DNA of 64,000 nt, from positions 1-64,000 of IMG/VR virus record IMGVR_UViG_3300020469_000001; one strand, written 5' to 3'. Source of the DNA: a virus. The first letter of the stretch is position 1, and each line of letters begins with the position of its first letter. Position numbers and translations under genes: made by a program. The notes under the pieces are model-generated. The model made no database searches. It was not told the DNA's origin and saw only the letters and a program-made list of their open reading frames with translations. Positions 1-64,000 of this stretch are shown one piece after another.

Positions 1-90
1 GCAGTTGAGCATACCAACTTTTTTGAAAACCGTGCTACCGAGTATGCTAAGGCGAGTACACAAGGCAATTGGCAGGATATTTTTAAATGA
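1..90 (+). CDS. nrdB: Ribonucleotide reductase class Ia beta subunit, C-terminal fragment
   Basis: Frame 1 reads AVEHTNFFENRATEYAKASTQGNWQDIFK*; NFFE.R.TEY is the typical NrdB C-terminal tail; TGA overlaps the next ATG. Confidence 0.85.
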   Translation, partial: AVEHTNFFENRATEYAKASTQGNWQDIFK

Positions 91-275
91 GTACAATTAC
101 AATCGATGGTATCGAACATGATACCGAGTCCTTTAACAAAGACCAGCAGGCGTTGCATCACGCTATAAATTTCTGTGATGTAAAATTAGTAGAACTTGAT
201 AATGAAAAGGCTGCTTTACAAACTGCAAGACAGGCTTATGTTAATGATTTAGGTAACAGTTTAAAGGACGACTAG
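87..275 (+). CDS. Small coiled-coil protein (DUF6447-like)
   Basis: TITIDG.E N-terminus then LQTARQAY helix; ATGA coupling to nrdB. Confidence 0.6.
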   Translation: MSTITIDGIEHDTESFNKDQQALHHAINFCDVKLVELDNEKAALQTARQAYVNDLGNSLKDD

Positions 276-931
276 TGGTAATATACATTGGCTATGATTC
301 TGAACAACCCGAGGCATACGAAGTATGTAGGGAAAGTATCTTACGATACAATCGTAGCCATACCATTACACCTTTGATACTTAACGACTTAAAAGATGAA
401 GGATTATACTGGAGACCGTTTCAAAATGAAAGTACAGAATTTGCTTTTACTCGGTTTCTAGTTCCGCATCTTTCTATGTATTCAGGTTTTGCACTTTTCT
501 GTGATAGTGATTTCATGTGGAAGTGTGACCCTGCAGAACTATTCAATTACGCAAAATGTGGTAAGTCCATATATTGCGTTCAACACCCCGCCTTTCTATC
601 TCCCACCACTAAGATGAATGATAAACCAAATCTATCTTATCCAAAGAAATACTGGTCATCACTTATGTTATTTGATAATGGTAAATGTAGACAACTTACC
701 AAAGAGTATGTAAACCAAGCCCCAGCGGGTGCGTTACATGAAATGGATTGGGCGGAATCTATCGGTAGTTTACCTGCGGAATACAACGCCATGGTAAATT
801 ACTATCAATTTCCAGAAGCAAAAGCGGTTCATTTTACAGACGGTGGACCGTGGCATGATATACACGATAACCTAGGATACTCTAACGAATGGAAGAAACT
901 TTACACAACCTTACAAACAACAAATCAATAA
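275..931 (+). CDS. GT-A fold glycosyltransferase (GT8/CDI-like)
   Basis: IYIGYD, STEFAFTRFLVP, FCDSD (DxD), WSSLMLF, HFTDGGPW motifs. Confidence 0.85.
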   Translation: MVIYIGYDSEQPEAYEVCRESILRYNRSHTITPLILNDLKDEGLYWRPFQNESTEFAFTRFLVPHLSMYSGFALFCDSDFMWKCDPAELFNYAKCGKSIYCVQHPAFLSPTTKMNDKPNLSYPKKYWSSLMLFDNGKCRQLTKEYVNQAPAGALHEMDWAESIGSLPAEYNAMVNYYQFPEAKAVHFTDGGPWHDIHDNLGYSNEWKKLYTTLQTTNQ

Positions 932-1548
932 TACTTGTCGGCAATTCTGTCGAAATATTACAACATCAACTTGCTGACTACATCGAAAGTTTCGATACAG
1001 TAGTGCGATTTGGAAATGGTATACCTGATGCAACTAATTGGGATAGTATTGGTAAGCGTACTGATATTTGGGTTACTGGGTATTTGAGATATGGTAAAAG
1101 AAAAATGTTCGCGAAAGATTGCGCAGTCTTGTTCAATCGTTCCCGAATACATCTCGGTGATGATGTCGATTCAAGACATCAAATAGATTTTAAATATGTA
1201 AATATGTTTTCGGACAAAGAGCTTATGTCACTCTTCAAATTATGTGGATCGGAAGTAGGGAAAACTGTTGGCGCAAGGCCATCGGCAGGTTTCATTGCAA
1301 TACAATATTTTTTACAGAAAACAAAATTTTCTTCTCTTACATTGGTAGGCTTTGACTTTTTTTCGAAAGCACTTCCAATTATTGCTGGAACGAATAATCC
1401 TTATAGTTGGCATATTCCTTTAAACACAGTAACAAGCAATCCCCATTCCCCGAAGGAAAAAGAGATTGTAGTTGATTTATATGAAAGGGGTGTGATTGAT
1501 TGGAAAATTTTGACCGATTTAGATGAGAGCTATCTAGACCTTTCCTAA
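889..1548 (+). CDS. GT29 (sialyltransferase-like) glycosyltransferase
   Basis: L-motif-like LVGNS...DTVVRFGN...GKRTD, S-motif-like PSAG...LVGFDFF, late conserved His. Confidence 0.75.
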   Translation: MEETLHNLTNNKSIILVGNSVEILQHQLADYIESFDTVVRFGNGIPDATNWDSIGKRTDIWVTGYLRYGKRKMFAKDCAVLFNRSRIHLGDDVDSRHQIDFKYVNMFSDKELMSLFKLCGSEVGKTVGARPSAGFIAIQYFLQKTKFSSLTLVGFDFFSKALPIIAGTNNPYSWHIPLNTVTSNPHSPKEKEIVVDLYERGVIDWKILTDLDESYLDLS

Positions 1549-2502
1549 GTAGAAACCTCTTTCTACTAACTTTCCTGCTGTTGATTTTTGTTTCGCTGTC
1601 TTAGTGAGCAATACATCATTTAATCTAGCGTTTCTAAAATTCATAGGAATCTTATCTATCAATGAAGTATAACAATCCCATGGTACAGCTAGTTGCAGTC
1701 CTGTTTGTAAGTATATATACTGAAGTGCTAAGTGTTCATGTTTTACATCTATAGTCCAGGATTTTCTTAACATGACATTATAGTCTAGTAATTCTTTTGC
1801 TCCTACTGCATCTAATTCGATAAGTACATCTACCTTTCCATTTACATATAGCGGTGACCATGAGTGCTTGTAAAAAGTAAGTGCTTCAAAGAAAGCACGG
1901 TCATTACATGCTATAAGTTTAGTATCTATACGAGGGCGTCTGCCTTGATTTGGTGGTAGCTTTTGGTCAATAAAAAATAAATCTTTATCATGAAACTCAG
2001 CGAGTTTGTCATAGTTTAAGATGACCATTGATTTATCTACTAGTGGTATTCTTTGATGTGTTTGGGTTGCTATATTCAATATTCCATAGTAGTTCTTCAA
2101 ATGACTTTTATCGAATACTAATTCTCTACTTAAAAATGAAAGTGAGCTTTTGAAAAACTCTGCTGGTGGTATGTCTCCTTCATCAATAGGTCTATTGAAG
2201 ATTCTGTTACCATACCATACGACCATTCTCTTTGCAAGTCCACCTTTATCTTTCCAATGATCTTTTAGATGGAATGTCATTCTAGAGATGTGTTCTTCCC
2301 TCCACCAAGATTCGTAGATTTTAATGTTATCAAAATTGTTTATCATCCATTGGACTTCTTTTTCTACCCAATCTTCTTTATGTATAAATAAATGTAAGCG
2401 AAACCCTGACTTATCAAGTAGGGAAGCTAAGGTGAAAAATGTCCAATCTTTCTTATATGTTGTTACTAATTCTATCATCCGTTTATTACCTTCATGCCCC
2501 AA
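1534..2502 (-). CDS. Divergent GT8-like protein lacking an obvious DxD
   Basis: TLASLL...LHLFI N-terminus and SMVILNYDKL resemble GT8 elements; weak similarity. Confidence 0.4.
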   Translation of the reverse strand: MGHEGNKRMIELVTTYKKDWTFFTLASLLDKSGFRLHLFIHKEDWVEKEVQWMINNFDNIKIYESWWREEHISRMTFHLKDHWKDKGGLAKRMVVWYGNRIFNRPIDEGDIPPAEFFKSSLSFLSRELVFDKSHLKNYYGILNIATQTHQRIPLVDKSMVILNYDKLAEFHDKDLFFIDQKLPPNQGRRPRIDTKLIACNDRAFFEALTFYKHSWSPLYVNGKVDVLIELDAVGAKELLDYNVMLRKSWTIDVKHEHLALQYIYLQTGLQLAVPWDCYTSLIDKIPMNFRNARLNDVLLTKTAKQKSTAGKLVERGFYLGKV

Positions 2503-3374
2503 AAGTTATTTAGGAACATTTCCATTCTTGTCTCTGCATCTTCGTCAAAATTGAATATAATGCCTGAGTTCCTTGCTGAGAATAATTTCATCAGCGATTC
2601 TTTTGCATTTGTATTTGCTATCGCAAAGTAAATGCTTTCGTAAGTCAAGAGAGCCTTCTCTCTATCCTCTTTTGTATGTGATACCATACTTAACTGCTTG
2701 TCTAACATTAGTGCCATCATTCCCATTTCACTATTCGGCATTGTGGCACAGTGAGTGCAATTTGCAAGAAGTTCAAAACCTCCTTCTTTTGGATCGAGTA
2801 CGTTCTCATCTCCAAAATCTTTTTTCATCTTTGCTACCCATATTTTCTGAGTAATAGGATGAGGTTTAATTACAAACCCCTCCTCGATTGCTCGTCTTAC
2901 TCTACCCCAATGAACACACTTACCTTTAGACAATAAGTTACTGCCTGGTAAAAATATTACTTTATCATAATATTTTTGATTTCCTGTTAGAGTATATTTG
3001 TTATGAAAGTTGTTAATAATTTTATTACATCTATCATAATCTATTTTTACATCTGGGTTATCAACAATAGATATCATTAACTTATCATTAATTTTTATAC
3101 TTGGTGTTTTGACCAGTATACCATTACCTAAAAAATCTGTGTATAACCATTTATGAACAGTGTTTAATGTATTAGTGTTAAACCAAATATCATACTGAAA
3201 AGGAGAACCACGATACTGTTTAGGTATAATTCTTTCCTTAAATTCTTCTAATCCTTCCAAGTCACTTGTTGGTCTATAACAAGAACCTGACTTCATAAAA
3301 TGAGTAGGTATATCTCCTAGCGACTCATTTATTGTTAGAGCTTCTAATTTTCCTTTAACTTTGATGCTTGGCAT
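2475..3374 (-). CDS. GT-B fold, capsule-modification (KpsC/KpsS-like) glycosyltransferase
   Basis: VIFLPG...VIKPHP...ELLANC...TMPNSEMGMMAL matches the KPHP/NS.vG.eAl pattern. Confidence 0.55.
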   Translation of the reverse strand: MPSIKVKGKLEALTINESLGDIPTHFMKSGSCYRPTSDLEGLEEFKERIIPKQYRGSPFQYDIWFNTNTLNTVHKWLYTDFLGNGILVKTPSIKINDKLMISIVDNPDVKIDYDRCNKIINNFHNKYTLTGNQKYYDKVIFLPGSNLLSKGKCVHWGRVRRAIEEGFVIKPHPITQKIWVAKMKKDFGDENVLDPKEGGFELLANCTHCATMPNSEMGMMALMLDKQLSMVSHTKEDREKALLTYESIYFAIANTNAKESLMKLFSARNSGIIFNFDEDAETRMEMFLNNFWGMKVING

Positions 3375-3531
3375 TCTTTAGCTCAAATATTTGTTGCTCT
3401 AAGTTTCTCATTCGTTTTTCTTGATGCTCGATACTGTCGTACAGTGCATGCATCATACTTTCCATCTTTCGATTTAGGTATTCAGGTGTAACCTTTTTAT
3501 CAGTTTCAAATCCGCCTTGTGATTTATCCAT
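3355..3531 (-). CDS. Small coiled-coil protein (probable start MDKSQGG)
   Basis: ATG immediately after the stop of the Thr-rich gene; heptad C-terminus. Confidence 0.55.
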   Translation of the reverse strand: MDKSQGGFETDKKVTPEYLNRKMESMMHALYDSIEHQEKRMRNLEQQIFELKNAKHQS

Positions 3532-3532
3532 T

Positions 3533-6500
3533 CTAGTTGCTTTCACTCCATTGTGAGCCATCCCAGAAGGAGAATCCGTAGTTGTCAAGGCTTGATACCT
3601 CTGTGTCAAACAGAGTACCCGCCTGAGAGGCAGTTGTTCTTTCGTATACAACTGTATTTGTTAGGAACACAGTTGTGGTTAAGTGGTCGGTCGTGACCGT
3701 GGTATCAGTAGTTCTATTAGTATTAAATGTTGTAGTTGTAGTTCTATCTGTACCAAAAGTTGTTGTTTTGCTTGTTTCAAATCCTGTAGTAGTATCAAAT
3801 GCAGTTGTTCTTGAAGTTTCAGTGCTTCTTGACGATGCTGTACTTCTACTTGATGCGGTTACATTATCAGTCTCAAAAGTTGTAGTTGTAGACTTACTTG
3901 TACCTGTACTTCTTGTTGTAACAGTTCCTTGAGTAGTTGCAAAAGTAGTAGTAGTAGCTTTACTTGTTTCGGTAGCTCTACTCGATCCTGTCCCTCTATC
4001 TGTTAAGAAGGTTGAGGTAGTCTCTCTACTTGACGCAGTACTTCTACTAGAGGCTGTTGTAGTATTTGTATTAAATGTGGTAGTAGTCGCTCTACTTGAT
4101 GCAGTACCTCTATCGGTTGCGGTAGTAGTGTTTGTATTAAATGTTGTAGTTGTGGACTTACTTGTACCTGTAGTTCTTGTTGTAACAGTTCCCTGTGAAG
4201 TAGTAAATGTAGTTGTTGTAGACCTACTCGATGCTGTACTTCTACTAGTTTGTGTAGCTTGTGTAGTATTAAATGTTGTAGTAGTATCTCTACTAGATGC
4301 TGTACTCTTACTTGTGGCAGTCGCTTGTGTAGTATTAAATGTTGTAGTTGTATCTCTACTTGACGCTGTACTTCTAGTAGTTTGTGTAGCTTGTGCTGTA
4401 TTAAATACTGTTGTTGTATCTCTAGCAGATGCAGTAGCTCTACTTGTAATTGTTCCTTGTGAAGTAGCAAATGTAGTTGTTGTATTTCTACTTGTTCCTG
4501 TCGCTCTTGAACTAATTCTACTTGTAATGTAAGCTGTCTCATAACTTGTTGACTGAGAAGTATTATCTACATATGCTGTTGATGTAGTAAATGTTGTAGT
4601 TCTTGACGTTGTCTGAGTAGTATTTGTATTCCTTGCAGTATTTGTTGCAAAAGATGTATTATCTATGTAAGCTGTACTTGTTGTAAATGTTGTAGTTCTT
4701 GTTGTTGACTGAGTAGTATTTGTACTTCGTGCAGTATTAGACAGTCTAACTGTATTATAAGTTGTGCTTTGTGAAGTATTTGTAGACTGTGTTGTATTTG
4801 TTGACTGAGTAGTATTTGTACTTCTTGCTGTGTTTGACAATCTTACTGTGTCATAACTTGTTGACTGTGATGTATTTGTAGACTGCGAAGTATTTGTAGT
4901 CTGAGAAGTATTAGTACTTCTAGCAGTATTCGATAGTCTAACAGTATTGTAACTTGTTGACTGTGAAGTGTTTGTGCTTTGAGTTGTGTTAGTACTCTGA
5001 GCTGTATTTGTACTTCTTGCAGTATTAGACAATCTTACAGTGTTATAACTTGTTGATTGTGATGTGTTCGTGCTTTGAGTTGTGTTAGTACTCTGAGCTG
5101 TATTTGTACTTCTAGCAGTGTTTGAAAGTCTTACTGTGTTATAGCTTGTTGACTGTGAAGTATTTGTGTTTCTTGATGTGTTTGATAGTCTTACAGTGTT
5201 GTAACTTGTACTCTGACTTGTATTTGTATTTCTACTTGTGTTTGTTGCCTGTGTAGTAGTTCTACTTGTATTTGTTGCAAACGAGGTATTATAAGCAGTA
5301 GAGTTTGTAAACCCTGTTGACCTACTTGTATTTGTAGACTGAGTAGTGTTTGTGTTTCTTGTTGTAGCAAAAGAGGTATTATCTACATACGCTGTTATTC
5401 TACTTGTATTAGTATTTCTTGATGTACCAAAAGAGGTATTATCTATGTACGCTGTTATTCTACTTGTATTAGTATTTCTTGATGTACCAAAAGACGTATT
5501 ATCTATGTACGCTGTTATTCTACTTGTGTTCGTATTTCTAGAAGTTCCGAAACTTGTGTTATCTATATATGCTGTAATTCTAGAGGTGTTAGTACTATTT
5601 GTAAATGAAGTGGCGTTTGTAAATGAAGTTGATCTACTTGTATTATTTGTAAACCCAGTACTTCTTGAACCTGATGTGTTGTTTGTAAATCCAGTACTTC
5701 TTGAAGTGTTTACATATGAGGTTTGTGTGTACTCTTCTCCTTCAGAATCTTCTTCTAGTTCTAGATACATTGTAATGTAAGTAGTAATTCTTGAAGTATT
5801 CGTAGCGCCTGAAAAAGCAGTATTTCTAGATGTGTTTGTAGCGAAGGACGTATTCCTTGATGTGTTTGTGTTTCTAGAAGTATTAGTATTATTTGTAAAC
5901 CCTGTTGACCTACTTGTATTTGTTGCTTGTGAAGTATTATAGGCCGTAGAGTTAGTAAACCCTGTTGATCTACTTGTGTTTGTTGCTTGTGTAGTATTAT
6001 AGGCTGTAGAGTTAGTAAAGCCTGTTGACCTACTTGTATTTGTAGCTTGTGTTGTATTGTAAGCTGTAGAGTTGGTAAAGCCTGTTGACCTACTTGTATT
6101 TGTTGCTTGTGTAGTAGTATAACTTGTAGATGTTGCAAATGTTGTGTTATCTACATATGCTGTTATTCTTGCTGTGTTTGTATTTCTACTTGTGCCTTGT
6201 GATGTATTATCTATATAAGCAGTTGTAAATGAAGTATTATCTACATACGCAGTTGCAGTTGTAAAGGTAGTTGTTCTACTTGTCGCAAAGCTAGTGTTAT
6301 CTTGATACGCTGTTGCAGTAGTAAATGTTGTAGTCCTTGTTGTTGCAAAGCTAGTGTTATCTTGATACGCTGTTGTCGTAGCAAATGTTGTTGTTGTTGC
6401 GAATGTAGTATTCGTAGCAAATGTTGTTGTTCTTGTAGTAGCAAAACTTGTATTATCTTGATATGCCGTTGTTGTTGTAAATGTAGTAGTTGTTGCAAAA

Positions 6501-7984
6501 GTTGTATTTGTAGCAAATGTTGTTGTTCTACTAGTTGCAAAGCTGGTATTATCTTGATATGCTGTTGTCGTTGTAAATATAGTTGCAGTACCAAATGTTG
6601 TTGTGGTAGTAAATGTCGTTGTTCTACTTGTAGCAAAACTGGTATTATCTTGATATGCAGTCGTTGTAGTAAATGTCGTATTTGTTGCGAATGTTGTGTT
6701 CGTTGCAAATGTAGTTGTTCTACTTGTAGCAAATGAAGTGTTATCCTGATAAGCTGTAGTTGTTGTAAATGTAGTATTGAAACTTGTTGACTGCGATGTA
6801 TTTGTACTTCTAGCAGTATTTGTAGCTTGTGATGTATTATCTATATAAGCAGTGCTTGTTGTAAATGTAGTACTGTAACTTGTTGACTGCGATGTATTTG
6901 TATTTCTTGCTGTGTTTGTAGCAAAAGAAGTATTCCTACTAGTACTTATCACTGTGTCATATGAAGTAGTGTAAGTCGTTGTGGTATTATAGGCAGTTGT
7001 TGTACTTTTTGTAGTTGCAAATACTGTTGTTGTTGCAAATGCAGTTGTAGTTGTAAATGCAGTTTCTGTGCTTTGACTAGTATTAAATGTTGTTGTTGTG
7101 TTAAATGCAGTTGTAGTTGTAAATGCAGTTGTTGTTGACTGTGAAGTATTAAATGTTGTTGTTGTATTAAATGTAGTAGTAGTCGTAAACGCTGTTGTTG
7201 TTGACTGCGAAGTATTAAATGTTGTTGTTGTATTAAATGTAGTAGTAGTCGTAAACGCAGTAGTAGTCGCCTGTGTAGTATTAAATACAGTAGTTGTAGT
7301 GAATGCAGTCGTTGTATTAAATGCAGTAGTAGTACCTTGCGATGTATTATAAGTTGTTGTTGTATTAAATGTGGTAGTAGTAGTATACGCTGTTGTGGTA
7401 CTTTGTGTTGTATTGTAAGTAGTAGTAGTTGTAAATGCAGTCGTTGTATTAAATGCAGTTGTAGTAGCCTGTGTAGTATTAAATGTAGTTGTAGTTGTAT
7501 AGGCAGTTGTTGTATTGAACGCAGTTGTAGTACTTTGTGTTGTATTAAATGTTGTAGTTGTAGTAAATGCTGTTGTAGTATTAAAAGCAGTTGTAGTACT
7601 TTGCGTAGTATTAAATACAGTGGTTGTTGAGAATAAGGTAGTAGTTGTAAATGCAGTTGTTGTATTAAATGCTGTTGTTCTACTTGTCTCAGTAGTATTA
7701 CCTGTATTAAATGTAGTAGTTCTACTTGTATCAAAAGTAGTAAGAGTACTTTGTGTTGTGTTAAATGTTGTGGTTGTAGAGAAGGCAGTCTCTCTAGTAC
7801 CGCTTATTGTACTAGTAGAAGTTGCTGTATTCCTTGAAGTTTCATGCGTAACAGTGAATGGCCCTGCTAGAGAGCCTCCATCGTTTACGTATACTTCATT
7901 GACTCTTCTGATAGTACCGCTGTCATTAACGGCCAGAAAAGAGATTTGACGAAGTGTTCCACTGTCATTAACATATATTGCCAT
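3533..7984 (-). CDS. Giant Thr-rich repeat protein; predicted self-complementary beta-hairpin fibre
   Basis: 1483-aa ORF in the tail-fibre operon; N-terminal YVNDxG repeats, C-terminal FWDGSQW; mirror-symmetric 22/32/20-aa repeat blocks. Confidence 0.9.
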   Translation of the reverse strand: MAIYVNDSGTLRQISFLAVNDSGTIRRVNEVYVNDGGSLAGPFTVTHETSRNTATSTSTISGTRETAFSTTTTFNTTQSTLTTFDTSRTTTFNTGNTTETSRTTAFNTTTAFTTTTLFSTTTVFNTTQSTTTAFNTTTAFTTTTTFNTTQSTTTAFNTTTAYTTTTTFNTTQATTTAFNTTTAFTTTTTYNTTQSTTTAYTTTTTFNTTTTYNTSQGTTTAFNTTTAFTTTTVFNTTQATTTAFTTTTTFNTTTTFNTSQSTTTAFTTTTTFNTTTTFNTSQSTTTAFTTTTAFNTTTTFNTSQSTETAFTTTTAFATTTVFATTKSTTTAYNTTTTYTTSYDTVISTSRNTSFATNTARNTNTSQSTSYSTTFTTSTAYIDNTSQATNTARSTNTSQSTSFNTTFTTTTAYQDNTSFATSRTTTFATNTTFATNTTFTTTTAYQDNTSFATSRTTTFTTTTTFGTATIFTTTTAYQDNTSFATSRTTTFATNTTFATTTTFTTTTAYQDNTSFATTRTTTFATNTTFATTTTFATTTAYQDNTSFATTRTTTFTTATAYQDNTSFATSRTTTFTTATAYVDNTSFTTAYIDNTSQGTSRNTNTARITAYVDNTTFATSTSYTTTQATNTSRSTGFTNSTAYNTTQATNTSRSTGFTNSTAYNTTQATNTSRSTGFTNSTAYNTSQATNTSRSTGFTNNTNTSRNTNTSRNTSFATNTSRNTAFSGATNTSRITTYITMYLELEEDSEGEEYTQTSYVNTSRSTGFTNNTSGSRSTGFTNNTSRSTSFTNATSFTNSTNTSRITAYIDNTSFGTSRNTNTSRITAYIDNTSFGTSRNTNTSRITAYIDNTSFGTSRNTNTSRITAYVDNTSFATTRNTNTTQSTNTSRSTGFTNSTAYNTSFATNTSRTTTQATNTSRNTNTSQSTSYNTVRLSNTSRNTNTSQSTSYNTVRLSNTARSTNTAQSTNTTQSTNTSQSTSYNTVRLSNTARSTNTAQSTNTTQSTNTSQSTSYNTVRLSNTARSTNTSQTTNTSQSTNTSQSTSYDTVRLSNTARSTNTTQSTNTTQSTNTSQSTTYNTVRLSNTARSTNTTQSTTRTTTFTTSTAYIDNTSFATNTARNTNTTQTTSRTTTFTTSTAYVDNTSQSTSYETAYITSRISSRATGTSRNTTTTFATSQGTITSRATASARDTTTVFNTAQATQTTRSTASSRDTTTTFNTTQATATSKSTASSRDTTTTFNTTQATQTSRSTASSRSTTTTFTTSQGTVTTRTTGTSKSTTTTFNTNTTTATDRGTASSRATTTTFNTNTTTASSRSTASSRETTSTFLTDRGTGSSRATETSKATTTTFATTQGTVTTRSTGTSKSTTTTFETDNVTASSRSTASSRSTETSRTTAFDTTTGFETSKTTTFGTDRTTTTTFNTNRTTDTTVTTDHLTTTVFLTNTVVYERTTASQAGTLFDTEVSSLDNYGFSFWDGSQWSESN
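3870..7620 (-). repeat. Coding tandem repeats of 66, 96 and 60 bp, mirrored around ~5740
   Basis: About 10x22 aa, 4x32+20 aa, 4x20 aa | 4x20 aa, 20+4x32 aa, about 10x22 aa. Confidence 0.9.
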
Positions 7985-7987
7985 CTA

Positions 7988-8209
7988 TTAACTCGAATAT
8001 ACAAACCAAATATGCCCACTTGATGTACCACTGGTATTTGTTGGAGCAGTTGTTGTTATAGTCATAGGTAATCTTGCGGATGCGATAGTACCACTAGTAA
8101 TTTTTCCAGTAGCTACTGCTCCTTCAAAGTTTCTACTTGCATCGATAGTATCTGTACCATCAATTTTAAGTCCTGAGTCCTCGATGTTGAAATCTAATTT
8201 TTGTCCCAT
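7988..8209 (-). CDS. Small tail-fibre connector protein
   Basis: KITSGTIASARLP repeat and C-terminal TTAP...GHIWFVY motif typical of fibre junctions. Confidence 0.65.
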   Translation of the reverse strand: MGQKLDFNIEDSGLKIDGTDTIDASRNFEGAVATGKITSGTIASARLPMTITTTAPTNTSGTSSGHIWFVYSS

Positions 8210-8210
8210 T

Positions 8211-11210
8211 TTATACCTCTATTGTTGTTCTAACGAACTTATATGCCATAGTATCACCACTTGCTGGTGTTACTCTTAACCTTACATTACCACCACTTAT
8301 ATCTGCATCAAATGTTGCTTGTGCACCATTGTCAAATATAGAAGCGTACTGTGTTAAATATACTGTTGAACCATCATGGAATAAGAATATTTCTATTGCA
8401 TGAAAGTTTGTGTCTGTTGAATTTGTTACCTGTACATTGTACTTAGCAGTTCTAAATATAGAAGCGCTGAATGAATCTAGTGTAAATACTGTTGTAGCAC
8501 CTGATGTTCCTGTACCAACATCCATACCAGCTACTTCATCTATGTGTAGTTTTTGTGGTGGGTTAGTATCTTGTATACCTATCTTATCTGCTTGTAATCT
8601 TGTAGTAGCATTAAGTGTTGGTATTACTTGAGTTCCAGTAAATGTTTGATTTAAAGCCCCTGCATCTATCTTAGCTGCTGTTACTGCATCATCTGCTAGT
8701 TCTGTTGTATCTACATTACCTGCAACTATATTTGCTGTAACAACTGAGTTATCTGCTAACTTTGCTTGTGTTACTGCATCAGCAGCTAGTTTAGCTGTTG
8801 TAACTTGTAAGTTTCCTAAATGTATAGTGTCTATACTACCACTTACTAATTCTGCTGAATCTACTGAGTTTGCTGCTAAGTCTCCTGCTGCAATAGTTGC
8901 ATCTGCTATCAAGTCTGATGTAATTAGACCGCTTGATATAAACGCAACACTATTAATAGCATTATCTGCTATCTTACTTGATATTACTGAATCAGTCGCT
9001 AGTTGAGCTGAATCTACTTGACCATTGTCAATATGTTTAGTAAGAATACTATTCTGTGCTATTTTTTCACTTGTGATTGCATTGTCTTGTACCTTTGCAG
9101 TCGCTACTGAGTTACCAGCTAATTGTGCTGTGTTAATTAGAGCGTCTGCAATAAAGTCAACACTATCAATAGCGTTGTCTGCAATATGTCTTGATACTAT
9201 TTGGTCGGTTGCAATTTTTGCTGAAGTAACATTGTTAGCTGCTATCTTAGCTGTTAGTACTGAATTACCTGCAAGATGTATACCATCTATACTACCAGTT
9301 ACTAATTCTGCGCTGTCTACACTATTCTGTGCTATCTTACCAGCTGTTACTGCATTATTTGCTAACTTAACAGTAGTTACCTGTAAGTCTCCTAAATGTA
9401 TTGTATCTATTGATCCACTAACTAACTCTGCTGAGTCTACTGAGTTGGCGGCTAGACTTGTTGCTAGAGCGACTCCAGCTGAACCATTGAAGTTCACACC
9501 TGAAGCAGTTACATCTCCTGTTAGAGAGAAAGCTCTATTTGTTGCTAAAGCTGTAGCTGTATCTGCATTACCTGTTAACGCACCTGTTACATCTCCGTAA
9601 AGTCTACCTGCTTGTATATTTGCATTTGTAAGAGATAAGTCTCCAGTCGATGCACCTGTTGCTGTTGTAGTTGCAAATCTTACTCTGTCTGCACTTTCAT
9701 CCCAACCAATAAATACATTGTTTGAGTCGCCTCTTTCCATTACAATACCTAAGTCACCAGATGGAGTTCCTGTTACTCCGTTTGCTAGTTCTATTAACTT
9801 ATCTGATACTACTGTATTTGTTGATGAAGCTGTTGTTGTTGTTCCTGTAAATTCTACATCACCTGAAAAACTGACACTACCTGTAAATGTTTGTCCACTA
9901 AGTGCGTCTGATTTTAGTTCTGATGATGATACAGCGTTAGCTGCTATCTTTACTGCTGTAATCGCATTGTCAGCTATCTTTGCTGTTGTTACATTTGAGT
10001 CTGCAATATGTGCTGTATCAATACTGCCGTCTACATAGTGTTCTGAATTGATACTATCGTCTGCAATTTTTGCTCCACTTACTACATCTGCAGCTAAGTG
10101 TATTGCATCGATACTGCCTGAAACAAGTTCTGCTGAGTCTACTGAGTTAGCAGCTATTTTAGCCGCTGTAATTAGATTGTCTGCAAGGTCTACTGTATTG
10201 ACTGCTCCATTTACTATTTTTGCTGAAGTAACAGAATTATCAGCAAGTTCATTACTAGTTACTTGTGAGGCACCAATTTTTGCTGTTGTTACAGCATCAG
10301 TTGCAAGATGTATTGCATCTATACTACCAGTTACTAACTCTGCTGAGTCTACTGAATTTTCAGCTATCTCTGATGAGCCTATTGCATTTGCAGGTATTTT
10401 TGCCGATGTAATAGCGTTGTTAGCTATCTTTGCTGTTGTTACTTGTAATGCTCCTAAATGTATTGTGTCTATTGAGCCTGTTACTAATTCTGCTGAATCT
10501 ACTGAGTTAGCAGCTATCTGTAAAGCTCCTACACCATCAGTTGCGATTTCACTTGCAGTAATTGAGTTTTCAGCTATAAGTGCGCTAGTAATTTGATTAG
10601 CTGCTATGTGAGCAGTATCTATACTACCATCTACTAAATGTTCGGAATCTATTGAATCATCAGCTATTTTTGCGCTTGTAACTGCGTCAGCTGCTATCTT
10701 ACCTGTAGTAACATTTAAGTTTGCTATTTTTGCTGTTGTTACTTGTGAAGCTCCAATATGTATTGTATCTATTGAACCTGTAATTAATTCTGCTGAATCT
10801 ACAGAGTTTGCTGATAGTTGTGTACTACCTACTGCGTTACCTGCTATTTCTGCAGTATCTATTGAATTGGCAGCTATCTCACTCGAAGTGATTGCGTTTG
10901 CTCCTATCTTCGCTGTTGTAACTGCACCTGTTGATAGATGTATTGTATCTATACTTCCTGAAACTAACTCGCTAGAGTCTACTGCATTAGCTGCTATAGC
11001 TGCTGCATCGATTGCATTGTCTTGAACCCCTGCTACTGATGTAGCTTGTAGTTGAGCGGCACCAACTGCATTAGTTGCTAACTCAGCTTGTGTAATTGCA
11101 TTAACTGCTATTTCTGAAGCCGTGACAGCATTAGCTGCTATCTTAGTGGCCGTAATAGCATTACCTGCTACCGCATTTTCTTGTACTAAAACCTTACCTA
11201 TTAATGGCAT
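8211..11210 (-). CDS. Long tail fibre with 10-residue VTxAKIAxx/VDSAELVxG repeats
   Basis: Dozens of decapeptide repeats; C-terminal FRTAKYxVQ...HDGSTVYLTQYA domain common in marine phage fibres. Confidence 0.8.
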   Translation of the reverse strand: MPLIGKVLVQENAVAGNAITATKIAANAVTASEIAVNAITQAELATNAVGAAQLQATSVAGVQDNAIDAAAIAANAVDSSELVSGSIDTIHLSTGAVTTAKIGANAITSSEIAANSIDTAEIAGNAVGSTQLSANSVDSAELITGSIDTIHIGASQVTTAKIANLNVTTGKIAADAVTSAKIADDSIDSEHLVDGSIDTAHIAANQITSALIAENSITASEIATDGVGALQIAANSVDSAELVTGSIDTIHLGALQVTTAKIANNAITSAKIPANAIGSSEIAENSVDSAELVTGSIDAIHLATDAVTTAKIGASQVTSNELADNSVTSAKIVNGAVNTVDLADNLITAAKIAANSVDSAELVSGSIDAIHLAADVVSGAKIADDSINSEHYVDGSIDTAHIADSNVTTAKIADNAITAVKIAANAVSSSELKSDALSGQTFTGSVSFSGDVEFTGTTTTASSTNTVVSDKLIELANGVTGTPSGDLGIVMERGDSNNVFIGWDESADRVRFATTTATGASTGDLSLTNANIQAGRLYGDVTGALTGNADTATALATNRAFSLTGDVTASGVNFNGSAGVALATSLAANSVDSAELVSGSIDTIHLGDLQVTTVKLANNAVTAGKIAQNSVDSAELVTGSIDGIHLAGNSVLTAKIAANNVTSAKIATDQIVSRHIADNAIDSVDFIADALINTAQLAGNSVATAKVQDNAITSEKIAQNSILTKHIDNGQVDSAQLATDSVISSKIADNAINSVAFISSGLITSDLIADATIAAGDLAANSVDSAELVSGSIDTIHLGNLQVTTAKLAADAVTQAKLADNSVVTANIVAGNVDTTELADDAVTAAKIDAGALNQTFTGTQVIPTLNATTRLQADKIGIQDTNPPQKLHIDEVAGMDVGTGTSGATTVFTLDSFSASIFRTAKYNVQVTNSTDTNFHAIEIFLFHDGSTVYLTQYASIFDNGAQATFDADISGGNVRLRVTPASGDTMAYKFVRTTIEV

Positions 11211-11211
11211 T

Positions 11212-11544
11212 TTATGTTTGCTCCAAATAACTTAGTACTACATCTATTGAGGAGGCTATGTTCGATTGAACTTTTATTGCGTCTCCTGCTTCTAGTACTA
11301 CTTTAGCATCTCCCCCGACTGGTGCGAGTGTAGATTGTCCTGGTATTTCTATTTGTGATACTATACCTACATGGGTAGTTGACGATGCATCGTAAAACTC
11401 TACATTTGCTTCGGCCGCCCCTCCACTCTGATTACAAAGATATAATCCTATAATAGTGGTAGTGGTGTTTGATGGGCAAGTGTATACTGTTGCTAAACTT
11501 GTACCCACATTTGCGCTTGTTGCTGTTTTAAATGCTGATGCCAT
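11212..11544 (-). CDS. Small beta-sandwich virion protein
   Basis: TVYTCPS.TTT.IIGL.LCN...LEAGD.I pattern common in marine phage tail loci. Confidence 0.65.
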   Translation of the reverse strand: MASAFKTATSANVGTSLATVYTCPSNTTTTIIGLYLCNQSGGAAEANVEFYDASSTTHVGIVSQIEIPGQSTLAPVGGDAKVVLEAGDAIKVQSNIASSIDVVLSYLEQT

Positions 11545-11548
11545 AATC

Positions 11549-11758
11549 TTATCCTAATGCTATTGAAAAGGCGAGTAAATCTTGAGTTGTTAGCTGATCG
11601 GGATTGTGACTAGCAATAGTCACAATACTTCCGTTTGCAGCTTTAGTATAAACTTTCTGTTCGTGAACATTCATTGCAATTTCATGTGTTTGCAAATCGT
11701 CTGTTCCTGGTGCAGCTCCCGCCGTTTCTGACCTTTTTACTTTTATTACGTGAGACAT
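11549..11758 (-). CDS. Short fibre-attachment-domain protein
   Basis: IKVKRSETAGAAP...EIAMN...KVYTK is the same N-terminal motif as the upstream fibre; probable start MSHVIK. Confidence 0.6.
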   Translation of the reverse strand: MSHVIKVKRSETAGAAPGTDDLQTHEIAMNVHEQKVYTKAANGSIVTIASHNPDQLTTQDLLAFSIALG

Positions 11759-11759
11759 A

Positions 11760-13331
11760 TTAGAATGTTCCTCCATCTAATGTATTTGTCCATACTATTG
11801 TTCCGTTTGCCCCAACTTGTAGAACTTGTCCTACTGAATTTGTTGAGTCATATGTTCCGATTGATAAAGAAGCAAATGAACTTCCACCATTTGCACCATA
11901 TAGTAGTGTGCCTTCTGGTAAAGAACTTACTCCTTTTAATCTTGCTGTGTCTGAGTTTATCTCTATTGTAGTATCATCTACATTAAGAGAAAGTGTGTTT
12001 CCTGATTTTGCTAAACCGTTTCCTGCAGTAACACTACCAGCTCCTGAGAACTGAGTCATTGTTATAACAGATGTTCCGATTGTTGCTGAGCCAGTTATGT
12101 TTGAAAGTACGAAACCTGCGTCTGCGTCACTTCCTTCTTCTACAAATGTAAACATACCACCAGTAACTTCTGATGAGCTATCTGCGTCTGTTGCTCTTGT
12201 AAGAACATATGGGTTTGAAACATCACCAACTGTTGTTACAGAATAGATACCATTTTGTAGTCCAGCTGTTTGAGCCTTAACAAGTACTCTATCTCCAGAA
12301 GTTAATGCAACGCTGTCTATTGTTACAGCCCCATTTCCATCTGCTGTCAGTGTCGCTCCGACACCACTAGTACCGTTGTTATATGCTGCTGATAAGTTTG
12401 ATTGTGAAGCAATTCTTACTGAATCTTTAATATCAAGTGCTTGTTTTACACCATCTACATATGCTTTTGTTACTGCATCTGTAGCTTGTACTGGAGTACC
12501 GATATTAGTAACTTTATTTCCGCCCATGTCCACAGTCTGTGAACCTGCTACTGTCATTCCACCATCAAAGTCTGCTGACTCTGTGAAGGTTGCTGTACCT
12601 GTTACTGTTATTGTATCGCCTGATGCGTTACCAAGTGTTACATTGCCATCAGCTTGTAAAGCACCATCAACTTCTAAGTTTCCTGTTAAAGTTGAGTTTC
12701 CAGTTACATCTAAAGTACCTGCTACTAATGTATTACCTGTACCACTTGCTACTGTAAATTTGTCTGTGTTTACCGTTAAGTTACCTGTAACTACTGCTGA
12801 TCCTAAAGTTGCTGCTCCTGAAACATCTAACGCTCCATTCAAGTCAACATCTTTGTTGATTTCTACTTCTTCTGCACCATTTGTTGTGATAAATTTAACA
12901 TAAGAGGTTCCGCCTTCATTTATGTCTAAAGCTGCTGCTTCATTATCGGGAATGGTTAAAGAGGTAGCTTGACTTGCTAAGCTAAGTGTTCCGCCGTGTG
13001 TTATTACTAGTGACCCTGCTGGTGCTATTGTTAAATTACCAGAGGCAGTACTAATAGTATTATTTGAGCCAGTAACTACAATATTACCAGTTTTTAATTG
13101 GTCTATTTTACTAGAGGCGTCTACGACTACTGCTGAACTCGCTGTAAGAGTACCAGCTGTATGGTCGAGCATTTCGACAAATAAGTCTCCCCCTATTGTT
13201 GTTACTGCTGAAGAAGTTGGGTGTCCTACAAAGAGCTTTTTGGAATTAGACGAATACGCTAACTCACCTTGACCCAAGGAGGTAGGAGCGGCGGTACTAC
13301 TACTTCTTTTGATTTTAATGGTTTGTGCCAT
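11760..13331 (-). CDS. Tail fibre protein
   Basis: IKIKRSS...GELAYS N-terminus; DAVTKAYVD; GDRVLVKAQT..QNGIY; C-terminal LDGGTF. Confidence 0.8.
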   Translation of the reverse strand: MAQTIKIKRSSSTAAPTSLGQGELAYSSNSKKLFVGHPTSSAVTTIGGDLFVEMLDHTAGTLTASSAVVVDASSKIDQLKTGNIVVTGSNNTISTASGNLTIAPAGSLVITHGGTLSLASQATSLTIPDNEAAALDINEGGTSYVKFITTNGAEEVEINKDVDLNGALDVSGAATLGSAVVTGNLTVNTDKFTVASGTGNTLVAGTLDVTGNSTLTGNLEVDGALQADGNVTLGNASGDTITVTGTATFTESADFDGGMTVAGSQTVDMGGNKVTNIGTPVQATDAVTKAYVDGVKQALDIKDSVRIASQSNLSAAYNNGTSGVGATLTADGNGAVTIDSVALTSGDRVLVKAQTAGLQNGIYSVTTVGDVSNPYVLTRATDADSSSEVTGGMFTFVEEGSDADAGFVLSNITGSATIGTSVITMTQFSGAGSVTAGNGLAKSGNTLSLNVDDTTIEINSDTARLKGVSSLPEGTLLYGANGGSSFASLSIGTYDSTNSVGQVLQVGANGTIVWTNTLDGGTF

Positions 13332-13349
13332 GATTTTATCCTATCGAGC

Positions 13350-13730
13350 TTAAAAGCTCCCTGCGTCTACCGTATCTGAGTCCGCTGAGTTGTTACCTAT
13401 CATTATAGGGACAAATTCAAATGTTCCACTAGATGTTTCTCGGTAGATCTTTAACTGATTATCATCAGTATCATAATATAAATCTCCTTCTGCCAAGTCT
13501 GTTGTACTTGACGTAGGAGCTGTTGTTGATACAAAAAATTGGTTGGCAAGAAAGTTGAGTGCTTCCTCTACATTTGAAGCTGTTGAGATAGTACCTACTG
13601 GTGAAGTAAGTGTGATACCTGAAGCAGCTGAAGTATCTCCGCCTATGGCGTTAGAAATTGTTAGTGTAGTGGTTTGTGCAGTGGCATTTATAGTCTGTGT
13701 TTGTGGAGTAATTGATATAGTTGTTGCCAT
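13350..13730 (-). CDS. Tail fibre accessory protein
   Basis: STTAP...EGDLYYDTDDNQLKIY motif; C-terminal DAGSF. Confidence 0.6.
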   Translation of the reverse strand: MATTISITPQTQTINATAQTTTLTISNAIGGDTSAASGITLTSPVGTISTASNVEEALNFLANQFFVSTTAPTSSTTDLAEGDLYYDTDDNQLKIYRETSSGTFEFVPIMIGNNSADSDTVDAGSF

Positions 13731-14068
13731 TATCTTGTCACATTCTGTGTAACTCTTGCTACACCTTGAACCAATCTAGTGATTGTATTTGCACTAGAAT
13801 TAAAAATTTCAGTATCATAATAATATTTACCTGCAGCTATATTTGCAGTAAGAGCATGTCCTAATTTCATAGTGAACTTACCATTAGCTGTGTCTGTAAC
13901 TGTACAAGTAAATGTTGCTGTAAGAGTATTGGAAGAAGGGGTAGGACGTAGTTGTGCTGTAACACTGTGGTTACTAAGATTAACTGCTGTGCCGTCTTGG
14001 GCTAAAGCAAATTCCAAAGCAAAATCACTGCCTTGGTCAATAACTATATCATAATTTCCTGCTGCCAT
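13730..14068 (-). CDS. Fibre collar/anchor protein (T5 p132/LtfC- or BppU-like)
   Basis: YDIVIDQGSDF...GKYYYD...RLVQG; first gene of the fibre operon. Confidence 0.7.
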   Translation of the reverse strand: MAAGNYDIVIDQGSDFALEFALAQDGTAVNLSNHSVTAQLRPTPSSNTLTATFTCTVTDTANGKFTMKLGHALTANIAAGKYYYDTEIFNSSANTITRLVQGVARVTQNVTR

Positions 14069-14089
14069 ATTTATACTCCTATATGCTAA

Positions 14090-14118
14090 ATTATATCAAA
14101 AATAAGAGGTGATGTCAA
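14090..14118 (-). promoter_or_regulatory. Sigma70 promoter for the fibre operon
   Basis: TTGACA-N17-TATAAT preceded by AAAAATAGTTC. Confidence 0.85.
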
Positions 14119-14163
14119 GAACTATTTTTGAGAGGCATATGTGCTAACTAGAAAAGTCCGTTT

Positions 14164-14604
14164 TTAGTTATATCTATCTCCATACAATGTTCGAGCAAAT
14201 TTATCTTTTAACGCTAGTAGTTTGTCTTCTTCTAACATGATAGTTTTTGCCCAGTTAAGCATTATAGCCTCAGTTACGTTTTGATAGGGAGTGACAAATC
14301 CTGATAGTTCACCCCCTGCTTTGGCTCTCCAAGGTAAGTAAACTTTTTCATATTCTTCGTGTTCTTGGTCATTCTGCCCTTCAACTAAGTGACTGGCATT
14401 TGAGGAAGTATCATCTTTTCCTGTAATTTTTAGTCTAACCATCTTTACCATGTCATTTTCTCTTATTCTTGGCATTTCTTGATTATTTACAAAATGTTGA
14501 GTTTCATGATTAGAATACTCCCATACAAAATTCATTTGTACATTAAGTGTTGTAGTAACTGCGTTTCCTTCGCTGTCTGTTCCTGTTTTAATTATATAGT
14601 CCAT
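14164..14604 (-). CDS. Hypothetical protein (possible tail-tip chaperone)
   Basis: TAATG-coupled to TipJ; FVTPYQNVTE..MLNW motif. Confidence 0.6.
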   Translation of the reverse strand: MDYIIKTGTDSEGNAVTTTLNVQMNFVWEYSNHETQHFVNNQEMPRIRENDMVKMVRLKITGKDDTSSNASHLVEGQNDQEHEEYEKVYLPWRAKAGGELSGFVTPYQNVTEAIMLNWAKTIMLEEDKLLALKDKFARTLYGDRYN

Positions 14605-17600
14605 TATGCCTTCTGATTCCCACCTACGTTATGTGCAACGTATCCTTTATTATTTCCACCGCGTACTACATAAGTATCATCATCTTCTACATCCATATTA
14701 TGAGTAATACAAGATTGTGTTACTTTAGGTATCGCAAATATTTCTTCTCTAGTTCCATCTTCACAGATTAAAAAGTCCCCAACTCTTAAATCTTCTACTA
14801 TTACAAATTTAAATACATCATCTTTAAATGTTAACATTGGATGTTCATTAGTAACTTTTAAATTATAATTAATCCAATAATAATTTGTATGTGAATGGGG
14901 GTCTGTTACCTCGACAACATTTGAAGTTCCAAAACTTCCACTGCCTATTTCTGGAGTTGTCCAAGTTTCCCAAGCATTTTCATCGAGTGATAAACTTGAA
15001 TGTCTGAATGATTTTACATTTTCTCCAGCAGTTACATCTTCGATTGCTTTCGTAGTTCCATCAGCCATGACGACAGGAGTTCCTTGTACGAAACAACCTC
15101 CTCCGCCTCCTGGCGGATTGCCTCCTCCGCCTCCAGAGGTGCCTCCAGTTGTTACAGTATAGTCTGCTGAGGCTTCTCCTATAGTAACAGTTGAAGTTCT
15201 TGCGGTAAGATTTGCATTTGCTGAAGTAATCTCAACATTGATATAACTTCCATTTGCTATATTTTGATTTGAAGTTCCAAAACTTCCATTATCAATTTTA
15301 AATCTTGTGAAAGAAGTATTACTTATACTTGCTGTTTTTGTTCCTTGGAATCCTCCAACTACTTGTGTGTTTGAATATGTTGCAGTATTTAATGCTACAC
15401 CTGTTTGGTTTGCAAAACTAAATACTGGATCTGTTGTTCCAAACTTGATAAATCTTGCTTCCGCTGAACCTACTGTATCTGGCCCCGTATCTGCTTGAGC
15501 TCTTATAAACATTGATACATTACCGGAGCCTGTATATGTAAATGCAATCGGCATATTAGCTGTTTGTGCACTAGAGAATAGTCTACCTTCTGATAAGTTA
15601 CCTGCTGTATATTGGTCTACCCTAGGAGTTTCATAAATTAATGTTCCGTCACTTGCAGTAGAACTACCTGTTCTTGCTTGAATACTAATAGTCTTAACAT
15701 GGTTTGTTCCACCAGTCAATCTTACAAATCCTTGATAAAAGCCCGGGCCACTACCTACACTTACAATATGTTTGTTATCCATAGTGTTGGTAGACCAGCT
15801 ACCTACAGTACTACCAGATACATTGGCACCAGATGAAGGCACTACAAGTGTACCATTTACTACTATGTCATCTCCTTCAAGTGTACCTTTGAATTTTGCA
15901 TTACCTGCTGTATCAATCATAAATGTATTAGCAGATATAAATCCATCCGATCCTAGTAATATACCACCTGTATTTAAGAAAGCATTATTACCTTGCGTAC
16001 TATCAGTAGTAGTAAAGTTACCTACGATTCCACCACCTGCTAAGTGATATTGACTGATTGACCAACCACCAATACCTCCGCCAACTACTGTTGATGAAGC
16101 ATTTACTGCGGCGTGAGTAACTTTTGAGTCTGCGGTACTTTGAGCAGTTGCTGCATTGGTAGTTGCAGTATTCGCTTGACCGTATGCATTGCCTGCTTTT
16201 GTATCTGCAGCTGCTGCATTTGTTGTTGCAGTATTGGCTTGTCCATAAGCATTACCTGCTTTTGTGTCTGCCGAGGCAGCATTGGTAGTAGCTGTGTTAG
16301 CCTGCCCATATGCATTGCCCGCTTTTGTATCAGCCGCGGCTGCATTAGTCGTAGCCGTGTTAGCTTGACCGAAAGCATTACCTGCTTTTGTATCAGCTGC
16401 TGCTGCGTTAGTAGTAGCAGTATTAGCTTGTGTAAAAGCGTTGCCCGCTTTTGTATCTGCTGATGCGGCATTTGTTGTAGCAGTATTTGCTTGACCAAAA
16501 GCTGAATTTGCTTGACCAAAAGCTGAGTTTGCTTGTCCAAATGCTGAGTTAGCTTGTGTAAAGGCTGAGTTTGCTTGTGTAAATGCACTATTAACTGTGC
16601 CTGATAAAGTGGAACTTCCAGCTGCTGTGTTAAATGCACCTACTGATATACTTCCGCTAAAACTTCCTGTTGCAGCTTGTAGTTCTCCTTTAAATTTAGC
16701 GTTACCTGCAGTGTCTATATAAAATTGATTTGCAGAAATAAAACCGTCTGACCCTAGTAAAAGGCCCCCTGTGTTTAAGAATGAAGCATTGCCTTGTGTG
16801 TTATCGTTTGTTGTAAAGTTTCCTACAATACCTCCACCTGCTATATGGTAAGTTGTTATGCTCCATCCACCTATTCCACCACCTACTATAGTTGATGATG
16901 AGTTAACTGCGGCATGGGTTACTTTTGTGTTTGCTGCAGCATGTGCTGAATTAGCTGCTGTATGTGCTGTATTACCTTTGGAAAATGCTGAGTTTGCTTG
17001 TCCAAATGCTGAGTTAGCTGCTGTATGTGCTGTATTACCTTTGGAAAATGCTGAGTTAGCTTGTGTAAAGGCTGAATTTGCTTTATCATCGTCTGTAAAT
17101 CCAGAATCGTTATTTAGGTCAGATATATCTTTACCTGCAATATTTATTCGTGCAGCATCAATTGTTCCTGTTGTAATTCTTCCCCCATCAATTGTAGTAG
17201 TACCACTTGAACCTAGATCTGAAGATGTGATTCCTGTATGAGTGTTAGTACCATCTGTTATTGAGTTAGTTCCTGTAAATGTTACAAGACCTGTAAAGTT
17301 CTGTCCTTGATAGGCTTGTGAGAATGTAATCGTTGGTGTACTATCATTAAATTCATCTTCAACAACACTAAAGTATGCATACCAATATTTATTAGAGTTG
17401 CTACCTGTGTATGTAGGTTGTATTTGATTCCAATTTGTACCACCTGTACCAATTACACCACCGCTTAATAAGCTAGTGCTAAAGCTGTATGATATTCCTG
17501 CGTTTGAAGGATTACCTGGTGAACTCGAACTTGATGATTGATAGAAAATGTAACCAGTAGCAGTTCTTGGGCCAGTGCCCCCTGCAGCTCCATCATCTCC

Positions 17601-20600
17601 TTCTTTTGATTTTGTGAAAGTTTGTGCTTTTGTTACTGTGAGTTCATTTTCTATATTTATAGAGTATTCTATCTCTGCAGTATTAGCTGAGGTTGTGAAA
17701 GAACTATGATTGCCAATCGTTACATTAGCATGTGCTGATGCAGTGTTAAGTGTATAACTACCTACTGTAATATTAGTATCAGAGTTAGTTGTAACTGAGA
17801 ATTGGTCTGTTCCCGGTGTACCTGTGTTTGCTACTGGAGTAAGTCTTGTTGCTCCTCTGTATACTTCTATTGATGTTCCTGAGTTTGTAAAATCTGATAC
17901 TGCACCTGCTTTTGTTGCTGGAAAAGTATGAGCTTCATTAGATAGTATTGGAGTATATCCTGCACTTCCTTGTTGTAGTGATGCGATAGTAATACTATCA
18001 AAAGCAAGTTCTACTTGGTTACCATCCGCTACTCCTACTCTAACTGTTTGAGGGCTAGTATTTATGCTTGCTGGTACACTAAATGTAAAAGTATCTTGCG
18101 CACCTGAGCCATCTGTGTAAGAAGTTTCATCACTTATACCATCCCCTGTAAATTTAAAGTAAGGGTCATCAAAGTTTTGTGATGTTGCTGTCAAAGTAAT
18201 TGTACTACTTGGGCTTGGACTTGTTCCACCAGAGTTGTAAATAATAGAGAAGTCTGACGCTGTTAGGTTAACAGTTCTTGAATCTGTACCTGCTCCAGCT
18301 GCTCCTGGTATACTTTTACCTAGTGAAATAACTCTTGTTCCGATTGTTTCACCTGTGTATCTATCCGTAATTGTGACTGTAATTTTAGCTGTTGTTTGTG
18401 TTATTGCACTAACAGTTATTTCTCCTGTTGAGGAGTTGATTGCTGAAGTACAATTTGTATCTGCCTTTGATAACCCAAAAGTATTAAGGGCAGTACCACT
18501 ACTTGCAAATGCTAATGTTACTGAGCCTTTTTTGATTGAGTAGATATTTGAGAAACTAGAGAAATCACTTACTGTTCCGTTTGAAGCTGAAGGGAAGTTA
18601 TGGTTTTCATTTGTACCATTTACAGAGTATGCATCTGTACCCTTGTTACCACTAGCATAGTTTACTATAGAGAAAGTACCGCTTGTATTAGCTACTTCTC
18701 CAATAATAGTATCTTTGATAAAGTTTGGTTGTATTCTTTGTGAGAATACATTTTTGTTTGTTAAGTTTGCTGTTGGAGTATACGCTACTTCAAGAGCTGT
18801 GTTACTATGAATATGGTTAACTGTTGCTATAAATCTTGTAGTTCCACTATCATATATGAACATATCTCCAGCTTCGTACTCTGTTAAGAAATTTGTTCCT
18901 GTTCCTATAACAACTGTATTTCCTGCAACAACATTTGCTGTTCCTGTCTTTTGTACAAAAGCAGTTGCGTCTAAATTTTTTGAATATCTGAATAAGTCAG
19001 CACCAGTATTATCTTTTACATATTCTATCGCTTTTAGTGGGTCAGTAGTATCACTATAATCCCACAATAGATAACCAGTCTTTCCACTAGCTAAGTTTGA
19101 AAAGCTACATGAAGTTTGAGCAGTTGTACCGCTTGTGACTGTTATTGTTTGTAAATCTGATTCTGCTGGAGTAAAATTATAAGTGCTTTCTGTAAACTGC
19201 ACTAATGCATTTGAACTGTCTATATTAAAACCAGTTGTTAACATTCCGCCTTTTCTTACATATGGCTCTAAATTTTTTGCTGGTTTTTCAGGGTTAATAG
19301 TTATTCTTCTTTGAACATATGGAGAAGGTGCTCCATTCGTTGCTACAGTTCTGATTCTTACTATAAACGTACCTGCTTTTGGTATATTATCAAAAGTAAA
19401 ACTTCTTACATCAGGAGATACTGCAACCTTTTGAAAACTTTCTTTACCCGCTGTTACAGAGTTAGTATATAAATTATGTTCTATCTCATAGTGTTGAATA
19501 TGCTCGTAAGGAGTTTCTATCTGAACATCATTTAAATCTTTTCTTTGACTTAATGGTGGTGACCAATATACATCTAATGAAGGAGGTGTAAATCTTTGTT
19601 CATCCGAACTAGTTACCCTTGTTTCATCATCATTATCTCGTATTCCTTTTACTAATTTTAATTGATAACTTCTTGGTTGTGGTACTCCATCTTCGGATTT
19701 AGGAGGTCTTAATACATCAGGAATATTAGAAAGTTTCCACCCTCTATCTACTTCATCGAATTTACCCTCTGATTGTCTAGCTGCTGAAATAGCAAAAGAT
19801 TTATCTTCTTGTTCTTTTATTTCAACAATACTATATTGTTTTGGTGACCCTGCTAATTTTTCTCCTGCTGCTGTTGTCTGTGATATAGCAAAAATTACTT
19901 CCTCAGTTGGTGCAGAACTAAATGCTGAACCTACAACTACATGAGTTGCATTGTAAGAACTAATTGCTTTTGTCTCTATTCTAGTATCTTCTGACCATGC
20001 GATGTCTAATACATTTCCACTATCGTCTCGTGCATTTACAGAGTCTTCTTGCGAATCTAAATTGTATAGAGCATCTGACACATTTTTTCCTTGAAGAATT
20101 AAGTCTCCCTGATTATAAGTAACACTACCTATAGTTGCATTTGGTTGTGCAAGATACGCCCCTGATTTAGGGAATATTAAAGTTAAATCAGCATTTGCAG
20201 CACTGCTTAATGCTACTGTTCTATCTACAGGAATAACTGTTGTTGTTGCTCCGCTTGATACTCTACCACTTAATTGAACATTATCTCTATCTGAGTCTTG
20301 TATTTCAATTAAATCTCCTGGTCTTAGTAATTGTCCGCCAATGCCTGAAGCAAAACTTACAATTTCGCTATCTCGAGTTTCTGTTAGTAAGTGGAACTTA
20401 CCAACTCTATGTGCTTGTGCTTGTGATGTACACCCATAAGCAACTGTTGCTTTAGATGTTATTTGCCTGGTTTCAGCAATATTTGTTGTATCTTCTACTA
20501 GTTCTACTGTTTGTAAATAATGATTATCTGGGTCATTCCAAGTCACTCTTATTTGATTGGCTTGTACTCGTCTAGAAGGGTATGAATATGCAAACTCTCC

Positions 20601-22667
20601 TGCTACTATATTGCCTTTAGTAAAAGTATATAGAGGAGCTTTTTCTTGTTGCATGTTTATAGATACTTCTCCATCATGCCATATTAATATTCCTCTAAAT
20701 ACAGTAAGTAAATCTTTCATTACTTTTATAGCTTCTGTAGTTTTTGAAATATAAATATTAGCACTGAATCTTGGTTCTGTTCCGCCTTTTCCGTCTGGTA
20801 CAAGTTCATCACAGTATTTTGCAAGTTCGAATAATTGGTATGTATCTATTAAATTATCTGTATAATCTTTATACATATACTGACCTAGTCCATATCTTTC
20901 ATTAGTTAGTAAGTCATAAAAAATCCATGCTGGATTATTTGTATATACAGAATTATGATTAGGGTCTGTTGGTGTTGGAAACGCTTTTTTATCTCCTCTA
21001 AATTTACCATCCCAATCTTGATAAGTACTTTCTGCTACTCCTGTAGTAATATTTCTATTATAAGAAGCTGTTTCAGTTCTATTTCCATTTGCATCTAATA
21101 CATCGCTTGGAATGTAATTAGTTGGAACTTTACATTTAATTCCTCTAACTTCATAGCTTCTTTTAGGAACTGTCGTATTATCTTTAGAATCTACCATTAC
21201 AGCTGCATACGCAGTATATGGGTAATTTAGTTTATCTTCTACAATAGCCTCTATAAAACCTACCTGAAGTGCATTATGATAAGATTTATTACTTATTTCA
21301 TAGTTTAGAGGAGTGTACCTTCTTAATTTTATTGTAAAGTTATCAAAGGGTTGAAATTTTTCAGTATCAAAACTAAAGGTAGTTGCAAACTGAGTTGATA
21401 TTTTATCGTATATTATGCCATTGTGTGCGCTATAGTTTGCTGCACCACTAAATGATCCGCTACCATGTGGTCTTGTTCCACCTTTCTCTCTATTTAAGGC
21501 AGCCATATCATCTAATCCAAATATGGTTTCTTCAAATGTTTGTCCATCCCTTTCGTAAGAAAATACTACTCGTAATTCTATCCAAGCAGGACCACTATCT
21601 CCATCTTCGGAGTCACTATTATATAGTCCAGTTGGATGGTTAAAAGTTATTTTAAGTTGATCAATAATAGAGGGGTCTGATAAATTAAATTGACTTGAAG
21701 ATATATTTATACCTGCGTGTGTTGGAGCATCTAATGTATCTCCATCAAAATCATCTAATACAGCTTCATTTCTAGGGTCGCTTGTCATTCCTAGTGCAGA
21801 TTGAGTAGAGGCTGGTAAGTCTTGACCTACTGATATTCCTACTGCTGCTGTTCCTATTCCTTGAGGAGTTACTACAAAGTCTTGGTTTCTATGACCTGTT
21901 CTAAAGGCATATGAAAAGTTTTGAAAGTTGTATATAGGTTTACTATCTTCTGATAAAACAGGAGAACTCATTGTAGCTGGTACATTTGCTCTATCTACTC
22001 CTTGTCCTGAAGGAGATATAGTAGCATTACTACCTGCTATTGATGCTATTTGGTCTACTAAATCTATTGTAGTGGTTGCGTTATTGACTGTAGTTTTTGG
22101 TGGTGGAGATATATTTACTGTTCCATTACCTGAATTAAAAGAAGTGATAGTTGCTACATGAACTCCTCCGTCTTGACCTGCACCTGTGATTCTTATCTTA
22201 GGTTGCATATCAACTAGAGTAGTAATATTTCCGTCTACATGAGTATTTGCAAAAGTTATTCCACTACTTGAACTAGGTGTTATAGTTACTGTATTTGCTA
22301 CTACATTGGAGTTACCTACTGCAGCTCCCCCATCTATTCTTATAAATCTAGAACCGTCATCAGTTGATAATCCTGTAAACATGTTTGCGGTTTCATTATC
22401 TGTAATAGTACCTGTACTTGCAGTATATGATATATTTGAACTTTGTTTTGCTGAGTATTGAACACTATAAGTTTTATCTAGTACTGGAGTTCCATTTAAA
22501 TAGATAGTGTATGCACCATCTACTAAACCTTCAATTTCTCCTTCTGAAATAGCATCATAAACAATCGCAGACTGGTCTATAAAAGACTGTCTGTTAGTAT
22601 CTTGCAGTGGCCCTTTGCCGCTGCCTATTCCTGATGCTGTACTATCTTTATCTCTACTTGTACTCAT
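14604..22667 (-). CDS. Tail tip/central fibre protein (lambda gpJ/TipJ-like) with FN3-like, coiled-coil and C-terminal Hint domains
   Basis: DAISEGEIEGLV, YPYTAY, NNPAWIFYDLLTNERYGLG, YCDELVPDGKGGTEPRF, LRPGDLIEI. Confidence 0.92.
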   Translation of the reverse strand: MSTSRDKDSTASGIGSGKGPLQDTNRQSFIDQSAIVYDAISEGEIEGLVDGAYTIYLNGTPVLDKTYSVQYSAKQSSNISYTASTGTITDNETANMFTGLSTDDGSRFIRIDGGAAVGNSNVVANTVTITPSSSSGITFANTHVDGNITTLVDMQPKIRITGAGQDGGVHVATITSFNSGNGTVNISPPPKTTVNNATTTIDLVDQIASIAGSNATISPSGQGVDRANVPATMSSPVLSEDSKPIYNFQNFSYAFRTGHRNQDFVVTPQGIGTAAVGISVGQDLPASTQSALGMTSDPRNEAVLDDFDGDTLDAPTHAGINISSSQFNLSDPSIIDQLKITFNHPTGLYNSDSEDGDSGPAWIELRVVFSYERDGQTFEETIFGLDDMAALNREKGGTRPHGSGSFSGAANYSAHNGIIYDKISTQFATTFSFDTEKFQPFDNFTIKLRRYTPLNYEISNKSYHNALQVGFIEAIVEDKLNYPYTAYAAVMVDSKDNTTVPKRSYEVRGIKCKVPTNYIPSDVLDANGNRTETASYNRNITTGVAESTYQDWDGKFRGDKKAFPTPTDPNHNSVYTNNPAWIFYDLLTNERYGLGQYMYKDYTDNLIDTYQLFELAKYCDELVPDGKGGTEPRFSANIYISKTTEAIKVMKDLLTVFRGILIWHDGEVSINMQQEKAPLYTFTKGNIVAGEFAYSYPSRRVQANQIRVTWNDPDNHYLQTVELVEDTTNIAETRQITSKATVAYGCTSQAQAHRVGKFHLLTETRDSEIVSFASGIGGQLLRPGDLIEIQDSDRDNVQLSGRVSSGATTTVIPVDRTVALSSAANADLTLIFPKSGAYLAQPNATIGSVTYNQGDLILQGKNVSDALYNLDSQEDSVNARDDSGNVLDIAWSEDTRIETKAISSYNATHVVVGSAFSSAPTEEVIFAISQTTAAGEKLAGSPKQYSIVEIKEQEDKSFAISAARQSEGKFDEVDRGWKLSNIPDVLRPPKSEDGVPQPRSYQLKLVKGIRDNDDETRVTSSDEQRFTPPSLDVYWSPPLSQRKDLNDVQIETPYEHIQHYEIEHNLYTNSVTAGKESFQKVAVSPDVRSFTFDNIPKAGTFIVRIRTVATNGAPSPYVQRRITINPEKPAKNLEPYVRKGGMLTTGFNIDSSNALVQFTESTYNFTPAESDLQTITVTSGTTAQTSCSFSNLASGKTGYLLWDYSDTTDPLKAIEYVKDNTGADLFRYSKNLDATAFVQKTGTANVVAGNTVVIGTGTNFLTEYEAGDMFIYDSGTTRFIATVNHIHSNTALEVAYTPTANLTNKNVFSQRIQPNFIKDTIIGEVANTSGTFSIVNYASGNKGTDAYSVNGTNENHNFPSASNGTVSDFSSFSNIYSIKKGSVTLAFASSGTALNTFGLSKADTNCTSAINSSTGEITVSAITQTTAKITVTITDRYTGETIGTRVISLGKSIPGAAGAGTDSRTVNLTASDFSIIYNSGGTSPSPSSTITLTATSQNFDDPYFKFTGDGISDETSYTDGSGAQDTFTFSVPASINTSPQTVRVGVADGNQVELAFDSITIASLQQGSAGYTPILSNEAHTFPATKAGAVSDFTNSGTSIEVYRGATRLTPVANTGTPGTDQFSVTTNSDTNITVGSYTLNTASAHANVTIGNHSSFTTSANTAEIEYSINIENELTVTKAQTFTKSKEGDDGAAGGTGPRTATGYIFYQSSSSSSPGNPSNAGISYSFSTSLLSGGVIGTGGTNWNQIQPTYTGSNSNKYWYAYFSVVEDEFNDSTPTITFSQAYQGQNFTGLVTFTGTNSITDGTNTHTGITSSDLGSSGTTTIDGGRITTGTIDAARINIAGKDISDLNNDSGFTDDDKANSAFTQANSAFSKGNTAHTAANSAFGQANSAFSKGNTAHTAANSAHAAANTKVTHAAVNSSSTIVGGGIGGWSITTYHIAGGGIVGNFTTNDNTQGNASFLNTGGLLLGSDGFISANQFYIDTAGNAKFKGELQAATGSFSGSISVGAFNTAAGSSTLSGTVNSAFTQANSAFTQANSAFGQANSAFGQANSAFGQANTATTNAASADTKAGNAFTQANTATTNAAAADTKAGNAFGQANTATTNAAAADTKAGNAYGQANTATTNAASADTKAGNAYGQANTATTNAAAADTKAGNAYGQANTATTNAATAQSTADSKVTHAAVNASSTVVGGGIGGWSISQYHLAGGGIVGNFTTTDSTQGNNAFLNTGGILLGSDGFISANTFMIDTAGNAKFKGTLEGDDIVVNGTLVVPSSGANVSGSTVGSWSTNTMDNKHIVSVGSGPGFYQGFVRLTGGTNHVKTISIQARTGSSTASDGTLIYETPRVDQYTAGNLSEGRLFSSAQTANMPIAFTYTGSGNVSMFIRAQADTGPDTVGSAEARFIKFGTTDPVFSFANQTGVALNTATYSNTQVVGGFQGTKTASISNTSFTRFKIDNGSFGTSNQNIANGSYINVEITSANANLTARTSTVTIGEASADYTVTTGGTSGGGGGNPPGGGGGCFVQGTPVVMADGTTKAIEDVTAGENVKSFRHSSLSLDENAWETWTTPEIGSGSFGTSNVVEVTDPHSHTNYYWINYNLKVTNEHPMLTFKDDVFKFVIVEDLRVGDFLICEDGTREEIFAIPKVTQSCITHNMDVEDDDTYVVRGGNNKGYVAHNVGGNQKA
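14628..15095 (-). other. Hint (intein-like) domain at the TipJ C-terminus
   Basis: GGGGG-CFVQGTPVVMADG...VTNEHP...HNMDVE...YVAHN. Confidence 0.85.
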
Positions 22668-23324
22668 TTAGTGCCTCTTTACTGCAGCATTACCACCGCC
22701 GCCACCGCCGCCGCCTACGCTGCTACCATAATCTTGTTGATCTGGGTTATTAATATTTACCCAACCGCCATTTTGTTTTATTCTTGTTCCCGTAAACCCA
22801 AAGTTTATTGGAGCGCCTGTTACTTCTAATTTACCATAACATAAAGGAATAGGTACACCTTGTTTTACAACATTTGGTGGTCCACCAAATATTGCTGGTT
22901 CATCATTTTTTGCAGGTGTATCATCCATTTGTAGTCCTAACATTCCGTCAAACATAATATAACTACCTATAGCTGCTAAAGCTAAAAAGGCAGGGTTTAC
23001 AAAGAATGCAAGTATTACTGCAATTACTGTTAGTATTGCACCTAAGTCTCTTTTTGCTCCGTCACTAAGAGAACCTTGAGGAACTGGCATGATGAACACA
23101 TCATCACTACCAAAACTTAGAGTTTCCTCTCCTTCTCTTAAAAATTCACTTCCTCTTTTTATTACATAGTCTATACCTTTTTCGTTTTCTTCAGTAAAAA
23201 AGTTGTAAAACCCTTTTCTTTGGACAGCAATAGCCCTAAGCAATTGCTTAGTATGTTTTACTTCTAAGTTAAAATGTTCGCCGAACTTCTTTCCAGCTTT
23301 TCCTAATAAATGTACTTTTGTCAT
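22668..23324 (-). CDS. Tail assembly protein I-like
   Basis: VHLLG..GKKFG; IMPVPQGS; hydrophobic segment; QGVPIPLCYG. Confidence 0.85.
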   Translation of the reverse strand: MTKVHLLGKAGKKFGEHFNLEVKHTKQLLRAIAVQRKGFYNFFTEENEKGIDYVIKRGSEFLREGEETLSFGSDDVFIMPVPQGSLSDGAKRDLGAILTVIAVILAFFVNPAFLALAAIGSYIMFDGMLGLQMDDTPAKNDEPAIFGGPPNVVKQGVPIPLCYGKLEVTGAPINFGFTGTRIKQNGGWVNINNPDQQDYGSSVGGGGGGGGNAAVKRH

Positions 23325-23629
23325 TTTGGCTCCACTATGCAGTAGTCTTTTTCTGGGTAGGACACGATTAAATATGGTATACCTACCGAGTTGCAGTTAT
23401 CAATATCATGTTGACTCGGATTACATTTTGAGTCGTAGTGACTATGGACAACATATTTTATTTTTGAATTTAATTGATATATACCGAAAGCTATTGCGTC
23501 CATTTTAAAGTGTGATTTTTTATCATCTGCAATATTCTCAAATTCGATAAATTCATTATCAACAGTAACAATTCCACACATTTCTTCTGGTGCTCTTTCT
23601 TTAGCTGCTTCATATATTGAATCTAACAT
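23321..23629 (-). CDS. Tail tip protein K-like, JAB/MPN domain only
   Basis: PEEMCG, VHSH...PSQHD, PYLIVS; no NlpC/P60 half. Confidence 0.85.
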   Translation of the reverse strand: MLDSIYEAAKERAPEEMCGIVTVDNEFIEFENIADDKKSHFKMDAIAFGIYQLNSKIKYVVHSHYDSKCNPSQHDIDNCNSVGIPYLIVSYPEKDYCIVEPK

Positions 23630-24867
23630 TAGTTGAACGCCTTTGTCCCTGGAAATCCCCCGAAAGGAATTACAACTGTTGTACTAAAATCTGGATTACC
23701 AGTAGTACTTGAACTACTTGCTGTTTTTGGATTAAATCCAAATCTCATTCCACATCCGTCTAAGGATTTACTACATATATCTCCTCTTTCCCATTGTAAA
23801 CTGTGGGCAGGTGCAATACTATCATTAGTCTTTCTTGTTTTCCATAGTAATGTTTTTTGATATGTTTCATGCCCTGCTGCTGCAGTATTATCAGTAAAAG
23901 TGACATAATCATTATACTTATCATCTTCATAAGCAAAATAAGTTGTACCATGAGAATAAGCGCCATAGACTCTTACTCTCTTAAAATTACTATTAGTATC
24001 GGAAACCGTTCCTGGACTAGAATTTGTTACTGTTGCCTGCCAATAATTATTTACAGTTACAGTAGATACCGTTCCATCTAGGTTAAATCTTCTTATACTA
24101 GAAGTAGTGCTATAATAGTTTCCCTTAGTTATATTTCCTACGCTAGTAGAAAAACTAGTACTACTTGGTACTAGATACTCATCATCTTGATTTACATATA
24201 CTGTATACTCTACATTTTGTCCTGCTACAGTATTATTATAACTTGGATTATATTTGCTTTCTATATGCCAAGTACACCCACTTCTTGCTCTTTTATATTC
24301 AGGATTTTCTGTGTGTTCACTTGCTCCTTGATATATCCATGGACATCTGTTAGGTACAACAGTTCTTTTTGGTAATTTTACTCCTTGTAAATCAAAAGGA
24401 ACTTGCAATTGAAATACAAGAACTTGTTTTGTTCTTTGTTTTAGAGAATCAATATAGTATACATCTCTTGGGTATTCAATAGGTGGTGAATTACTATCTC
24501 CTTCACTTTTTAAATATTTTCGTAAAGTAGTTCTTCTTACAACTCTTTTTCCTGCAAAATCTTCATAGTCTATACTATCTACTGCTAAACCAAATACTGA
24601 TAAAGCATTTGCAAAAGCCATTGTAGGTGCTGGAAGCTTTGTTGCCGCTGTTCTATCTAGTCCCTTAAATTCTATAGGTAGTGCTTTGTAAGTATTTGTT
24701 TGACTATTATTACTATAATCAAGCATAGTTACTTCACTTAGACTTGCGTCTAATCCATCATGAAAATATGCAAACTCATCATCTTTGTACTCTATCTCGT
24801 ATAGATGTACCAATGCTGAGCCTGGGTCTTGTTTTTGCAAGTCCTTTACTATTATTTTCTCTGACAT
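23629..24867 (-). CDS. Minor tail protein L-like with insertion
   Basis: RRTTLRKYL, LPKR...CPWIYQG..C, DICSKSLDGC..RF, PFGGFPG. Confidence 0.88.
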   Translation of the reverse strand: MSEKIIVKDLQKQDPGSALVHLYEIEYKDDEFAYFHDGLDASLSEVTMLDYSNNSQTNTYKALPIEFKGLDRTAATKLPAPTMAFANALSVFGLAVDSIDYEDFAGKRVVRRTTLRKYLKSEGDSNSPPIEYPRDVYYIDSLKQRTKQVLVFQLQVPFDLQGVKLPKRTVVPNRCPWIYQGASEHTENPEYKRARSGCTWHIESKYNPSYNNTVAGQNVEYTVYVNQDDEYLVPSSTSFSTSVGNITKGNYYSTTSSIRRFNLDGTVSTVTVNNYWQATVTNSSPGTVSDTNSNFKRVRVYGAYSHGTTYFAYEDDKYNDYVTFTDNTAAAGHETYQKTLLWKTRKTNDSIAPAHSLQWERGDICSKSLDGCGMRFGFNPKTASSSSTTGNPDFSTTVVIPFGGFPGTKAFN

Positions 24868-25262
24868 TATGCTTCGTAAACTCTCCTGAATGTCGCATTT
24901 AAAGAGTAATAGTCATCATACTCCCAAGTTTGGCTCCATTCTTGACATACAACTTTTATAGTTTCAGTATTGCTTCCTGCATTAGAATCCGCTAAGTCAA
25001 ATCTAAATTTACTTACTCCTTGCAAAGATTCAAAGAAAGCAACAAGATCATCTATCTCTGCTTTTGGTCGAGTTTGAAAAGTTACTTCCATTTCTTGTGC
25101 TAAATTATTTATACCATTTGCTATTCTTTGTTCATAACCATCTCCAAACTGAATTGTAAAAGTTCTTGGGTTATTAGTTCTTGTTAGTGATTTGTCTGGT
25201 TGTACAGCACTAGAGAATCCAGTGATATTTGAACCATCATTTTGCATTATTCCTAAAGCCAT
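24867..25262 (-). CDS. Minor tail protein M / distal tail protein
   Basis: FGDGYEQR..GINN; ATFRRVYE. Confidence 0.9.
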   Translation of the reverse strand: MALGIMQNDGSNITGFSSAVQPDKSLTRTNNPRTFTIQFGDGYEQRIANGINNLAQEMEVTFQTRPKAEIDDLVAFFESLQGVSKFRFDLADSNAGSNTETIKVVCQEWSQTWEYDDYYSLNATFRRVYEA

Positions 25263-28200
25263 TATATACTACTTAAAAGTCCTCCTGATCGTTGCTCTTT
25301 TGCAATTGTATCTTGTGCTACTGATGCAATAACTTTGCCTAGTTCTCTTGCACCATCTCCAGTTAATAGAGTATCTGCATTACCATTTTGGTCTACATTT
25401 ACAGTAACATTTACATTGTTATTTCCACCTGAGCCTTGCATTTTTACAGGGACACTTCTGTCATTTCCTAATGGAATTACTGCTTCTGTTCCGTGAAGAG
25501 TTGCTTTATAACCAGCTTCTGGTCCTTCTGCTATTCCTCCCCCAGCAAATGATTGACCATTAAATACTCCACCATATCTAGCAGGTATAAAGTCTAGATA
25601 CTGTCCTATTTTCATAGCCATTTCTGCAACTGCTAGTGCCATTTGTATTTTTGCTACTTCCATCATTATGTCTGCAGCTTCTTCTTGTTTTCCTGCTAGT
25701 GCTAATCCTTGTGCGGTTAAAGTAGCAAATTGAGTTATAACTGTTCCAAACTCCATTACTGATTGTCCAAACTGTCCAAAAGCTGGTGTTGATCCTTCTG
25801 CTGTTCCCATTAGAGCAGGGAACATAGCTTTAGTTTGATCCATGAAAGTTGCAGCACCCCCACCACCTATAGCTCCACCTGAATAAGCGTCCCCTGCTTC
25901 GTTACCAGTAGATTCATTAGTTGTATTAAAGTCTCCAGTGTTTGGATTAAACTCTCTGCTAGTATTACTTGGATCTGAAAACTCAAGATCTTTGAGTCCA
26001 GTTTTGTCTATTCTAGTGTCTAAGTCTTTTATAGAGTTGTCTAGGTTAAGGGATGTTTTTGTTAAATCGCTATTAATTTTTTCGTACTCTTTAGCAGTTT
26101 TTACTCCTCCCTTTAGTGCCCTTTCGTTGGCTTCATAAGTGCTTAAATGTTTTTCTACCACCGCAAAGAATTGGCCAATTTTTGTATCTTTTAATCCATC
26201 AAGGATTCTTGGGTCTAGATTTTGGTATGATTCTAATCCTGATCTTGCCCTCCCCATATCACCACTCTGTATTCCAAGTACAGCATCCAACTTAGCAGCA
26301 GTAATATCGTTGTTAAGAGATTTTCGCTTATCTCCGAATCCACCTGAATATCCTTCAAAGTCTCTTACTGAGTCGAACTGGGCGTTAATCATCTTTATGA
26401 TAGAGCCTGAATAGTTCCTATCTCCGTACTTTGAATTAGCAGTAGATGTGTAGTCCCCGTATACACCATGGGCGGCTTTCTCAATGGCTGTTCGTATGTC
26501 GTACTGTTCCTTTCTCATGCCTTCCATACCACCTGAACCTAGCAGAACATTATTCGTAGCAATTTCGTTGTCTATATCTTTTTTAGTTAACTCAAGTCTA
26601 TTTCTTTCTGCTATCATGATGTCTCTTTCGGCAGTTTTTATTTTGTATGAATGGTAGTTTGCAGCAGCTATCATTCTATCGTAAATACTTTTTGAAGCAT
26701 CTGCACCGCCTTCGTCAAATGCTTTATATAGATTTACACTTGCATCTTTACCGCCTGTATCTAAAGCTTTATAAGCATTATTAGCATTATCATTTCCAGC
26801 TGCTTGCATTTTTTTTGCAGTATCTCTTCCTTTTTGTTCAAGCATTTCTTCTACTTGTGTAGAGTATTTTTTCATTTGTACATCAGGGTCTAATGGAGTT
26901 CCTCTATAAGAGATTCTCATAATTCTATCTGCTAGTGCTTTACCTAAAGAATCTGTAAGTACTTTTACCATACTCTTACCAAATTCTTTCATACTGACGC
27001 TTTCGCCTCTAAATACTTTTCCTAATGTGGTTCCAAATTCGTTTCCAAAAGCTTCGGCTGCTTTTCCAAAAGCACTTATAAATTTGTTCTGCTCTGCTAT
27101 CATCATAGCAAGTCTTTCTTTTTCTAGTTTTAGTTGTTGTTCTGCAAATTTTAATTTTTGTTTGGCAAAGTCTTTTTCCATGCTTTCGTTCATGTTCTCT
27201 ATTGCCATTTGTTTGCCCATAATATCTTCTCTTTGAGCTAGTATAGTATTAATTTGTCCTGCTAATTTTAATGAGTTTTTAATATCTTGTTTAGCACCAA
27301 ATAATGCAGTTCCTGCAGTAAGACCTCTTCTTTGAGCTTCTACAAACTCCATCTGTCTAGCTGTTGCAAGTTTAAACATGGTAACAAATCCTTCTAGTCT
27401 TAGTAGAGTTATTTGATATTCTGCATTTGCTCTAGCTTGTTCTTCTGTTGAAAGTTGAGTTGACTCTTTAAATGCATATTGTTCTTTTTGATATTCATTT
27501 AAAGACATTACAATATCTTGGAAAGGAATCTTTGTTCCTTTTTGTACGAAAGCATTAAATTGTTTTGTAAAGTTAGCTTGGGCTCTAGTCATACTATCTA
27601 CTGACTGCCCTGCTCTTATTGCATCGTCAGAGAATAGTTTTAACTCATTAGCCATATTGAAAGCAGCTACAGGGTTTGTTTCTAGTAATCTTGCAAACTC
27701 TATAAATCTTTCATCAAAATGTCCTAGTTGTAAAGCGACCATCTGAAGTCCGCCTATATTTTCTTTGACAGCATCACTATCACGACCAAGTACATAAAAC
27801 GATCTTTCTGTTTGATCTATTTGAGCAGCGATATCAGCACTTTGGAAAGCTCCGCCAACTGCTCTTATTCTTTCTTCTGCTCCTGCAAATAAATCTTCTC
27901 TGAAAAAATTAGCAGTTTTACCTATTTCTTCAGACAGACTTTTCATAGATTCAGTATGTTCTTCAGTTTTTTCTATTGCTTTTTGTTGTTCTTCATCTAT
28001 ATCTCTAAACATATCAACGAGTTGTTTACCCATTTGAAATATCATAACAGCGATACCAATAAAACCTGCCATTCTCATAATACCATTCATAGCTCTACCA
28101 AACGCCACACCTGCCATCTTCATAGATCCCATGACTTGACCGTGTACTGCTTGCATTTCATAAAGGTCGGCTTTGAAATTATTTTTCATTCTTTCAAAAC

Positions 28201-29401
28201 CTCTACTCTGATCTGCAACCATTCTAGCATTTTGTGCTCTTAGAATTTTTACTGTTTTTAAATGTTCTGCACGACTATTATTTTCGAACTTAATCATTAT
28301 AGATTCTTTAGCACTAACAGCTTTAGAATAAGCTGCAATATCTGCTTTTGTTCCTGTGCCAGATGATAGTCTTTTGATTCTCTTTTTAGACATCATCTTA
28401 GATACTCTCAAATCTCCTGACCCTGCTACAGCTGTTGCTTGTTTTACTGCTTCAGTTCCAAGATTGGGTAAAGCCTGACTTATTAGTCCTCCAGTGATTG
28501 AAGCCGCAAATACACCAATAGCAGCTGTTGCTGATTCAATATTTTCTGTTAAGAATTTACCAAAAAATTCTGCAATTGGGCCTATAAATTCTCTTGCTTT
28601 ATTTAGAACCTCGTCAAAGGCGACCATTAGTTTGTTCAATTGGTTAACTGAATCGTCTCCTATTCTATCTGCAATAGCACCATAACGGCTTTCTGCCTGT
28701 CTGAGTACTTCATTTGCAACTGCTTGTGATTTTTGGAAAGTGGTTAATTGATTTTTGTTAAGCCCCAGAGATGCGGCATAACGAGTTGTAGCTTCTTCTA
28801 ATCTAAGTATGATACCTAATTCGTCCAAGAGTTCTGGTTCCGCTTTAGTCACACCACGAATAAGCCTGTTAAAAGAGTCTGTTGTATCTCTACCCAAAGC
28901 AACAGAAACCGTTCTAGCTGCTTGTCCTAGTTCTTTTAACATACTTGGGGAGAGTCCTGCGGACAAACCTATCGCGGTAGCTTGTGAAGCTTCCTTGAAG
29001 GTAATTTGAGCGGAAGTTGCTGCTTGAATATCTCTAGATAGAGTTCTCATTGCTCTACCTGTTGAAGCTGCAAACAACTCTTGACCTTGTTGTAATACTC
29101 TAAAGTCAGCGGCTTCTCTTAAGAATCTAAATAAAGCATCAAGTGCAAATAACTGAGCGGCTAAAGTAGCGTATGCAGGAACAAGCCCTCCAGTGATGCC
29201 TTGTGACATTTTACTGAAGTTTTTGGTTGCATTAGATGACATATTAGAAGCACCTTTCATGCCTCTATCTGCCGACCTTGCATTTTTGTCTAAGGTATTA
29301 AATGAACTACCTGCTTTTTTAGCGTCTTTATCAACCTTATTAAGGCCACTAGCAGTGACCTTAAAATCAACTGAACCGCCTTTTGTTTTCTTTCCTGCCA
29401 T
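25262..29401 (-). CDS. Tape measure protein (T5 pb2-like N-terminus)
   Basis: 1379 aa, helical; GLVPAYATLAA, GVTKAEPELLDELGI; C-terminal LHGTEAVIPL. Confidence 0.9.
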   Translation of the reverse strand: MAGKKTKGGSVDFKVTASGLNKVDKDAKKAGSSFNTLDKNARSADRGMKGASNMSSNATKNFSKMSQGITGGLVPAYATLAAQLFALDALFRFLREAADFRVLQQGQELFAASTGRAMRTLSRDIQAATSAQITFKEASQATAIGLSAGLSPSMLKELGQAARTVSVALGRDTTDSFNRLIRGVTKAEPELLDELGIILRLEEATTRYAASLGLNKNQLTTFQKSQAVANEVLRQAESRYGAIADRIGDDSVNQLNKLMVAFDEVLNKAREFIGPIAEFFGKFLTENIESATAAIGVFAASITGGLISQALPNLGTEAVKQATAVAGSGDLRVSKMMSKKRIKRLSSGTGTKADIAAYSKAVSAKESIMIKFENNSRAEHLKTVKILRAQNARMVADQSRGFERMKNNFKADLYEMQAVHGQVMGSMKMAGVAFGRAMNGIMRMAGFIGIAVMIFQMGKQLVDMFRDIDEEQQKAIEKTEEHTESMKSLSEEIGKTANFFREDLFAGAEERIRAVGGAFQSADIAAQIDQTERSFYVLGRDSDAVKENIGGLQMVALQLGHFDERFIEFARLLETNPVAAFNMANELKLFSDDAIRAGQSVDSMTRAQANFTKQFNAFVQKGTKIPFQDIVMSLNEYQKEQYAFKESTQLSTEEQARANAEYQITLLRLEGFVTMFKLATARQMEFVEAQRRGLTAGTALFGAKQDIKNSLKLAGQINTILAQREDIMGKQMAIENMNESMEKDFAKQKLKFAEQQLKLEKERLAMMIAEQNKFISAFGKAAEAFGNEFGTTLGKVFRGESVSMKEFGKSMVKVLTDSLGKALADRIMRISYRGTPLDPDVQMKKYSTQVEEMLEQKGRDTAKKMQAAGNDNANNAYKALDTGGKDASVNLYKAFDEGGADASKSIYDRMIAAANYHSYKIKTAERDIMIAERNRLELTKKDIDNEIATNNVLLGSGGMEGMRKEQYDIRTAIEKAAHGVYGDYTSTANSKYGDRNYSGSIIKMINAQFDSVRDFEGYSGGFGDKRKSLNNDITAAKLDAVLGIQSGDMGRARSGLESYQNLDPRILDGLKDTKIGQFFAVVEKHLSTYEANERALKGGVKTAKEYEKINSDLTKTSLNLDNSIKDLDTRIDKTGLKDLEFSDPSNTSREFNPNTGDFNTTNESTGNEAGDAYSGGAIGGGGAATFMDQTKAMFPALMGTAEGSTPAFGQFGQSVMEFGTVITQFATLTAQGLALAGKQEEAADIMMEVAKIQMALAVAEMAMKIGQYLDFIPARYGGVFNGQSFAGGGIAEGPEAGYKATLHGTEAVIPLGNDRSVPVKMQGSGGNNNVNVTVNVDQNGNADTLLTGDGARELGKVIASVAQDTIAKEQRSGGLLSSI

Positions 29402-29800
29402 TTACTTTGTTCTCGCTTTTCTTTTATCGGCGTCGTGCTTTCTTTTAACTTCTTCGTTTATTGCACTTCCGCGTTCTCCGTCTATTGCTTTCACAAAATA
29501 GACTACAGTTTTCTTATCTTCGATTTCGTAAATATTGAGCAAATCCATGAGTCCTGCCATGCTTTTACCCATGTACATACCATTCATCCCTTCCCATACA
29601 TCTTGTAACATACTGTATATAAAAAATGCCATCTGCACTTCGTATGGATACATATCCATGGCAGGTGGCATTCTATCAGGGTCAGGTTCTTCTCCTGTTT
29701 GCTCACAAATAGCGAGGTATTTATCTATGTCAATATTTTTATCTTTATATTGTCTTTTTATGAGAGCAAGTATATATTCTACTTGCTCTTTGTAAAATTT
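29402..29800 (-). CDS. Tail assembly chaperone T part (reached by -1 frameshift)
   Basis: The -1 frame is open from the slippery site (YKEQVEYILAL...CEQTGEEPDPDRMPP) into the 89-aa ORF. Confidence 0.8.
   Translation of the reverse strand, partial: KFYKEQVEYILALIKRQYKDKNIDIDKYLAICEQTGEEPDPDRMPPAMDMYPYEVQMAFFIYSMLQDVWEGMNGMYMGKSMAGLMDLLNIYEIEDKKTVVYFVKAIDGERGSAINEEVKRKHDADKRKARTK
29763..29800 (-). promoter_or_regulatory. -1 programmed frameshift signal
   Basis: In-frame A_AAU_UUU heptamer followed closely by the stem AGAGCAAGUA/UACUUGCUCU. Confidence 0.8.
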
Positions 29801-30210
29801 TCTAGATCGCCCAACATTTCAGATACCCAGTTATCAAATTCGCTAGAATTCTTAACCATAAGTTCTGCGTTTTCTACTGAAAACTCAAGTGTATCTTCTG
29901 GGTTTACCGCACTAATATCTACTAATAGAAGCTCTTCTAAGTACTTATATTTTAAGCCTGTCCAGCCCTTGATGACTGCCTTAGAATATTCTACTAAGAA
30001 TTTGTCATTATCAAGCTGTTCTTCGTAAGCCCTTGTCCTTTTATTTAGAACCTGTTTTACACTTCTGTTTCTGAGTTTTAGCAATTCTTCTCTTGCTAAA
30101 TATGTTAGTCTGATTTCGAAACCTTCCATTCCTGGAAACTCGATACCAACTGTTTTGCTTGGAGTTAACAAACTCTTCAGTGATACTGATTTTACTTTCT
30201 TTTCTTCCAT
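29779..30210 (-). CDS. Tail assembly chaperone G
   Basis: Position between tail tube and tape measure; IKGWTGL...FDNWV. Confidence 0.85.
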   Translation of the reverse strand: MEEKKVKSVSLKSLLTPSKTVGIEFPGMEGFEIRLTYLAREELLKLRNRSVKQVLNKRTRAYEEQLDNDKFLVEYSKAVIKGWTGLKYKYLEELLLVDISAVNPEDTLEFSVENAELMVKNSSEFDNWVSEMLGDLENFTKSK

Positions 30211-30223
30211 TCTTATTCCTATA

Positions 30224-30245
30224 AAGTGGGAGGCCGAAGCCTCCC
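30224..30245 (-). terminator. Hairpin terminator/attenuator after the tail tube gene
   Basis: GGGAGGC-UUCG-GCCUCCC followed by ACUUUAU. Confidence 0.7.
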
Positions 30246-30260
30246 GTTAGTTTAATTTAA

Positions 30261-31484
30261 TTACGCACCTACGTAAGTAACTTTTACTTCGTTTGTTGCG
30301 CTAGCAGCAGTTCCTGATGATAAATCTGATGGTAAACCATGGAAGGCTACGTCAACAGATACAACATCGTCAAAACTATGCTGTGGTAATTCAAGGTGGG
30401 CTTTCCCTACTTCAACATTACATCTAGGTGTCTGGCCTGAGCCACCAATACTAAATGTTAAGTCAAAAGCGTTAGTAATAACTCCTCTTGATTCCTGTAA
30501 TCTTTCAAATAAATCTAATGATCCATTTGCTGTATCATTTAAGTAACAAGTAAAGTTACCTGATACGGATCTTGTGCCCATTACGTGTCCTAATGGGACA
30601 TTAACAGAACCTAATGTATCTGGGGTTAGGTAAGTAAGATTATTTTCAATTGTAATATTACCACCTGTTAATGTAACACCGTAAGTTACATCACTACCGT
30701 CAACATTTAATGCGCCTAATGTACCTGTTGATTCTGATACATCGAAGCTGATTGCTAAGTCTGTTAATTTTTGTCTAATATAGTTAGTAGTTGTATCAAC
30801 TCCTTCTCTAATTAAACCTTTGGTTGTTGTTCCAGTCGCTGCTGTATTAATACTTGCAACTTCTTCAACTGTTTTACCATTTCCTGACCATCCAACTTGT
30901 GCAATACCGTCAATATCAAAATCAATTGATGCTGACCCAACTGAACAATTAGCTAGTTTATAAACTGTTACGCCTTCTGTTCCTGTTGCATACACTTCTG
31001 TATTAGTATCCTTAGCTGCTCCAAGTACAAAGTACATGTTGAAGTCGCCAAGAGTTACTTGGTTAGAGTTGGCAAAGTTAAACTCAGCTTTTGCCGTGTC
31101 GCCTGCATAGTCGCCACCCATAGCCTTGTCATAAGTATTTGCAGACATAGCGGCCCATAAAGGACCCTCGACTGCATAATGTGCGCCACTATCAGCATGA
31201 TCTCCACTAGCCATTTTAGCATTACTGCCTGACTTAGTAGGTCTCATATATGTACTGAAGCTCCATTCAGCTGGTGCAAAAGAGTCAGTAAACATTGCTC
31301 TACCTCTTTTACTGTAGCCTGATGAGTTTGCGGCTTCGTTCAGTGTGACTTCCGAAGTATTTGTTCCTTGGCTAAAAGAGAAACCGTCTAATACAGGTAA
31401 TTCAAATAACGCTGTAGTTCCGGCAGTTCCATCTTCTGACCATTCCATAAATACTTTGGTATCTCTACTAAAGAAAAATGCCAT
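30261..31484 (-). CDS. Major tail tube protein (T5 pb6-like)
   Basis: SRDTKVF, VLDGFSFSQ.T...TLNEA, PAEWSFSTY.RP, ENN.TYLTP, RSVSGN.TCYL. Confidence 0.88.
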   Translation of the reverse strand: MAFFFSRDTKVFMEWSEDGTAGTTALFELPVLDGFSFSQGTNTSEVTLNEAANSSGYSKRGRAMFTDSFAPAEWSFSTYMRPTKSGSNAKMASGDHADSGAHYAVEGPLWAAMSANTYDKAMGGDYAGDTAKAEFNFANSNQVTLGDFNMYFVLGAAKDTNTEVYATGTEGVTVYKLANCSVGSASIDFDIDGIAQVGWSGNGKTVEEVASINTAATGTTTKGLIREGVDTTTNYIRQKLTDLAISFDVSESTGTLGALNVDGSDVTYGVTLTGGNITIENNLTYLTPDTLGSVNVPLGHVMGTRSVSGNFTCYLNDTANGSLDLFERLQESRGVITNAFDLTFSIGGSGQTPRCNVEVGKAHLELPQHSFDDVVSVDVAFHGLPSDLSSGTAASATNEVKVTYVGA

Positions 31485-31498
31485 ATCTTTTCTCCTAT

Positions 31499-31960
31499 TT
31501 AATATCGAATCTCGATTGTAATTTCACCTACACCGAGAGGTTCGAGTACTCCTTCATCTGTAGTAACAGTTCCAATAGTTGTTTGAACTGTTCCTTGAGA
31601 TGCTCCTGTTGAGTCGTAGTACGTTAAGGGATCTTTATCCTCTAGTACTGTTTCAACATCTTCTAACAATTCTTCGAGTGCTTCAATGACATCATCATCA
31701 TCAGAAACATAACATCGAACTGTTAATCTTAAAAATCTAAACCTAAACCCACCACCGTCATATTCACGAGTTTCGGCTCCTGCTCCTATATGTATAGTCG
31801 GGAACTCTGTAACTTCATCCCAAAATTTTAGTCTGCGTTCTACTTTAGAAACAGCTGACCTAAATGGTGGGCTTCCGTTTATTTGTTCTAGTTCCATAGC
31901 TAGAGCTTCTACAATGGCGCGTCTACGCGTGGTGTGTTTCCTTGCTAAACTGCTTTCCAT
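31499..31960 (-). CDS. Tail terminator (T5 p142-like)
   Basis: FWDEVTEFP, LEELLEDVE, TTDEGVLEP.GVGEI. Confidence 0.85.
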   Translation of the reverse strand: MESSLARKHTTRRRAIVEALAMELEQINGSPPFRSAVSKVERRLKFWDEVTEFPTIHIGAGAETREYDGGGFRFRFLRLTVRCYVSDDDDVIEALEELLEDVETVLEDKDPLTYYDSTGASQGTVQTTIGTVTTDEGVLEPLGVGEITIEIRY

Positions 31961-33627
31961 TATACTCTCCTAACTCTAAGGAATCTATCTCCTATTATAC
32001 TCTGTGCGATTTCTCTTACAGACTCCCCAATAATCTTTCTTGGGTCTCTTTGTGTGCTACCTTGTGCGTTGCCTGGTTCAAAAGTCTCATATGGGTCTCT
32101 CATATAAGTATAGTTTACATTTACACCGCCTCTTGGGCCTACCATAACATCTTCTGCTCTTGCACTACTTGCAAATCTTCCTGACCTAAAGTTTAGTGCA
32201 GGGCTTGTCATTTTTGAAGCAACAACTTTTGGTAGTGCTTCATTTAACAAGGCTTCTAATGCTAAAGGATTATCTTCAGTACGCATTCTTGCTTCCTTGC
32301 CGCCTCCGTACTTAACCTGTCTTAACGCTGCTCCCGATACTACTCTTTTCTTTGCTTTCTTCCCTTTTCCAGTAACACCTCTTGCTTTACTTTCTTCTTT
32401 GTGTTTATATTTTGCATCTGCAAAAAGTTTTTTATTTATCTTAAAGCGCATGTCGGGCATACCACTTGAAGTTTTCATACTCATTGCTACTTTTGCAAAG
32501 ACACCTCTTTCAGCCATTTCTACTAAAGAAAGTGAGCCTTTTTCAGTAGGATTATAATTTTTCGCTAATTTAGTATATAAATCTGCAAAAAATCCATCTA
32601 ACCCTGTTCCATCTAATCCATCCCCTTTATCAGCATATTTTGCTAGAGCTTTTTTATCTTGGTGTCCTAAAACAACAGTAATAATTACAGATTTTAGTGC
32701 TACAACACCTTCTCCCTGCCTATCAAATATATCAATCTTGTTAATACCTCTTAACTTATATGCAGAGTTAAAAGCAGTATTAATATCATACTGAACTTTA
32801 TTTAGTGCTAGTTCTTTCTTACTTCCAGGCCTAGCTGATATTTCACCTTTCATAAGAGGATCAAAAGCTGATTCTAAAAAGTCTACTAGTCTTGCAGTAG
32901 AATCGTTTCTTGCTCCTGCATCGCTACCTGCAAACCCTGCGTTAGAAGCTTGGGCTTTTGTAACAGCATGGTGTCTTTGATGCTGTGCCGCTCTAACAGG
33001 AATAAATCTTCTTGCCCCTTTTGTAGTATTAAAATGTTGAGAAGCATCTGTTCCCGAGTCATCTTGATACTGATTTGCATATTTCTTTGCATCCGCATGC
33101 AGTCCATTAGCAGTATGTCCCATTATCATTTTCAGAACATCTTTAATTATCGGTAAATCAGCGTCTGAAGGTGACTTATACATAGTAAAATTTTGATAAA
33201 ATCTTACTTTATAGTCTCTACCTTGAGAATGAATAGTAACTTGATTACCAGCAGATGGATCGTACCTTCTGTCTATAGGTAAATCAACTCCCGTAGCTTT
33301 ATCCTTTTTTAGAGTACTTGCTAAAACATCAAATCCTGCAGATTTGTACTTCCCTTTTAACAAGTTCACACCCATTCTTTTAGTGTAACCCTGCGCCGCT
33401 ATTCTTTCTAATCTAGGTTTTATTAGTCGCCATTCTTTAGCATTTAATCCTCTAGGTTGTTTTCTCAAATATAGTGCTACTTCTGTTACAATATAATTAA
33501 CTATCCATTCTTGAGTATAAAAGCTTTCTGTAATATATCTTTTACTCTGATTCTTTGTAGATACTTTAGACCCTGGATAATGTGCGAGAAATTTATCAAT
33601 TTCTCCAAACATTGTATCAAGAGCCAT
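31960..33627 (-). CDS. Tail completion protein (T5 p143-like C-terminus) with long N-terminal region
   Basis: C-terminal LNFRSGRFA...YTYMRDPYETFEPG...RDPRKII..S.REIA; syntenic position. Confidence 0.7.
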   Translation of the reverse strand: MALDTMFGEIDKFLAHYPGSKVSTKNQSKRYITESFYTQEWIVNYIVTEVALYLRKQPRGLNAKEWRLIKPRLERIAAQGYTKRMGVNLLKGKYKSAGFDVLASTLKKDKATGVDLPIDRRYDPSAGNQVTIHSQGRDYKVRFYQNFTMYKSPSDADLPIIKDVLKMIMGHTANGLHADAKKYANQYQDDSGTDASQHFNTTKGARRFIPVRAAQHQRHHAVTKAQASNAGFAGSDAGARNDSTARLVDFLESAFDPLMKGEISARPGSKKELALNKVQYDINTAFNSAYKLRGINKIDIFDRQGEGVVALKSVIITVVLGHQDKKALAKYADKGDGLDGTGLDGFFADLYTKLAKNYNPTEKGSLSLVEMAERGVFAKVAMSMKTSSGMPDMRFKINKKLFADAKYKHKEESKARGVTGKGKKAKKRVVSGAALRQVKYGGGKEARMRTEDNPLALEALLNEALPKVVASKMTSPALNFRSGRFASSARAEDVMVGPRGGVNVNYTYMRDPYETFEPGNAQGSTQRDPRKIIGESVREIAQSIIGDRFLRVRRV

Positions 33628-34223
33628 TAAATTACTACTCTATATAAATCCAGTACTCTTTTTATGTGGTCTGGAAAATCTGAAGAAGTTCTTATACCCG
33701 AAGTTCCTTGATTTTGTACTTGCGCGCCACCTAATGTTCTTCTTTCTTTGTGTTCGTCTCTCATATAGTAATTTACTAAGTCAAAGAGTGCTAATTGTAA
33801 ATCTTTAGGAGTAGTGGCATATCCAGCTTTGTATGTAATTCTGACTGCCCCCATACCTTTTGCCCAATTTTTGGGATTTCCACTCGTATGTGTTCTGATT
33901 ATCGCATCAGATTCAGTATCAACATAGTATTCATAGTTACCTGTCGTCAATTCTACATAAGGTTCTGAGTAAGCTGTTCTTTCTTCTACTTTTGAAACCT
34001 CTACTAGCGGACTCTCACTCGTAATTACGGTTGTTGTCGCTGTATCGTTCATTGAGAAAGTCTCAACTTTGCTTGTGCTATAAAAATCTATAAAACTTAT
34101 TCCACAATATTTCTTTACTAAGTCAGATACCTGAGGTACTATAACTGCAAGACGGTCGTCATCCTTCTCTCCTCTGAGACCCTCTGCATCTTTGTATTCT
34201 GCTACTGTAATTAAATCTGCCAT
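33627..34223 (-). CDS. Head completion/adaptor (T5 p144-like)
   Basis: VSDLVKKYC, VRITYKAGY..PKDL.LA, FPDHIKRVLDLYR. Confidence 0.85.
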   Translation of the reverse strand: MADLITVAEYKDAEGLRGEKDDDRLAVIVPQVSDLVKKYCGISFIDFYSTSKVETFSMNDTATTTVITSESPLVEVSKVEERTAYSEPYVELTTGNYEYYVDTESDAIIRTHTSGNPKNWAKGMGAVRITYKAGYATTPKDLQLALFDLVNYYMRDEHKERRTLGGAQVQNQGTSGIRTSSDFPDHIKRVLDLYRVVI

Positions 34224-34230
34224 AATAAAG

Positions 34231-34254
34231 TGGTGGGTTATAGGTAACCCACCA
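34231..34254 (-). terminator. Stem-loop after the capsid gene
   Basis: 10-bp stem TGGTGGGTTA/TAACCCACCA followed by CUUUAUU. Confidence 0.6.
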
Positions 34255-34271
34255 AAAACCGTAATTAGGTA

Positions 34272-36329
34272 TTAGCTACCTTTATAAGCAAATGCCCACT
34301 TAGAAGTTGCACCGTCAATTAAGTCAGTGAATCCTAATCTCTGAGAAGCCACTAGGACTCTTCTTTGATTAGCTACTTCGTAGTCAGATTCTATTGTAAC
34401 ACCTCTTAATCTTGGCATTACATAGTTTCTTGGGTATACAGCGATTGCGCCATATTTACCAGCTGCTTTAGTTGCGAATTCATCACACATGATTACTCTT
34501 GATCCGAATACTTGTCCGATTTCGCCTGATAGTTTTGTTGCCATGTCGCCAACTAGGTTAGCATCTTGGAACTCAGCATCTTCTAGTAAGTTGTAGTACA
34601 CGTCTTGTGAGACAATGTAAACAATTTCTGAAGGATTGATACCATATTTACCCATGTTCTTTCTCATGGCTAATAGGTCAGCTGCTGTAACTGCATCAGT
34701 TGCTGCGAATCCAGAAGCACCGTCTGAAGTTTCGTGGTTATCACCGTCAGCCATATTTAATAGCCCAGCAAACGCTCCTGATGAATAAACACCATTGTCG
34801 TGGTTACCAGCTAAAATAGCATTTTCGATACTTCTTGCGTGTGATCTTACCATTGACTCTCTAATTAAAGGAAGTATTGGCATGATTGCATCTTCTTCAG
34901 TCTCATTACCTAAGTATGATTGTGAAATCAACTTAACTGTTGAAAGTGTTCTTTCAGCTAAGTCTACACCACCGTAAGGTGAACCTAATGTGTCGCCTCT
35001 TTGGGCTAAGTTACCATGTGGTGAACTACCTGAAGCTGTTTGAGCTGAAGCAAATTCAGCATAACCAGCATCTGGCATGATTGGGATAATCATATTAGCA
35101 GAAGTCATAGCAATTTCTCTAAATAGAGGCGCTAAGACTAGCTCGTTTTGAATATCTCTTTCAATATTTGTTGAAACGATTTGCTCAAAGTCTGCTGAAG
35201 ATACTTGAACACCTGAGTGTTCGTTCACTTTTTGCATAATTGATTTTGAGTAGTCATTGTCCCATCCTTTCCCAGTAGCTAAACCAGCAAATTTTGCATC
35301 AATAATATCGTTTTCGAATTCCTTCTTCCAATTACCGTTTCCTTGTCTATCAGCAAAATGTCTTTTAGAATCACGAATACTCATGATTTCTTCAGATTTT
35401 TCTGCTAATTGTTTTTCAAGGGAATCGACAACTGTTTTCAGATCTTCATTCTTTTCATTGACTCTAGTTTCTAGGTCGTTCATTAGCTTTTCAGCTCCTG
35501 TTAAACCTGCTTCCACTATAGTCTTTGTTTCTTCCTGTTTTGCTTCTTGAGCAGCTTTTTCTTCAGCTTCTACTTGAGCTAGCTTTTCAGCCTGCTCTTG
35601 TACTTGCTTTACTTCAGCTGCCTTTGCTTCGGCTTGCTTCATTGCAATTTTAGTCGCAGTATCTTCTGCTACTTTTTTTGCAAATGCTTCAAGGTCGATT
35701 GAAGTTTCAGGAGATTTTCTTTCTTCTGACATATCAGTCTCCGTTGATGAGGATTTCTCCTCGCTTGGCTGCTCAATTTTAACAGCGTCTGCTGCTGCGG
35801 TTGAGTTAGCCTGTAAAATTTCTTTCTGGTAGCTTCTGTAATCTTCCATAGAATCAAATGATTTTGCTAATCCAAAGGTTGCCCCTTGGTTGCAAGGCAC
35901 TGAGACTACTGAAACTTCAAAAAGCTCCGCATCTTTTATTTTATATCCATCGGTTTCAGTCATATATTCTGAATCCTTGCATCTGAAACCAACAGAAAAT
36001 GCTCCAAGGACTCCATCTTTAACTAATTGAGTTACATCGCCGGCAGCTTTAGATATCTTTGCAGTTATCTCTAAGCCTTTATCGGTTACTTCTAAACCAC
36101 TGGCTCTGCCAATTGGTTTATTGTAATCATGGTTAAAAAGAATAATTGGATTACCTTTATAGTTTTCCAATCCGCCTTTCATCCACGCTTCTGATTCGAT
36201 AATATCTCCAGCTCTATCTAGTCCGTTTGTACTTGCAGACCCTTTGATATTAACTCCGCCATCATCAGTTTCACCTAATGATTTAAAAGTGCTAGTCCAT
36301 TGATATATCTTTTCGTTATTTTTTGACAT
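34272..36329 (-). CDS. Fused HK97-type prohead protease + delta domain + major capsid protein
   Basis: Protease motifs DRAGD, ILFNH...PIG, FSVGF, EVSVVSVP.N; coiled coil; T5-like MCP motifs IERDIQNELV.APLF, ETEEDAI. Confidence 0.92.
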   Translation of the reverse strand: MSKNNEKIYQWTSTFKSLGETDDGGVNIKGSASTNGLDRAGDIIESEAWMKGGLENYKGNPIILFNHDYNKPIGRASGLEVTDKGLEITAKISKAAGDVTQLVKDGVLGAFSVGFRCKDSEYMTETDGYKIKDAELFEVSVVSVPCNQGATFGLAKSFDSMEDYRSYQKEILQANSTAAADAVKIEQPSEEKSSSTETDMSEERKSPETSIDLEAFAKKVAEDTATKIAMKQAEAKAAEVKQVQEQAEKLAQVEAEEKAAQEAKQEETKTIVEAGLTGAEKLMNDLETRVNEKNEDLKTVVDSLEKQLAEKSEEIMSIRDSKRHFADRQGNGNWKKEFENDIIDAKFAGLATGKGWDNDYSKSIMQKVNEHSGVQVSSADFEQIVSTNIERDIQNELVLAPLFREIAMTSANMIIPIMPDAGYAEFASAQTASGSSPHGNLAQRGDTLGSPYGGVDLAERTLSTVKLISQSYLGNETEEDAIMPILPLIRESMVRSHARSIENAILAGNHDNGVYSSGAFAGLLNMADGDNHETSDGASGFAATDAVTAADLLAMRKNMGKYGINPSEIVYIVSQDVYYNLLEDAEFQDANLVGDMATKLSGEIGQVFGSRVIMCDEFATKAAGKYGAIAVYPRNYVMPRLRGVTIESDYEVANQRRVLVASQRLGFTDLIDGATSKWAFAYKGS

Positions 36330-36594
36330 CTTTAACTTCCTTTTTTACAGGTGCTTTCTTAGGTGCAGGTTTCTTAACTTCCTTTACCTTAGGTTTTGCA
36401 ACTGCTACTTGGACAGGATATCTTTTCTTAACAACTGACAGTACTCTATTCCAAGAACCAAATGCTCTTTTAAGCATAAAGTCTTTAACAGGTACATCGT
36501 TGCCAAAACTTTTATAGGTTACTAAATCCATAGTTTCAACGCCTTTGCTGGCTATGAAATCGGATAAAGCCTTTACCATCATGTCTTTTGTCAT
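36316..36594 (-). CDS. Small Lys-rich protein with FGSWN motif
   Basis: Coupled between portal and protease genes. Confidence 0.65.
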   Translation of the reverse strand: MTKDMMVKALSDFIASKGVETMDLVTYKSFGNDVPVKDFMLKRAFGSWNRVLSVVKKRYPVQVAVAKPKVKEVKKPAPKKAPVKKEVKDVKK

Positions 36595-37802
36595 TCTTGC
36601 TCCTCGCTTGGTGGGGTCTCTTGTGGCCTACCACCTTCTTCGGGATTTGCGGCTGAACCTGCGATATTCGCAGGAACTCTTGGTTTATCAAATCCTGAGA
36701 TTTCTTCAAGTCTTAATGCCTCCCTTGCTTCATTCGGTGTCATAATACCTGAGTTCACAAGTGTAGCATAGTAGCTTGCTTGGTCTCTTAACTCTGGTTG
36801 AAGTGCTGGAATTCCAGACACATTCTCATCAAGTTTAAAACCGAAGTATCTCTCGAAAGCATACCTAATCTTGTTAGTGATTGGTAGTATGGTTTCTAAA
36901 TAATATAATCTATGGTTTGGTCGTAAATTTGCATTATTACCGCTATCCATCAAAATTGGTGGTACACCTAACGCTTTAAGTATTATCTTTTCATTAGTGG
37001 CGATGCCATCTTGAAAGTCTAAGTTCTTAAAATTAACTTCTGTTAAGTTTTCCACTGTTAAACCACCATCTAAAAATAATGGTCGTCTTCCACCAGACTG
37101 TGGATTGTATCTTGCAACCCAAGCCTGTAACATTCTCTCTTTGATTTTCTCAGAGAGTGTGTTTGGTGATTTCAGTACCAATCCTGGTACTGCTCCATTC
37201 TTGAAGAAGTTATCCTGGAATCTTCTCATGCTCGATAGTAACTGCATAGTTCTAAGAGCTGGTTTGAGTCTAGGTACTCCTCTATAAATAGAGTTAAAAC
37301 TGTTTTCTTTTATGTGTATAATTTCTGAAGGACTATAATCTATACTGTGGTCATAAGTATACTTCTCTACGTAAGTATTCTCGTCACTATGTATAGTCAT
37401 GTGATCTGCTGGAAGATGATAGAGATGTCTACCATCAAAATAAACAAAGATATTTCCATCAATCAGTAAGTCTATCAAAAGATTTCTTTTAAATGTGCTT
37501 ACATCTTGAAATGGATTTGGTTCTTTATTTAGTAGTAAGTCTACTCTACTTCTTCTTATGTCTTTCTTTATAGGTTGTACACCTATTATCTTTTCTCCTA
37601 CATCAAATGGTACTTCAGCTGAATCATCCACAATCATGTTGACCGCTCTATTTACCACTTCTAATGATTCGTAAGCATTTCGATAAGTTATAATATTTTC
37701 ACGGCTATCAATAGTCATTCCCTCATCACGGGAAATCACATATTGTGCAGGATTTTCTTTTTCCTGTTTATCTCTGCCTAAAAATCTATCGTACCATGCC
37801 AT
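36591..37802 (-). CDS. Portal protein (HK97/T5-like)
   Basis: LLNKEPNPFQ, LLIDGN, FFKNGAVPG, GIMTPNEARE. Confidence 0.95.
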   Translation of the reverse strand: MAWYDRFLGRDKQEKENPAQYVISRDEGMTIDSRENIITYRNAYESLEVVNRAVNMIVDDSAEVPFDVGEKIIGVQPIKKDIRRSRVDLLLNKEPNPFQDVSTFKRNLLIDLLIDGNIFVYFDGRHLYHLPADHMTIHSDENTYVEKYTYDHSIDYSPSEIIHIKENSFNSIYRGVPRLKPALRTMQLLSSMRRFQDNFFKNGAVPGLVLKSPNTLSEKIKERMLQAWVARYNPQSGGRRPLFLDGGLTVENLTEVNFKNLDFQDGIATNEKIILKALGVPPILMDSGNNANLRPNHRLYYLETILPITNKIRYAFERYFGFKLDENVSGIPALQPELRDQASYYATLVNSGIMTPNEAREALRLEEISGFDKPRVPANIAGSAANPEEGGRPQETPPSEEQE

Positions 37803-38160
37803 ATTTTTGTCTCTGTATATCCACCCAATGTTGTTGTTTCTTTGCTGTTAATAACTTTGGTCGTTTTCCATATATGTTATGCAGTTTCAGGTGGTGCATA
37901 TGACATAAAGTAACAGCTTGGTTATAAACTTCGTCTTCGTTTTCTTTTATGAAATCTTCACGAAGTGCTAGTATTTCTTCTTCTGTCTTAATGGTGATAT
38001 TTTTTTGTTTCATCCACCATTCAAGTAATTCAGTTAGTCCGTTATAGTGATGAAAGTCCAGATTCTCTGTACTTCCACAGATGTAACATTCCGTCTCTTT
38101 TTTATATTTAGACTTGGCCTTGTCACGAACATATTTAACTAAATCTCTTTTTAAAGTCAT
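37786..38160 (-). CDS. HNH nicking endonuclease (T5-like, portal-adjacent)
   Basis: CYICG...LDFHH...TLCHMHH..LH..YG. Confidence 0.85.
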   Translation of the reverse strand: MTLKRDLVKYVRDKAKSKYKKETECYICGSTENLDFHHYNGLTELLEWWMKQKNITIKTEEEILALREDFIKENEDEVYNQAVTLCHMHHLKLHNIYGKRPKLLTAKKQQHWVDIQRQKYGMVR

Positions 38161-38180
38161 AAACCTACTTGTATATTAGA

Positions 38181-38209
38181 ATTGTAACAAAAATTTTAGC
38201 TCATGTCAA
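38181..38209 (-). promoter_or_regulatory. Sigma70 promoter for the head operon
   Basis: TTGACA-N17-TACAAT with upstream AAAAATAGTTC. Confidence 0.8.
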
Positions 38210-38231
38210 GAACTATTTTTGATAGGTATAA

Positions 38232-39530
38232 TTAAAAGGTAGTGGCACTTGTTTCAAACGAATAGAGTGCATATCGAATCGCGTCTGCCATGTGAGACGC
38301 ATAGTTATGTTTAGGTTTTTCTTTTAATAGATTTGGATTTGGATCCCACTGATATTGGTCTAAACAAAGTAATGATTCTTTACAACCTTGATGAACGAAA
38401 AGTTGGTCATTATCTACTATACCTGCTACTGCTCCGATGCCATCTAGTACTGACTTTTTGGCATTAATAGTGCTAATATCATAGTTTTGTGCAAAGTCAA
38501 ATCTTGTTTGTTGAGCTGCAGAATCTATGTAAATGTAGTCTATGTCCCACTTAATTATAAGTTTGTTAATTTCTATTGCATGCTGTTCAGTAGTTCGTTC
38601 ACTATCTAAATATTCGTCTACTAAATAGTATTTATCTGCGTCCCAGTCATACGCAATCACACAGAAAGCTGTAGGATCTTTGTACCCTACGTCCATTCCT
38701 GCAAAAATATCCATTCTTCCAGTTTCTAGTTCGGATAAATCTGCAATCTGTGTTTCATGATTAAATGCCCATACCTGACCTTCAAAAACATTGAAGTCAG
38801 CCATATATTCCTGATTAAATTCAGCTTCTGACATCGTCTTTTTAGCTTCGTCAATATCTGTTTGTGATAATCTAGGATTTTCGTGATAAGTTGCTCGTAC
38901 TGAAGCCCACTCTGGGAACTCATCGCTGAATCCTCTATGCCAGAACTCTGCAAACCAATTATTTCTACCCCGTGGAGTTGAGATAAATATAGCTTTAGAG
39001 TTTTCTTTATCTAGTGTAGGTCTTAGTGCTACATTGAAAGCATCTCTGCCATCAACAAGAGCCGCTTCATCAAATATGATGAGATCATAACTTCTACCTA
39101 CCACAGAGTCTACTTGGTTAACAGAACCCATACGAATTGTTGAGCCATTTGATAGCTCAATAACTTTATCTTTTGCATTATCTCTAGTAACTTCTAAATC
39201 AAAGTGTTTAATCAGTTGTCTTTGTAAATCAAATGAGATTTGTGATAAAGAGTAGTTAGGCGACATAAGTAAAACATTAGAACCTGGTACTAATGTGATT
39301 AATTGTCCTATGATATTTGCAATATAAGTTTTGCCCTGCCTACGAGAAATCGCAGCACATACAAATCTATATTTGGGGTTGTTTATAGCGTTGATCAACG
39401 CTGTTTGTGATGAATTAGGCTGAACGCCTAGTAAGTCCATGTAACCATTAATAGGTAACTTTATAAATTTTCTTTCATCAAATGTCATTAGTTCATCACT
39501 AAGGACATCTTTTCTGCTAATGGTTATCAA
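38232..39530 (-). CDS. terL: Terminase large subunit (T5-like)
   Basis: SRRQGKT Walker A, IIFDEAAL Walker B, ISTPRG, GMDVG..DPTA, HMADA.RY. Confidence 0.95.
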   Translation of the reverse strand: MITISRKDVLSDELMTFDERKFIKLPINGYMDLLGVQPNSSQTALINAINNPKYRFVCAAISRRQGKTYIANIIGQLITLVPGSNVLLMSPNYSLSQISFDLQRQLIKHFDLEVTRDNAKDKVIELSNGSTIRMGSVNQVDSVVGRSYDLIIFDEAALVDGRDAFNVALRPTLDKENSKAIFISTPRGRNNWFAEFWHRGFSDEFPEWASVRATYHENPRLSQTDIDEAKKTMSEAEFNQEYMADFNVFEGQVWAFNHETQIADLSELETGRMDIFAGMDVGYKDPTAFCVIAYDWDADKYYLVDEYLDSERTTEQHAIEINKLIIKWDIDYIYIDSAAQQTRFDFAQNYDISTINAKKSVLDGIGAVAGIVDNDQLFVHQGCKESLLCLDQYQWDPNPNLLKEKPKHNYASHMADAIRYALYSFETSATTF

Positions 39531-39763
39531 TGTATTGTCTCGTTGAAAAATAATAATGTATCGTCTTCGTCATCGAGAAGACCCGCCTCTTTGGCTTTTT
39601 CGTAAAGGTATAAAAAGGAGGCTGACATCTGTTTTAAGTTTTTTTCTGATGATGAGAGGTTTCGTTTATCTGCTACCTCTAACATTTTTGCTAAAAAATT
39701 ATGTGCATGAATTTGACTTTCATCTAACCATACTTTTCTTCCGTCAGTTGTGGGTAATCCCAT
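39527..39763 (-). CDS. Hypothetical protein
   Basis: AAAGGAG RBS; ATGA overlap with terL. Confidence 0.7.
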   Translation of the reverse strand: MGLPTTDGRKVWLDESQIHAHNFLAKMLEVADKRNLSSSEKNLKQMSASFLYLYEKAKEAGLLDDEDDTLLFFNETIH

Positions 39764-39775
39764 ATTTTCTCCTTT

Positions 39776-40066
39776 CTACCATTTAACTTTATTTGCCCAG
39801 TATGCTGCTGACATCTTGCCTCGGGCAATATTTCTTCTATGTCTAGCTTTAAAACTCTTACGCTTCATCTTCATTCTACGAGACTCTCCAGCTTTAGGTT
39901 TCCCTGCTGTTTTAGCTCCTTTTTGTCCAAAACGAATAGTTTTAATTTTATTTCCAACTTTTGCCACTACTATGTGTGACTTGGTTCTGTGGCCAGGGGT
40001 TCTTTTGGGCTTGTTGAATCCTCTGACACCTGCTCTTTTGAGTCTTGGGTCGCGCTTACGGGGCAT
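39776..40066 (-). CDS. Small basic protein (DUF6321-like)
   Basis: KTIRFGQ...RKSFKARH...SAAYWA..W. Confidence 0.75.
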   Translation of the reverse strand: MPRKRDPRLKRAGVRGFNKPKRTPGHRTKSHIVVAKVGNKIKTIRFGQKGAKTAGKPKAGESRRMKMKRKSFKARHRRNIARGKMSAAYWANKVKW

Positions 40067-40067
40067 A

Positions 40068-40628
40068 TTAGTCTCTAAAATTCCAAAATACTAGTGCGTA
40101 TCTTGTCCCTGAGGTCACTTTATCTACACCGTGCCACCATTTAGCTTTTATTTCTAAGCCGTCTTGTGGAAACTGTATAGCTTGACCAACTTTTTGTTCT
40201 AAAGGTTGCTCTTTATTCTTACCTAGTGAAAGATTACCACCTTCATAATCATCATTTAAAGGAATAATAACAATATCTTTTGCAGTTTTGTTAGTTCCTT
40301 CTTTCCAATAATTACTCTGGCACATCCACATACTATCTCTGTGAGGATTGGTAAAATCTCCTTCCTCATACTTCATTACTTTACTTCTGTAGACAGGTAA
40401 ACCGTCCCAAGTATCAAAGCAACTTAATTCAGATTGCTGTACGCTTCTGCCTCTGCCACCTTTTTTGAGAACGACAGTATTTGCTTCCAGCTCATCTTTT
40501 GTCATGTTCTGTGCATCAACATCAAAGTTTATATCTCTTTTATATATATCATCTTCCCAGCTTTCAACAGAGTTTATTATCTGTTGACAGCGTTCTTTTG
40601 ATAGTGCGTTCTCAGTGTATTTTAACAT
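40068..40628 (-). CDS. 2OG-Fe(II) oxygenase
   Basis: HRD, LNDDYEGG, HGV..VTSGTRY. Confidence 0.9.
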   Translation of the reverse strand: MLKYTENALSKERCQQIINSVESWEDDIYKRDINFDVDAQNMTKDELEANTVVLKKGGRGRSVQQSELSCFDTWDGLPVYRSKVMKYEEGDFTNPHRDSMWMCQSNYWKEGTNKTAKDIVIIPLNDDYEGGNLSLGKNKEQPLEQKVGQAIQFPQDGLEIKAKWWHGVDKVTSGTRYALVFWNFRD

Positions 40629-40900
40629 TATCTTCCTCGTCTAGGTAGTATTCTTCCTGCTGACCTTTTGCCAAAGGTTGCTCTTTTTGGATTTAGTGTT
40701 TTACCAAATCTTGGACCAATTGCCTTTGGAGCTGCACCATAAAATCCTGCTGAGCTAGACAACGGGCTTTTTGTATTAACAAAAGTTCCTGCTGCTGCAT
40801 TCAAATCTCTGGTTAGTCCTCTTTTTAGTTTATGTTTACGAATCTTCTGAGTACCATGTACACCAGTAGGGCCGCTTAAAAATGAACCTGTTCTAGCCAT
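40628..40900 (-). CDS. Small basic protein
   Basis: AGGAG RBS; Arg/Lys/Gly-rich. Confidence 0.65.
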   Translation of the reverse strand: MARTGSFLSGPTGVHGTQKIRKHKLKRGLTRDLNAAAGTFVNTKSPLSSSAGFYGAAPKAIGPRFGKTLNPKRATFGKRSAGRILPRRGR

Positions 40901-41090
40901 TTCTTTCTCCTATAAGCTTTTTAATTTGCTTATCCCGAAAATTACACTCCTGCATAGTTGCGTAATTTTTCATTTTTACTAATTGGGAGAGGGCTCTGCG
41001 TCTTGTTATTACTACAGTAGCCACGGTTTTTTCAATCGCCGAAAGCTGTTGAGTCATTTCAAACTTTTTAGCTAGTGTGCGACTGTTCAT
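40893..41090 (-). CDS. Hypothetical protein
   Basis: Packed within the operon. Confidence 0.55.
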   Translation of the reverse strand: MNSRTLAKKFEMTQQLSAIEKTVATVVITRRRALSQLVKMKNYATMQECNFRDKQIKKLIGERNG

Positions 41091-41378
41091 TTACCTTCTC
41101 CTTCTTCGTGTTGTTTTTCTTTTTCGTTTAACAAAGGTTGATACGTTTCTAGGTTTGCCACCAGGATTACCTGCTCTCCTCTTGCGTGTTACTGCAGATC
41201 GTTTCTGCGCCGAAGTCATTCTTCGAGCTTTACTAGCTGGTACGCATTTGGGATAGCCTCCCTTACTTCGTGCGGATTTTCTTCCACACGGAGGGTGTCC
41301 TCCTCCTTTTCTCTTACGAGAAATATCTACCCAACCTTCTTTGAACCATTTTGTTAGTCCACCTTTAGGTTTTGCCAT
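41091..41378 (-). CDS. Small basic protein (DUF5872-associated type)
   Basis: GGLTKWFKE.WVD..CGR...YPKCVP. Confidence 0.75.
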   Translation of the reverse strand: MAKPKGGLTKWFKEGWVDISRKRKGGGHPPCGRKSARSKGGYPKCVPASKARRMTSAQKRSAVTRKRRAGNPGGKPRNVSTFVKRKRKTTRRRRR

Positions 41379-41575
41379 TACTTCCTTCTTTTACGTCCAG
41401 TACCCATACGATACCTTCCGCCTTTGGCTTTGTAAGTTTTTACTAGCCATCCATTAGCATATGCTGATGGGTATACCTTAAACTTTCTCTTTGCTTGTGC
41501 TTTTACTCTTGCATAAAGAGTAGGGTTTGTAGGTACTGGCCTTTTCTTAGCGGCCTTTCTTCTTTTTCTTGCCAT
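41378..41575 (-). CDS. Small basic protein (DUF5872-like)
   Basis: NPTLY.RVK..AK.KF..YPSAYA...LVK.YK..GG. Confidence 0.75.
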   Translation of the reverse strand: MARKRRKAAKKRPVPTNPTLYARVKAQAKRKFKVYPSAYANGWLVKTYKAKGGRYRMGTGRKRRK

Positions 41576-41628
41576 TGAATCTCCTCAATGCATAGTGGGC
41601 GTTTCAGCCCACTATACCCCCGAAATGT

Positions 41629-41805
41629 TTATTTATCTTTCGCTTTGCCAACATTTAAGGCAAACCAGTCAACTAGTTTATAGACTTTCTTCATCCAACC
41701 GTCATCTATAGGGGTTGGAGTTAAAGCTGCTATTAGAGAACAGATCATTACTATTGTTGGTAATACTGCTATCCATGCTTGGAGCCATTCAAAGAATCCT
41801 AACAT
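41629..41805 (-). CDS. Small membrane protein, holin-like (58 aa, not in ORF track)
   Basis: MLGFFEWLQAWIAVLPTIVMICSLIAALTPTPIDD...LNVGKAKDK; AGGAG RBS. Confidence 0.7.
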   Translation of the reverse strand: MLGFFEWLQAWIAVLPTIVMICSLIAALTPTPIDDGWMKKVYKLVDWFALNVGKAKDK

Positions 41806-41854
41806 ACTTATCTCCTATCGTACTAAAAAGTACTCCTTGCGATGTATACGCGTC

Positions 41855-42430
41855 CTAGTAGCCTTGGCCACCTGGATTATCCTGCAAAGTGTCTAATTGA
41901 CCTCTCCACAGACCTTCCTTATTCACTTTGTTTCCATGGCTAAAAAACCAAGGTAACCCAGTAACATAAGTATTTAAGATCCTCTCGAGTCGAGTTTTAT
42001 GCTCTATCTTCACTGTGCATCTATACAGCTTTTTACAACTGTAATCGACAACATATAAACCGCCAAACAGGCCGTCATTATTTTCTAATTTTCTTGCTTC
42101 GTCTAAATTCTTAACACAAATGGTATTGAAAGTGTCATGTCCAAATTGAAATGACTGTGCGTTGTTATTTGCGTCTCGAGTGATCGTTATTACTTCATTA
42201 CGAACGCTAATTGTATGTGCATCAGCCCAGATACAGAACGGTTGTAAACCTATAGCTTGTTGGTTAGTTCTGCTTTGTCCTTCTAATTTTTCCCATGTTT
42301 CTTTTTTGAAGAATCTAGTATTTCCTCTTCTAGAGAATAAGTCACCATACAACACTGGCACTTCCCTATCATTTGGAACTGCGTTATCGTTGTAAAATGC
42401 TCTTGCTATTTGATATGGTGTTTTTTGCAT
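41855..42430 (-). CDS. Hypothetical protein
   Basis: 191-aa ORF in operon orientation. Confidence 0.6.
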   Translation of the reverse strand: MQKTPYQIARAFYNDNAVPNDREVPVLYGDLFSRRGNTRFFKKETWEKLEGQSRTNQQAIGLQPFCIWADAHTISVRNEVITITRDANNNAQSFQFGHDTFNTICVKNLDEARKLENNDGLFGGLYVVDYSCKKLYRCTVKIEHKTRLERILNTYVTGLPWFFSHGNKVNKEGLWRGQLDTLQDNPGGQGY

Positions 42431-42554
42431 AATTCTTTGTAGAAGGGCGGATTGGAGACCCCTCGATATTTTTCCGTGTCATGATATAATATCATGCTTT
42501 TGCGTTTAGTATAAGGTCATCCAATCCTAAATTGTTGATCACCTCCTCGGTAAA

Positions 42555-42728
42555 CTACTTGCAGGGTTTGTTTCTTTTACGAATTCCTGACTGTAAAGCT
42601 TTTGGTAATTTTTTCTGCGCTGCAGATAAACAAGGTTTGAGTCCGCTCATACCTTTTTTCTTTTTACCTTTTCCTTTCTTCTTTGGTCGGCCTCTTTTAG
42701 AGCCGTAAGTTCCTTTGCCTCTTGGCAT
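42555..42728 (-). CDS. Small basic protein MPRGKGTYGSKRGRPKK (57 aa, not in ORF track)
   Basis: GGAG RBS; GRP AT-hook-like motif; Lys-rich. Confidence 0.7.
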   Translation of the reverse strand: MPRGKGTYGSKRGRPKKKGKGKKKKGMSGLKPCLSAAQKKLPKALQSGIRKRNKPCK

Positions 42729-42739
42729 ACTTCATCTCC

Positions 42740-42928
42740 CTAAGTCCAACGAGGTGGCTCGTCTGGACACTCAGCCCATCGTAGTTTTGTTTTGAGGGGC
42801 ATAAAACAGTGACAAATCTTACAAGTTTTCCAAAACTTACTATAGTTTGGACACTGTTCACAAATCTTTAATCTTTCTTTATGTGACTTTTTATTCGAAG
42901 TCCGCGTACCAATTCGTTCCATATTCAT
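42740..42928 (-). CDS. Cys-rich small protein (DUF6171-like)
   Basis: RL.IC..CP...C..C.CF...KT....CP...W; true start uncertain. Confidence 0.65.
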   Translation of the reverse strand: MNMERIGTRTSNKKSHKERLKICEQCPNYSKFWKTCKICHCFMPLKTKLRWAECPDEPPRWT

Positions 42929-43394
42929 TTAATTTATTAGTCCACCATTCTTCGTTATGTAGACTTACATGAAAATTAGTACCATCACTAAACTTTTTAA
43001 TTGCTGGTTTAGTATCAATATGAAAATACACAGAGTTTCCTAAAAAGAATATTGAGTGTAGTACACTATCGACTTCTTCTGGTAGTATGTGTTCCATCAC
43101 ATCTACACATAGTACTAAATCGAAAAAGTTACATTTATATCCTGCTAGTTTATTATACTTAGCTACGTAAGGATCGTATAGTGTTGGCATTGGTATACCC
43201 CAATCTTCGTGTACATTCTGTCGAGTGTACTGCCAACCTTTACCACAACCAAAGTCTAAAACATTGACAGGATTTACTCTGTCTATAACTTTCTTAATTA
43301 TATCTTTGTTCTTTACTGTTGTTCTACCACTCATTGTAGTAGTGTTTTCATGAACCCAGACATACTCTTTAGCAAGTCTTTCCTTATCGATCAT
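42891..43394 (-). CDS. Class I SAM-dependent methyltransferase
   Basis: VLDFGCGKG; FDLVLCVDVMEHI. Confidence 0.88.
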   Translation of the reverse strand: MIDKERLAKEYVWVHENTTTMSGRTTVKNKDIIKKVIDRVNPVNVLDFGCGKGWQYTRQNVHEDWGIPMPTLYDPYVAKYNKLAGYKCNFFDLVLCVDVMEHILPEEVDSVLHSIFFLGNSVYFHIDTKPAIKKFSDGTNFHVSLHNEEWWTNKLNEYGTNWYADFE

Positions 43395-43549
43395 CTTGTT
43401 CTTTTACGATTAGGGTTGTGTGATCTTCTCTTTAAATTTTTCTTTCTAGCAAGTAATCTTTTCATTCTGCTAGTAAGTTCTGGAGACTCATTCTTTTCTT
43501 CTGAGTGCTCCACTGCCTTTTTCAAGGCTTCTTTTATTTCGTTAGCCAT
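43391..43549 (-). CDS. Small hypothetical protein (52 aa, not in ORF track)
   Basis: MANEIKEALKK...RKRTR*; overlaps both neighbours. Confidence 0.5.
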   Translation of the reverse strand: MANEIKEALKKAVEHSEEKNESPELTSRMKRLLARKKNLKRRSHNPNRKRTR

Positions 43550-43716
43550 GTAAGTGCTTCCTGTTTAGTTTTAAATATTTGGTGGTCTATTCCATCTCCT
43601 TTTAGATGCCATAGTCCTCTTTTTTCATAAAGTTCTACACCTTCAGGTACTTCTGTTTTTACCTTTTTCATTTTAGGTGCTTTTGTTATATCTTTTTTAG
43701 AATAATCTAATTCCAT
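43534..43716 (-). CDS. Hypothetical protein
   Basis: AGGAG RBS. Confidence 0.6.
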   Translation of the reverse strand: MELDYSKKDITKAPKMKKVKTEVPEGVELYEKRGLWHLKGDGIDHQIFKTKQEALTWLTK

Positions 43717-43725
43717 TGTTTTCTC

Positions 43726-43923
43726 CTATGAGTGCATACTCCATATTGTAAATATGACGGTTGCTGCTCCGACAATAACCCCACCAGCTGCAGAAATCAG
43801 TATTGTTTCTACACGCTTTAAGCTATTATCCATGTCGTCAAAGCGGTTAAATGCAGTTTTCCATCGCTCCGCGCAGACTGCTTCATGCCTAGCTAGATCG
43901 TTTGCCACTTGTTCAGCGTCCAT
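43726..43923 (-). CDS. Small coiled-coil + transmembrane protein (XhlA/holin-like)
   Basis: HEAVCAERW motif then a C-terminal TM helix. Confidence 0.65.
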   Translation of the reverse strand: MDAEQVANDLARHEAVCAERWKTAFNRFDDMDNSLKRVETILISAAGGVIVGAATVIFTIWSMHS

Positions 43924-43965
43924 TTGTTACTCCCTTTTCTTAACTTTTGTATTAAATACATGATA

Positions 43966-43994
43966 ATTATATCAAATTACCAACCTGATGTCAA
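43966..43994 (-). promoter_or_regulatory. Sigma70 promoter
   Basis: TTGACA-N17-TATAAT. Confidence 0.8.
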
Positions 43995-43997
43995 GTA

Positions 43998-45782
43998 CTA
44001 TTTTCGTATGGTATAGATTTTTACAGGTTCTGACTTACCTTTTACAGTTACCTCGTCAAGAAACTCATAATCATAACCATCTACTAAACTGTGCTCAGAT
44101 ATAATTAAGTCAGCATCATATTCTTTACAGCTAGATTCTAGTCTAGCAGCCAGATTGACGCTATCACCAAGAACGCTGTAATCAAAGCGAGTGCTGCTGC
44201 CAAAGTTTCCAACGACACAGTCCCCGGTGTTGATTCCCGCTCCTGTATTAATCTCATCCAAGCCTTCTTCTCTGAGTTTTTCATTTAACTCCTCCAATGC
44301 CACTCTCATTTCGAGAGCTGCCTTTGTTGCATTTTCGACATGATTCTCGTCTGGACACGGCGCTCCCCAAAATGCCATGATGCAATCTCCCATATATTTG
44401 TCTATTGTTCCCCCATGCTTGAGAATAATCTCAGTCTGATTATCAAGGAAACGATTAATGAGGCTCGTAAGTCCTTGTGGATTCTTTTGGTATTTTTCCG
44501 AAATCGGGGTAAATCCTCGTATATCAGAAAAAAGAAAAGTGAGTCGTGAAGTTAACCCACCCAATCTCAGTAATGTTGGGTCGTCCTGTAATTTTTTTAC
44601 TAAGTCGGGACTAACGTATGTCCCAAATTGTTGTTTGATTCGAAGTTTCTGTTGATACTCCGATAGGAAACTCAGAAAGGTATGAATACTCCAAAAGAGA
44701 ACGGATATAATTACGATTCCACTAACGTCAAGCAAGTAAGAAGATTTATATAGATGCCAGGCTCCATATAAACTTCCTCCAGTTATCAGTAATAGTGCGG
44801 GAACGGAAAGCCAGACTGACCTTGATGCAAAAGCAAGTATTATCAGTGCTAGTAGTGTTGCGATGATTTCTGCTCCTGTAGCCCAAGTTGGTTGGCTAGG
44901 TGCGGTTCCTGTAATTAGATTGTGTAGAATGTTCGCTTGGATTTCGTGTGGGTATTTAGCCCCCGCAGGGGTCGGCACTGGGTTAGTTATACCCTCTGCA
45001 GTCGTGCCGAATATAACGAACGGAGCTTCTATTGGTTTCTTAAGAAACTCCAGTCCGCTTTGTTTGTAAAACTTCGTATTCCAATTTAAAAAGATACGAC
45101 CATTCGCATCTGTATTCATCAGTGGGTAGTTTGGGATTCTTATCCAATCAATACCTTCTGGTGTTGTTTTTAGCTGGTACGAAGGATCGTTTACGGCGAC
45201 TCTTAAGAGTTCCAAGGCGAAACTCGGGTAAAGTTTTGACTGCACGTTTACGACTAGGGGAATGCGACGAGTAACCCCGTCTATTTCCGGCGTAGCGGTT
45301 ACTACTCCGATTCCCTTTGTTTTTGACTCCAGCGTAGACGCGGTAGGTAAAATTCCTGGTAGTTCGAATAGCCATGGTAATGGGTCCTCTCCTAACTGAG
45401 CAGTACCTACATGAGGGTTTGTCCCAGTTACTTGTGTCGATGCTGCTGAAGCAAGGACTGTTGGTATGTATTGCATTCGCATAGCAAAGTAATTATCATA
45501 ATCTTTGCCACGAATGTCGGGGTTTGGCATCAAGATTGTAAAACCTGGTACGGCCTGTGTAGTAGTGATTAAGTCACCAAACACTGACCTAGGTAATGGC
45601 CATCCGCCATAAGTCTGTAGAAAATCTTCATCAAGATCAACTATCAGAATGTTCTCGTTCTGTACTGGTTCGGTATTCATGATTAAGTAGTCGTAACCAA
45701 TTAGTTCGACTCTTTGCATGACACCAGGATTCCATATAAGCAATCCCATAAACAGTACTATTGTGATAACTTTATTTAGCAC
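43998..45782 (-). CDS. CHASE2-domain class III adenylate cyclase
   Basis: IVDLDE..L..YGGWPLPR, DGVTRRIP, three TM helices, LFSDIRGFT, DKYMGDCIMAFWGAP, DYSVLGDSVNLAARLES. Confidence 0.93.
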   Translation of the reverse strand: MLNKVITIVLFMGLLIWNPGVMQRVELIGYDYLIMNTEPVQNENILIVDLDEDFLQTYGGWPLPRSVFGDLITTTQAVPGFTILMPNPDIRGKDYDNYFAMRMQYIPTVLASAASTQVTGTNPHVGTAQLGEDPLPWLFELPGILPTASTLESKTKGIGVVTATPEIDGVTRRIPLVVNVQSKLYPSFALELLRVAVNDPSYQLKTTPEGIDWIRIPNYPLMNTDANGRIFLNWNTKFYKQSGLEFLKKPIEAPFVIFGTTAEGITNPVPTPAGAKYPHEIQANILHNLITGTAPSQPTWATGAEIIATLLALIILAFASRSVWLSVPALLLITGGSLYGAWHLYKSSYLLDVSGIVIISVLFWSIHTFLSFLSEYQQKLRIKQQFGTYVSPDLVKKLQDDPTLLRLGGLTSRLTFLFSDIRGFTPISEKYQKNPQGLTSLINRFLDNQTEIILKHGGTIDKYMGDCIMAFWGAPCPDENHVENATKAALEMRVALEELNEKLREEGLDEINTGAGINTGDCVVGNFGSSTRFDYSVLGDSVNLAARLESSCKEYDADLIISEHSLVDGYDYEFLDEVTVKGKSEPVKIYTIRK

Positions 45783-46282
45783 GATACATTTACGCCTGTA
45801 ATATGATGGTAATTAAAATCTCTGCATTCTGAAGCCTCTTCATACAAGTAAAAGTTTCTTATTATTACTGCTGCAAGAATCCAGTTTGTAAGCACCATTT
45901 GCTCCTCTTCTAAGTTAGCTGCTATAATTGGAGTTAATACAGATTTGTGTAGTAAAAATTCTGCAGCAGACGGCTTTTCCGGCAGTAAAAAGTTGGCTTC
46001 CTTTATGTGCGGGTTGTTTCTAGTAAACACATATGAAGTTGTCATGTCAACCGCATTGAGAATATAGTAAGCTCTTAGTGTTCTCTTAGTGGGTTCATTG
46101 TTTATCTTTATAAATCTAAGACGCTTTTTCTCAGCAGCTTCTATTTGAACAGAGTCTTGCTTCATCTGTTCATAGTTGAATGGAGTTTCAGGTAGTGTTA
46201 AATCTAAGCTATCCGCTTGATTGTTTGACGCTAATAGTAACATCGGCACCATTACCAACGACAACATTGTAAGCTTTGCCAT
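45776..46282 (-). CDS. Putative exported/membrane protein
   Basis: Signal-like MAKLTMLSLVMVPMLLLA; start uncertain. Confidence 0.5.
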   Translation of the reverse strand: MAKLTMLSLVMVPMLLLASNNQADSLDLTLPETPFNYEQMKQDSVQIEAAEKKRLRFIKINNEPTKRTLRAYYILNAVDMTTSYVFTRNNPHIKEANFLLPEKPSAAEFLLHKSVLTPIIAANLEEEQMVLTNWILAAVIIRNFYLYEEASECRDFNYHHITGVNVSC

Positions 46283-47312
46283 CTTGTTCCAATATAATGT
46301 TATATCCAGTTTGTCCATTTATATCTAACCTTACACTTTGATTTACTTCTCGAATGAGAGTAAGAAACTCTGCATCTCCAAAAGTTGTAATCTGTGTGCT
46401 TGCATCTTGTCCGAATGTAGTACCTTTTAAATCTACAGGTGCTGCTCCAACGGATGCGAGTTCATTATTATCTAGTTCATCTACTGATTCTATTATTTCT
46501 AGTAGATCTTCCAGGAAGTTAGTTCCTAGGTAGTCTATGTCAAGTTCTCGAAAGTCTTCCTCTACTTCTAATAAGTCTACATCGAGCCCGTCGTAAGCGA
46601 GGTAGTCGATATCAAGAATATTAGTACCAGAGTCGTCACTTCCAGACGATCCCTCATTTTGTTGTATTTCTTCATTTTTCTTAGGTGGTGAGACAATCAA
46701 AAGATTGTCTATCAGATCTAGTGTTAAGTCGAGGATAACAGGTTTAGTAGGACTCTGTTCCCATACAGTTGTAACAGTAGATTGATACGGTTTATTTAGT
46801 ATTACCTGTCCTAAAGCAGTTGCTACTACAATCTCGCCAGAGGGCAGTCCGTTTGCATCTGGTAAGAGTATCACCAATGACTTACCGAACTCGTCAACGG
46901 TAACAGTAAAGTCTGTTCCTCGAATTGCGATTTGTGCTGTTGGTGTACTGATGTTGATATTCTGTTTGTTTATCTGTCCTATCTTACCAGTAATAAATCG
47001 AGCAGTGCCACTTGCAAATTGCATACTCATCTTTGACTTGTTTGGATTTGGGTCAAAGATTACTTCGTCTATAACAAGTTTGCTATGCTCTGTGAGTCGA
47101 ACTTGACTATCGTCTATGAATGTGATACCTAGTCGCCCATTAGCTGTACGCACATCATCCATTTGTTGAATGTCTTGTTCTAAAGTTGCAGGTAAGGTGT
47201 CATCTCGAATGACGGCACCTTGCCCGCGTAGTTCCGTGATTGCGCCTATATCAGCAAGAAGTGGATGTACCACCATCAGACTGAATAACACAGATGTTAC
47301 TGTTTGACGCAT
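46209..47312 (-). CDS. FecR-domain periplasmic protein
   Basis: Signal peptide; DDVRT..GR..I.F.D.S...L; TPTAQIAIRGTDF. Confidence 0.85.
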   Translation of the reverse strand: MRQTVTSVLFSLMVVHPLLADIGAITELRGQGAVIRDDTLPATLEQDIQQMDDVRTANGRLGITFIDDSQVRLTEHSKLVIDEVIFDPNPNKSKMSMQFASGTARFITGKIGQINKQNINISTPTAQIAIRGTDFTVTVDEFGKSLVILLPDANGLPSGEIVVATALGQVILNKPYQSTVTTVWEQSPTKPVILDLTLDLIDNLLIVSPPKKNEEIQQNEGSSGSDDSGTNILDIDYLAYDGLDVDLLEVEEDFRELDIDYLGTNFLEDLLEIIESVDELDNNELASVGAAPVDLKGTTFGQDASTQITTFGDAEFLTLIREVNQSVRLDINGQTGYNIILEQDGKAYNVVVGNGADVTISVKQSSG

Positions 47313-47964
47313 CGCTCTCTATTTTTAACCAATCGAGTGCTAGTGTTGATTTTTGTTGTATTTCAATAGTATTTGTACTACCATTTAAATCCAAGTAAAA
47401 ATAACCTGCATCACTCGATGAGGCTCCTTGACCAGTTTTGGTCAATTCCATTGTATTACTATCTCCTAAGATATCCATATACGCAGTATAGTAGTCAGAG
47501 TCTATATCGAATGTTAAATCGTTACTGTCTCCGTCTAGTATTAGATCTAAGTCTAAATAACTTGCTCCTGCATTTTCACCGATGTCCCAATCAAAAACGT
47601 TTGAGCTACCTGTTACATCTACATTGATGTTTGCAAAGTCAACTGTATTTAGTCCTGTAGTATCCATAGAAAACTCGAATGTATTTGAATCTCCATCAAA
47701 TTCGAAGAAACCAGTAAAGTTTTCGCCTAATACACCGTCAGTTAGAAATTTATTTGAAGAACCAATCTGGTTAATATCCAATGTCCATGTACCACCGTTT
47801 AAGATAGCTTTTGTCATAGAACCGCTTGTTGCATCGTCACCACCAATAAGGTTGTTCGATCCTAGTTGCTCTAAGTCAATATTGACATTGTTTCCAGTTT
47901 GATCTATGTAAATTTCATTGTCTGCATATAAACCAAAGGATAGTAATAAAAGTAATATTCTCAT
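47251..47964 (-). CDS. Curlin-like beta-repeat secreted protein
   Basis: Signal peptide; repeated I.Q.GxxN and GDSN turns; terminal Cys pair. Confidence 0.75.
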   Translation of the reverse strand: MRILLLLLSFGLYADNEIYIDQTGNNVNIDLEQLGSNNLIGGDDATSGSMTKAILNGGTWTLDINQIGSSNKFLTDGVLGENFTGFFEFDGDSNTFEFSMDTTGLNTVDFANINVDVTGSSNVFDWDIGENAGASYLDLDLILDGDSNDLTFDIDSDYYTAYMDILGDSNTMELTKTGQGASSSDAGYFYLDLNGSTNTIEIQQKSTLALDWLKIESDASNSNICVIQSDGGTSTSC

Positions 47965-48830
47965 TACTTCTCTCCCCAGTACTTCCAGTACCCTTTCTCT
48001 TTGCCGTCTTTTATCAATTGAACTACTGCAGTTTCAAGCGCTGCTTGTATTGCAATAGATTTACTTTCATTCATTGCAGTTCCGCTTTCAAACTCTACGA
48101 GCTTTGTGCCTTCTGCTATAAACCTAAAGAAGTCATTTGATACTCCGACAGAGAGTATTTTCTTTGACGTAAGGATTTCCATTAAGATCTCTCCTGTACT
48201 CACAGAAACTAGTCTTAATGAGACCACTACGGTATCCTCACGATATTGCTTGGAGTTACCAATGCCTAAATATCTAGCACCTATACCTCCTGTTAATAGA
48301 TTAGTGTTATAATCTACTATTCCCCCTTCAATGATTAATCCAGCAAACAGTAGTGGAAGCTGCTCGTCTTCATCATTAAAACTTTGTCTAGTCTGTCTTA
48401 TTAATTGTCTTTCTCTAGTTAAGTGGTCAAGGCCACCTCTTTCGACAACTTTGAAGAATCCAGACTGTTTGAGTGCTCTTATGAGGTATGTCTCGGGAGC
48501 CATAGTAACAGCAGTACTGAAACTAGCTATACCATCGACACTCTTTCTTTGTCCTGTTGAATCTGTAAATTTGTATACGGCCACCACGGGATATCGTGAT
48601 GGTTGTGGAATTGTTTTAATTGCATCTGTAACTGGCGTATTGATAATAGCATCTCCAGAAAAGCATTGCGCTTTTCCGATAATAGTTACAACATCTTTAT
48701 AGTCTTCGTCTGGATTTGTTAAGCAAGGTGACACATATTTGTAATGTGTAAAGTTTGCACAACTAGCCAGTAGGAAAACCGAAGTCGCCAATAGGGATTG
48801 TAATGACAGTCGTTTCACCAGTAGCCTCAT
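47964..48830 (-). CDS. csgG: CsgG curli secretion channel lipoprotein
   Basis: LASC lipobox; VAVYKF.D.TGQRK, FSTAVT, VVER.GL..L.RERQ.IR, GG.GARYLGIG..QYR.D. Confidence 0.92.
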   Translation of the reverse strand: MRLLVKRLSLQSLLATSVFLLASCANFTHYKYVSPCLTNPDEDYKDVVTIIGKAQCFSGDAIINTPVTDAIKTIPQPSRYPVVAVYKFTDSTGQRKSVDGIASFSTAVTMAPETYLIRALKQSGFFKVVERGGLDHLTRERQLIRQTRQSFNDEDEQLPLLFAGLIIEGGIVDYNTNLLTGGIGARYLGIGNSKQYREDTVVVSLRLVSVSTGEILMEILTSKKILSVGVSNDFFRFIAEGTKLVEFESGTAMNESKSIAIQAALETAVVQLIKDGKEKGYWKYWGEK

Positions 48831-49257
48831 TAAATATGGTCATTGTAATTGATATACCATCTGATGTCCATGTAATCAGATTATCAAACAACATGAATGA
48901 TCCTTCCGATGCAGGGTTTTCTCCGAACAACTGGTCTACTAGCTGTCGAGATAACTGTGCGTATACTCTACTCTCAAAGTTCTTTATAAATCTTGCGAGA
49001 GTACTATTATTTTCCTCTCGTTCTGCGGCTTCTTTGAGTGCTTTAATTTCTGCGGCGATTGCCTCTTTTCTTGACATCTCTTGTGAGTCAATTGTAAGAT
49101 AGTGGCTAGATGTACCTACACCACTGAATGAAGGATTTTTAAATCCAAACTTTATTTCATCCGCGTTTAAGTCTGCTGCAATTGCTATAAAGCTTAATAT
49201 AAATAAAGCTCCTATAACACTATTTGCAACTCTGTTATTTAGTTTTCTTTCGTTCAT
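48763..49257 (-). CDS. csgF: CsgF curli assembly protein
   Basis: Signal peptide; FKNPSFSG; ESRVYAQLSRQL; TGETT.I.IP. Confidence 0.85.
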   Translation of the reverse strand: MNERKLNNRVANSVIGALFILSFIAIAADLNADEIKFGFKNPSFSGVGTSSHYLTIDSQEMSRKEAIAAEIKALKEAAEREENNSTLARFIKNFESRVYAQLSRQLVDQLFGENPASEGSFMLFDNLITWTSDGISITMTIFNEATGETTVITIPIGDFGFPTG

Positions 49258-49498
49258 TTTCTTTTAACTGTAAAACTGTGTCCAGTTTCTTTTGCAGTCG
49301 TATCATGTCATTATCCAACATTCTTATCTGGTCGATAAGTTGTAGTATGGTAATTTTCATTTCTTCGATTGCTGGGTCTATCTTCTCGGTCACTGTAGTC
49401 CATACGAAGTATACGAAATATCCAAGTCCAACCATTGCAACAACTGGAAATCCAAATTGTTGTATGGCATCAATCACGTCTTGCATCGATACTCCCAC
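49235..49498 (-). CDS. Small membrane protein (holin-like)
   Basis: IQQFGFPVV TM then LIDQIRMLDNDMIRL. Confidence 0.7.
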   Translation of the reverse strand: MGVSMQDVIDAIQQFGFPVVAMVGLGYFVYFVWTTVTEKIDPAIEEMKITILQLIDQIRMLDNDMIRLQKKLDTVLQLKENERKKTK

Positions 49499-49766
49499 TT
49501 TCTACAAAGTTTTCTGCTCTTGCTATTTTTTCTAAGTCTGGTGCAAGTCCCAGCGCGGATGATACACTCATATCTATTTTAATCATATCATTGTTCATAA
49601 CTTTGATACGAGTAATTAACATCTTAGAGATTCCTCGAACTTCTTCTGTATCTCCAACAACGTCATCCATAATCTTTCTTATGATGAGAAATATAAAACC
49701 ACCCATAAACAGTGCTGCAGCGATAGGTGCTCCAACTTGTCCGATTACGTCAAATATCTCACTCAT
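49470..49766 (-). CDS. Small membrane protein, paralogue of its neighbour
   Basis: IGQVGAPIA TM then LITRIKVMNNDMIKI. Confidence 0.7.
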   Translation of the reverse strand: MSEIFDVIGQVGAPIAAALFMGGFIFLIIRKIMDDVVGDTEEVRGISKMLITRIKVMNNDMIKIDMSVSSALGLAPDLEKIARAENFVESGSIDARRD

Positions 49767-50002
49767 AAGTACTTAATCATTTCTTGATTGATTGCCATAC
49801 ATCCAAACATGCCAAATAGTACAGTAACCTGTATAATACTTGCATAAGTAATTTGTCTCATTGGATGCATATCTGTTAACTTCTCTATCATGCTTTCTGA
49901 TGGCGATAGGTTAACTATTTGTAATGCTTTCCTAGAAGCCGATGCTTTCTCCGCATCCGCATCTATATGTTTCTTTTGGGTTGTTAAATCTGAATTCTTC
50001 AT
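49763..50002 (-). CDS. Small membrane protein (start uncertain)
   Basis: C-terminal hydrophobic segment; 5' part overlaps iscA. Confidence 0.4.
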   Translation of the reverse strand: MKNSDLTTQKKHIDADAEKASASRKALQIVNLSPSESMIEKLTDMHPMRQITYASIIQVTVLFGMFGCMAINQEMIKYL

Positions 50003-50249
50003 TTAGTCCGTCCGTGTGCCAATCAATAGTCATGCCTTCTAAATAAGGCGCAGAGTTAGGGTCTACCCTAAATCTAATCTTGCCCCAATCTATTACCAGA
50101 TCATCTGAATAATTTTTAGGGTTAAAAGCAAAAAGATACTCCATACCACCGCAGCCACCCCCAGTAATACCAAGTCTAAAAACAAAGTTGTCTTCTGCGC
50201 TCGCTTTCTGTATAAGTTTAGTATACGCCTCATTAGTAATTTCTATCAT
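49932..50249 (-). CDS. iscA: Fe-S cluster A-type carrier (IscA/HesB)
   Basis: GGGCGG..Y, FNNP....CGCGES. Confidence 0.92.
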   Translation of the reverse strand: MIEITNEAYTKLIQKASAEDNFVFRLGITGGGCGGMEYLFAFNPKNYSDDLVIDWGKIRFRVDPNSAPYLEGMTIDWHTDGLNEEFRFNNPKETYRCGCGESIGF

Positions 50250-50295
50250 CTATCTAATTTAAATAGTCTCCAAACATTTTGTATTCTGCTTGCTT

Positions 50296-50712
50296 TCATA
50301 AATTTGTGTATTTTTCTGAACATTTATCCTCCCAGTTCTGAATAGCCTTTCTTATTGCGTCTTCGGCTAGAACTGAGCAGTGAATCTTTATTGGCGGCAA
50401 CTGTAGTGCCTCGGCAATATCTTTGTTCTTAATTTCTTTTGCTTCTTCTATAGTAAGTCCTTTTAACATATCTACAAACATTGTAGAAGACGCGATAGCT
50501 GAACCGCATCCATATGTTTTAAATTTTACATCAATGATTTTTTCTTGTTCGTCAAGTTTAAGTTGTAACTTCATGACATCACCACAAGCGGGTGCTCCTG
50601 TCATTCCTGTAGCTATATCGGGGTCGTTCGGGTCAAAACGGCCTACGCTAAATTGCTTAGGACTGTTCAGTACTCCTTCGAACCTTTCGATAACTTCTTT
50701 ACTATATGCCAA
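50296..50712 (-). CDS. iscU: Fe-S scaffold IscU
   Basis: GAPACGDVMKLQ, FKTYGCGSAIASS, LPPIKIHCSVLAEDAI. Confidence 0.95.
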   Translation of the reverse strand: MAYSKEVIERFEGVLNSPKQFSVGRFDPNDPDIATGMTGAPACGDVMKLQLKLDEQEKIIDVKFKTYGCGSAIASSTMFVDMLKGLTIEEAKEIKNKDIAEALQLPPIKIHCSVLAEDAIRKAIQNWEDKCSEKYTNL

Positions 50713-50908
50713 TTTTCTTTATACCAAATACATAGTTTTCAGCTGCATCTTCTGCATACGCTTCACTATGTCCTTTGTAAAATTCGGTAGCTACTAATAC
50801 ACCCTCTGGGTTGTAGAATCTAGCACCAAATACTCCTTTGTCTACGATTGTGTCGGCTCGTAGATTGCCACTCATGTACGTTGATAGTTCTTGCATTTTT
50901 TTCCTCAT
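50702..50908 (-). CDS. Hypothetical protein
   Basis: HSE.YAEDAAENYV motif seen in marine phages. Confidence 0.65.
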   Translation of the reverse strand: MRKKMQELSTYMSGNLRADTIVDKGVFGARFYNPEGVLVATEFYKGHSEAYAEDAAENYVFGIKKIGI

Positions 50909-50911
50909 ATT

Positions 50912-51364
50912 TTATTTCAACAACTTCTCCATCAGTTTGCCATAGTTGCCTTGCCCGAAAGGGAGTTCGTTGATCTGTACATTTGTCTGATTTTTGACAT
51001 TTGAGGTTTTTGCTTTTTCTAGTTCTGCCATAGCTTTGATTTCATCCATACGCATTTTGTGTGCCATTTGTATTAAATCCGCTAGGTCTTTGTTAGTATA
51101 AATTTGAGATTCTTCGCTCTCTTCTAGTTTGCGCTCAATAATATCGTCAAGTGTGTTTGCTAATTTAAAACGATTTCTGTAACCTGTATCTAGATACACT
51201 TGATCGATGTACGCTTTGATTTCCCGTTTTCCTAAAAATTCTTGCACGGTGTTTTCATCTATTTTCATTCTGGCGCACACGGCTGGTATGCTTCCTAATT
51301 CTAGATAGTTGTTCGCTATTTCAAGCCCTTCTGGACTCATCTTGGTTACAATTTCATTTTTCAT
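50912..51364 (-). CDS. terS: Terminase small subunit (T5-like), leaderless start MKNEIV
   Basis: SPEGLEIA..YL, YLDTGYRNR, KLEE.EES, NVQIN...NY.KLM.KL. Confidence 0.8.
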   Translation of the reverse strand: MKNEIVTKMSPEGLEIANNYLELGSIPAVCARMKIDENTVQEFLGKREIKAYIDQVYLDTGYRNRFKLANTLDDIIERKLEESEESQIYTNKDLADLIQMAHKMRMDEIKAMAELEKAKTSNVKNQTNVQINELPFGQGNYGKLMEKLLK

Positions 51365-51370
51365 ATTTTG

Positions 51371-51399
51371 ATTATACCAAATTTTAATCCTCGTGTCAA
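51371..51399 (-). promoter_or_regulatory. Sigma70 promoter with +1 on the terS ATG
   Basis: TTGACA-N17-TATAAT-N6-ATG. Confidence 0.8.
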
Positions 51400-51536
51400 G
51401 AAGTATTTTCGTATGCATCGTCACGATGCTCTGTGCGCGTCTTTTTACTCTTTTCCAAAAAATCCAAAAGTCGTACGCGCAGGGGGGTGTGGGCGAGACA
51501 GGGGAGCAAGGTCTACTAACCCCCCTATCATATATG

Positions 51537-51719
51537 CTAGACTGTGTCAACTGTTCTTTCAAGAAAACTGCCAAAGGGCGATTCTTGAAGGCTCACTACT
51601 TGACATCTATTATCAAATCTTTTCTTTTGCTCATCACAGATTTTTTCTGCTATTGCTTTTGCTTCTTCGTCATTCTCACACCAAATATTTAATGAGAATT
51701 CTACTCTATATCTTTCCAT
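51537..51719 (-). CDS. Hypothetical protein (putative pre-early)
   Basis: GGAGGG RBS; directly follows the upstream ORF. Confidence 0.65.
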   Translation of the reverse strand: MERYRVEFSLNIWCENDEEAKAIAEKICDEQKKRFDNRCQVVSLQESPFGSFLERTVDTV

Positions 51720-51720
51720 A

Positions 51721-51858
51721 TTATTTGCCCTCCAATTTAATTTTTAGCTTATGGATTCTATTTGAAATATTGAAATACATTTTTGAGCCAACTCTAACTT
51801 GCTTTCTAGCTTTGAGCCAAACTTGAATTTCCCTTTCCATTTCTTTTTTCGTTTTCAT
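51721..51858 (-). CDS. Small basic protein (45 aa, leaderless, not in ORF track)
   Basis: MKTKKEMERE...LEGK*; TTGCAA-N17-TATAAT-N6-ATG. Confidence 0.6.
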   Translation of the reverse strand: MKTKKEMEREIQVWLKARKQVRVGSKMYFNISNRIHKLKIKLEGK

Positions 51859-51919
51859 AATATAATTATACACTCCTTATTTTAAATTTGCAAATCTTTT
51901 TTTCTTAAAAACTTGAACA

Positions 51920-52013
51920 TGGTTTAAAATTTGTTTACCCTTCGGGTTAATCTAAACTTGTTTAGATAAACAAATTTTAAACCACGAACGCCTTTTTGTC
52001 AACTTTTGTGACA
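51920..52013. repeat. Branched palindrome, copy 1
   Basis: 18-bp inverted repeat TGGTTTAAAATTTGTTTA enclosing two small hairpins. Confidence 0.9.
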
Positions 52014-52099
52014 GATTATTTTTCGGGTTTCTCATACACGATTTTAGCAAAAATGTCAAATTTTGTGACAGAATTTTTTGCGAACTTTTGAGAAATGTT

Positions 52100-52128
52100 T
52101 TGCAAACTTTAGAGAAAAGATTTATAAT
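52100..52128 (+). promoter_or_regulatory. Sigma70 promoter (TTGCAA class)
   Basis: TTGCAA-N17-TATAAT, divergent from the promoter at 51865-51893. Confidence 0.7.
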
Positions 52129-52237
52129 TTATATATTGTTAATAATTAAATGGAGACAATATAAGAATGGAAATATTTTTAATACCTATGGGACTGCTAA
52201 TACTAGCAATCGGATTTATGATTAATGGGGGAAGATA

Positions 52238-52453
52238 ATGCACGATAAATTATACATGCACTTACTGAAAGCCAAACATCAAGCCGAGAAAGAAAGGCTA
52301 GAAGTTAAGCAAAAACTAGACCTATTCAGAAAAGCGAATAGACATGCTAAACTTACTAAAGCGATAGGCTCAGAATATAAACAATTCGAGAAACAAATCA
52401 ATTCATATAATGGGTTGATTCGTGGACTGAAAGAAAGACTAAAACAAGGTTAA
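52238..52453 (+). CDS. Hypothetical coiled-coil protein
   Basis: GGGGG RBS, TAATG start. Confidence 0.65.
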   Translation: MHDKLYMHLLKAKHQAEKERLEVKQKLDLFRKANRHAKLTKAIGSEYKQFEKQINSYNGLIRGLKERLKQG

Positions 52454-52497
52454 AGATGTTGACCTTTAGCAACAACATCACAAATGGAGAAAATATT

Positions 52498-52668
52498 ATG
52501 GTAGATAAACCAAAATATTATGAAGATATGACTAAATCAGAAATGGTAAAAATCATATCTGAATCAACAGGGATTAAACTCCCAGCACTCGAAAGAGCAA
52601 CGAAGATTGATATTTCTAATATAGCGAAAGCGTTAAAAGTATCGGCAAATTATAAGGGGGCGAATTAA
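52498..52668 (+). CDS. A2/D3-family C-terminal half protein
   Basis: TKSEMV..I....GIKLPALERATK; GGAG RBS before MVDKP. Confidence 0.65.
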   Translation: MVDKPKYYEDMTKSEMVKIISESTGIKLPALERATKIDISNIAKALKVSANYKGAN

Positions 52669-53549
52669 TGTCACCTCATAGCACGAGGGCAACGCATACT
52701 ATTGTATGCGTTGTCGATACTGAAACAACTTTTATCAATGAAACGCCTAGAATGGTTTATCATTTTGGGGCGACCTTTGGAGACATTGAGCAAGAGAATT
52801 CTTTTAATGTTGTTAAAATGGATTATTATGTTAAGGAAGTTATCGAAGATTTATCTTTATTCTTACATCAGAATAAAGAGGGGCATAACTTTGGATATAA
52901 TAAATCTATGGCTAGAGCATTAAAAGACGCTATTAACAATCCTCATAAGGTTAAGAAATGGAAAGATATAATAAAAGAATGGCAAGACTATTTACACGCT
53001 ATGAATGTTCAATATCTTACATCTTATAATTTCAATTTTGATATTGGCACAGATTCAAGCGAAATTGCCACCATTAGAAAAACACATCAACAGCTAACAG
53101 ATAAGACTTTTTTCTTACCTCGTAATGTTGATTATTGTTGCTTAATGGATATAGGGGCAACTTTGTTTATGAATAGAAATTATCTTAATTGGGTTAATTC
53201 CTTAGATGAGAATGAAAAGAATCAGATGACTACAGAAAAAGGAAATTTATCTTATTCGGCTCAATCTTGTATGCGATACATAAACCGAGATTTATGGTAT
53301 CAAGAACAACATACAGCATTAAGGGATTCATTACTTGAATTTCAATTATTCGCACATTTTTGGGGTAAATGGAAATCAATAATAAAAAAAGAGTTTGTTA
53401 ATAATGTAAATACTCCCTCGTGGCAACATCTTAAAAAGGGTTATTCGGCAACGAAAAAACGCCAATTAAGAAAAGGGATTAAATCGAAAAAGGTTGCTAA
53501 AAAGAAAATGCAAATACAAACCGAGCTAAACTTACAAGGGGGTAAATAA
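52668..53549 (+). CDS. DEDDh-type 3'-5' exonuclease-like protein
   Basis: VVDTETT, SYNFNFD, HTALRD. Confidence 0.8.
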   Translation: MSPHSTRATHTIVCVVDTETTFINETPRMVYHFGATFGDIEQENSFNVVKMDYYVKEVIEDLSLFLHQNKEGHNFGYNKSMARALKDAINNPHKVKKWKDIIKEWQDYLHAMNVQYLTSYNFNFDIGTDSSEIATIRKTHQQLTDKTFFLPRNVDYCCLMDIGATLFMNRNYLNWVNSLDENEKNQMTTEKGNLSYSAQSCMRYINRDLWYQEQHTALRDSLLEFQLFAHFWGKWKSIIKKEFVNNVNTPSWQHLKKGYSATKKRQLRKGIKSKKVAKKKMQIQTELNLQGGK

Positions 53550-53725
53550 TGGCTAAACAATTAGAATTAAATTTTGATCCAAAATCGGCAATGGTTAAGG
53601 AAATAGAAAAAGATGTTCCAGACTTTAAAAAGAATGGATTTAAAACAAGGGACGAATATTTGGTTGCTTGTGAATTTGATAGATGTGCAAGGCACATGGA
53701 ACAAATGAAAGGGGGTAAAAAATGA
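53549..53725 (+). CDS. Small hypothetical protein (58 aa, not in ORF track)
   Basis: MAKQLELNF...GGKK*; coupled on both sides. Confidence 0.6.
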   Translation: MAKQLELNFDPKSAMVKEIEKDVPDFKKNGFKTRDEYLVACEFDRCARHMEQMKGGKK

Positions 53726-53976
53726 GATATATGTCAGAATTTGAAAGGCACGATAGAAAACTTCGTAAAATAAAAAATTGGTTAACTGTATTAGCTATGC
53801 TTTTAATTTTTATAGGATTGCAAGGGTTTTTACCCTTGCCACGCCTTGAATCTACATTTTTCATATTTACAGGTAATGCCTGTATTTTTTGGGTTGCTAT
53901 GGTAGATGAAGATAAAAGATTATTTCTTTTTACTTTGTTGATGATAATTGCACAAATTTCTAGGGTGGCATTATGA
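53722..53976 (+). CDS. Small membrane protein
   Basis: Three hydrophobic segments. Confidence 0.65.
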   Translation: MRYMSEFERHDRKLRKIKNWLTVLAMLLIFIGLQGFLPLPRLESTFFIFTGNACIFWVAMVDEDKRLFLFTLLMIIAQISRVAL

Positions 53977-54515
53977 CTTTTAGAGGAATGAAAGCGTATC
54001 TATATCTTAAACTTATAACTCGATTTTGTGATAGACTTTTTAATATAAATCAGAAAATCAGAATTTATGATTTAGATGGAACTATAATAGATTCGAGCCA
54101 CCGAGCAAAGCATAATGAATATGGAAAATTAGATTTAGACCATTGGAAAGAAAACAATACTAAAGAAAATATTTTTAAAGATGATTTGCTTCCTATGTAT
54201 TGGCAACTCGTAGCCGATTATAAGAATGGCGATTATATTATTTTATGCACAGCTAGAGAAATGGGAAAATGGGATTTAGAATATTTGCATACAATGGGTA
54301 TTTATTACGATAAAATTTTATGTAGAAATGAAAATGAAAATACTGCCGATTGGAAATTAAAAAGGCGTTTACTAAATCCATATTTTAATTTGAAGCCATT
54401 TAGAAATATACAAAAATATTTCTATGATGATAACGATTCTAACCTTTTAGCCATTGGCGATATGGGGGCGACTTGTTGCAACGCTAAAGAATGGAATAAC
54501 AAATTTAGCAAATAG
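53973..54515 (+). CDS. HAD-family phosphatase (nucleotidase/PNKP-phosphatase-like)
   Basis: YDLDGT, LCTAR, conserved Lys, FYDDN. Confidence 0.85.
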   Translation: MTFRGMKAYLYLKLITRFCDRLFNINQKIRIYDLDGTIIDSSHRAKHNEYGKLDLDHWKENNTKENIFKDDLLPMYWQLVADYKNGDYIILCTAREMGKWDLEYLHTMGIYYDKILCRNENENTADWKLKRRLLNPYFNLKPFRNIQKYFYDDNDSNLLAIGDMGATCCNAKEWNNKFSK

Positions 54516-54527
54516 AAAGGGGGAACA

Positions 54528-54556
54528 GGGGCGAGAAATCGCCCCACTTTTTTTTT
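54528..54556 (+). terminator. Intrinsic terminator
   Basis: GGGGCGA-GAAA-TCGCCCC followed by a T run. Confidence 0.9.
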
Positions 54557-54612
54557 CAAAAAAAGACTTGACTTTTACCCCAAAATCCTGTAAAAAAATC
54601 CACAAAAAAACT

Positions 54613-54700
54613 TGTCACAAAACTTGACTTTTTCTCGTGCGTGGTTTAAAATTTGTTTATCTAAACAGATAAACCCGAAGGGCTAGCAAATTTTAAACCA
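54613..54700. repeat. Branched palindrome, copy 2 (inverted relative to copy 1)
   Basis: 14-bp inverted repeat TGGTTTAAAATTTG, internal hairpins in reversed order, flanking TGTCACAAAA.TTGAC. Confidence 0.9.
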
Positions 54701-54904
54701 AGAACGATTTATCAACCTTCACAAATCCATAACACGAAACGCCAAAAATGTCAAGGGTTAATTTTCAAAAATTTTGTGATATAATCACTAGGTGAATTTA
54801 CTTTATAAATATAGAATCGTCATGGAATTAATCAGAACTGTAATTCCTGTTATTATGGTCATATTACAGGGCATAATTATTTTTAAATTATTTTCATAAA
54901 TCGC

Positions 54905-54933
54905 TTGACAATAGGGGCGAAATCGCCGATAAT
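54905..54933 (+). promoter_or_regulatory. Sigma70 promoter for the candidate sRNA
   Basis: TTGACA-N17-GATAAT. Confidence 0.7.
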
Positions 54934-54945
54934 ATTTATATTGAT

Positions 54946-55212
54946 TGAGAGGGAAACAACCGAAAGGGAAACGAACTCGACAGACTAGGAAAGACAACAG
55001 AAACATAGACACAGAAACCCACTCTCTAAGAATCGAACTCGCAGAACTTCAACCACCTCCGAGACTGAGTCGCTGACAAGGTCAACAGGGAATGAACTCA
55101 AAATCAAGACAGGCTAGGAAGTCTCGACCAACTAGCCGACCGAGAGGGAAAGGACTCATACTCCGAGATTATATCAAAAGAGATTGTTGGACTTCCCCTC
55201 TCACTTTTTTTT
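54946..55212 (+). ncRNA. Candidate ~260-nt GGA-rich sRNA
   Basis: Own promoter, 5'/3' end pairing, terminal T run, no convincing ORF. Confidence 0.5.
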
Positions 55213-55365
55213 CACCGATTTTTTCGGAGGACTGCCCCTGCCCGAGATTTGAGAAATCCTGACGCGCCCTGCGCCAACGCAGTGCAGTGTCGAAACGAAA
55301 CGTGGTGCGGGTGCGCCAAAGGCAGTGCAGTAACGAAACGAGAGGTCTGCGCAGAGCGATCCGAC

Positions 55366-55400
55366 TTATCCACAGGTTATCCCCAAGTCTCTGTGGGTAT
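55366..55400. promoter_or_regulatory. DnaA-box cluster
   Basis: TTATCCACA (55366), TTATCCCCA (55377), inverted TGTGGGTAT (55392). Confidence 0.6.
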
Positions 55401-55461
55401 CCCGCCCCCCACCCTATTATTGTATCACACTTTGTCGCTCTTGTCAAGTCTTTTTGAAAAT

Positions 55462-55483
55462 AAAAAACCCGCTTTCGCGGGTT
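55462..55483 (-). terminator. Intrinsic terminator
   Basis: AACCCGC-GAAA-GCGGGUU followed by U residues on the minus strand. Confidence 0.8.
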
Positions 55484-55489
55484 CTGTGA

Positions 55490-55642
55490 TTAGGAACAGA
55501 TGTCGATTAATCTTTTGATTGTTTCTGCATTCGCTCTCTCAAGACTGTTTAAGAAACCTTTGTCGGCTCTGATTACCACCTCTAATTCTGCAACTAATGT
55601 TGCTTTAGTTTTTACAACTTTTTTCGCTTTTTCGTTTTTCAT
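55490..55642 (-). CDS. A2/D3-family C-terminal half protein
   Basis: TKATLVAELE...LNSLERAN; AAGGAG RBS before MKNEK. Confidence 0.65.
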   Translation of the reverse strand: MKNEKAKKVVKTKATLVAELEVVIRADKGFLNSLERANAETIKRLIDICS

Positions 55643-56034
55643 TTCGTTCTCCTTATTTATAGATATAATTATACGCACATTTTCTAGGATATCAAGAACT
55701 ATTTTACATTATTTTCAGAAATTACCACAAAACACCAAAAAACCCGCCCCAACTGCCTGAAAGCCCCTGTTTATGCGGGTTTCACGGGCACGCTCCGCGC
55801 CAAACGCCCAGTGCAGTATCGAAACGAAGTGCGAAAGTGAAGTGCCAAAGCGAAGTGCTAAAACGAACTAGTCTATAATTAGGTTATTTATAGTATATCA
55901 TACATTTGGGCGGGTGTCAAGGGAATTTTGCACAAATTTGCGTTTTTTGCGACAAATCGCAACGAAGGTTGGTGGTTTCGCGTCCCGCCCCCCGAATCAA
56001 ATGCTGATAAATTATAAATAAATCACATTTATTG

Positions 56035-56164
56035 TTGACACAAGTGATAAAAGCGAATATAATATATACATATTAAAAAGGAGGCAAAAGTGAAATACAA
56101 GAAAACAATCAAATCAAAGTTTTTTCATAAAATCCTTGACAATAGAAACAAAAGTGGTTATAAT
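56035..56164 (+). promoter_or_regulatory. Two tandem consensus sigma70 promoters
   Basis: TTGACA-N17-TATAAT at 56035-56063 and 56136-56164. Confidence 0.9.
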
Positions 56165-56194
56165 ATACTATATAAAATATTTGGGAGAATACTA

Positions 56195-56506
56195 ATGGCA
56201 AACGCTAAAAATTATACAGAAGAAATGGTCAGTCAAATGACCGAAGCATACTCTGCTAACCCTAGTAGAGAAACAGTAGACGAACTTGCTCAAACTTTCG
56301 GCAAAACAACTAGAAGTATCATTGCTAAGTTGTCAAGAGAAGGAGTATACATCGCTCAACCTAGAACTACAAAATCTGGTGAACCAGTTGTAGCAAAGTC
56401 TGAGTTAGTTGCTCAACTCGAAGCACACTTTGGAATTGAACTACCTACACTTGTCAAAGCAGGTAAGCAAGACCTACAAAGATTGGTCGACACAATCGCA
56501 TCTTAA
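56195..56506 (+). CDS. T5 A2/D3-like DNA-binding protein
   Basis: NYTEE...GKTTRSIIAKLSREGVY...KSELV; GGGAG RBS before MANAK. Confidence 0.75.
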   Translation: MANAKNYTEEMVSQMTEAYSANPSRETVDELAQTFGKTTRSIIAKLSREGVYIAQPRTTKSGEPVVAKSELVAQLEAHFGIELPTLVKAGKQDLQRLVDTIAS

Positions 56507-56544
56507 TTGTTGAGGAGTGATTACCCTAAGTAATCAATTTTGAA

Positions 56545-56634
56545 GAGAGTATCTATCTGAGGTAAGTGTCTACGGAAGCACACCTAAAGAGGAAGTAGCA
56601 AGTTCGACTCTTGCACCTCAGATATCTCTGCTCT
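56545..56634 (+). ncRNA. tRNA-like RNA with truncated anticodon arm
   Basis: T arm GCAAG-TTCGACT-CTTGC, D-like arm GTG..GG..CAC, 10-bp closing stem. Confidence 0.55.
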
Positions 56635-56671
56635 GCTCAAAGTTTAGTCAGTAAAAAAATCGCTTTTTCTA

Positions 56672-56852
56672 TTGACAAATCCTTAAAAAGCGAGTATAAT
56701 ATATTTATATTCAAAAAAAGGAAAACCCACTGGGACTGGGCATCTGGAAGTGATGACATAGTTAACACTTAGAATTAAACTGTTTGCCCTACCCACCTTT
56801 CAAGAAATAAATCAAAATTTTTCTTGACAAATGGTTAAAAAGTGGATATAAT
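56672..56852 (+). promoter_or_regulatory. Two consensus sigma70 promoters
   Basis: TTGACA-N17-TATAAT at 56672-56700 and 56824-56852. Confidence 0.9.
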
Positions 56853-56859
56853 ATACTTA

Positions 56860-57797
56860 TATTCAAAAACAAAAAAGAATAGCAAAACACGGAGTGAAGT
56901 ACGCCATTAAAGATACTTCTAGTGTGGCGACACGATAAAATGACTGCCGAACGCTCGTTAGATATTGAGAGAAAGCGTTAGATGAGTTCAATATCCGCTT
57001 TTGAGAGTCAGATACAGACATATCCTCCGCAGCAGGAAGCGAGTGTATCTTCGATTGACTTGTCGGTAAAGGGAGTATAAAAGCACGATAACTGCCAGTA
57101 ATTCCTACACTAAGTCCCTTTTTCGGGCAGTAGGTAGTAAGCGATTTCGTTGACTGCTCTCCAAGTAGTGTATTGGCACTATAAAGTCCTGAGGATTAGT
57201 ATGAATTACACAGGTAAAACAGTAAATCATACCGTGATTGACGCGTAGATACATCGAGAATATCACGCAGAGTGAGGAAACCACGCTGATTCTATACCAC
57301 ACCCTCAACCGTTTCGGTAGTAGGAAGTAGAGCATAGAACGAGTAGTAAACCAGTTTGACATTTCAGTGTGCAAGGTATGAGATAATTTCAAAACCCACC
57401 AAGTAATGAGAGCATAAATGCAAACTTCAAGGGCAAGGAAGTTAGAGGAACATATGATGTACTTTAGTTGAGACTTCCACGCTACCTGCGAGTGAGAACC
57501 CACGCGGCGATTCAGGTTTACCTGTCAAAGTAGTAGGGACATTGGGGGCAGTTAGCAACTTAGAGGAAATAGACACCGATTGATGAGTGAGGAAAACAAT
57601 CGAGTGAGCAAGTGAAAGGTCGATACAACCTCTATTCCAAGTATCGCACTTGCAGTTAGGCATACACTATCGTTGAGGTTTCGAGTAAAGCAATCCGAGA
57701 TAGAGAGTAATGCCAAGTTGTAGACCGATATCAGTCTGACAGCGATAGTAAAAAACAAATAGTTTTTTCGAGGGAACAGCGCGTTCCCTCTTTTTTT
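56860..57797 (+). ncRNA. Candidate large structured ncRNA (~900 nt)
   Basis: Promoter-to-terminator unit with no sense ORF of 60 aa or more; many nested stems. Confidence 0.6.
57770..57797 (+). terminator. Intrinsic terminator
   Basis: GAGGGAAC-loop-GTTCCCTC followed by T7. Confidence 0.9.
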
Positions 57798-57847
57798 GTC
57801 TCAAATAAGTTAACATCAAAATTTCTTATGTTAATTTAAAATAGTTC

Positions 57848-57876
57848 TTGACAAACAAGATAAAAGTGAGTATAAT
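57848..57876 (+). promoter_or_regulatory. Sigma70 promoter for the early operon
   Basis: AAAATAGTTC-TTGACA-N17-TATAAT. Confidence 0.9.
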
Positions 57877-58004
57877 ATATGTATCAAAAGAAAAAGGAAA
57901 CCACATTTTCCGACATAATGAGTGTGGGGGTCGTAACCGAAAGCGCAGGGGAGGAGTGAAATGACTCCCCACCTAGATTAACTATTATTTATAAGGAGGG
58001 CATC

Positions 58005-58223
58005 ATGCCAGCAAAATTTAAACCAAGTGAAAAGATTTACAAGAGAGGAGTTCCAGCAAGAAACTTGCCAGAAAGACACTTCTATCTAAAGAACACTCCT
58101 AAAGAGGAACTGTTCTCAGAAATTAACAAGCACAATGTCAAACCAAAACAAAGACAAAAGTGCCTAAACGAACTCGCTAGACGAGGCGTGGAAGTAGTGT
58201 GGACTACTAAGGAGAGTGTGTAA
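58005..58223 (+). CDS. Hypothetical basic protein
   Basis: AAGGAGG RBS. Confidence 0.75.
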   Translation: MPAKFKPSEKIYKRGVPARNLPERHFYLKNTPKEELFSEINKHNVKPKQRQKCLNELARRGVEVVWTTKESV

Positions 58224-58357
58224 TGAGAGCATGGGGAACAAATCATGTGTCGCACAAGAAGAAAACTTCACAGGGCAACGGCAGAGGCACATTCAGTATA
58301 AATATGAACAAGAACAAAAAGCGTTCTTACAAGAAATACAGGGGGCAAGGCAAGTGA
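58223..58357 (+). CDS. Small basic KKYRGQGK-type protein (44 aa, not in ORF track)
   Basis: KKTSQG...MNKNKKRSYKKYRGQGK*; motif common in marine phages; TAATG coupling. Confidence 0.75.
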   Translation: MRAWGTNHVSHKKKTSQGNGRGTFSINMNKNKKRSYKKYRGQGK

Positions 58358-58530
58358 AGACAGCAATGCTAACACAACAGGACTTTCAAGAGTTCAAAAA
58401 GAAAGTGGCAATTCTAGGTAGAGCAGGTATTACATTGGATTATACAGTAGCAAAACCAAACCACAAAAAAGTAAAGATAACAATGCGTACACCAGTGGAC
58501 GCACAAAAGTGGGACGAGGTGTGTGGATGA
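58354..58530 (+). CDS. Hypothetical protein
   Basis: GTGA coupling; 3' half of the tracked 104-aa ORF. Confidence 0.55.
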   Translation: MKTAMLTQQDFQEFKKKVAILGRAGITLDYTVAKPNHKKVKITMRTPVDAQKWDEVCG

Positions 58531-58700
58531 AAAAATTACTAGACGCAATGTGGGAACCGTTTGACAGCGAAGATGCAACAGAGTGGTTCCTCATACTGTT
58601 CGGTTATACAGTATTATTCTTTATCCTATTGGGTGGAGTGATAGAATGGATTTAACAGTATTATTATTAGTAGCAATGTTCTTAGTGTATATGTATTTCA

Positions 58701-58937
58701 ATGACAGGGATGACTGGCGTGGGTAATATAATACGCTTTCCTATTGAAAGGACTGAGATACAACGCTTAGTGAGAGATTTGAGGCATCAGGAAGAAGAAA
58801 TCAAACTGTGCCTCGATGACCTTGAAGCATTAAATGAACATATAGTCGAGTTAACAGCAGAGTATGAATCCCTGTTAAATCGAGTATGTGAACTAAATCA
58901 AATTAATTTAAAAGGAGAAAGTGATGAAGAAAGGTAG
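58701..58937 (+). CDS. Coiled-coil protein
   Basis: NIIRFP motif followed by heptads. Confidence 0.65.
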   Translation: MTGMTGVGNIIRFPIERTEIQRLVRDLRHQEEEIKLCLDDLEALNEHIVELTAEYESLLNRVCELNQINLKGESDEER

Positions 58938-59205
58938 TATGCAATACGACCAGTTTGGTCGCAAGAGAAAAGTATCGCATCTTTACAAGAGTAAGAAAGC
59001 GACGCCTCAGTTTGCGAAACAAGCAAAGAAACAATTTAAAAAGGAAGAAGATATCTACGCCAGTGCACCTATTGGGGAATATGCTGTGCCTGTAGATAAT
59101 TCATATAAACAAGACATCAGTAAGCAATATACGGTATCGATTGCTTACAACAAAGGTGCTTATCAAGTGATACCAAAAGGAGAAGTGAAAGACATTGGCA
59201 AGTAA
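58921..59205 (+). CDS. Hypothetical protein
   Basis: AGGAG RBS; AYNKGAYQVI motif. Confidence 0.7.
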   Translation: MMKKGSMQYDQFGRKRKVSHLYKSKKATPQFAKQAKKQFKKEEDIYASAPIGEYAVPVDNSYKQDISKQYTVSIAYNKGAYQVIPKGEVKDIGK

Positions 59206-59452
59206 ACATTATAAAGTGGGAATGAAAGCAAATGGTAGCACAATAGTAGCAATTCGATACCCCGAAGGCACTTCTAAGAAGTATGAACATTGGGAATGTC
59301 CTGCACGAAACAGTGTAGAACACATGGATGTCGAATTAGCAGATGGTAGAGTGTTATCCAGTAAGGATTTGATACTTGGAAACAAGTTCAAAGTCGAAGA
59401 TGTAGAGAAAATAGACAAATTTATATCTAAAATTAGTGGAGGTGTAGCATAA
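59195..59452 (+). CDS. Hypothetical protein
   Basis: Packed within the operon. Confidence 0.6.
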   Translation: MASKHYKVGMKANGSTIVAIRYPEGTSKKYEHWECPARNSVEHMDVELADGRVLSSKDLILGNKFKVEDVEKIDKFISKISGGVA

Positions 59453-59886
59453 TGAGTAAAATTAATGACTATGCTAGGTTTGTTGATAGTTGTACATCGG
59501 CAACAAGTAAAGATACTAGCAAAATGTGTGATAGAATGGACTATCTACGAGGAAACTACACAATGCAAGGTGGTGAAGTGCTAGAACAAGAAGTAGATAT
59601 GGCAAGATTGATGACTGCCCTGATAGGAATGATGGCAGAGAGTGGAGAATTTGCAGAAGTAGTGAAGAAAAAGGTATTTCAGTCAGATAGCAAGTTCAAA
59701 AGCGATGAGATTTTCCATATGAAACGAGAACTCGGTGATGTATTATGGTATTGGGTTCAAGGATGCAAAGCATTAGGTTTTACACCTGATGAAGTAATGG
59801 ATGAAAACATTAGGAAACTAGAGAGTAGATATCCGAATGGTTTTGAAGTAATTAGAAGTGAAGTCAGAGAAAAGGGGGACATATAA
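59452..59886 (+). CDS. MazG-like NTP pyrophosphohydrolase
   Basis: ESGEFAEVVKK...ELGDVLWY...NIRKL..RYP. Confidence 0.88.
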   Translation: MSKINDYARFVDSCTSATSKDTSKMCDRMDYLRGNYTMQGGEVLEQEVDMARLMTALIGMMAESGEFAEVVKKKVFQSDSKFKSDEIFHMKRELGDVLWYWVQGCKALGFTPDEVMDENIRKLESRYPNGFEVIRSEVREKGDI

Positions 59887-60530
59887 TGGCAAATCATGTA
59901 TATTTTAATATCTCTATAGAGGGGATAACAGAGGAACAGCACTCATGCTTGTTCAAAAGCGAAGAAACAGAAAGACCTCATTGGGACGAAAACGAACCAC
60001 CAATTAAAATGGTTGAGTTAGTAGAAGTCCATGAGCAACCTTTCATGTCTAATCTCGATAAAGAGTATGATGATGAAGGTTGGATTAAAAATTCATGGGA
60101 TTGGTATGTAAACAACTGTGGGGCAAAGTGGGTTTGTATTGAAGAGTGGGAACATAACATGATTACTGGACACAGTGCTTGGTCACAGCCTGTTGCAATG
60201 GTAGAGAACATGCTAGAGTATGCCAGTAATAGATTTGGTATAGAACTTAGTGCAAAAATGACATATGAAGATGAGTTCAGAAACTTTGTAGGAGTAGATG
60301 ACTTTGAAACATACAGTGAAGAAGGAGAATGGTATTGTATGCACAGTGAGAACTATTTAGATGGTGGTGAGTTAACCGAACTACTAGAAGAAAAGTTAAA
60401 ATGTGATGTATCTGATGATGACTTTGACTGGTGGGAAGAATACAAAGCAACAGGATTAGTTCCTAGTGAGTGTGTAGACGAAATGGTTTATAACTTCTTT
60501 GATACAGGAGAGTTAAATTGGGTAAACTAA
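59886..60530 (+). CDS. DUF1281/YubB-like protein
   Basis: WDWYVNNCGAKW, SAWSQP, YEDE. Confidence 0.65.
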   Translation: MANHVYFNISIEGITEEQHSCLFKSEETERPHWDENEPPIKMVELVEVHEQPFMSNLDKEYDDEGWIKNSWDWYVNNCGAKWVCIEEWEHNMITGHSAWSQPVAMVENMLEYASNRFGIELSAKMTYEDEFRNFVGVDDFETYSEEGEWYCMHSENYLDGGELTELLEEKLKCDVSDDDFDWWEEYKATGLVPSECVDEMVYNFFDTGELNWVN

Positions 60531-60642
60531 GAAAAATTCTAAGAGATTGGATTGACGGAGTGATTGAGAGGTCATTTCAAAGACAAGCAAACAAAATATT
60601 TGCTAAGCATGATGTGGTTTACAGAGATGGAGATAACACATA

Positions 60643-60927
60643 ATGGGACAGTATGACGAACTAGTAGAAAGACAACGCATATTGCTAGAAGCAGAAAAGT
60701 GGGCAAAAGGAGTGAAAGAAATCCATGCCCATAGTTTCAGTTCGATGTGGTATGATAATAGACCTCAGGACACTGAGGGTGGTAAAAGTGTATTAGATGT
60801 ATCTTACAATAGTGGACTAATTCAGAGAAAACTAGAGGATGGCAGTATAGTATACTTTGGTAAAGAAATGACACCAAATGAACTAATTGATGAGTATGGG
60901 AGAGCTAAAGCGTATGAAAGAAGATAG
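60643..60927 (+). CDS. Hypothetical protein
   Basis: GGAG RBS. Confidence 0.65.
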   Translation: MGQYDELVERQRILLEAEKWAKGVKEIHAHSFSSMWYDNRPQDTEGGKSVLDVSYNSGLIQRKLEDGSIVYFGKEMTPNELIDEYGRAKAYERR

Positions 60928-61053
60928 AGAGTACCAATTCTATGCTTGGGAAAAGCAGTACGGAAACGATGAGGCAATCAGAGTAGCAGCAGATGAATGG
61001 GGTGTAAGTGAAATGCAGGTCAGACTGCTAATACAAAAGTGGGAGGATAACTT

Positions 61054-61362
61054 ATGGCTATAAATTACACACAAGACCAAGTAGAATATATTGTAAACCA
61101 ATACAGACTTAACCCTGATAGAGAAACAGTAGAGAATCTAGCAAATGAACTAGACAAGAGTGTAAAATCTATAATAGGTAAATTGAGTAGGGAAGGAGTG
61201 TATAGGAAAACAGAGTATACTACCAAAACTGGAGAGAAACCAATAACAAAACTAGAATTAGTGCAAGACTTAGAAACATTGTTAGAGTTACAAAACGAAG
61301 CCCTAGCGGGGTTAGAGAAAGCACCAAAATCAGTATTAAAAATTTTAAAGGAGTCGATATGA
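61054..61362 (+). CDS. T5 D3/A2-like DNA-binding protein
   Basis: NYT...KSVKSIIGKLSREGVY...TKLELV...GLEKAPK; paralogue of 56195-56506. Confidence 0.8.
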   Translation: MAINYTQDQVEYIVNQYRLNPDRETVENLANELDKSVKSIIGKLSREGVYRKTEYTTKTGEKPITKLELVQDLETLLELQNEALAGLEKAPKSVLKILKESI

Positions 61363-61559
61363 GAGTAGCAAAAATACTAGAAACAGCATTAGCTGATAAG
61401 CATGGCAAGTATGCAGAAGTGTTAGGACTTGTTGACAGTCCCAGCGGGGTCAAAGCAAGACTAAAGTTTGGAGATGGTCATAGAGAAACCATAACAGTAA
61501 GAAAACTAAGAATGGTTCAAGATAAGAATGTACCAAGGTCTAAAGATGGTTGGTTCTAA
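61359..61559 (+). CDS. Small SH3-like hypothetical protein
   Basis: AGGAG RBS; ATGA coupling. Confidence 0.6.
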   Translation: MRVAKILETALADKHGKYAEVLGLVDSPSGVKARLKFGDGHRETITVRKLRMVQDKNVPRSKDGWF

Positions 61560-61580
61560 CTAGGAAAAACTTGTGTAAGA

Positions 61581-61604
61581 GAGGGACAACTTAGTCCCTT
61601 TTTT
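61581..61604 (+). terminator. Intrinsic terminator
   Basis: AGGGAC-loop-GTCCCT followed by a T run. Confidence 0.8.
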
Positions 61605-62022
61605 ATTGTCTTAAAAATTTTGGATTGGTGGAAGTTGGTGTAGTTTGGAAAGGTTTTGTAGTAATTGCGTTTTTATGTTGGATTGTTAAACCCCAGAATT
61701 GAGGTATTTGACTTTTCAATAGTTGATGTAGTTTACACAATTAACAGTCTACATTTACCTATTTAGTATGCTCGCTTTCACTCTCGCTTCGCTTCGTTCA
61801 AGCTCTTAGCATAAGATTAGGTAAGCGACTGTAATCGGTGGTTTGTAATGATTAACTATCAAAATTTATGATAATATTATACCATGATTTTCAACAGAAT
61901 GCAAGAACTGTTTTTCTCGGGTAATTGAAATATGGTGTTCGGGTAGGTTTTGATTGCAATAAAATATTTTCACTGATGTTATCTAGTTGTGTTGTCAAAG
62001 GATATTCGACAGATGTTTTTCG

Positions 62023-62256
62023 TTAAGGACGAACTCTCATTGACAATTTCTTTTTCATAGCGAGTTGTAGTTCCTTTCGTTTGTCCAACTCTCGTGAACG
62101 CTTCCTGTAATTGTTCATTTGATTTCTTTTAGCATTGGGTTTTTCGTAGTATTCTTTCTCTCTGCAACGCTCTTTGATTTCTGCTCGTTGACATTTTTTA
62201 CGGAATATACGAAGTCCTTTCTCGAAGGACATGCCTTTTAGATTAACGCTGGGCAT
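62023..62256 (-). CDS. rpsU: Ribosomal protein bS21
   Basis: MPSV....SFEKGLRIFRKKC....I....R.KEYYEKP..KR. Confidence 0.9.
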   Translation of the reverse strand: MPSVNLKGMSFEKGLRIFRKKCQRAEIKERCREKEYYEKPNAKRNQMNNYRKRSRELDKRKELQLAMKKKLSMRVRP

Positions 62257-62416
62257 CTGTCCTCCGATTGAATGTCCAACCTCTCTTTCTTAAGTAGTAA
62301 ACTTTAGATATGATGGAATCTTCACTTCTATCTAGTTTGCGAGTGAGTTCCTCTATCGGCATTACATTATAGTGCCGTTTCAGAAAGTCTACTTCCTCTG
62401 TTGTCCATTTATTCAT
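62243..62416 (-). CDS. Small Myb/HTH-like protein (57 aa, leaderless, not in ORF track)
   Basis: MNKWTTEEVDFLK.HY...EEL...L.RS..SI..K; TTGACT-N17-TATAAT-N6-ATG. Confidence 0.75.
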   Translation of the reverse strand: MNKWTTEEVDFLKRHYNVMPIEELTRKLDRSEDSIISKVYYLRKRGWTFNRRTDAQR

Positions 62417-62447
62417 AGGTATATTATACTCGCTTTTGAAGTAAAAG

Positions 62448-62900
62448 TCAAGAACTATTTTCTCCGAGTTCCTTAAATGCTTTCATTCTAAAGTTCTTGT
62501 TCAGCTGCGCTCCAGTAGTGTTTGCAAAATGGTTCAGCAAATATTTTTTGAGAACCTGAGCATCACAGTAAGCAACTTCGACTATGTCGATACCTTCATG
62601 CAGTGCAACATACGCACCTTCTAGTTTGTTCATATAGTTTTCTATTCTATCTTCCCACTTGGAAGAGTTCGTGTATCTGTTCTGAAAGTTAAAATTAAAT
62701 TGATTCGTAGCTGATACTTTGTATTCGTATAATTTGCCATCATCATCCTCAGCGTCTGCACCTTTATCTCCATCAACTAGTGTGTGTCCTAGATGATGAG
62801 CAAGTGCAAGTTCTCCAATGCCACCTTTTGTTAGGTTAACGCCCTCGGGGAGTGTTTCATATACTTTTCTTAATAATTCGATTGTTTCTTTATATTTCAT
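62448..62900 (-). CDS. PD-(D/E)XK nuclease-like protein (leaderless start MKYKET)
   Basis: GE..LA..LG...ADA.D..G..YEYK. Confidence 0.55.
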   Translation of the reverse strand: MKYKETIELLRKVYETLPEGVNLTKGGIGELALAHHLGHTLVDGDKGADAEDDDGKLYEYKVSATNQFNFNFQNRYTNSSKWEDRIENYMNKLEGAYVALHEGIDIVEVAYCDAQVLKKYLLNHFANTTGAQLNKNFRMKAFKELGENSS

Positions 62901-63001
62901 ACAACTATTATAACAAAAATAACAGGTAGTGTCAAGAAATATATTAACCATTGGTATAGATTTACCTTGACTTCAGGTTATAAAGTTGCTATAATATGTA
63001 T

Positions 63002-63148
63002 ATGAATGAAAATGACATAAGCTATATAATCTTTTTAATCATGAGCATTGGAATGGCATACATGATTGGGAAGCAAATCGGAATACGAGGGACGATAGAC
63101 TATTTAGAAGAAGAAGGATTACTTACTTTCGATGACTCTGAAAAATAG
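63002..63148 (+). CDS. Small membrane protein (48 aa, leaderless, not in ORF track)
   Basis: TTGACT-N17-TATAAT-N6-ATG; TM segment then G...TIDYLEEEG. Confidence 0.65.
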   Translation: MNENDISYIIFLIMSIGMAYMIGKQIGIRGTIDYLEEEGLLTFDDSEK

Positions 63149-63151
63149 TTC

Positions 63152-63180
63152 TTGACACCGAGTTAAAAATTTGATATAAT
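63152..63180 (+). promoter_or_regulatory. Sigma70 promoter for hsp20
   Basis: AAAAATAGTTC-TTGACA-N17-TATAAT. Confidence 0.85.
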
Positions 63181-63272
63181 TATTTTGTAAGTGATAGGTT
63201 TCACTTGCGTATTGGTGCATCTACCGAAAGGAGATGTGAATGTTTACTGAAAAGGAATTATGGAGATAAAAA

Positions 63273-63653
63273 ATGAGTATAGATTTAAGTAAATTTTGGC
63301 TTGGATTGGATATGCCTACGCTTCCCACATATACGGAAACGAGCTATCCTAGATATAACTTAATAGCAGGGGACAACGATTATCGAATAGAAATCGCAGT
63401 GCCTGGTTGGAAGAAAGAAGAATTGGAGATTGTCTTTGATAACAAAGAACTTCAAATCAAGGGTAAAAAGGAACACAAACTAGGTGATGATGAGCAGTTC
63501 GTTCATCAAGGTCTTAGTCTAAAATCTTTTGAGAGGAGATTTATTCTAAACGCCGACCTATTGGTAGATAAGGTAAGTCTACAAGACGGGTTACTGACAA
63601 TCAACTTATCACGAACTCCAGATTCTAAGAGGAAAGTCTTGGAGATAAATTGA
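63273..63653 (+). CDS. Small heat-shock protein Hsp20 (IbpA-like)
   Basis: YPRYN...YRIEIAVPG...HQGLS.KSFERRF.L...LQDGLL. Confidence 0.92.
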   Translation: MSIDLSKFWLGLDMPTLPTYTETSYPRYNLIAGDNDYRIEIAVPGWKKEELEIVFDNKELQIKGKKEHKLGDDEQFVHQGLSLKSFERRFILNADLLVDKVSLQDGLLTINLSRTPDSKRKVLEIN

Positions 63654-63654
63654 A

Positions 63655-63786
63655 ATGAAAGCAATCGCTTTAAAAGTTCGTGATACAATATGTGAGAATG
63701 GGGAGTTCTGTGAAGCTGTAAGCCAAATCTGTTTAATGAGTTTTGGTGCCAGTATCATAGGTTTAAACTTATCCTATCTTATATAG
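63655..63786 (+). CDS. Small hydrophobic protein (43 aa, not in ORF track)
   Basis: GGAG upstream; lies between hsp20 and the lysozyme gene. Confidence 0.4.
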   Translation: MKAIALKVRDTICENGEFCEAVSQICLMSFGASIIGLNLSYLI

Positions 63787-63856
63787 ACTGTCAACGATTA
63801 AGGGAGTGGCATGAGTGTACATAGTACGATTGTTACTCCCTTGCTTAGGAGAAAGC

Positions 63857-64000
63857 ATGAAAATATCACAAAATGGATTAGAACTAATAAAACACTTTGA
63901 AGGGTGTGAACTAGAAGCATATAAATGTGCTGCTGGCGTATGGACTATAGGATATGGTCATATTAAAACAGCAGTAGAAGGTATGACTATAAGTCAGTCG
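63857..64000 (+). CDS. GH24 lysozyme/endolysin, 5' fragment
   Basis: MKISQNGLELIKHFEGC.LEAYKC.AGVWTIGYGH; AGGAG RBS. Confidence 0.92.
   Translation, partial: MKISQNGLELIKHFEGCELEAYKCAAGVWTIGYGHIKTAVEGMTISQS

Follow-up and report, generated by a model that had tools for sequence, protein, structure and literature searches.

A probable marine phage fibre protein whose two arms are complementary in reverse and which probably folds back into a long beta ribbon

The gene at positions 3533..7984 (minus strand) of the window, a stretch of 64,000 nucleotides from IMG/VR virus record IMGVR_UViG_3300020469_000001, encodes a protein of 1483 aa plus stop (P0001) whose first half is matched in reverse, side chain against side chain, by its second half. 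We consider it likely that this protein is a tail-module fibre of an uncultured, distantly T5-like marine siphovirus and that it folds back as a two-stranded antiparallel beta ribbon, a reading that supports the hairpin filament proposed in an initial annotation of the same DNA. Self-folding into one long thin ribbon is highly likely because the reverse matching persists in relatives of 668-1621 residues. An identical protein is encoded on an independent IMG/VR contig (L002). Threonine (38.9%), serine (13.4%) and asparagine (9.5%) together make up 62% of the residues, V+I+L+M only 4.9%, and histidine 2 of the 1483. No Pfam or PHROG family covers the whole protein, which is without similarity to gp37 or known fibre families; it had zero matches among 50,697 phage records, and relatives were absent from the 185,579 prokaryote genomes searched.

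Complementarity was scored as pairs of an aromatic residue (F, Y or W) with R, K or Q over every antiparallel register c=i+j. The single sharp peak that the initial annotation had predicted stands at c=1498, where 124 of the 143 aromatics are paired and neither aromatic:aromatic nor RKQ:RKQ pairs occur. Runner-up registers scored 61 (c=1504) and 59 (c=1492), and such secondary peaks hold same-class clashes, for example 23 aromatic:aromatic pairs at c=1504. Full shuffles of the protein gave 23.3 +/- 1.5 (maximum 31), parity-preserving shuffles 33.7 +/- 1.8 (maximum 40), and permutation of class labels over fixed marked positions 62 +/- 5.5 (maximum 81); genome-wide, the fibre ORF reached z=66 and the remaining 30 ORFs of at least 250 aa stayed at z<=3.1. 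A gapped fold-back alignment kept one register over 690 pairs, with 123 complementary positions, no same-class pair and 16 positions where a marked residue faces an unmarked one. The residues first quoted for this register (Y736/R762, Q128/F1370, F74/R1424, Gly749 and the loop start at 740) are all correct in the translation, and the spacings between marked residues do mirror from arm to arm, reading 4,8,4,6,4,6,8 at the tip end. Two details were revised: the number of residue pairs rises from the ~660 first estimated to 690 (residues 50-739 with 759-1448), and Asn, formerly counted in the pairing code, is not really a member of it because it contributes just 3 pairs.

The marked residues are nearly confined to even positions (Phe 92/96, Tyr 42/45, Arg 76/79), which is a beta-strand signature, and the odd positions are occupied mainly by the small polar residues S, N, A, T and G. 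Along the even positions runs a series of Thr:Thr pairs into which a heterotypic pair is set at intervals of 4-8 residues; in these pairs Tyr faces Arg, and Phe faces Arg, Gln or Lys. A coded pair falls at only ~1 position in 5 or 6. Complementarity holds at all marked positions of each repeat unit and is not limited to a single face. Partner choice is selective across the family, with Y:R found 1188 times vs 52 for Y:Q (306 expected), and with tryptophan paired as W:Q 38 times vs 4 for W:R.

Divided by these features, the protein has five parts, all encoded on the minus strand. The N-terminal domain (aa 1-49; 7838..7984) consists of three 14-residue 'VNDSGT(L/I)R' units, is near-invariant among 39 relatives, is similar to the N-terminal end of phrog_13729 (E 5e-9) and, judged by sequence, is a probable virion-attachment adaptor. 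A ~45-aa N-terminal module of this kind also starts many phage proteins of 160-625 aa that carry different C-terminal domains (Ig-like, Gly_rich_2); these are of fibre or decoration type. The outward arm (aa 50-739; 5768..7837), aligned in the single register i+j=1498, contains 86 aromatics and 48 R/K/Q residues, and the return arm (aa 759-1448; 3641..5710), delimited by the same fold-back alignment, contains 44 and 84. Between them lies an acidic, non-repetitive tip loop (aa 740-758; 5711..5767), located by sequence, fold-back alignment and an AlphaFold2 hairpin, inside which Gly749 (nt 5738-5740) marks the symmetry axis. The C-terminal domain (aa 1449-1483; 3536..3640) carries an 'FDTEV...WDGS.W' block conserved in 39 relatives.

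The mirror order extends to the repeat arrays in the DNA, where Tandem Repeats Finder returned periods (nt) of 66 x 10.1, 96 x 4.8, 60 x 3.8, the axis, 60 x 3.8, 96 x 4.9 and 66. We derived the mirror partner range of each N-arm array from i+j=1498. The 20-aa units (60 nt x 3.8; 5895..6121, minus strand) face an array at 5355-5582 (60 nt x 3.8; computed 5357-5584), and the 32-aa units (96 nt x 4.8; 6318..6776, minus strand) face one at 4702-5167 (96 nt x 4.9; computed 4703-5158), so that three of these four boundaries agree to within 2 nt and the remaining one to 9 nt, as the mirrored blocks described earlier would have it. The 22-aa units (66 nt x 10.1; 6993..7660, minus strand) have their partner array at 3875-4507, which agrees with the computed range of 3818-4483 to within one 66-nt unit. 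Only one 15-nt inverted repeat exists in the whole gene, in line with the earlier statement that the DNA itself is not an inverted repeat. Assignment to the beta-solenoid or antifreeze-like T-x-T repeat class was also considered and rejected, the best parallel offset scoring 57 vs 124 for the antiparallel register and the mirrored order of the arrays being unpredicted by that class.

Among relatives, taken as 49 distinct full-length proteins of 668-1621 aa (a 2.4-fold length range), all 49 have a complementarity peak of their own at c = L+15 to L+18, a spread that arises because the tail after the conserved C-terminal Trp varies in length. Arm lengths measured from conserved landmarks are correlated at r=0.997, and for 27 of the 49 the N arm and the C arm differ by exactly 8 residues. 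Same-class pairs number 0-1 per relative, with the sole exception of L080 (3). Strict arm balance is the rule but is broken in four relatives, where one arm holds a block with no counterpart in the other (~20 residues long in three of them, ~60 in L053). Compensating changes were likewise found: a 2-residue insertion in the N arm is mirrored by a 2-residue insertion in the C arm (L064, L068, L080), and a class change in the N arm is accompanied by the matching change of its C-arm partner in 869 of 1209 cases, 293 of these being swaps of aromatic and polar residues between strands, with higher ratios among close relatives (6/6, 19/20, 19/21). The axes of nearly every relative fall on non-repetitive, turn-like tip segments (DPENG, EGE, GGG and similar).

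Structure prediction bore out the proposed hairpin in part. AlphaFold2 places a hairpin at residues 729-767, with strands 729-745/751-767 centred on the axis and pLDDT 73-88, whereas the rest of the chain is drawn with short strands at pLDDT <50 and long-range pairing does not appear there; the long ribbon was reproduced in none of the predictions made. Taking these observations together with the register, we propose that the chain would run outward for 690 residues, turn at the 19-residue acidic loop (aa 740-758) and run back for 690, held in register at i+j=1498, with its variable loop forming the fibre tip, where a receptor might be contacted. Fully extended, such a two-stranded ribbon would be about 230 nm long, compared with the ~200 nm given earlier. 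Its even face would present Thr:Thr and heterotypic pairs, the latter acting as a register code and possibly making cation-pi and amide-pi contacts, and its odd face small polar residues. Each exposed ring would probably be covered by a long planar side chain, and the ribbon could thus do without a hydrophobic core. Folding may nucleate at the tip and zip towards the base, where the adaptor (aa 1-49) would meet the C-terminal domain (aa 1449-1483), both anchoring the fibre to the virion, and fibre length may evolve by matched gain or loss of 20-, 22- and 32-residue units in both arms. Counting against this model, the odd face is rich in Asn, Ser and Gly, which are poor beta formers, and we know of no solved precedent for a core-less two-stranded ribbon ~230 nm long; nor did we find a description of such a fold-back architecture in the literature.

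The strongest competing explanation, which we hold to be rather unlikely, keeps the fold-back but bundles three such chains as a six-stranded antiparallel needle or tube. This would be a greatly extended version of T4 gp37 with the odd face turned towards a narrow interior, and the S/N/A/T/G composition of that face would indeed suit a tight interior. It is well established that tail fibres are almost always trimers, and the passage of PMC9659904 on T4 describes the gp37 tip as a six-stranded antiparallel beta needle built from three out-and-back chains. According to that passage, which summarises Bartual et al. 2010, the needle lies within the last ~215 residues, is an obligate trimer and contains His-bound iron ions. 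The likeness to our protein, as predicted from sequence and the tip model, is that the chain runs out to the tip and returns as antiparallel beta structure, that both segment ends are virion-proximal, and that the receptor-contacting part (putative here) is at the turn. The differences lie in scale and chemistry: compared with the short gp37 needle, each arm here has 690 residues, there is an aromatic:Arg/Gln/Lys register code, and with 2 His in all the His-x-His metal motif is absent. A second clean register for an inter-chain neighbour is also missing, c=1504 having its 23 aromatic clashes, aliphatic residues for a core are almost absent, and the threefold internal repeat of the N-terminal domain could seat one chain on a threefold site.

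Dispensing with the fold-back, at least two extended chains might instead pair antiparallel, the N arm of one with the C arm of the other, in a fibre twice as long. An antiparallel homodimer predicts i+j=constant complementarity equally well, and the identical sequence signature of such inter-chain pairing counts against the fold-back ribbon, but a dimer needs a self-complementary centre, and the axis is turn-like and pattern-breaking in nearly every relative and is modelled as a hairpin; the N-terminal adaptor would moreover sit at both fibre ends, and pairing within a single chain is kinetically favoured, all of which makes this arrangement very improbable. That the protein is a heavily glycosylated, mostly disordered mucin-like stalk or a beta-solenoid of 20/22/32-residue repeats, its mirror symmetry structurally meaningless, is harder still to credit, for although the high Thr+Ser+Asn content, a glycosyltransferase-fold gene adjoining at 77 loci, repeat lengths within the range of solenoid coils and the short strands of the low-confidence AlphaFold2 region would fit, neither disorder nor parallel coil stacking would lead one to expect reverse complementarity that is exact to the residue across 690 pairs, at all marked positions of each repeat unit and not one face only, kept through a 2.4-fold length change.

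The single-chain ribbon has partial parallels elsewhere. Beta-hairpins with cross-strand aromatic-cation pairs, both designed and natural, and single-layer beta-sheet proteins such as OspA or the SasG rod are core-less, side-chain-paired, Thr-rich beta structures, a design shared with our reading of the fibre protein, but they comprise tens of residues or strings of small domains, and to our knowledge none is a ~690-pair hairpin or has a mirror-symmetric repeat architecture. Periscope proteins, which sit on the surfaces of Gram-positive cells, project a distal binding part to a distance set by how many near-identical tandem repeats they contain, such that repeat-number variation tunes length as proposed here; their repeats, however, are independent domains in series of which any number works, whereas a change in one arm of the fibre protein needs matching in the other (PMC8201768). 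By analogy only, the protein resembles nucleic-acid hairpins in its reverse self-pairing, its heterotypic rule with preferences, its compensatory double changes, its bulges and its loop, and differs in being a protein with ~1 coded pair per 5-6 positions. The family is an unusually clean protein case of residue-level coevolution, which opens the structural hypothesis to direct testing. Should the inferred structure prove right, it would represent an architectural principle new to proteins, a self-complementary beta zipper with a coded register that reaches hundreds of nm without a hydrophobic core, would offer a natural template for programmable protein fibres of set length, and would indicate how abundant marine phages make very long host-searching fibres and alter their reach quickly.

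In the genome, the minus strand carries in order terminase, portal, protease-capsid, tube, tape measure, tail L-like, J-like and fibre-like genes and then the gene described here, which closes the tail-fibre block. Directly downstream at 77 of 79 loci is a gene for a 299-aa protein (2475..3374, minus strand) with a GT-B-like glycosyltransferase fold. Its AlphaFold2 model (pLDDT 87.8) is nearest by fold to retaining beta-Kdo transferases (KpsC/KpsS GT107, WbbB GT99, KrkA): the top 12 Foldseek matches (E 2e-6) are KpsC/WbbB/KrkA without exception, the top 14 by VIA-align are all retaining beta-Kdo transferases (Z 8.2-9.8 over 193-227 residues), and an ESM Atlas structure match led to a KpsS/LipB cluster at TM 0.61. 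By sequence, a PDB search gave no match, and only 1 of 37 relatives matched PF05159 Capsule_synth, at E 0.098, which does not place the family there. Retaining beta-Kdo glycosyltransferases use a catalytic Asp nucleophile and contact CMP through a His-Pro motif; K170-P171-H172-P173, a candidate for the latter, is invariant across the 37 relatives. With a neighbour of this predicted fold, the fibre may be glycosylated, the product of the gene probably decorating the Thr/Ser-rich shaft. Only tentatively, and with somewhat more doubt than confidence, do we advance the full combination of a core-less ~230-nm single-chain ribbon with a side-chain-coded register (Tyr:Arg, Phe:Arg/Gln/Lys, Trp:Gln), RNA-stem-like evolution, repeat-tunable length and a sugar coat applied by a dedicated phage enzyme. 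The second gene downstream (1534..2502, minus strand; 77 loci) encodes a conserved 322-aa protein for which Pfam and PDB sequence searches gave no match. On the other side, a conserved 73-aa gene (7988..8209, minus strand) lies directly upstream of the fibre gene at all 71 loci that have it, separated by a few nt (3 nt in the window, from ORF coordinates).

The fiber gene is a minus-strand ORF of 1483 residues (window 3533-7984) within the leading 64 kb of an IMG/VR record of 105,272 bp that is complete and has direct terminal repeats, and its product is built largely of Thr (38.9%), Ser (13.4%), and Asn (9.5%), with Val, Ile, Leu, and Met together contributing only 4.9%. The initial annotation had read this protein as two arms that complement each other residue by residue around a central axis, and all of the residues it quoted were correct when checked against the 1483-aa sequence. 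For every value of c, the sum of two facing residue numbers (c=i+j), we counted the aromatics (F/Y/W) opposite R/K/Q, which revealed the unique antiparallel peak that had been proposed at c=1498. At this sole sharp peak 124 of 143 aromatics were paired, with no aromatic:aromatic and no R/K/Q:R/K/Q pairs, while the next-best antiparallel registers were c=1504 (61) and c=1492 (59) and the best parallel offset scored only 57. Best peaks in the controls were 23 ± 1.5 (23.3; maximum 31) for composition shuffles, 34 ± 1.8 (33.7; maximum 40) for shuffles preserving odd/even composition, and 62 ± 5.5 (maximum 81) when the aromatic and polar classes were permuted on fixed marked positions (aromatic or R/K/Q). 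Among the 31 genome ORFs of ≥250 aa that were scored, the fiber ORF stood at z=66 and the remaining ORFs at ≤3.1.

The pair table at c=1498 is a code: Tyr is partnered by Arg only (36 pairs), Gln by Phe only (43 pairs), and Phe by Arg, Gln, or Lys. Even positions hold 92 of 96 Phe, 42 of 45 Tyr, and 76 of 79 Arg, with T/S/N/A/G at the odd positions, a parity that, as read from the sequence, corresponds to the every-second-residue pattern of beta strands, unbroken over ~1380 residues. A gapped fold-back alignment joined residues 50-739 with 759-1448 as 690 pairs in one register without a gap, leaving a 19-residue loop (740-758); 123 of these pairs were complementary, none were same-class, and 16 set a marked residue against an unmarked one. 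Size complementarity on the odd face did not exceed expectation (~2 aliphatic:aliphatic pairs seen, ~2 expected).

Relatives were collected by a pattern scan of IMG/VR, which yielded 79 loci; a word-based homology search using the full-length protein produced no hits at E≤0.001, probably due to its low-complexity sequence. These loci hold 49 distinct full-length proteins of 668-1621 residues (668 at locus L072) with a common N- and C-terminus, and for each of the 49 the highest antiparallel score of its own lay at L+15 to L+18 (L, protein length), the offset following solely the residue count after a conserved C-terminal Trp. In nearly all relatives the axis lies in a short turn-like stretch without repeats, which varies among lineages, and their fold-back alignments start at the pair (50, ~L-34) and end at the tip, with 0 or 1 same-class pairs in all but the L080 protein (3). 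Arms measured to the tip from the GPF motif (residue 43) and from the last [FY]ER motif ranged across the 49 proteins from 298 to 777 residues and were correlated at r=0.997, with an arm difference of exactly 8 in 27 of them. In three loci (L064, L068, and L080) a 2-residue insertion after outward-arm position 88 is accompanied by a second 2-residue insertion after return-arm position 1408, and the partners of residues 88/89 in the well-aligned arm base are 1410/1409.

Compensation was counted by aligning the outward arms alone and reading each protein's own partner, with the window protein as reference. Of 1209 cases in which the class of an outward-arm residue differed from the window protein, 869 showed a partner changed so as to retain a good pair, 293 of them strand swaps of aromatic and polar residues; these counts represent non-independent events. 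Close relatives gave ratios of 6/6, 19/20, and 19/21. Partner preferences held family-wide, with Y:R at 1188 versus Y:Q at 52 (306 expected) and W:Q at 38 versus W:R at 4, and divergent members additionally use F:L, Y:I, F:V, and W:G pairs.

The expectation that indels in homologues would be balanced between the arms was thus supported by the peaks, the arm correlation, and the matched insertions, but four proteins departed from it relative to near-identical sisters (L003/L004 versus L002, L026 versus L023, L053 versus L052, and L066 versus L055), the unbalanced block amounting to ~60 residues in L053 and to a single ~20-residue unit in each of the other three. Two of these loci, L003 (2152-6540) and L004 (4505-8893), carry one variant with 98% identity to the window protein in the best tblastn segment. 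In this natural unbalanced variant a single 20-residue unit is missing, and solely from the return arm, which leaves ~20 outward-arm residues unpaired near aa 607-632, and as the two loci come from two samples such a bulge seems to be tolerated. In seven loci (L023, L028, L036, L038, L048, L049, and L052) the register shifts by +1 at intervals of 21 residues through 2-6 units in a row, where 21-residue units of one arm lie opposite 20-residue units of its partner; this looks like regularly spaced beta bulges.

Arms lying side by side, antiparallel, and in register are the only simple model we found for reverse, residue-exact, heterotypic complementarity that persists while protein length varies 2.4-fold, and strict two-residue parity would make their pairing a beta ladder in which even-position pairs would all share one type of geometry and project from the same face. 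With 0.33-0.35 nm for each residue, a ribbon of 690 pairs would measure ~230-240 nm. The few aliphatics, and the placement of every aromatic against a long planar polar side chain, would fit a solvent-exposed, core-less ribbon. The main alternative to a two-stranded ribbon, and a possible one, is a trimer whose six strands would form a tube enclosing the small-residue face. The closest described system is the T4 gp37 needle, in which three out-and-back chains form six antiparallel strands around iron-histidine sites (PMC9659904). The fiber protein would have the same out-and-back topology, here deduced from sequence, but it has neither the histidine motif nor sequence similarity, is ~10 times as long, and relies on a pairing code where the needle uses metal. 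Periscope proteins (PMC8201768) likewise tune their length by repeat number, although, unlike in the fiber, matched changes are not needed there.

Pairing between chains is the other arrangement to weigh, and we favor fold-back within one chain because the axis is non-repetitive and turn-like, a tip hairpin is predicted, and only one end carries the predicted adaptor. The initial annotation had expected structure prediction to recover long-range antiparallel pairing, and this was borne out at the axis but not along the shaft. AlphaFold2, run on residues 629-869 with 40 axis-centered relatives, gave a mean pLDDT of 46.5, and its confident part consisted of two 17-residue strands (729-745 and 751-767) with a 5-residue loop at the axis (block means over 729-767 of 73, 88, 88, and 68; everything else <50). 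The model supports a tip hairpin and says nothing reliable on the shaft. A complex prediction of the termini, with 110 aa from the N-terminal end and 96 aa from the C-terminal end, each with its alignment, gave a score of 0.02 and a mark of 0.32, which counts neither for nor against the model.

At the DNA level, the repeat arrays of the fiber gene run in the order 66 nt x10.1, 96 x4.8, 60 x3.8, 60 x3.8, 96 x4.9, and 66, and the mirror images (i+j=1498) of the outward-arm arrays land on the return-arm arrays, as expected from the mirrored repeat blocks described in the initial annotation. Boundaries of the 60- and 96-nt arrays fit to ≤2 nt at three of four and to 9 nt at the fourth, and the 66-nt array fits within one 66-nt unit. 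The claim that this symmetry exists at the protein level only also held, since the fiber-gene DNA contains a single 15-nt inverted pair, which rejects an inverted DNA duplication read in another frame as its source, and since an antisense-codon origin would set Phe with Lys/Glu, Tyr with Ile/Val, and Thr with Ser/Gly/Arg/Cys rather than the observed pairs.

The N-terminal 49 residues of the fiber (7838-7984, minus strand) form three nearly invariant, hairpin-like units of 14 residues and match the start of phrog_13729. A profile search revealed this ~45-residue module (three VNDSGT-type units) at the head of numerous proteins of 160-625 aa whose C-terminal parts are unrelated and include Ig-like and Gly_rich_2 domains. 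It occurred in 168 clusters, mostly of 160-200-aa phage proteins of the phrog_13729 type (P0014-P0151), such as gp68 of Pectobacterium phage ZF40, which adjoins tail-fiber genes. The same search with the N-terminal alignment returned fragments and short adaptor-bearing proteins, and no further full-length fibers. Such sharing among proteins with unrelated C-terminal parts would be expected for a virion-attachment adaptor, the predicted role here.

The fiber gene lies at the end of a siphovirus structural module on the minus strand, which runs from terminase through a portal (~40% identity to T5-like Vibrio and Pectobacterium phages), a 685-aa protease-capsid fusion with Peptidase_S78 and Phage_capsid in one frame (34272-36329), a T5 p143-like tail completion protein, tube, a 1379-aa tape measure, a tail L-like protein, and a 2687-aa J-like tail tip protein (14604-22667; Phage-tail_3 at aa 643-797). 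A 112-aa protein follows (13730-14068) that matches 'L-shaped tail fiber protein assembly' PHROGs (phrog_3304, E 3e-16), which would fit a distant T5-like nature of the phage, and then come two fiber-like proteins (523 and 999 aa), a 73-aa gene (7988-8209), the fiber gene, and the 299-aa and 322-aa genes. Hint/intein-like matches at the C-terminus of the J-like protein (PF05203 at aa 2525-2551, PF07591 at aa 2600-2680) suggest a self-cleaving C-terminal domain.

Tape measures give ~0.15 nm of tail length per residue in lambda-like phages, and the calculated ribbon would be similar to the tail length expected on this basis. A tie between fiber length and tail length was rejected: tape-measure frames span 1252-1379 aa in the five records with a complete frame (the window's included), while a sixth frame, truncated where its contig stops, reaches at least 1129 aa, and as complete frames are nearly constant while fibers in these records vary from 849 to 1483 aa, fiber length is uncoupled from tail length.

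The 73-, 299-, and 322-aa genes adjoin the fiber gene in 71-77 of 79 loci. The 73-aa gene (58-100% identity across loci) stops a few nt before the fiber start codon in every locus reaching there (71; 3 nt in the window), and its product could be an adaptor or chaperone. The 322-aa gene (1534-2502, minus strand), second downstream, and the plus-strand 219-aa (889-1548) and 218-aa (275-931; matching phrog_28018) genes hold their position in ~70-77 loci and matched no Pfam family, and for the 322-aa protein neither a sequence match in the PDB nor profile similarity to the 299-aa gene was found.

Immediately downstream of the fiber gene in 77 of 79 loci, the 299-aa gene (2475-3374, minus strand) encodes a protein with a confidently predicted GT-B-like fold. 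The ESM Atlas gave a KpsS/LipB-like fold, and an AlphaFold2 model with 37 relatives (pLDDT 87.8, pTM 0.85) matched retaining beta-Kdo transferases first and almost exclusively: the top 12 Foldseek matches were to KpsC, WbbB, and KrkA (E down to 2e-6), and the top 14 in VIA-align were of this class (Z 8.2-9.8; 193-227 residues, both domains), followed by a CMP-dependent polysialyltransferase. Membership in the class fails at the sequence level. A K-P-H-P motif at residues 170-173 is invariant among relatives and may correspond to a His-Pro motif that contacts CMP in retaining beta-Kdo transferases. The CMP-sugar synthetase family PF02348 is absent from the phage genome, and any sugar donor would therefore come from the host. 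The modeled fold and the conserved position make this protein a candidate fiber-glycosylating enzyme, and the Thr/Ser-rich fiber would plausibly be glycosylated. In mycobacteriophages, transferases encoded by the phage are known to glycosylate virions (mentioned in PMC11256854). In the fiber, 73% of Asn lie in N-x-S/T sequons versus 49% expected from composition, which is suggestive only.

Searches of cultured phages returned no match to the whole fiber protein or to the neighboring fiber-gene DNA, with only the N-terminal 48 aa weakly matching ZF40 gp68 (E 3e-3). Pfam and PHROG hold no family for the fiber protein, literature searches found no description of its family, and as the prokaryote genomes searched contained no relative, no host is named. 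Near-identical DNA was present in marine, seawater, and viral metagenome runs from about ten studies. Contigs from two marine RNA libraries, none of which covers the fiber 5' end, span 8094-8291 and 8316-8400, for which DNA carry-over is possible. Elsewhere in the window, we observed a fusion of a CHASE2 sensor with a class III adenylate/guanylate cyclase (43998-45782, minus strand; Pfam E 5e-32 and 9e-21).

Follow-up and report, generated by a model that had tools for sequence, protein, structure and literature searches.

What does a virus encode in about 930 nt that lie between a consensus promoter and a strong terminator and hold no sense open reading frame (ORF)? This question is raised by a locus in the first 64 kb (the window, i.e., the whole stretch of DNA analyzed, to which all coordinates below refer) of a 105,272-bp virus record in IMG/VR. 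The original prediction, made on the window itself, was a structured non-coding RNA (ncRNA) of about 900 nt that could not be assigned to a family and was possibly new. The carrier is an uncultured marine T5-like phage of a virulent lineage: its terminase is 47 to 48% identical to homologs from cultured Demerecviridae (T5-like phages of Pectobacterium, Serratia, and Vibrio). The apparent "terminal repeat" of the record is only a 77-bp assembly overlap. The unit belongs to the early region and lies roughly 5 kb away from the point where gene orientation switches, between a gene for a 103-aa DNA-binding protein (upstream) and a MazG gene, and it occupies the same locus in relatives. Nearby, we found further non-coding units with promoters of their own, a PNKP-like gene that has a phosphatase domain, and a tRNA-like element.

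The predicted boundaries and the lack of a sense frame were confirmed. A sigma-70 promoter on the plus strand (56824-56852; TTGACA-17-TATAAT) agrees with the consensus at 12 of 12 positions, its -35 hexamer at 56824-29 and its -10 hexamer at 56847-52, and the transcript should start near 56859. A terminator scan placed an intrinsic terminator at 57770-57797 (plus strand), consisting of an 8-bp GC-rich stem (57770-57790) and U7 (57791-97), and the next promoter begins 51 nt past it. From promoter to terminator, the whole non-coding unit (56860-57797, plus strand) measures about 940 nt; its sense strand contains 70 stop codons, and the longest open stretch is 42 aa. The longest antisense ORF (132 aa, 57105-57503) shows 62% protein identity in a relative with 84% DNA identity and is elsewhere in the relatives broken into fragments in other frames, and no ORF was conserved on either strand between the unit and its homologs. 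The promoter is a member of a set: 18 consensus promoters of the 105-kb genome are nearly identical to each other. Members of this set (e.g., at 14118, 43994, 51399, 62935, 69572, and 96219) have perfect or near-perfect hexamers, and most also share their flanks, namely, AAAATAGTTC 5' of the -35 hexamer and ATA 3' of the -10 hexamer; apparently, the phage depends throughout its genome on very strong promoters of the host type.

Using the MazG gene and the 103-aa DNA-binding gene as probes, we fetched 138 related loci from IMG/VR, in which an nhmmer search with the unit gave 72 matches from 49 distinct stretches; strand and locus were the same in every case. Overall, about 50 distinct relatives (from IMG/VR and JGI marine contigs) were obtained, all from one T5-like phage clade. 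Except for one relative that is 84% identical, identity to the window is mostly 47 to 59% over the unit, and the best-conserved part is roughly 56940-57300. The homologous units range from 615 to 1,224 nt in about 45 contigs, and the next promoter always lies 49 to 54 nt beyond. Wherever a contig reaches far enough, the layout is constant, i.e., a consensus promoter, the unit, a hairpin with a U-run, and the next promoter. The terminator stems of the relatives differ in sequence, and the hairpin and U-run are kept at the same place.

Covariation was abundant among these homologs, and the claim of a structured RNA was thereby borne out. The core of about 370 nt comprises at least 12 helices, four of which are pseudoknot or long-range pairings. 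RNAalifold analysis of 39 core sequences yielded 27 pairs, and compensatory changes were seen in 20 of these. The 12-helix model, refined by hand (including P7 and PK3) and given here in window coordinates, contains 49 pairs that were 95.3% paired in the 39 sequences, compared to 32 to 46% with slid partners; double changes were observed in 37 of the 49 pairs, and none of 500 shuffles reached the score. The many G-U pairs indicate that the plus strand is the folded strand. Single-sequence folding energy is unremarkable (z = -1.85 for the plus strand and -1.94 for the minus strand) and does not discriminate between the strands, and thus the case rests on comparative data.

Domain 1 (56921-57072, plus strand, as are all elements of the unit described below) carries 34 pairs of the covarying model. 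These were 96.8% paired in 36 sequences versus 26 to 50% with slid partners, and 27 of the 34 showed double changes; the covariation score was 0.567 versus 0.129 or less, and it was reached by none of 500 shuffles. A covariance model of this domain (R1) gave the window 142 bits. In the variable 5' leader lies the hairpin P0 (56897-56919), the GAAGUA/UACUUC helix that had been read from the window; it is kept in the sense that closer relatives have a hairpin of different sequence at the same place, just 5' of P1 (GACAG/CUGUC, GGCAGU/ACUGCC, or CCACCA/UGGUGG). P1 (56922-25/56930-33) is closed by the loop GGCG, and a pairing of the GGC in this loop with GCC at 56946-48 is possible, both sides being invariant. 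The next elements are P2a (56948-50/56975-77), a covarying 3-bp register, and P2b (56954-56/56969-71). An AACGCU/AGCGUU helix formerly proposed in this region fits the window and not the family, as it is 66% paired compared to 95% for the competing register of P2a. A suspected pseudoknot survived in part: its GAUAU/AUAUC portion consists of five pairs that all covary, whereas the UGA/UCA extension is specific to the window. The model places the pseudoknot PK1 at 56961-65/56991-95.

Farther 3', the 3-bp helix P3' (57007-09/57017-19) holds in its 7-nt loop the 5' strand of P3 (57010-16/57044-50), and P4 (57023-26/57034-37) and P5 (57051-55/57062-66) follow. The AGUCA-GAUACA helix of the original prediction likewise stood only in its AGAUACA/UGUAUCU part, all seven pairs of which covary. 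Its AGUC/GACU part, 73% paired and devoid of compensation, was rejected and replaced by a covarying GUC/GAC pairing. Two long-range pairings (57059-57165) join domain 1 to domain 2. One is PK4, between the P5 loop (57059-61) and 57163-65, which was 95.7% paired with both-side changes in three of three pairs; the other is P6 (57072-75/57159-62), which was 84.9% paired with both-side changes in four of four pairs. A variable insert (57076-57158) is enclosed by PK4 and P6. The AAAGGGA/UCCCUUU helix suggested earlier is not kept, its 5' arm overlapping the covarying P6.

Domain 2 (57158-57291, including the linker GAUUGAC) contains P7 (57167-71/57176-80; 98.8% paired, with covariation), P8 (57243-46/57265-68), P9 (57248-51/57261-64), the P8/P9 loop pseudoknot PK3 (57233-35/57254-56), and P10 (57269-74/57282-87; loop AGGAAAC), which was 100% paired and covaries. 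Besides, a helix (57188-91/57211-14) and the pseudoknot PK2 (57199-203/57228-32), both found by eye in the alignment, are confined to the clade of the window. Between subclades, P8 and P9 fall out of register in the alignment fitted to the model (A5), where they are 66% paired, and we therefore scored P8, P9, and PK3 on sequences anchored at the hairpin. In 50 distinct sequences, P8 formed a mean of 3.56 of 4 pairs versus 2.56 ± 0.12 with shuffled partners, and PK3 formed 2.94 of 3 versus 2.55 ± 0.06. PK3 occurs in four covarying states (GGU:ACC, AGU:ACU, CGU:ACG or GCG, and CGC:GCG). The covariance model of domain 2 (R2) gave the window 120 bits. In one relative (L155:7078-7384, minus strand), domain 2 is present twice in tandem (118 and 45 bits), which indicates that the domain has been duplicated within the RNA.

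The 3' half (57292-57749) is variable and modular, and its structure is mostly unsupported because it can be aligned only within a small subclade. We recognized a AACCGUUUCGGUAG hairpin (57307-20), a second P10-type hairpin (57489-94/57501-06), a GAUUCAGG-UUUA-CCUGUCAA module (57509-28), GGGGGCAGUUAGCAAC (57544-59), and a hairpin with GAGUGAGGAAAA in its loop (57577-82/57597-602); A6 (57750-55) and U6 (57763-68) are invariant in the subclade of the window. The recurrence of GAGTGAG noticed earlier at 57270, 57490, and 57585 held, and a fourth copy is present at 57602 (4 occurrences versus 0.09 expected from shuffles). Moreover, AGUA occurs 19 times versus 6.1 ± 2.3 expected, a threefold excess, and GGA was not enriched relative to shuffles (AGGA, 8 versus 5.7 ± 2.3; GGAA, 8 versus 5.8 ± 2.3). 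Distant relatives contain the same small modules, with positions and copy numbers that differ, and modules that the window lacks, such as AACUACCAUAAGAACGG and GGGCAAGUCCC, are also found in relatives. AACUACCAUAAGAACGG is located at differing places in the RNAs of six relatives (L025, L020, L088, L074, L106, and L130), in one relative forming a hairpin loop on a different stem, and behaves like a movable RNA module. Judged by sequence comparison, the 3' half is a mosaic of putative small hairpin modules that have been duplicated, lost, and moved between relatives.

We then asked whether this RNA belongs to a known family and how far it extends. The whole window gave nothing at the gathering score in a search against Rfam 15; even with E values up to 10 or 5, the unit and two divergent relatives (L037 and L112) returned only chance-level rows (e.g., snoRNAs and sRNAs), with no match to GOLLD, ROOL, RNase P RNA, group I or II introns, or known ribozymes. 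The prediction that no family could be assigned was therefore upheld, and no description of the RNA was found in the literature. Neither megablast nor blastn with 1.4 kb matched any of 50,697 deposited phage genomes, and R1 and R2 had no credible match in phages T5, My1, 234P1 of Vibrio, and vB_ValS_X1 (best E = 0.34). When 185,579 bacterial and archaeal species, each represented by one genome, were searched for a 19-nt P8/P9 pattern, 21 matches were obtained, which is the chance level, and none had the full module. A 17-mer of P10 is present in 57 IMG/VR stretches; in JGI metagenomes, where scanning for this exact 17-mer also picks up many chance matches, full domain 2 was found in 26 of the 80 stretches kept. 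The genome under study has a single copy of the RNA. Some more distant relatives escape detection by R1 and nevertheless carry, at this locus, a promoter-to-terminator unit of 0.85 to 1.3 kb with no long sense ORF.

The unit is also present as RNA. Fourteen DNA runs (viromes) contained 98 to 100% of the sampled words of 56700-57900, and six marine metatranscriptome runs contained 70 to 77% of them, which is about the share of this stretch taken by the unit. We compared four RNA runs from four studies with 54000-60000 of the window. Each gave one contig that had no differences from the window and covered the unit only: 936 nt (56826-57755), 918 nt (56826-57743), 878 nt (56902-57755, its 5' end carrying adapter sequence), and 846 nt (56899-57744). 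In one run (X15), the word depth of the unit contig was 3289 versus 6.7 to 88 on neighboring genes, a contig depth that cannot rank genes; in the other three, neighboring genes were thinly covered or uncovered. Assembled contigs of this kind do not reveal the strand or the true ends of an RNA, and relative levels derived from them are unreliable. Carry-over of DNA is an unlikely explanation, as it would not single out non-coding units. A skip joint from 57044 to 57269 in one RNA contig was disregarded, having only 20 letters on one side. Apparently, the unit gives rise to a discrete and abundant RNA in marine RNA libraries.

The surroundings of the unit contain further elements. It had been pointed out that giant phage ncRNAs of this size class occur near tRNA loci; this analogy was not sustained, since ARAGORN found no tRNA or tmRNA gene anywhere in the 64-kb window, and only a tRNA-like element (56545-56638) lies just upstream, with a T-arm-like hairpin at 56598-56614 (GCAAG-UUCGACU-CUUGC, read from the sequence). 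Behind this element lies a consensus promoter (56672-56700), and the short stretch that follows it, about 120 nt, has no clear terminator before the promoter of the large RNA is reached. The start of two RNA contigs at 56826, within the ncRNA promoter, suggests some read-through from this upstream stretch (56672-56823) into the ncRNA. A second separately promoted non-coding unit (54905-55215) has its promoter at 54905-54933, GAGAGGGAAA-type repeats, and a T-run at about 55207-55214. Run X15 contained a 169-nt RNA contig on 54951-55089 at a word depth of 18,702, with a joint going back 139 nt (55089 to 54951), as expected of a tandem repeat or of an RNA that is circular or permuted. A small gene on the minus strand (55490-55678) is flanked by two GC-rich stretches (55200-55420 and 55730-55860; about 50% GC versus about 35% for the genome) in which CAGTGCAGT..CGAAACGA-type motifs are repeated.

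On the downstream side, the next promoter (57848-57876) is followed by about 125 nt of leader sequence in which stems are apparent, and then by the gene for a conserved and very basic 72-aa protein (58005-58223); in 48 of 49 relatives, this gene lies directly downstream of the ncRNA. This protein matched no Pfam or PHROG family and no PDB sequence, and its AlphaFold model (pLDDT, 85.8) had no fold match at E < 1. By position, it is a candidate RNA partner, adjacency alone being no evidence of binding.

Among known systems, GOLLD RNA is similar in being highly structured, pseudoknotted, often phage encoded, of the 0.8-kb class, and built of a conserved and a variable part. However, the RNA described here matches no Rfam model of it and has other helices and motifs; its 5' core is conserved and its 3' half is variable, its carrier is a virulent marine T5-like phage, and, whereas GOLLD often adjoins tRNA genes, ARAGORN finds none here. 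ROOL (Rumen-Originating, Ornate, Large) RNA is likewise a large ornate RNA of phages and prophages with an independent transcription unit; it differs in the lack of a model match to our RNA, in habitat (here the ocean), and in architecture. According to a cryo-EM preprint, ROOL, GOLLD, and OLE form RNA-only multimers (bioRxiv 10.1101/2024.12.08.627333). OLE (Ornate, Large, Extremophilic) RNA, likewise conserved, measures about 600 nt, contains many covarying helices, and has a small conserved protein gene nearby, comparable to the gene of the 72-aa basic protein. OLE is chromosomal, occurs in anaerobic Firmicutes, and has established protein partners, whereas our RNA is phage borne and its neighboring protein has no recognizable fold. 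Exceptionally high expression has been reported for OLE RNA (PMC3413148). The stable RNAs of the tRNA region of phage T5 are also ncRNAs in the early region of a T5-like genome, where the T5 record has tRNA genes with their own annotated promoters, but those tRNA-like RNAs are tRNA sized. Finally, CsrB and RsmZ are abundant ncRNAs with repeated hairpin modules and purine-rich loops, and the P10 loop AGGAAAC indeed carries GGA; however, they are strings of simple hairpins, in contrast to the intricate pseudoknotted core found here, and the idea of a CsrA sponge was dropped because GGA is not enriched (8 occurrences versus 5.7 expected).

Compensated base pairs, the absence of a conserved frame, an own promoter and terminator, and presence as RNA, which together characterize a structured ncRNA gene, were all found for this locus. 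Thus, we consider it highly probable that 56860-57797 is a real ncRNA gene of about 0.9 kb and that it represents a new family, confined within our searches to one uncultured marine T5-like clade. As for function, our best guess, which we put forward at less than even confidence, is that the RNA serves as a scaffold or decoy for a host or phage protein early in infection. Early transcription is expected from the unregulated consensus promoters, which would be used as soon as host polymerase meets the DNA, and the RNA would thus be made from the moment that host RNA polymerase sees the phage genome. It may accumulate as a stable, compactly folded molecule that acts through its shape, binding a host or phage protein and then sequestering or redirecting it during takeover or counter-defence. 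The conserved core would provide stability and architecture, and the repeated peripheral modules would be the binding sites. Against a scaffold or decoy speaks the intricately pseudoknotted core, which is more typical of ribozymes and architectural RNAs than of simple sponges. There is some chance, smaller than that of a scaffold or decoy, that the role lies beyond this one and beyond the RNA-only particle and the ribozyme considered next.

It is conceivable, if rather unlikely, that assembly itself is the function, copies of the RNA forming a closed homo-oligomeric cage or ring as in ROOL and GOLLD. The size class, the phage origin, the own promoter and terminator, and the conserved pseudoknotted core with its variable periphery would all suit such an RNA-only multimeric particle, as would the great abundance in the single run with a high figure. 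Yet neither GOLLD nor ROOL was matched by sequence or model, even at E up to 10, no conserved self-complementary loop was found that could serve as an intermolecular kissing contact, and the covarying loop pairings have their partners inside the same molecule.

Dense tertiary pairing is also what a catalytic RNA would show, and large natural RNAs of such complexity, such as group I and II introns and RNase P, are often catalytic. The core could accordingly be a catalytic center for, e.g., cleavage, ligation, or processing of the neighboring tRNA-like element or other ncRNAs, with the invariant unpaired stretches beside the pseudoknots (the GAUUGA linker, AUAAAA stretches, and the P9 loop) in keeping with this. 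We regard a ribozyme as improbable, given that no ribozyme family of Rfam matched, that metatranscriptome contigs span nearly the whole unit unbroken, and that the unit persists in more distant relatives in which domain 1 is undetectable.

A still less probable explanation, to which we give very little weight, is that the transcript is a by-product, i.e., a strongly transcribed spacer, an origin-priming or R-loop transcript, or a decayed gene, whose conservation reflects a role of the DNA. The early region, close to the switch in gene orientation, would be a fitting place, and origin transcripts elsewhere (ColE1 RNA II and those of T4 oriF and oriG) are promoter driven and non-coding as well. 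Nevertheless, the compensatory changes keep RNA pairs, including G-U pairs and pseudoknots, for which selection on DNA gives no explanation, and a terminator ends the unit in all relatives and a discrete contig is found in RNA libraries. That the unit encodes one or more small proteins, sense or antisense, is barely credible despite the 132-aa antisense ORF of the window and open frames of 40 to 120 aa in relatives, because the sense strand is closed by its stops to 42 aa or less, the antisense ORF is not conserved as a protein, and variation tracks base pairing rather than codons.

To our knowledge, few bacterial or phage RNAs are as large and intricate as this one, namely, OLE, GOLLD, ROOL, HEARO, group I and II introns, and RNase P RNA. 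Each of these opened new biochemistry, and the new family adds one more, offering strong comparative support, more than 50 diverse sequences, and presence in ocean RNA libraries. On account of its size and covariation, the ncRNA lends itself well to cryo-EM and to pull-downs of partners, and its mosaic of movable hairpins is a natural experiment in the evolution of large RNAs. More speculatively, and with no great confidence, it may be the founder of a new class of giant phage RNA unrelated to any known one, a self-assembling particle or a new ribozyme with which a widespread clade of virulent marine phages would take over their hosts, and which would evolve by shuffling small modules around a fixed pseudoknotted core. 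In a virulent T5-like lineage, RNAs expressed early could act in host takeover or counter-defence.
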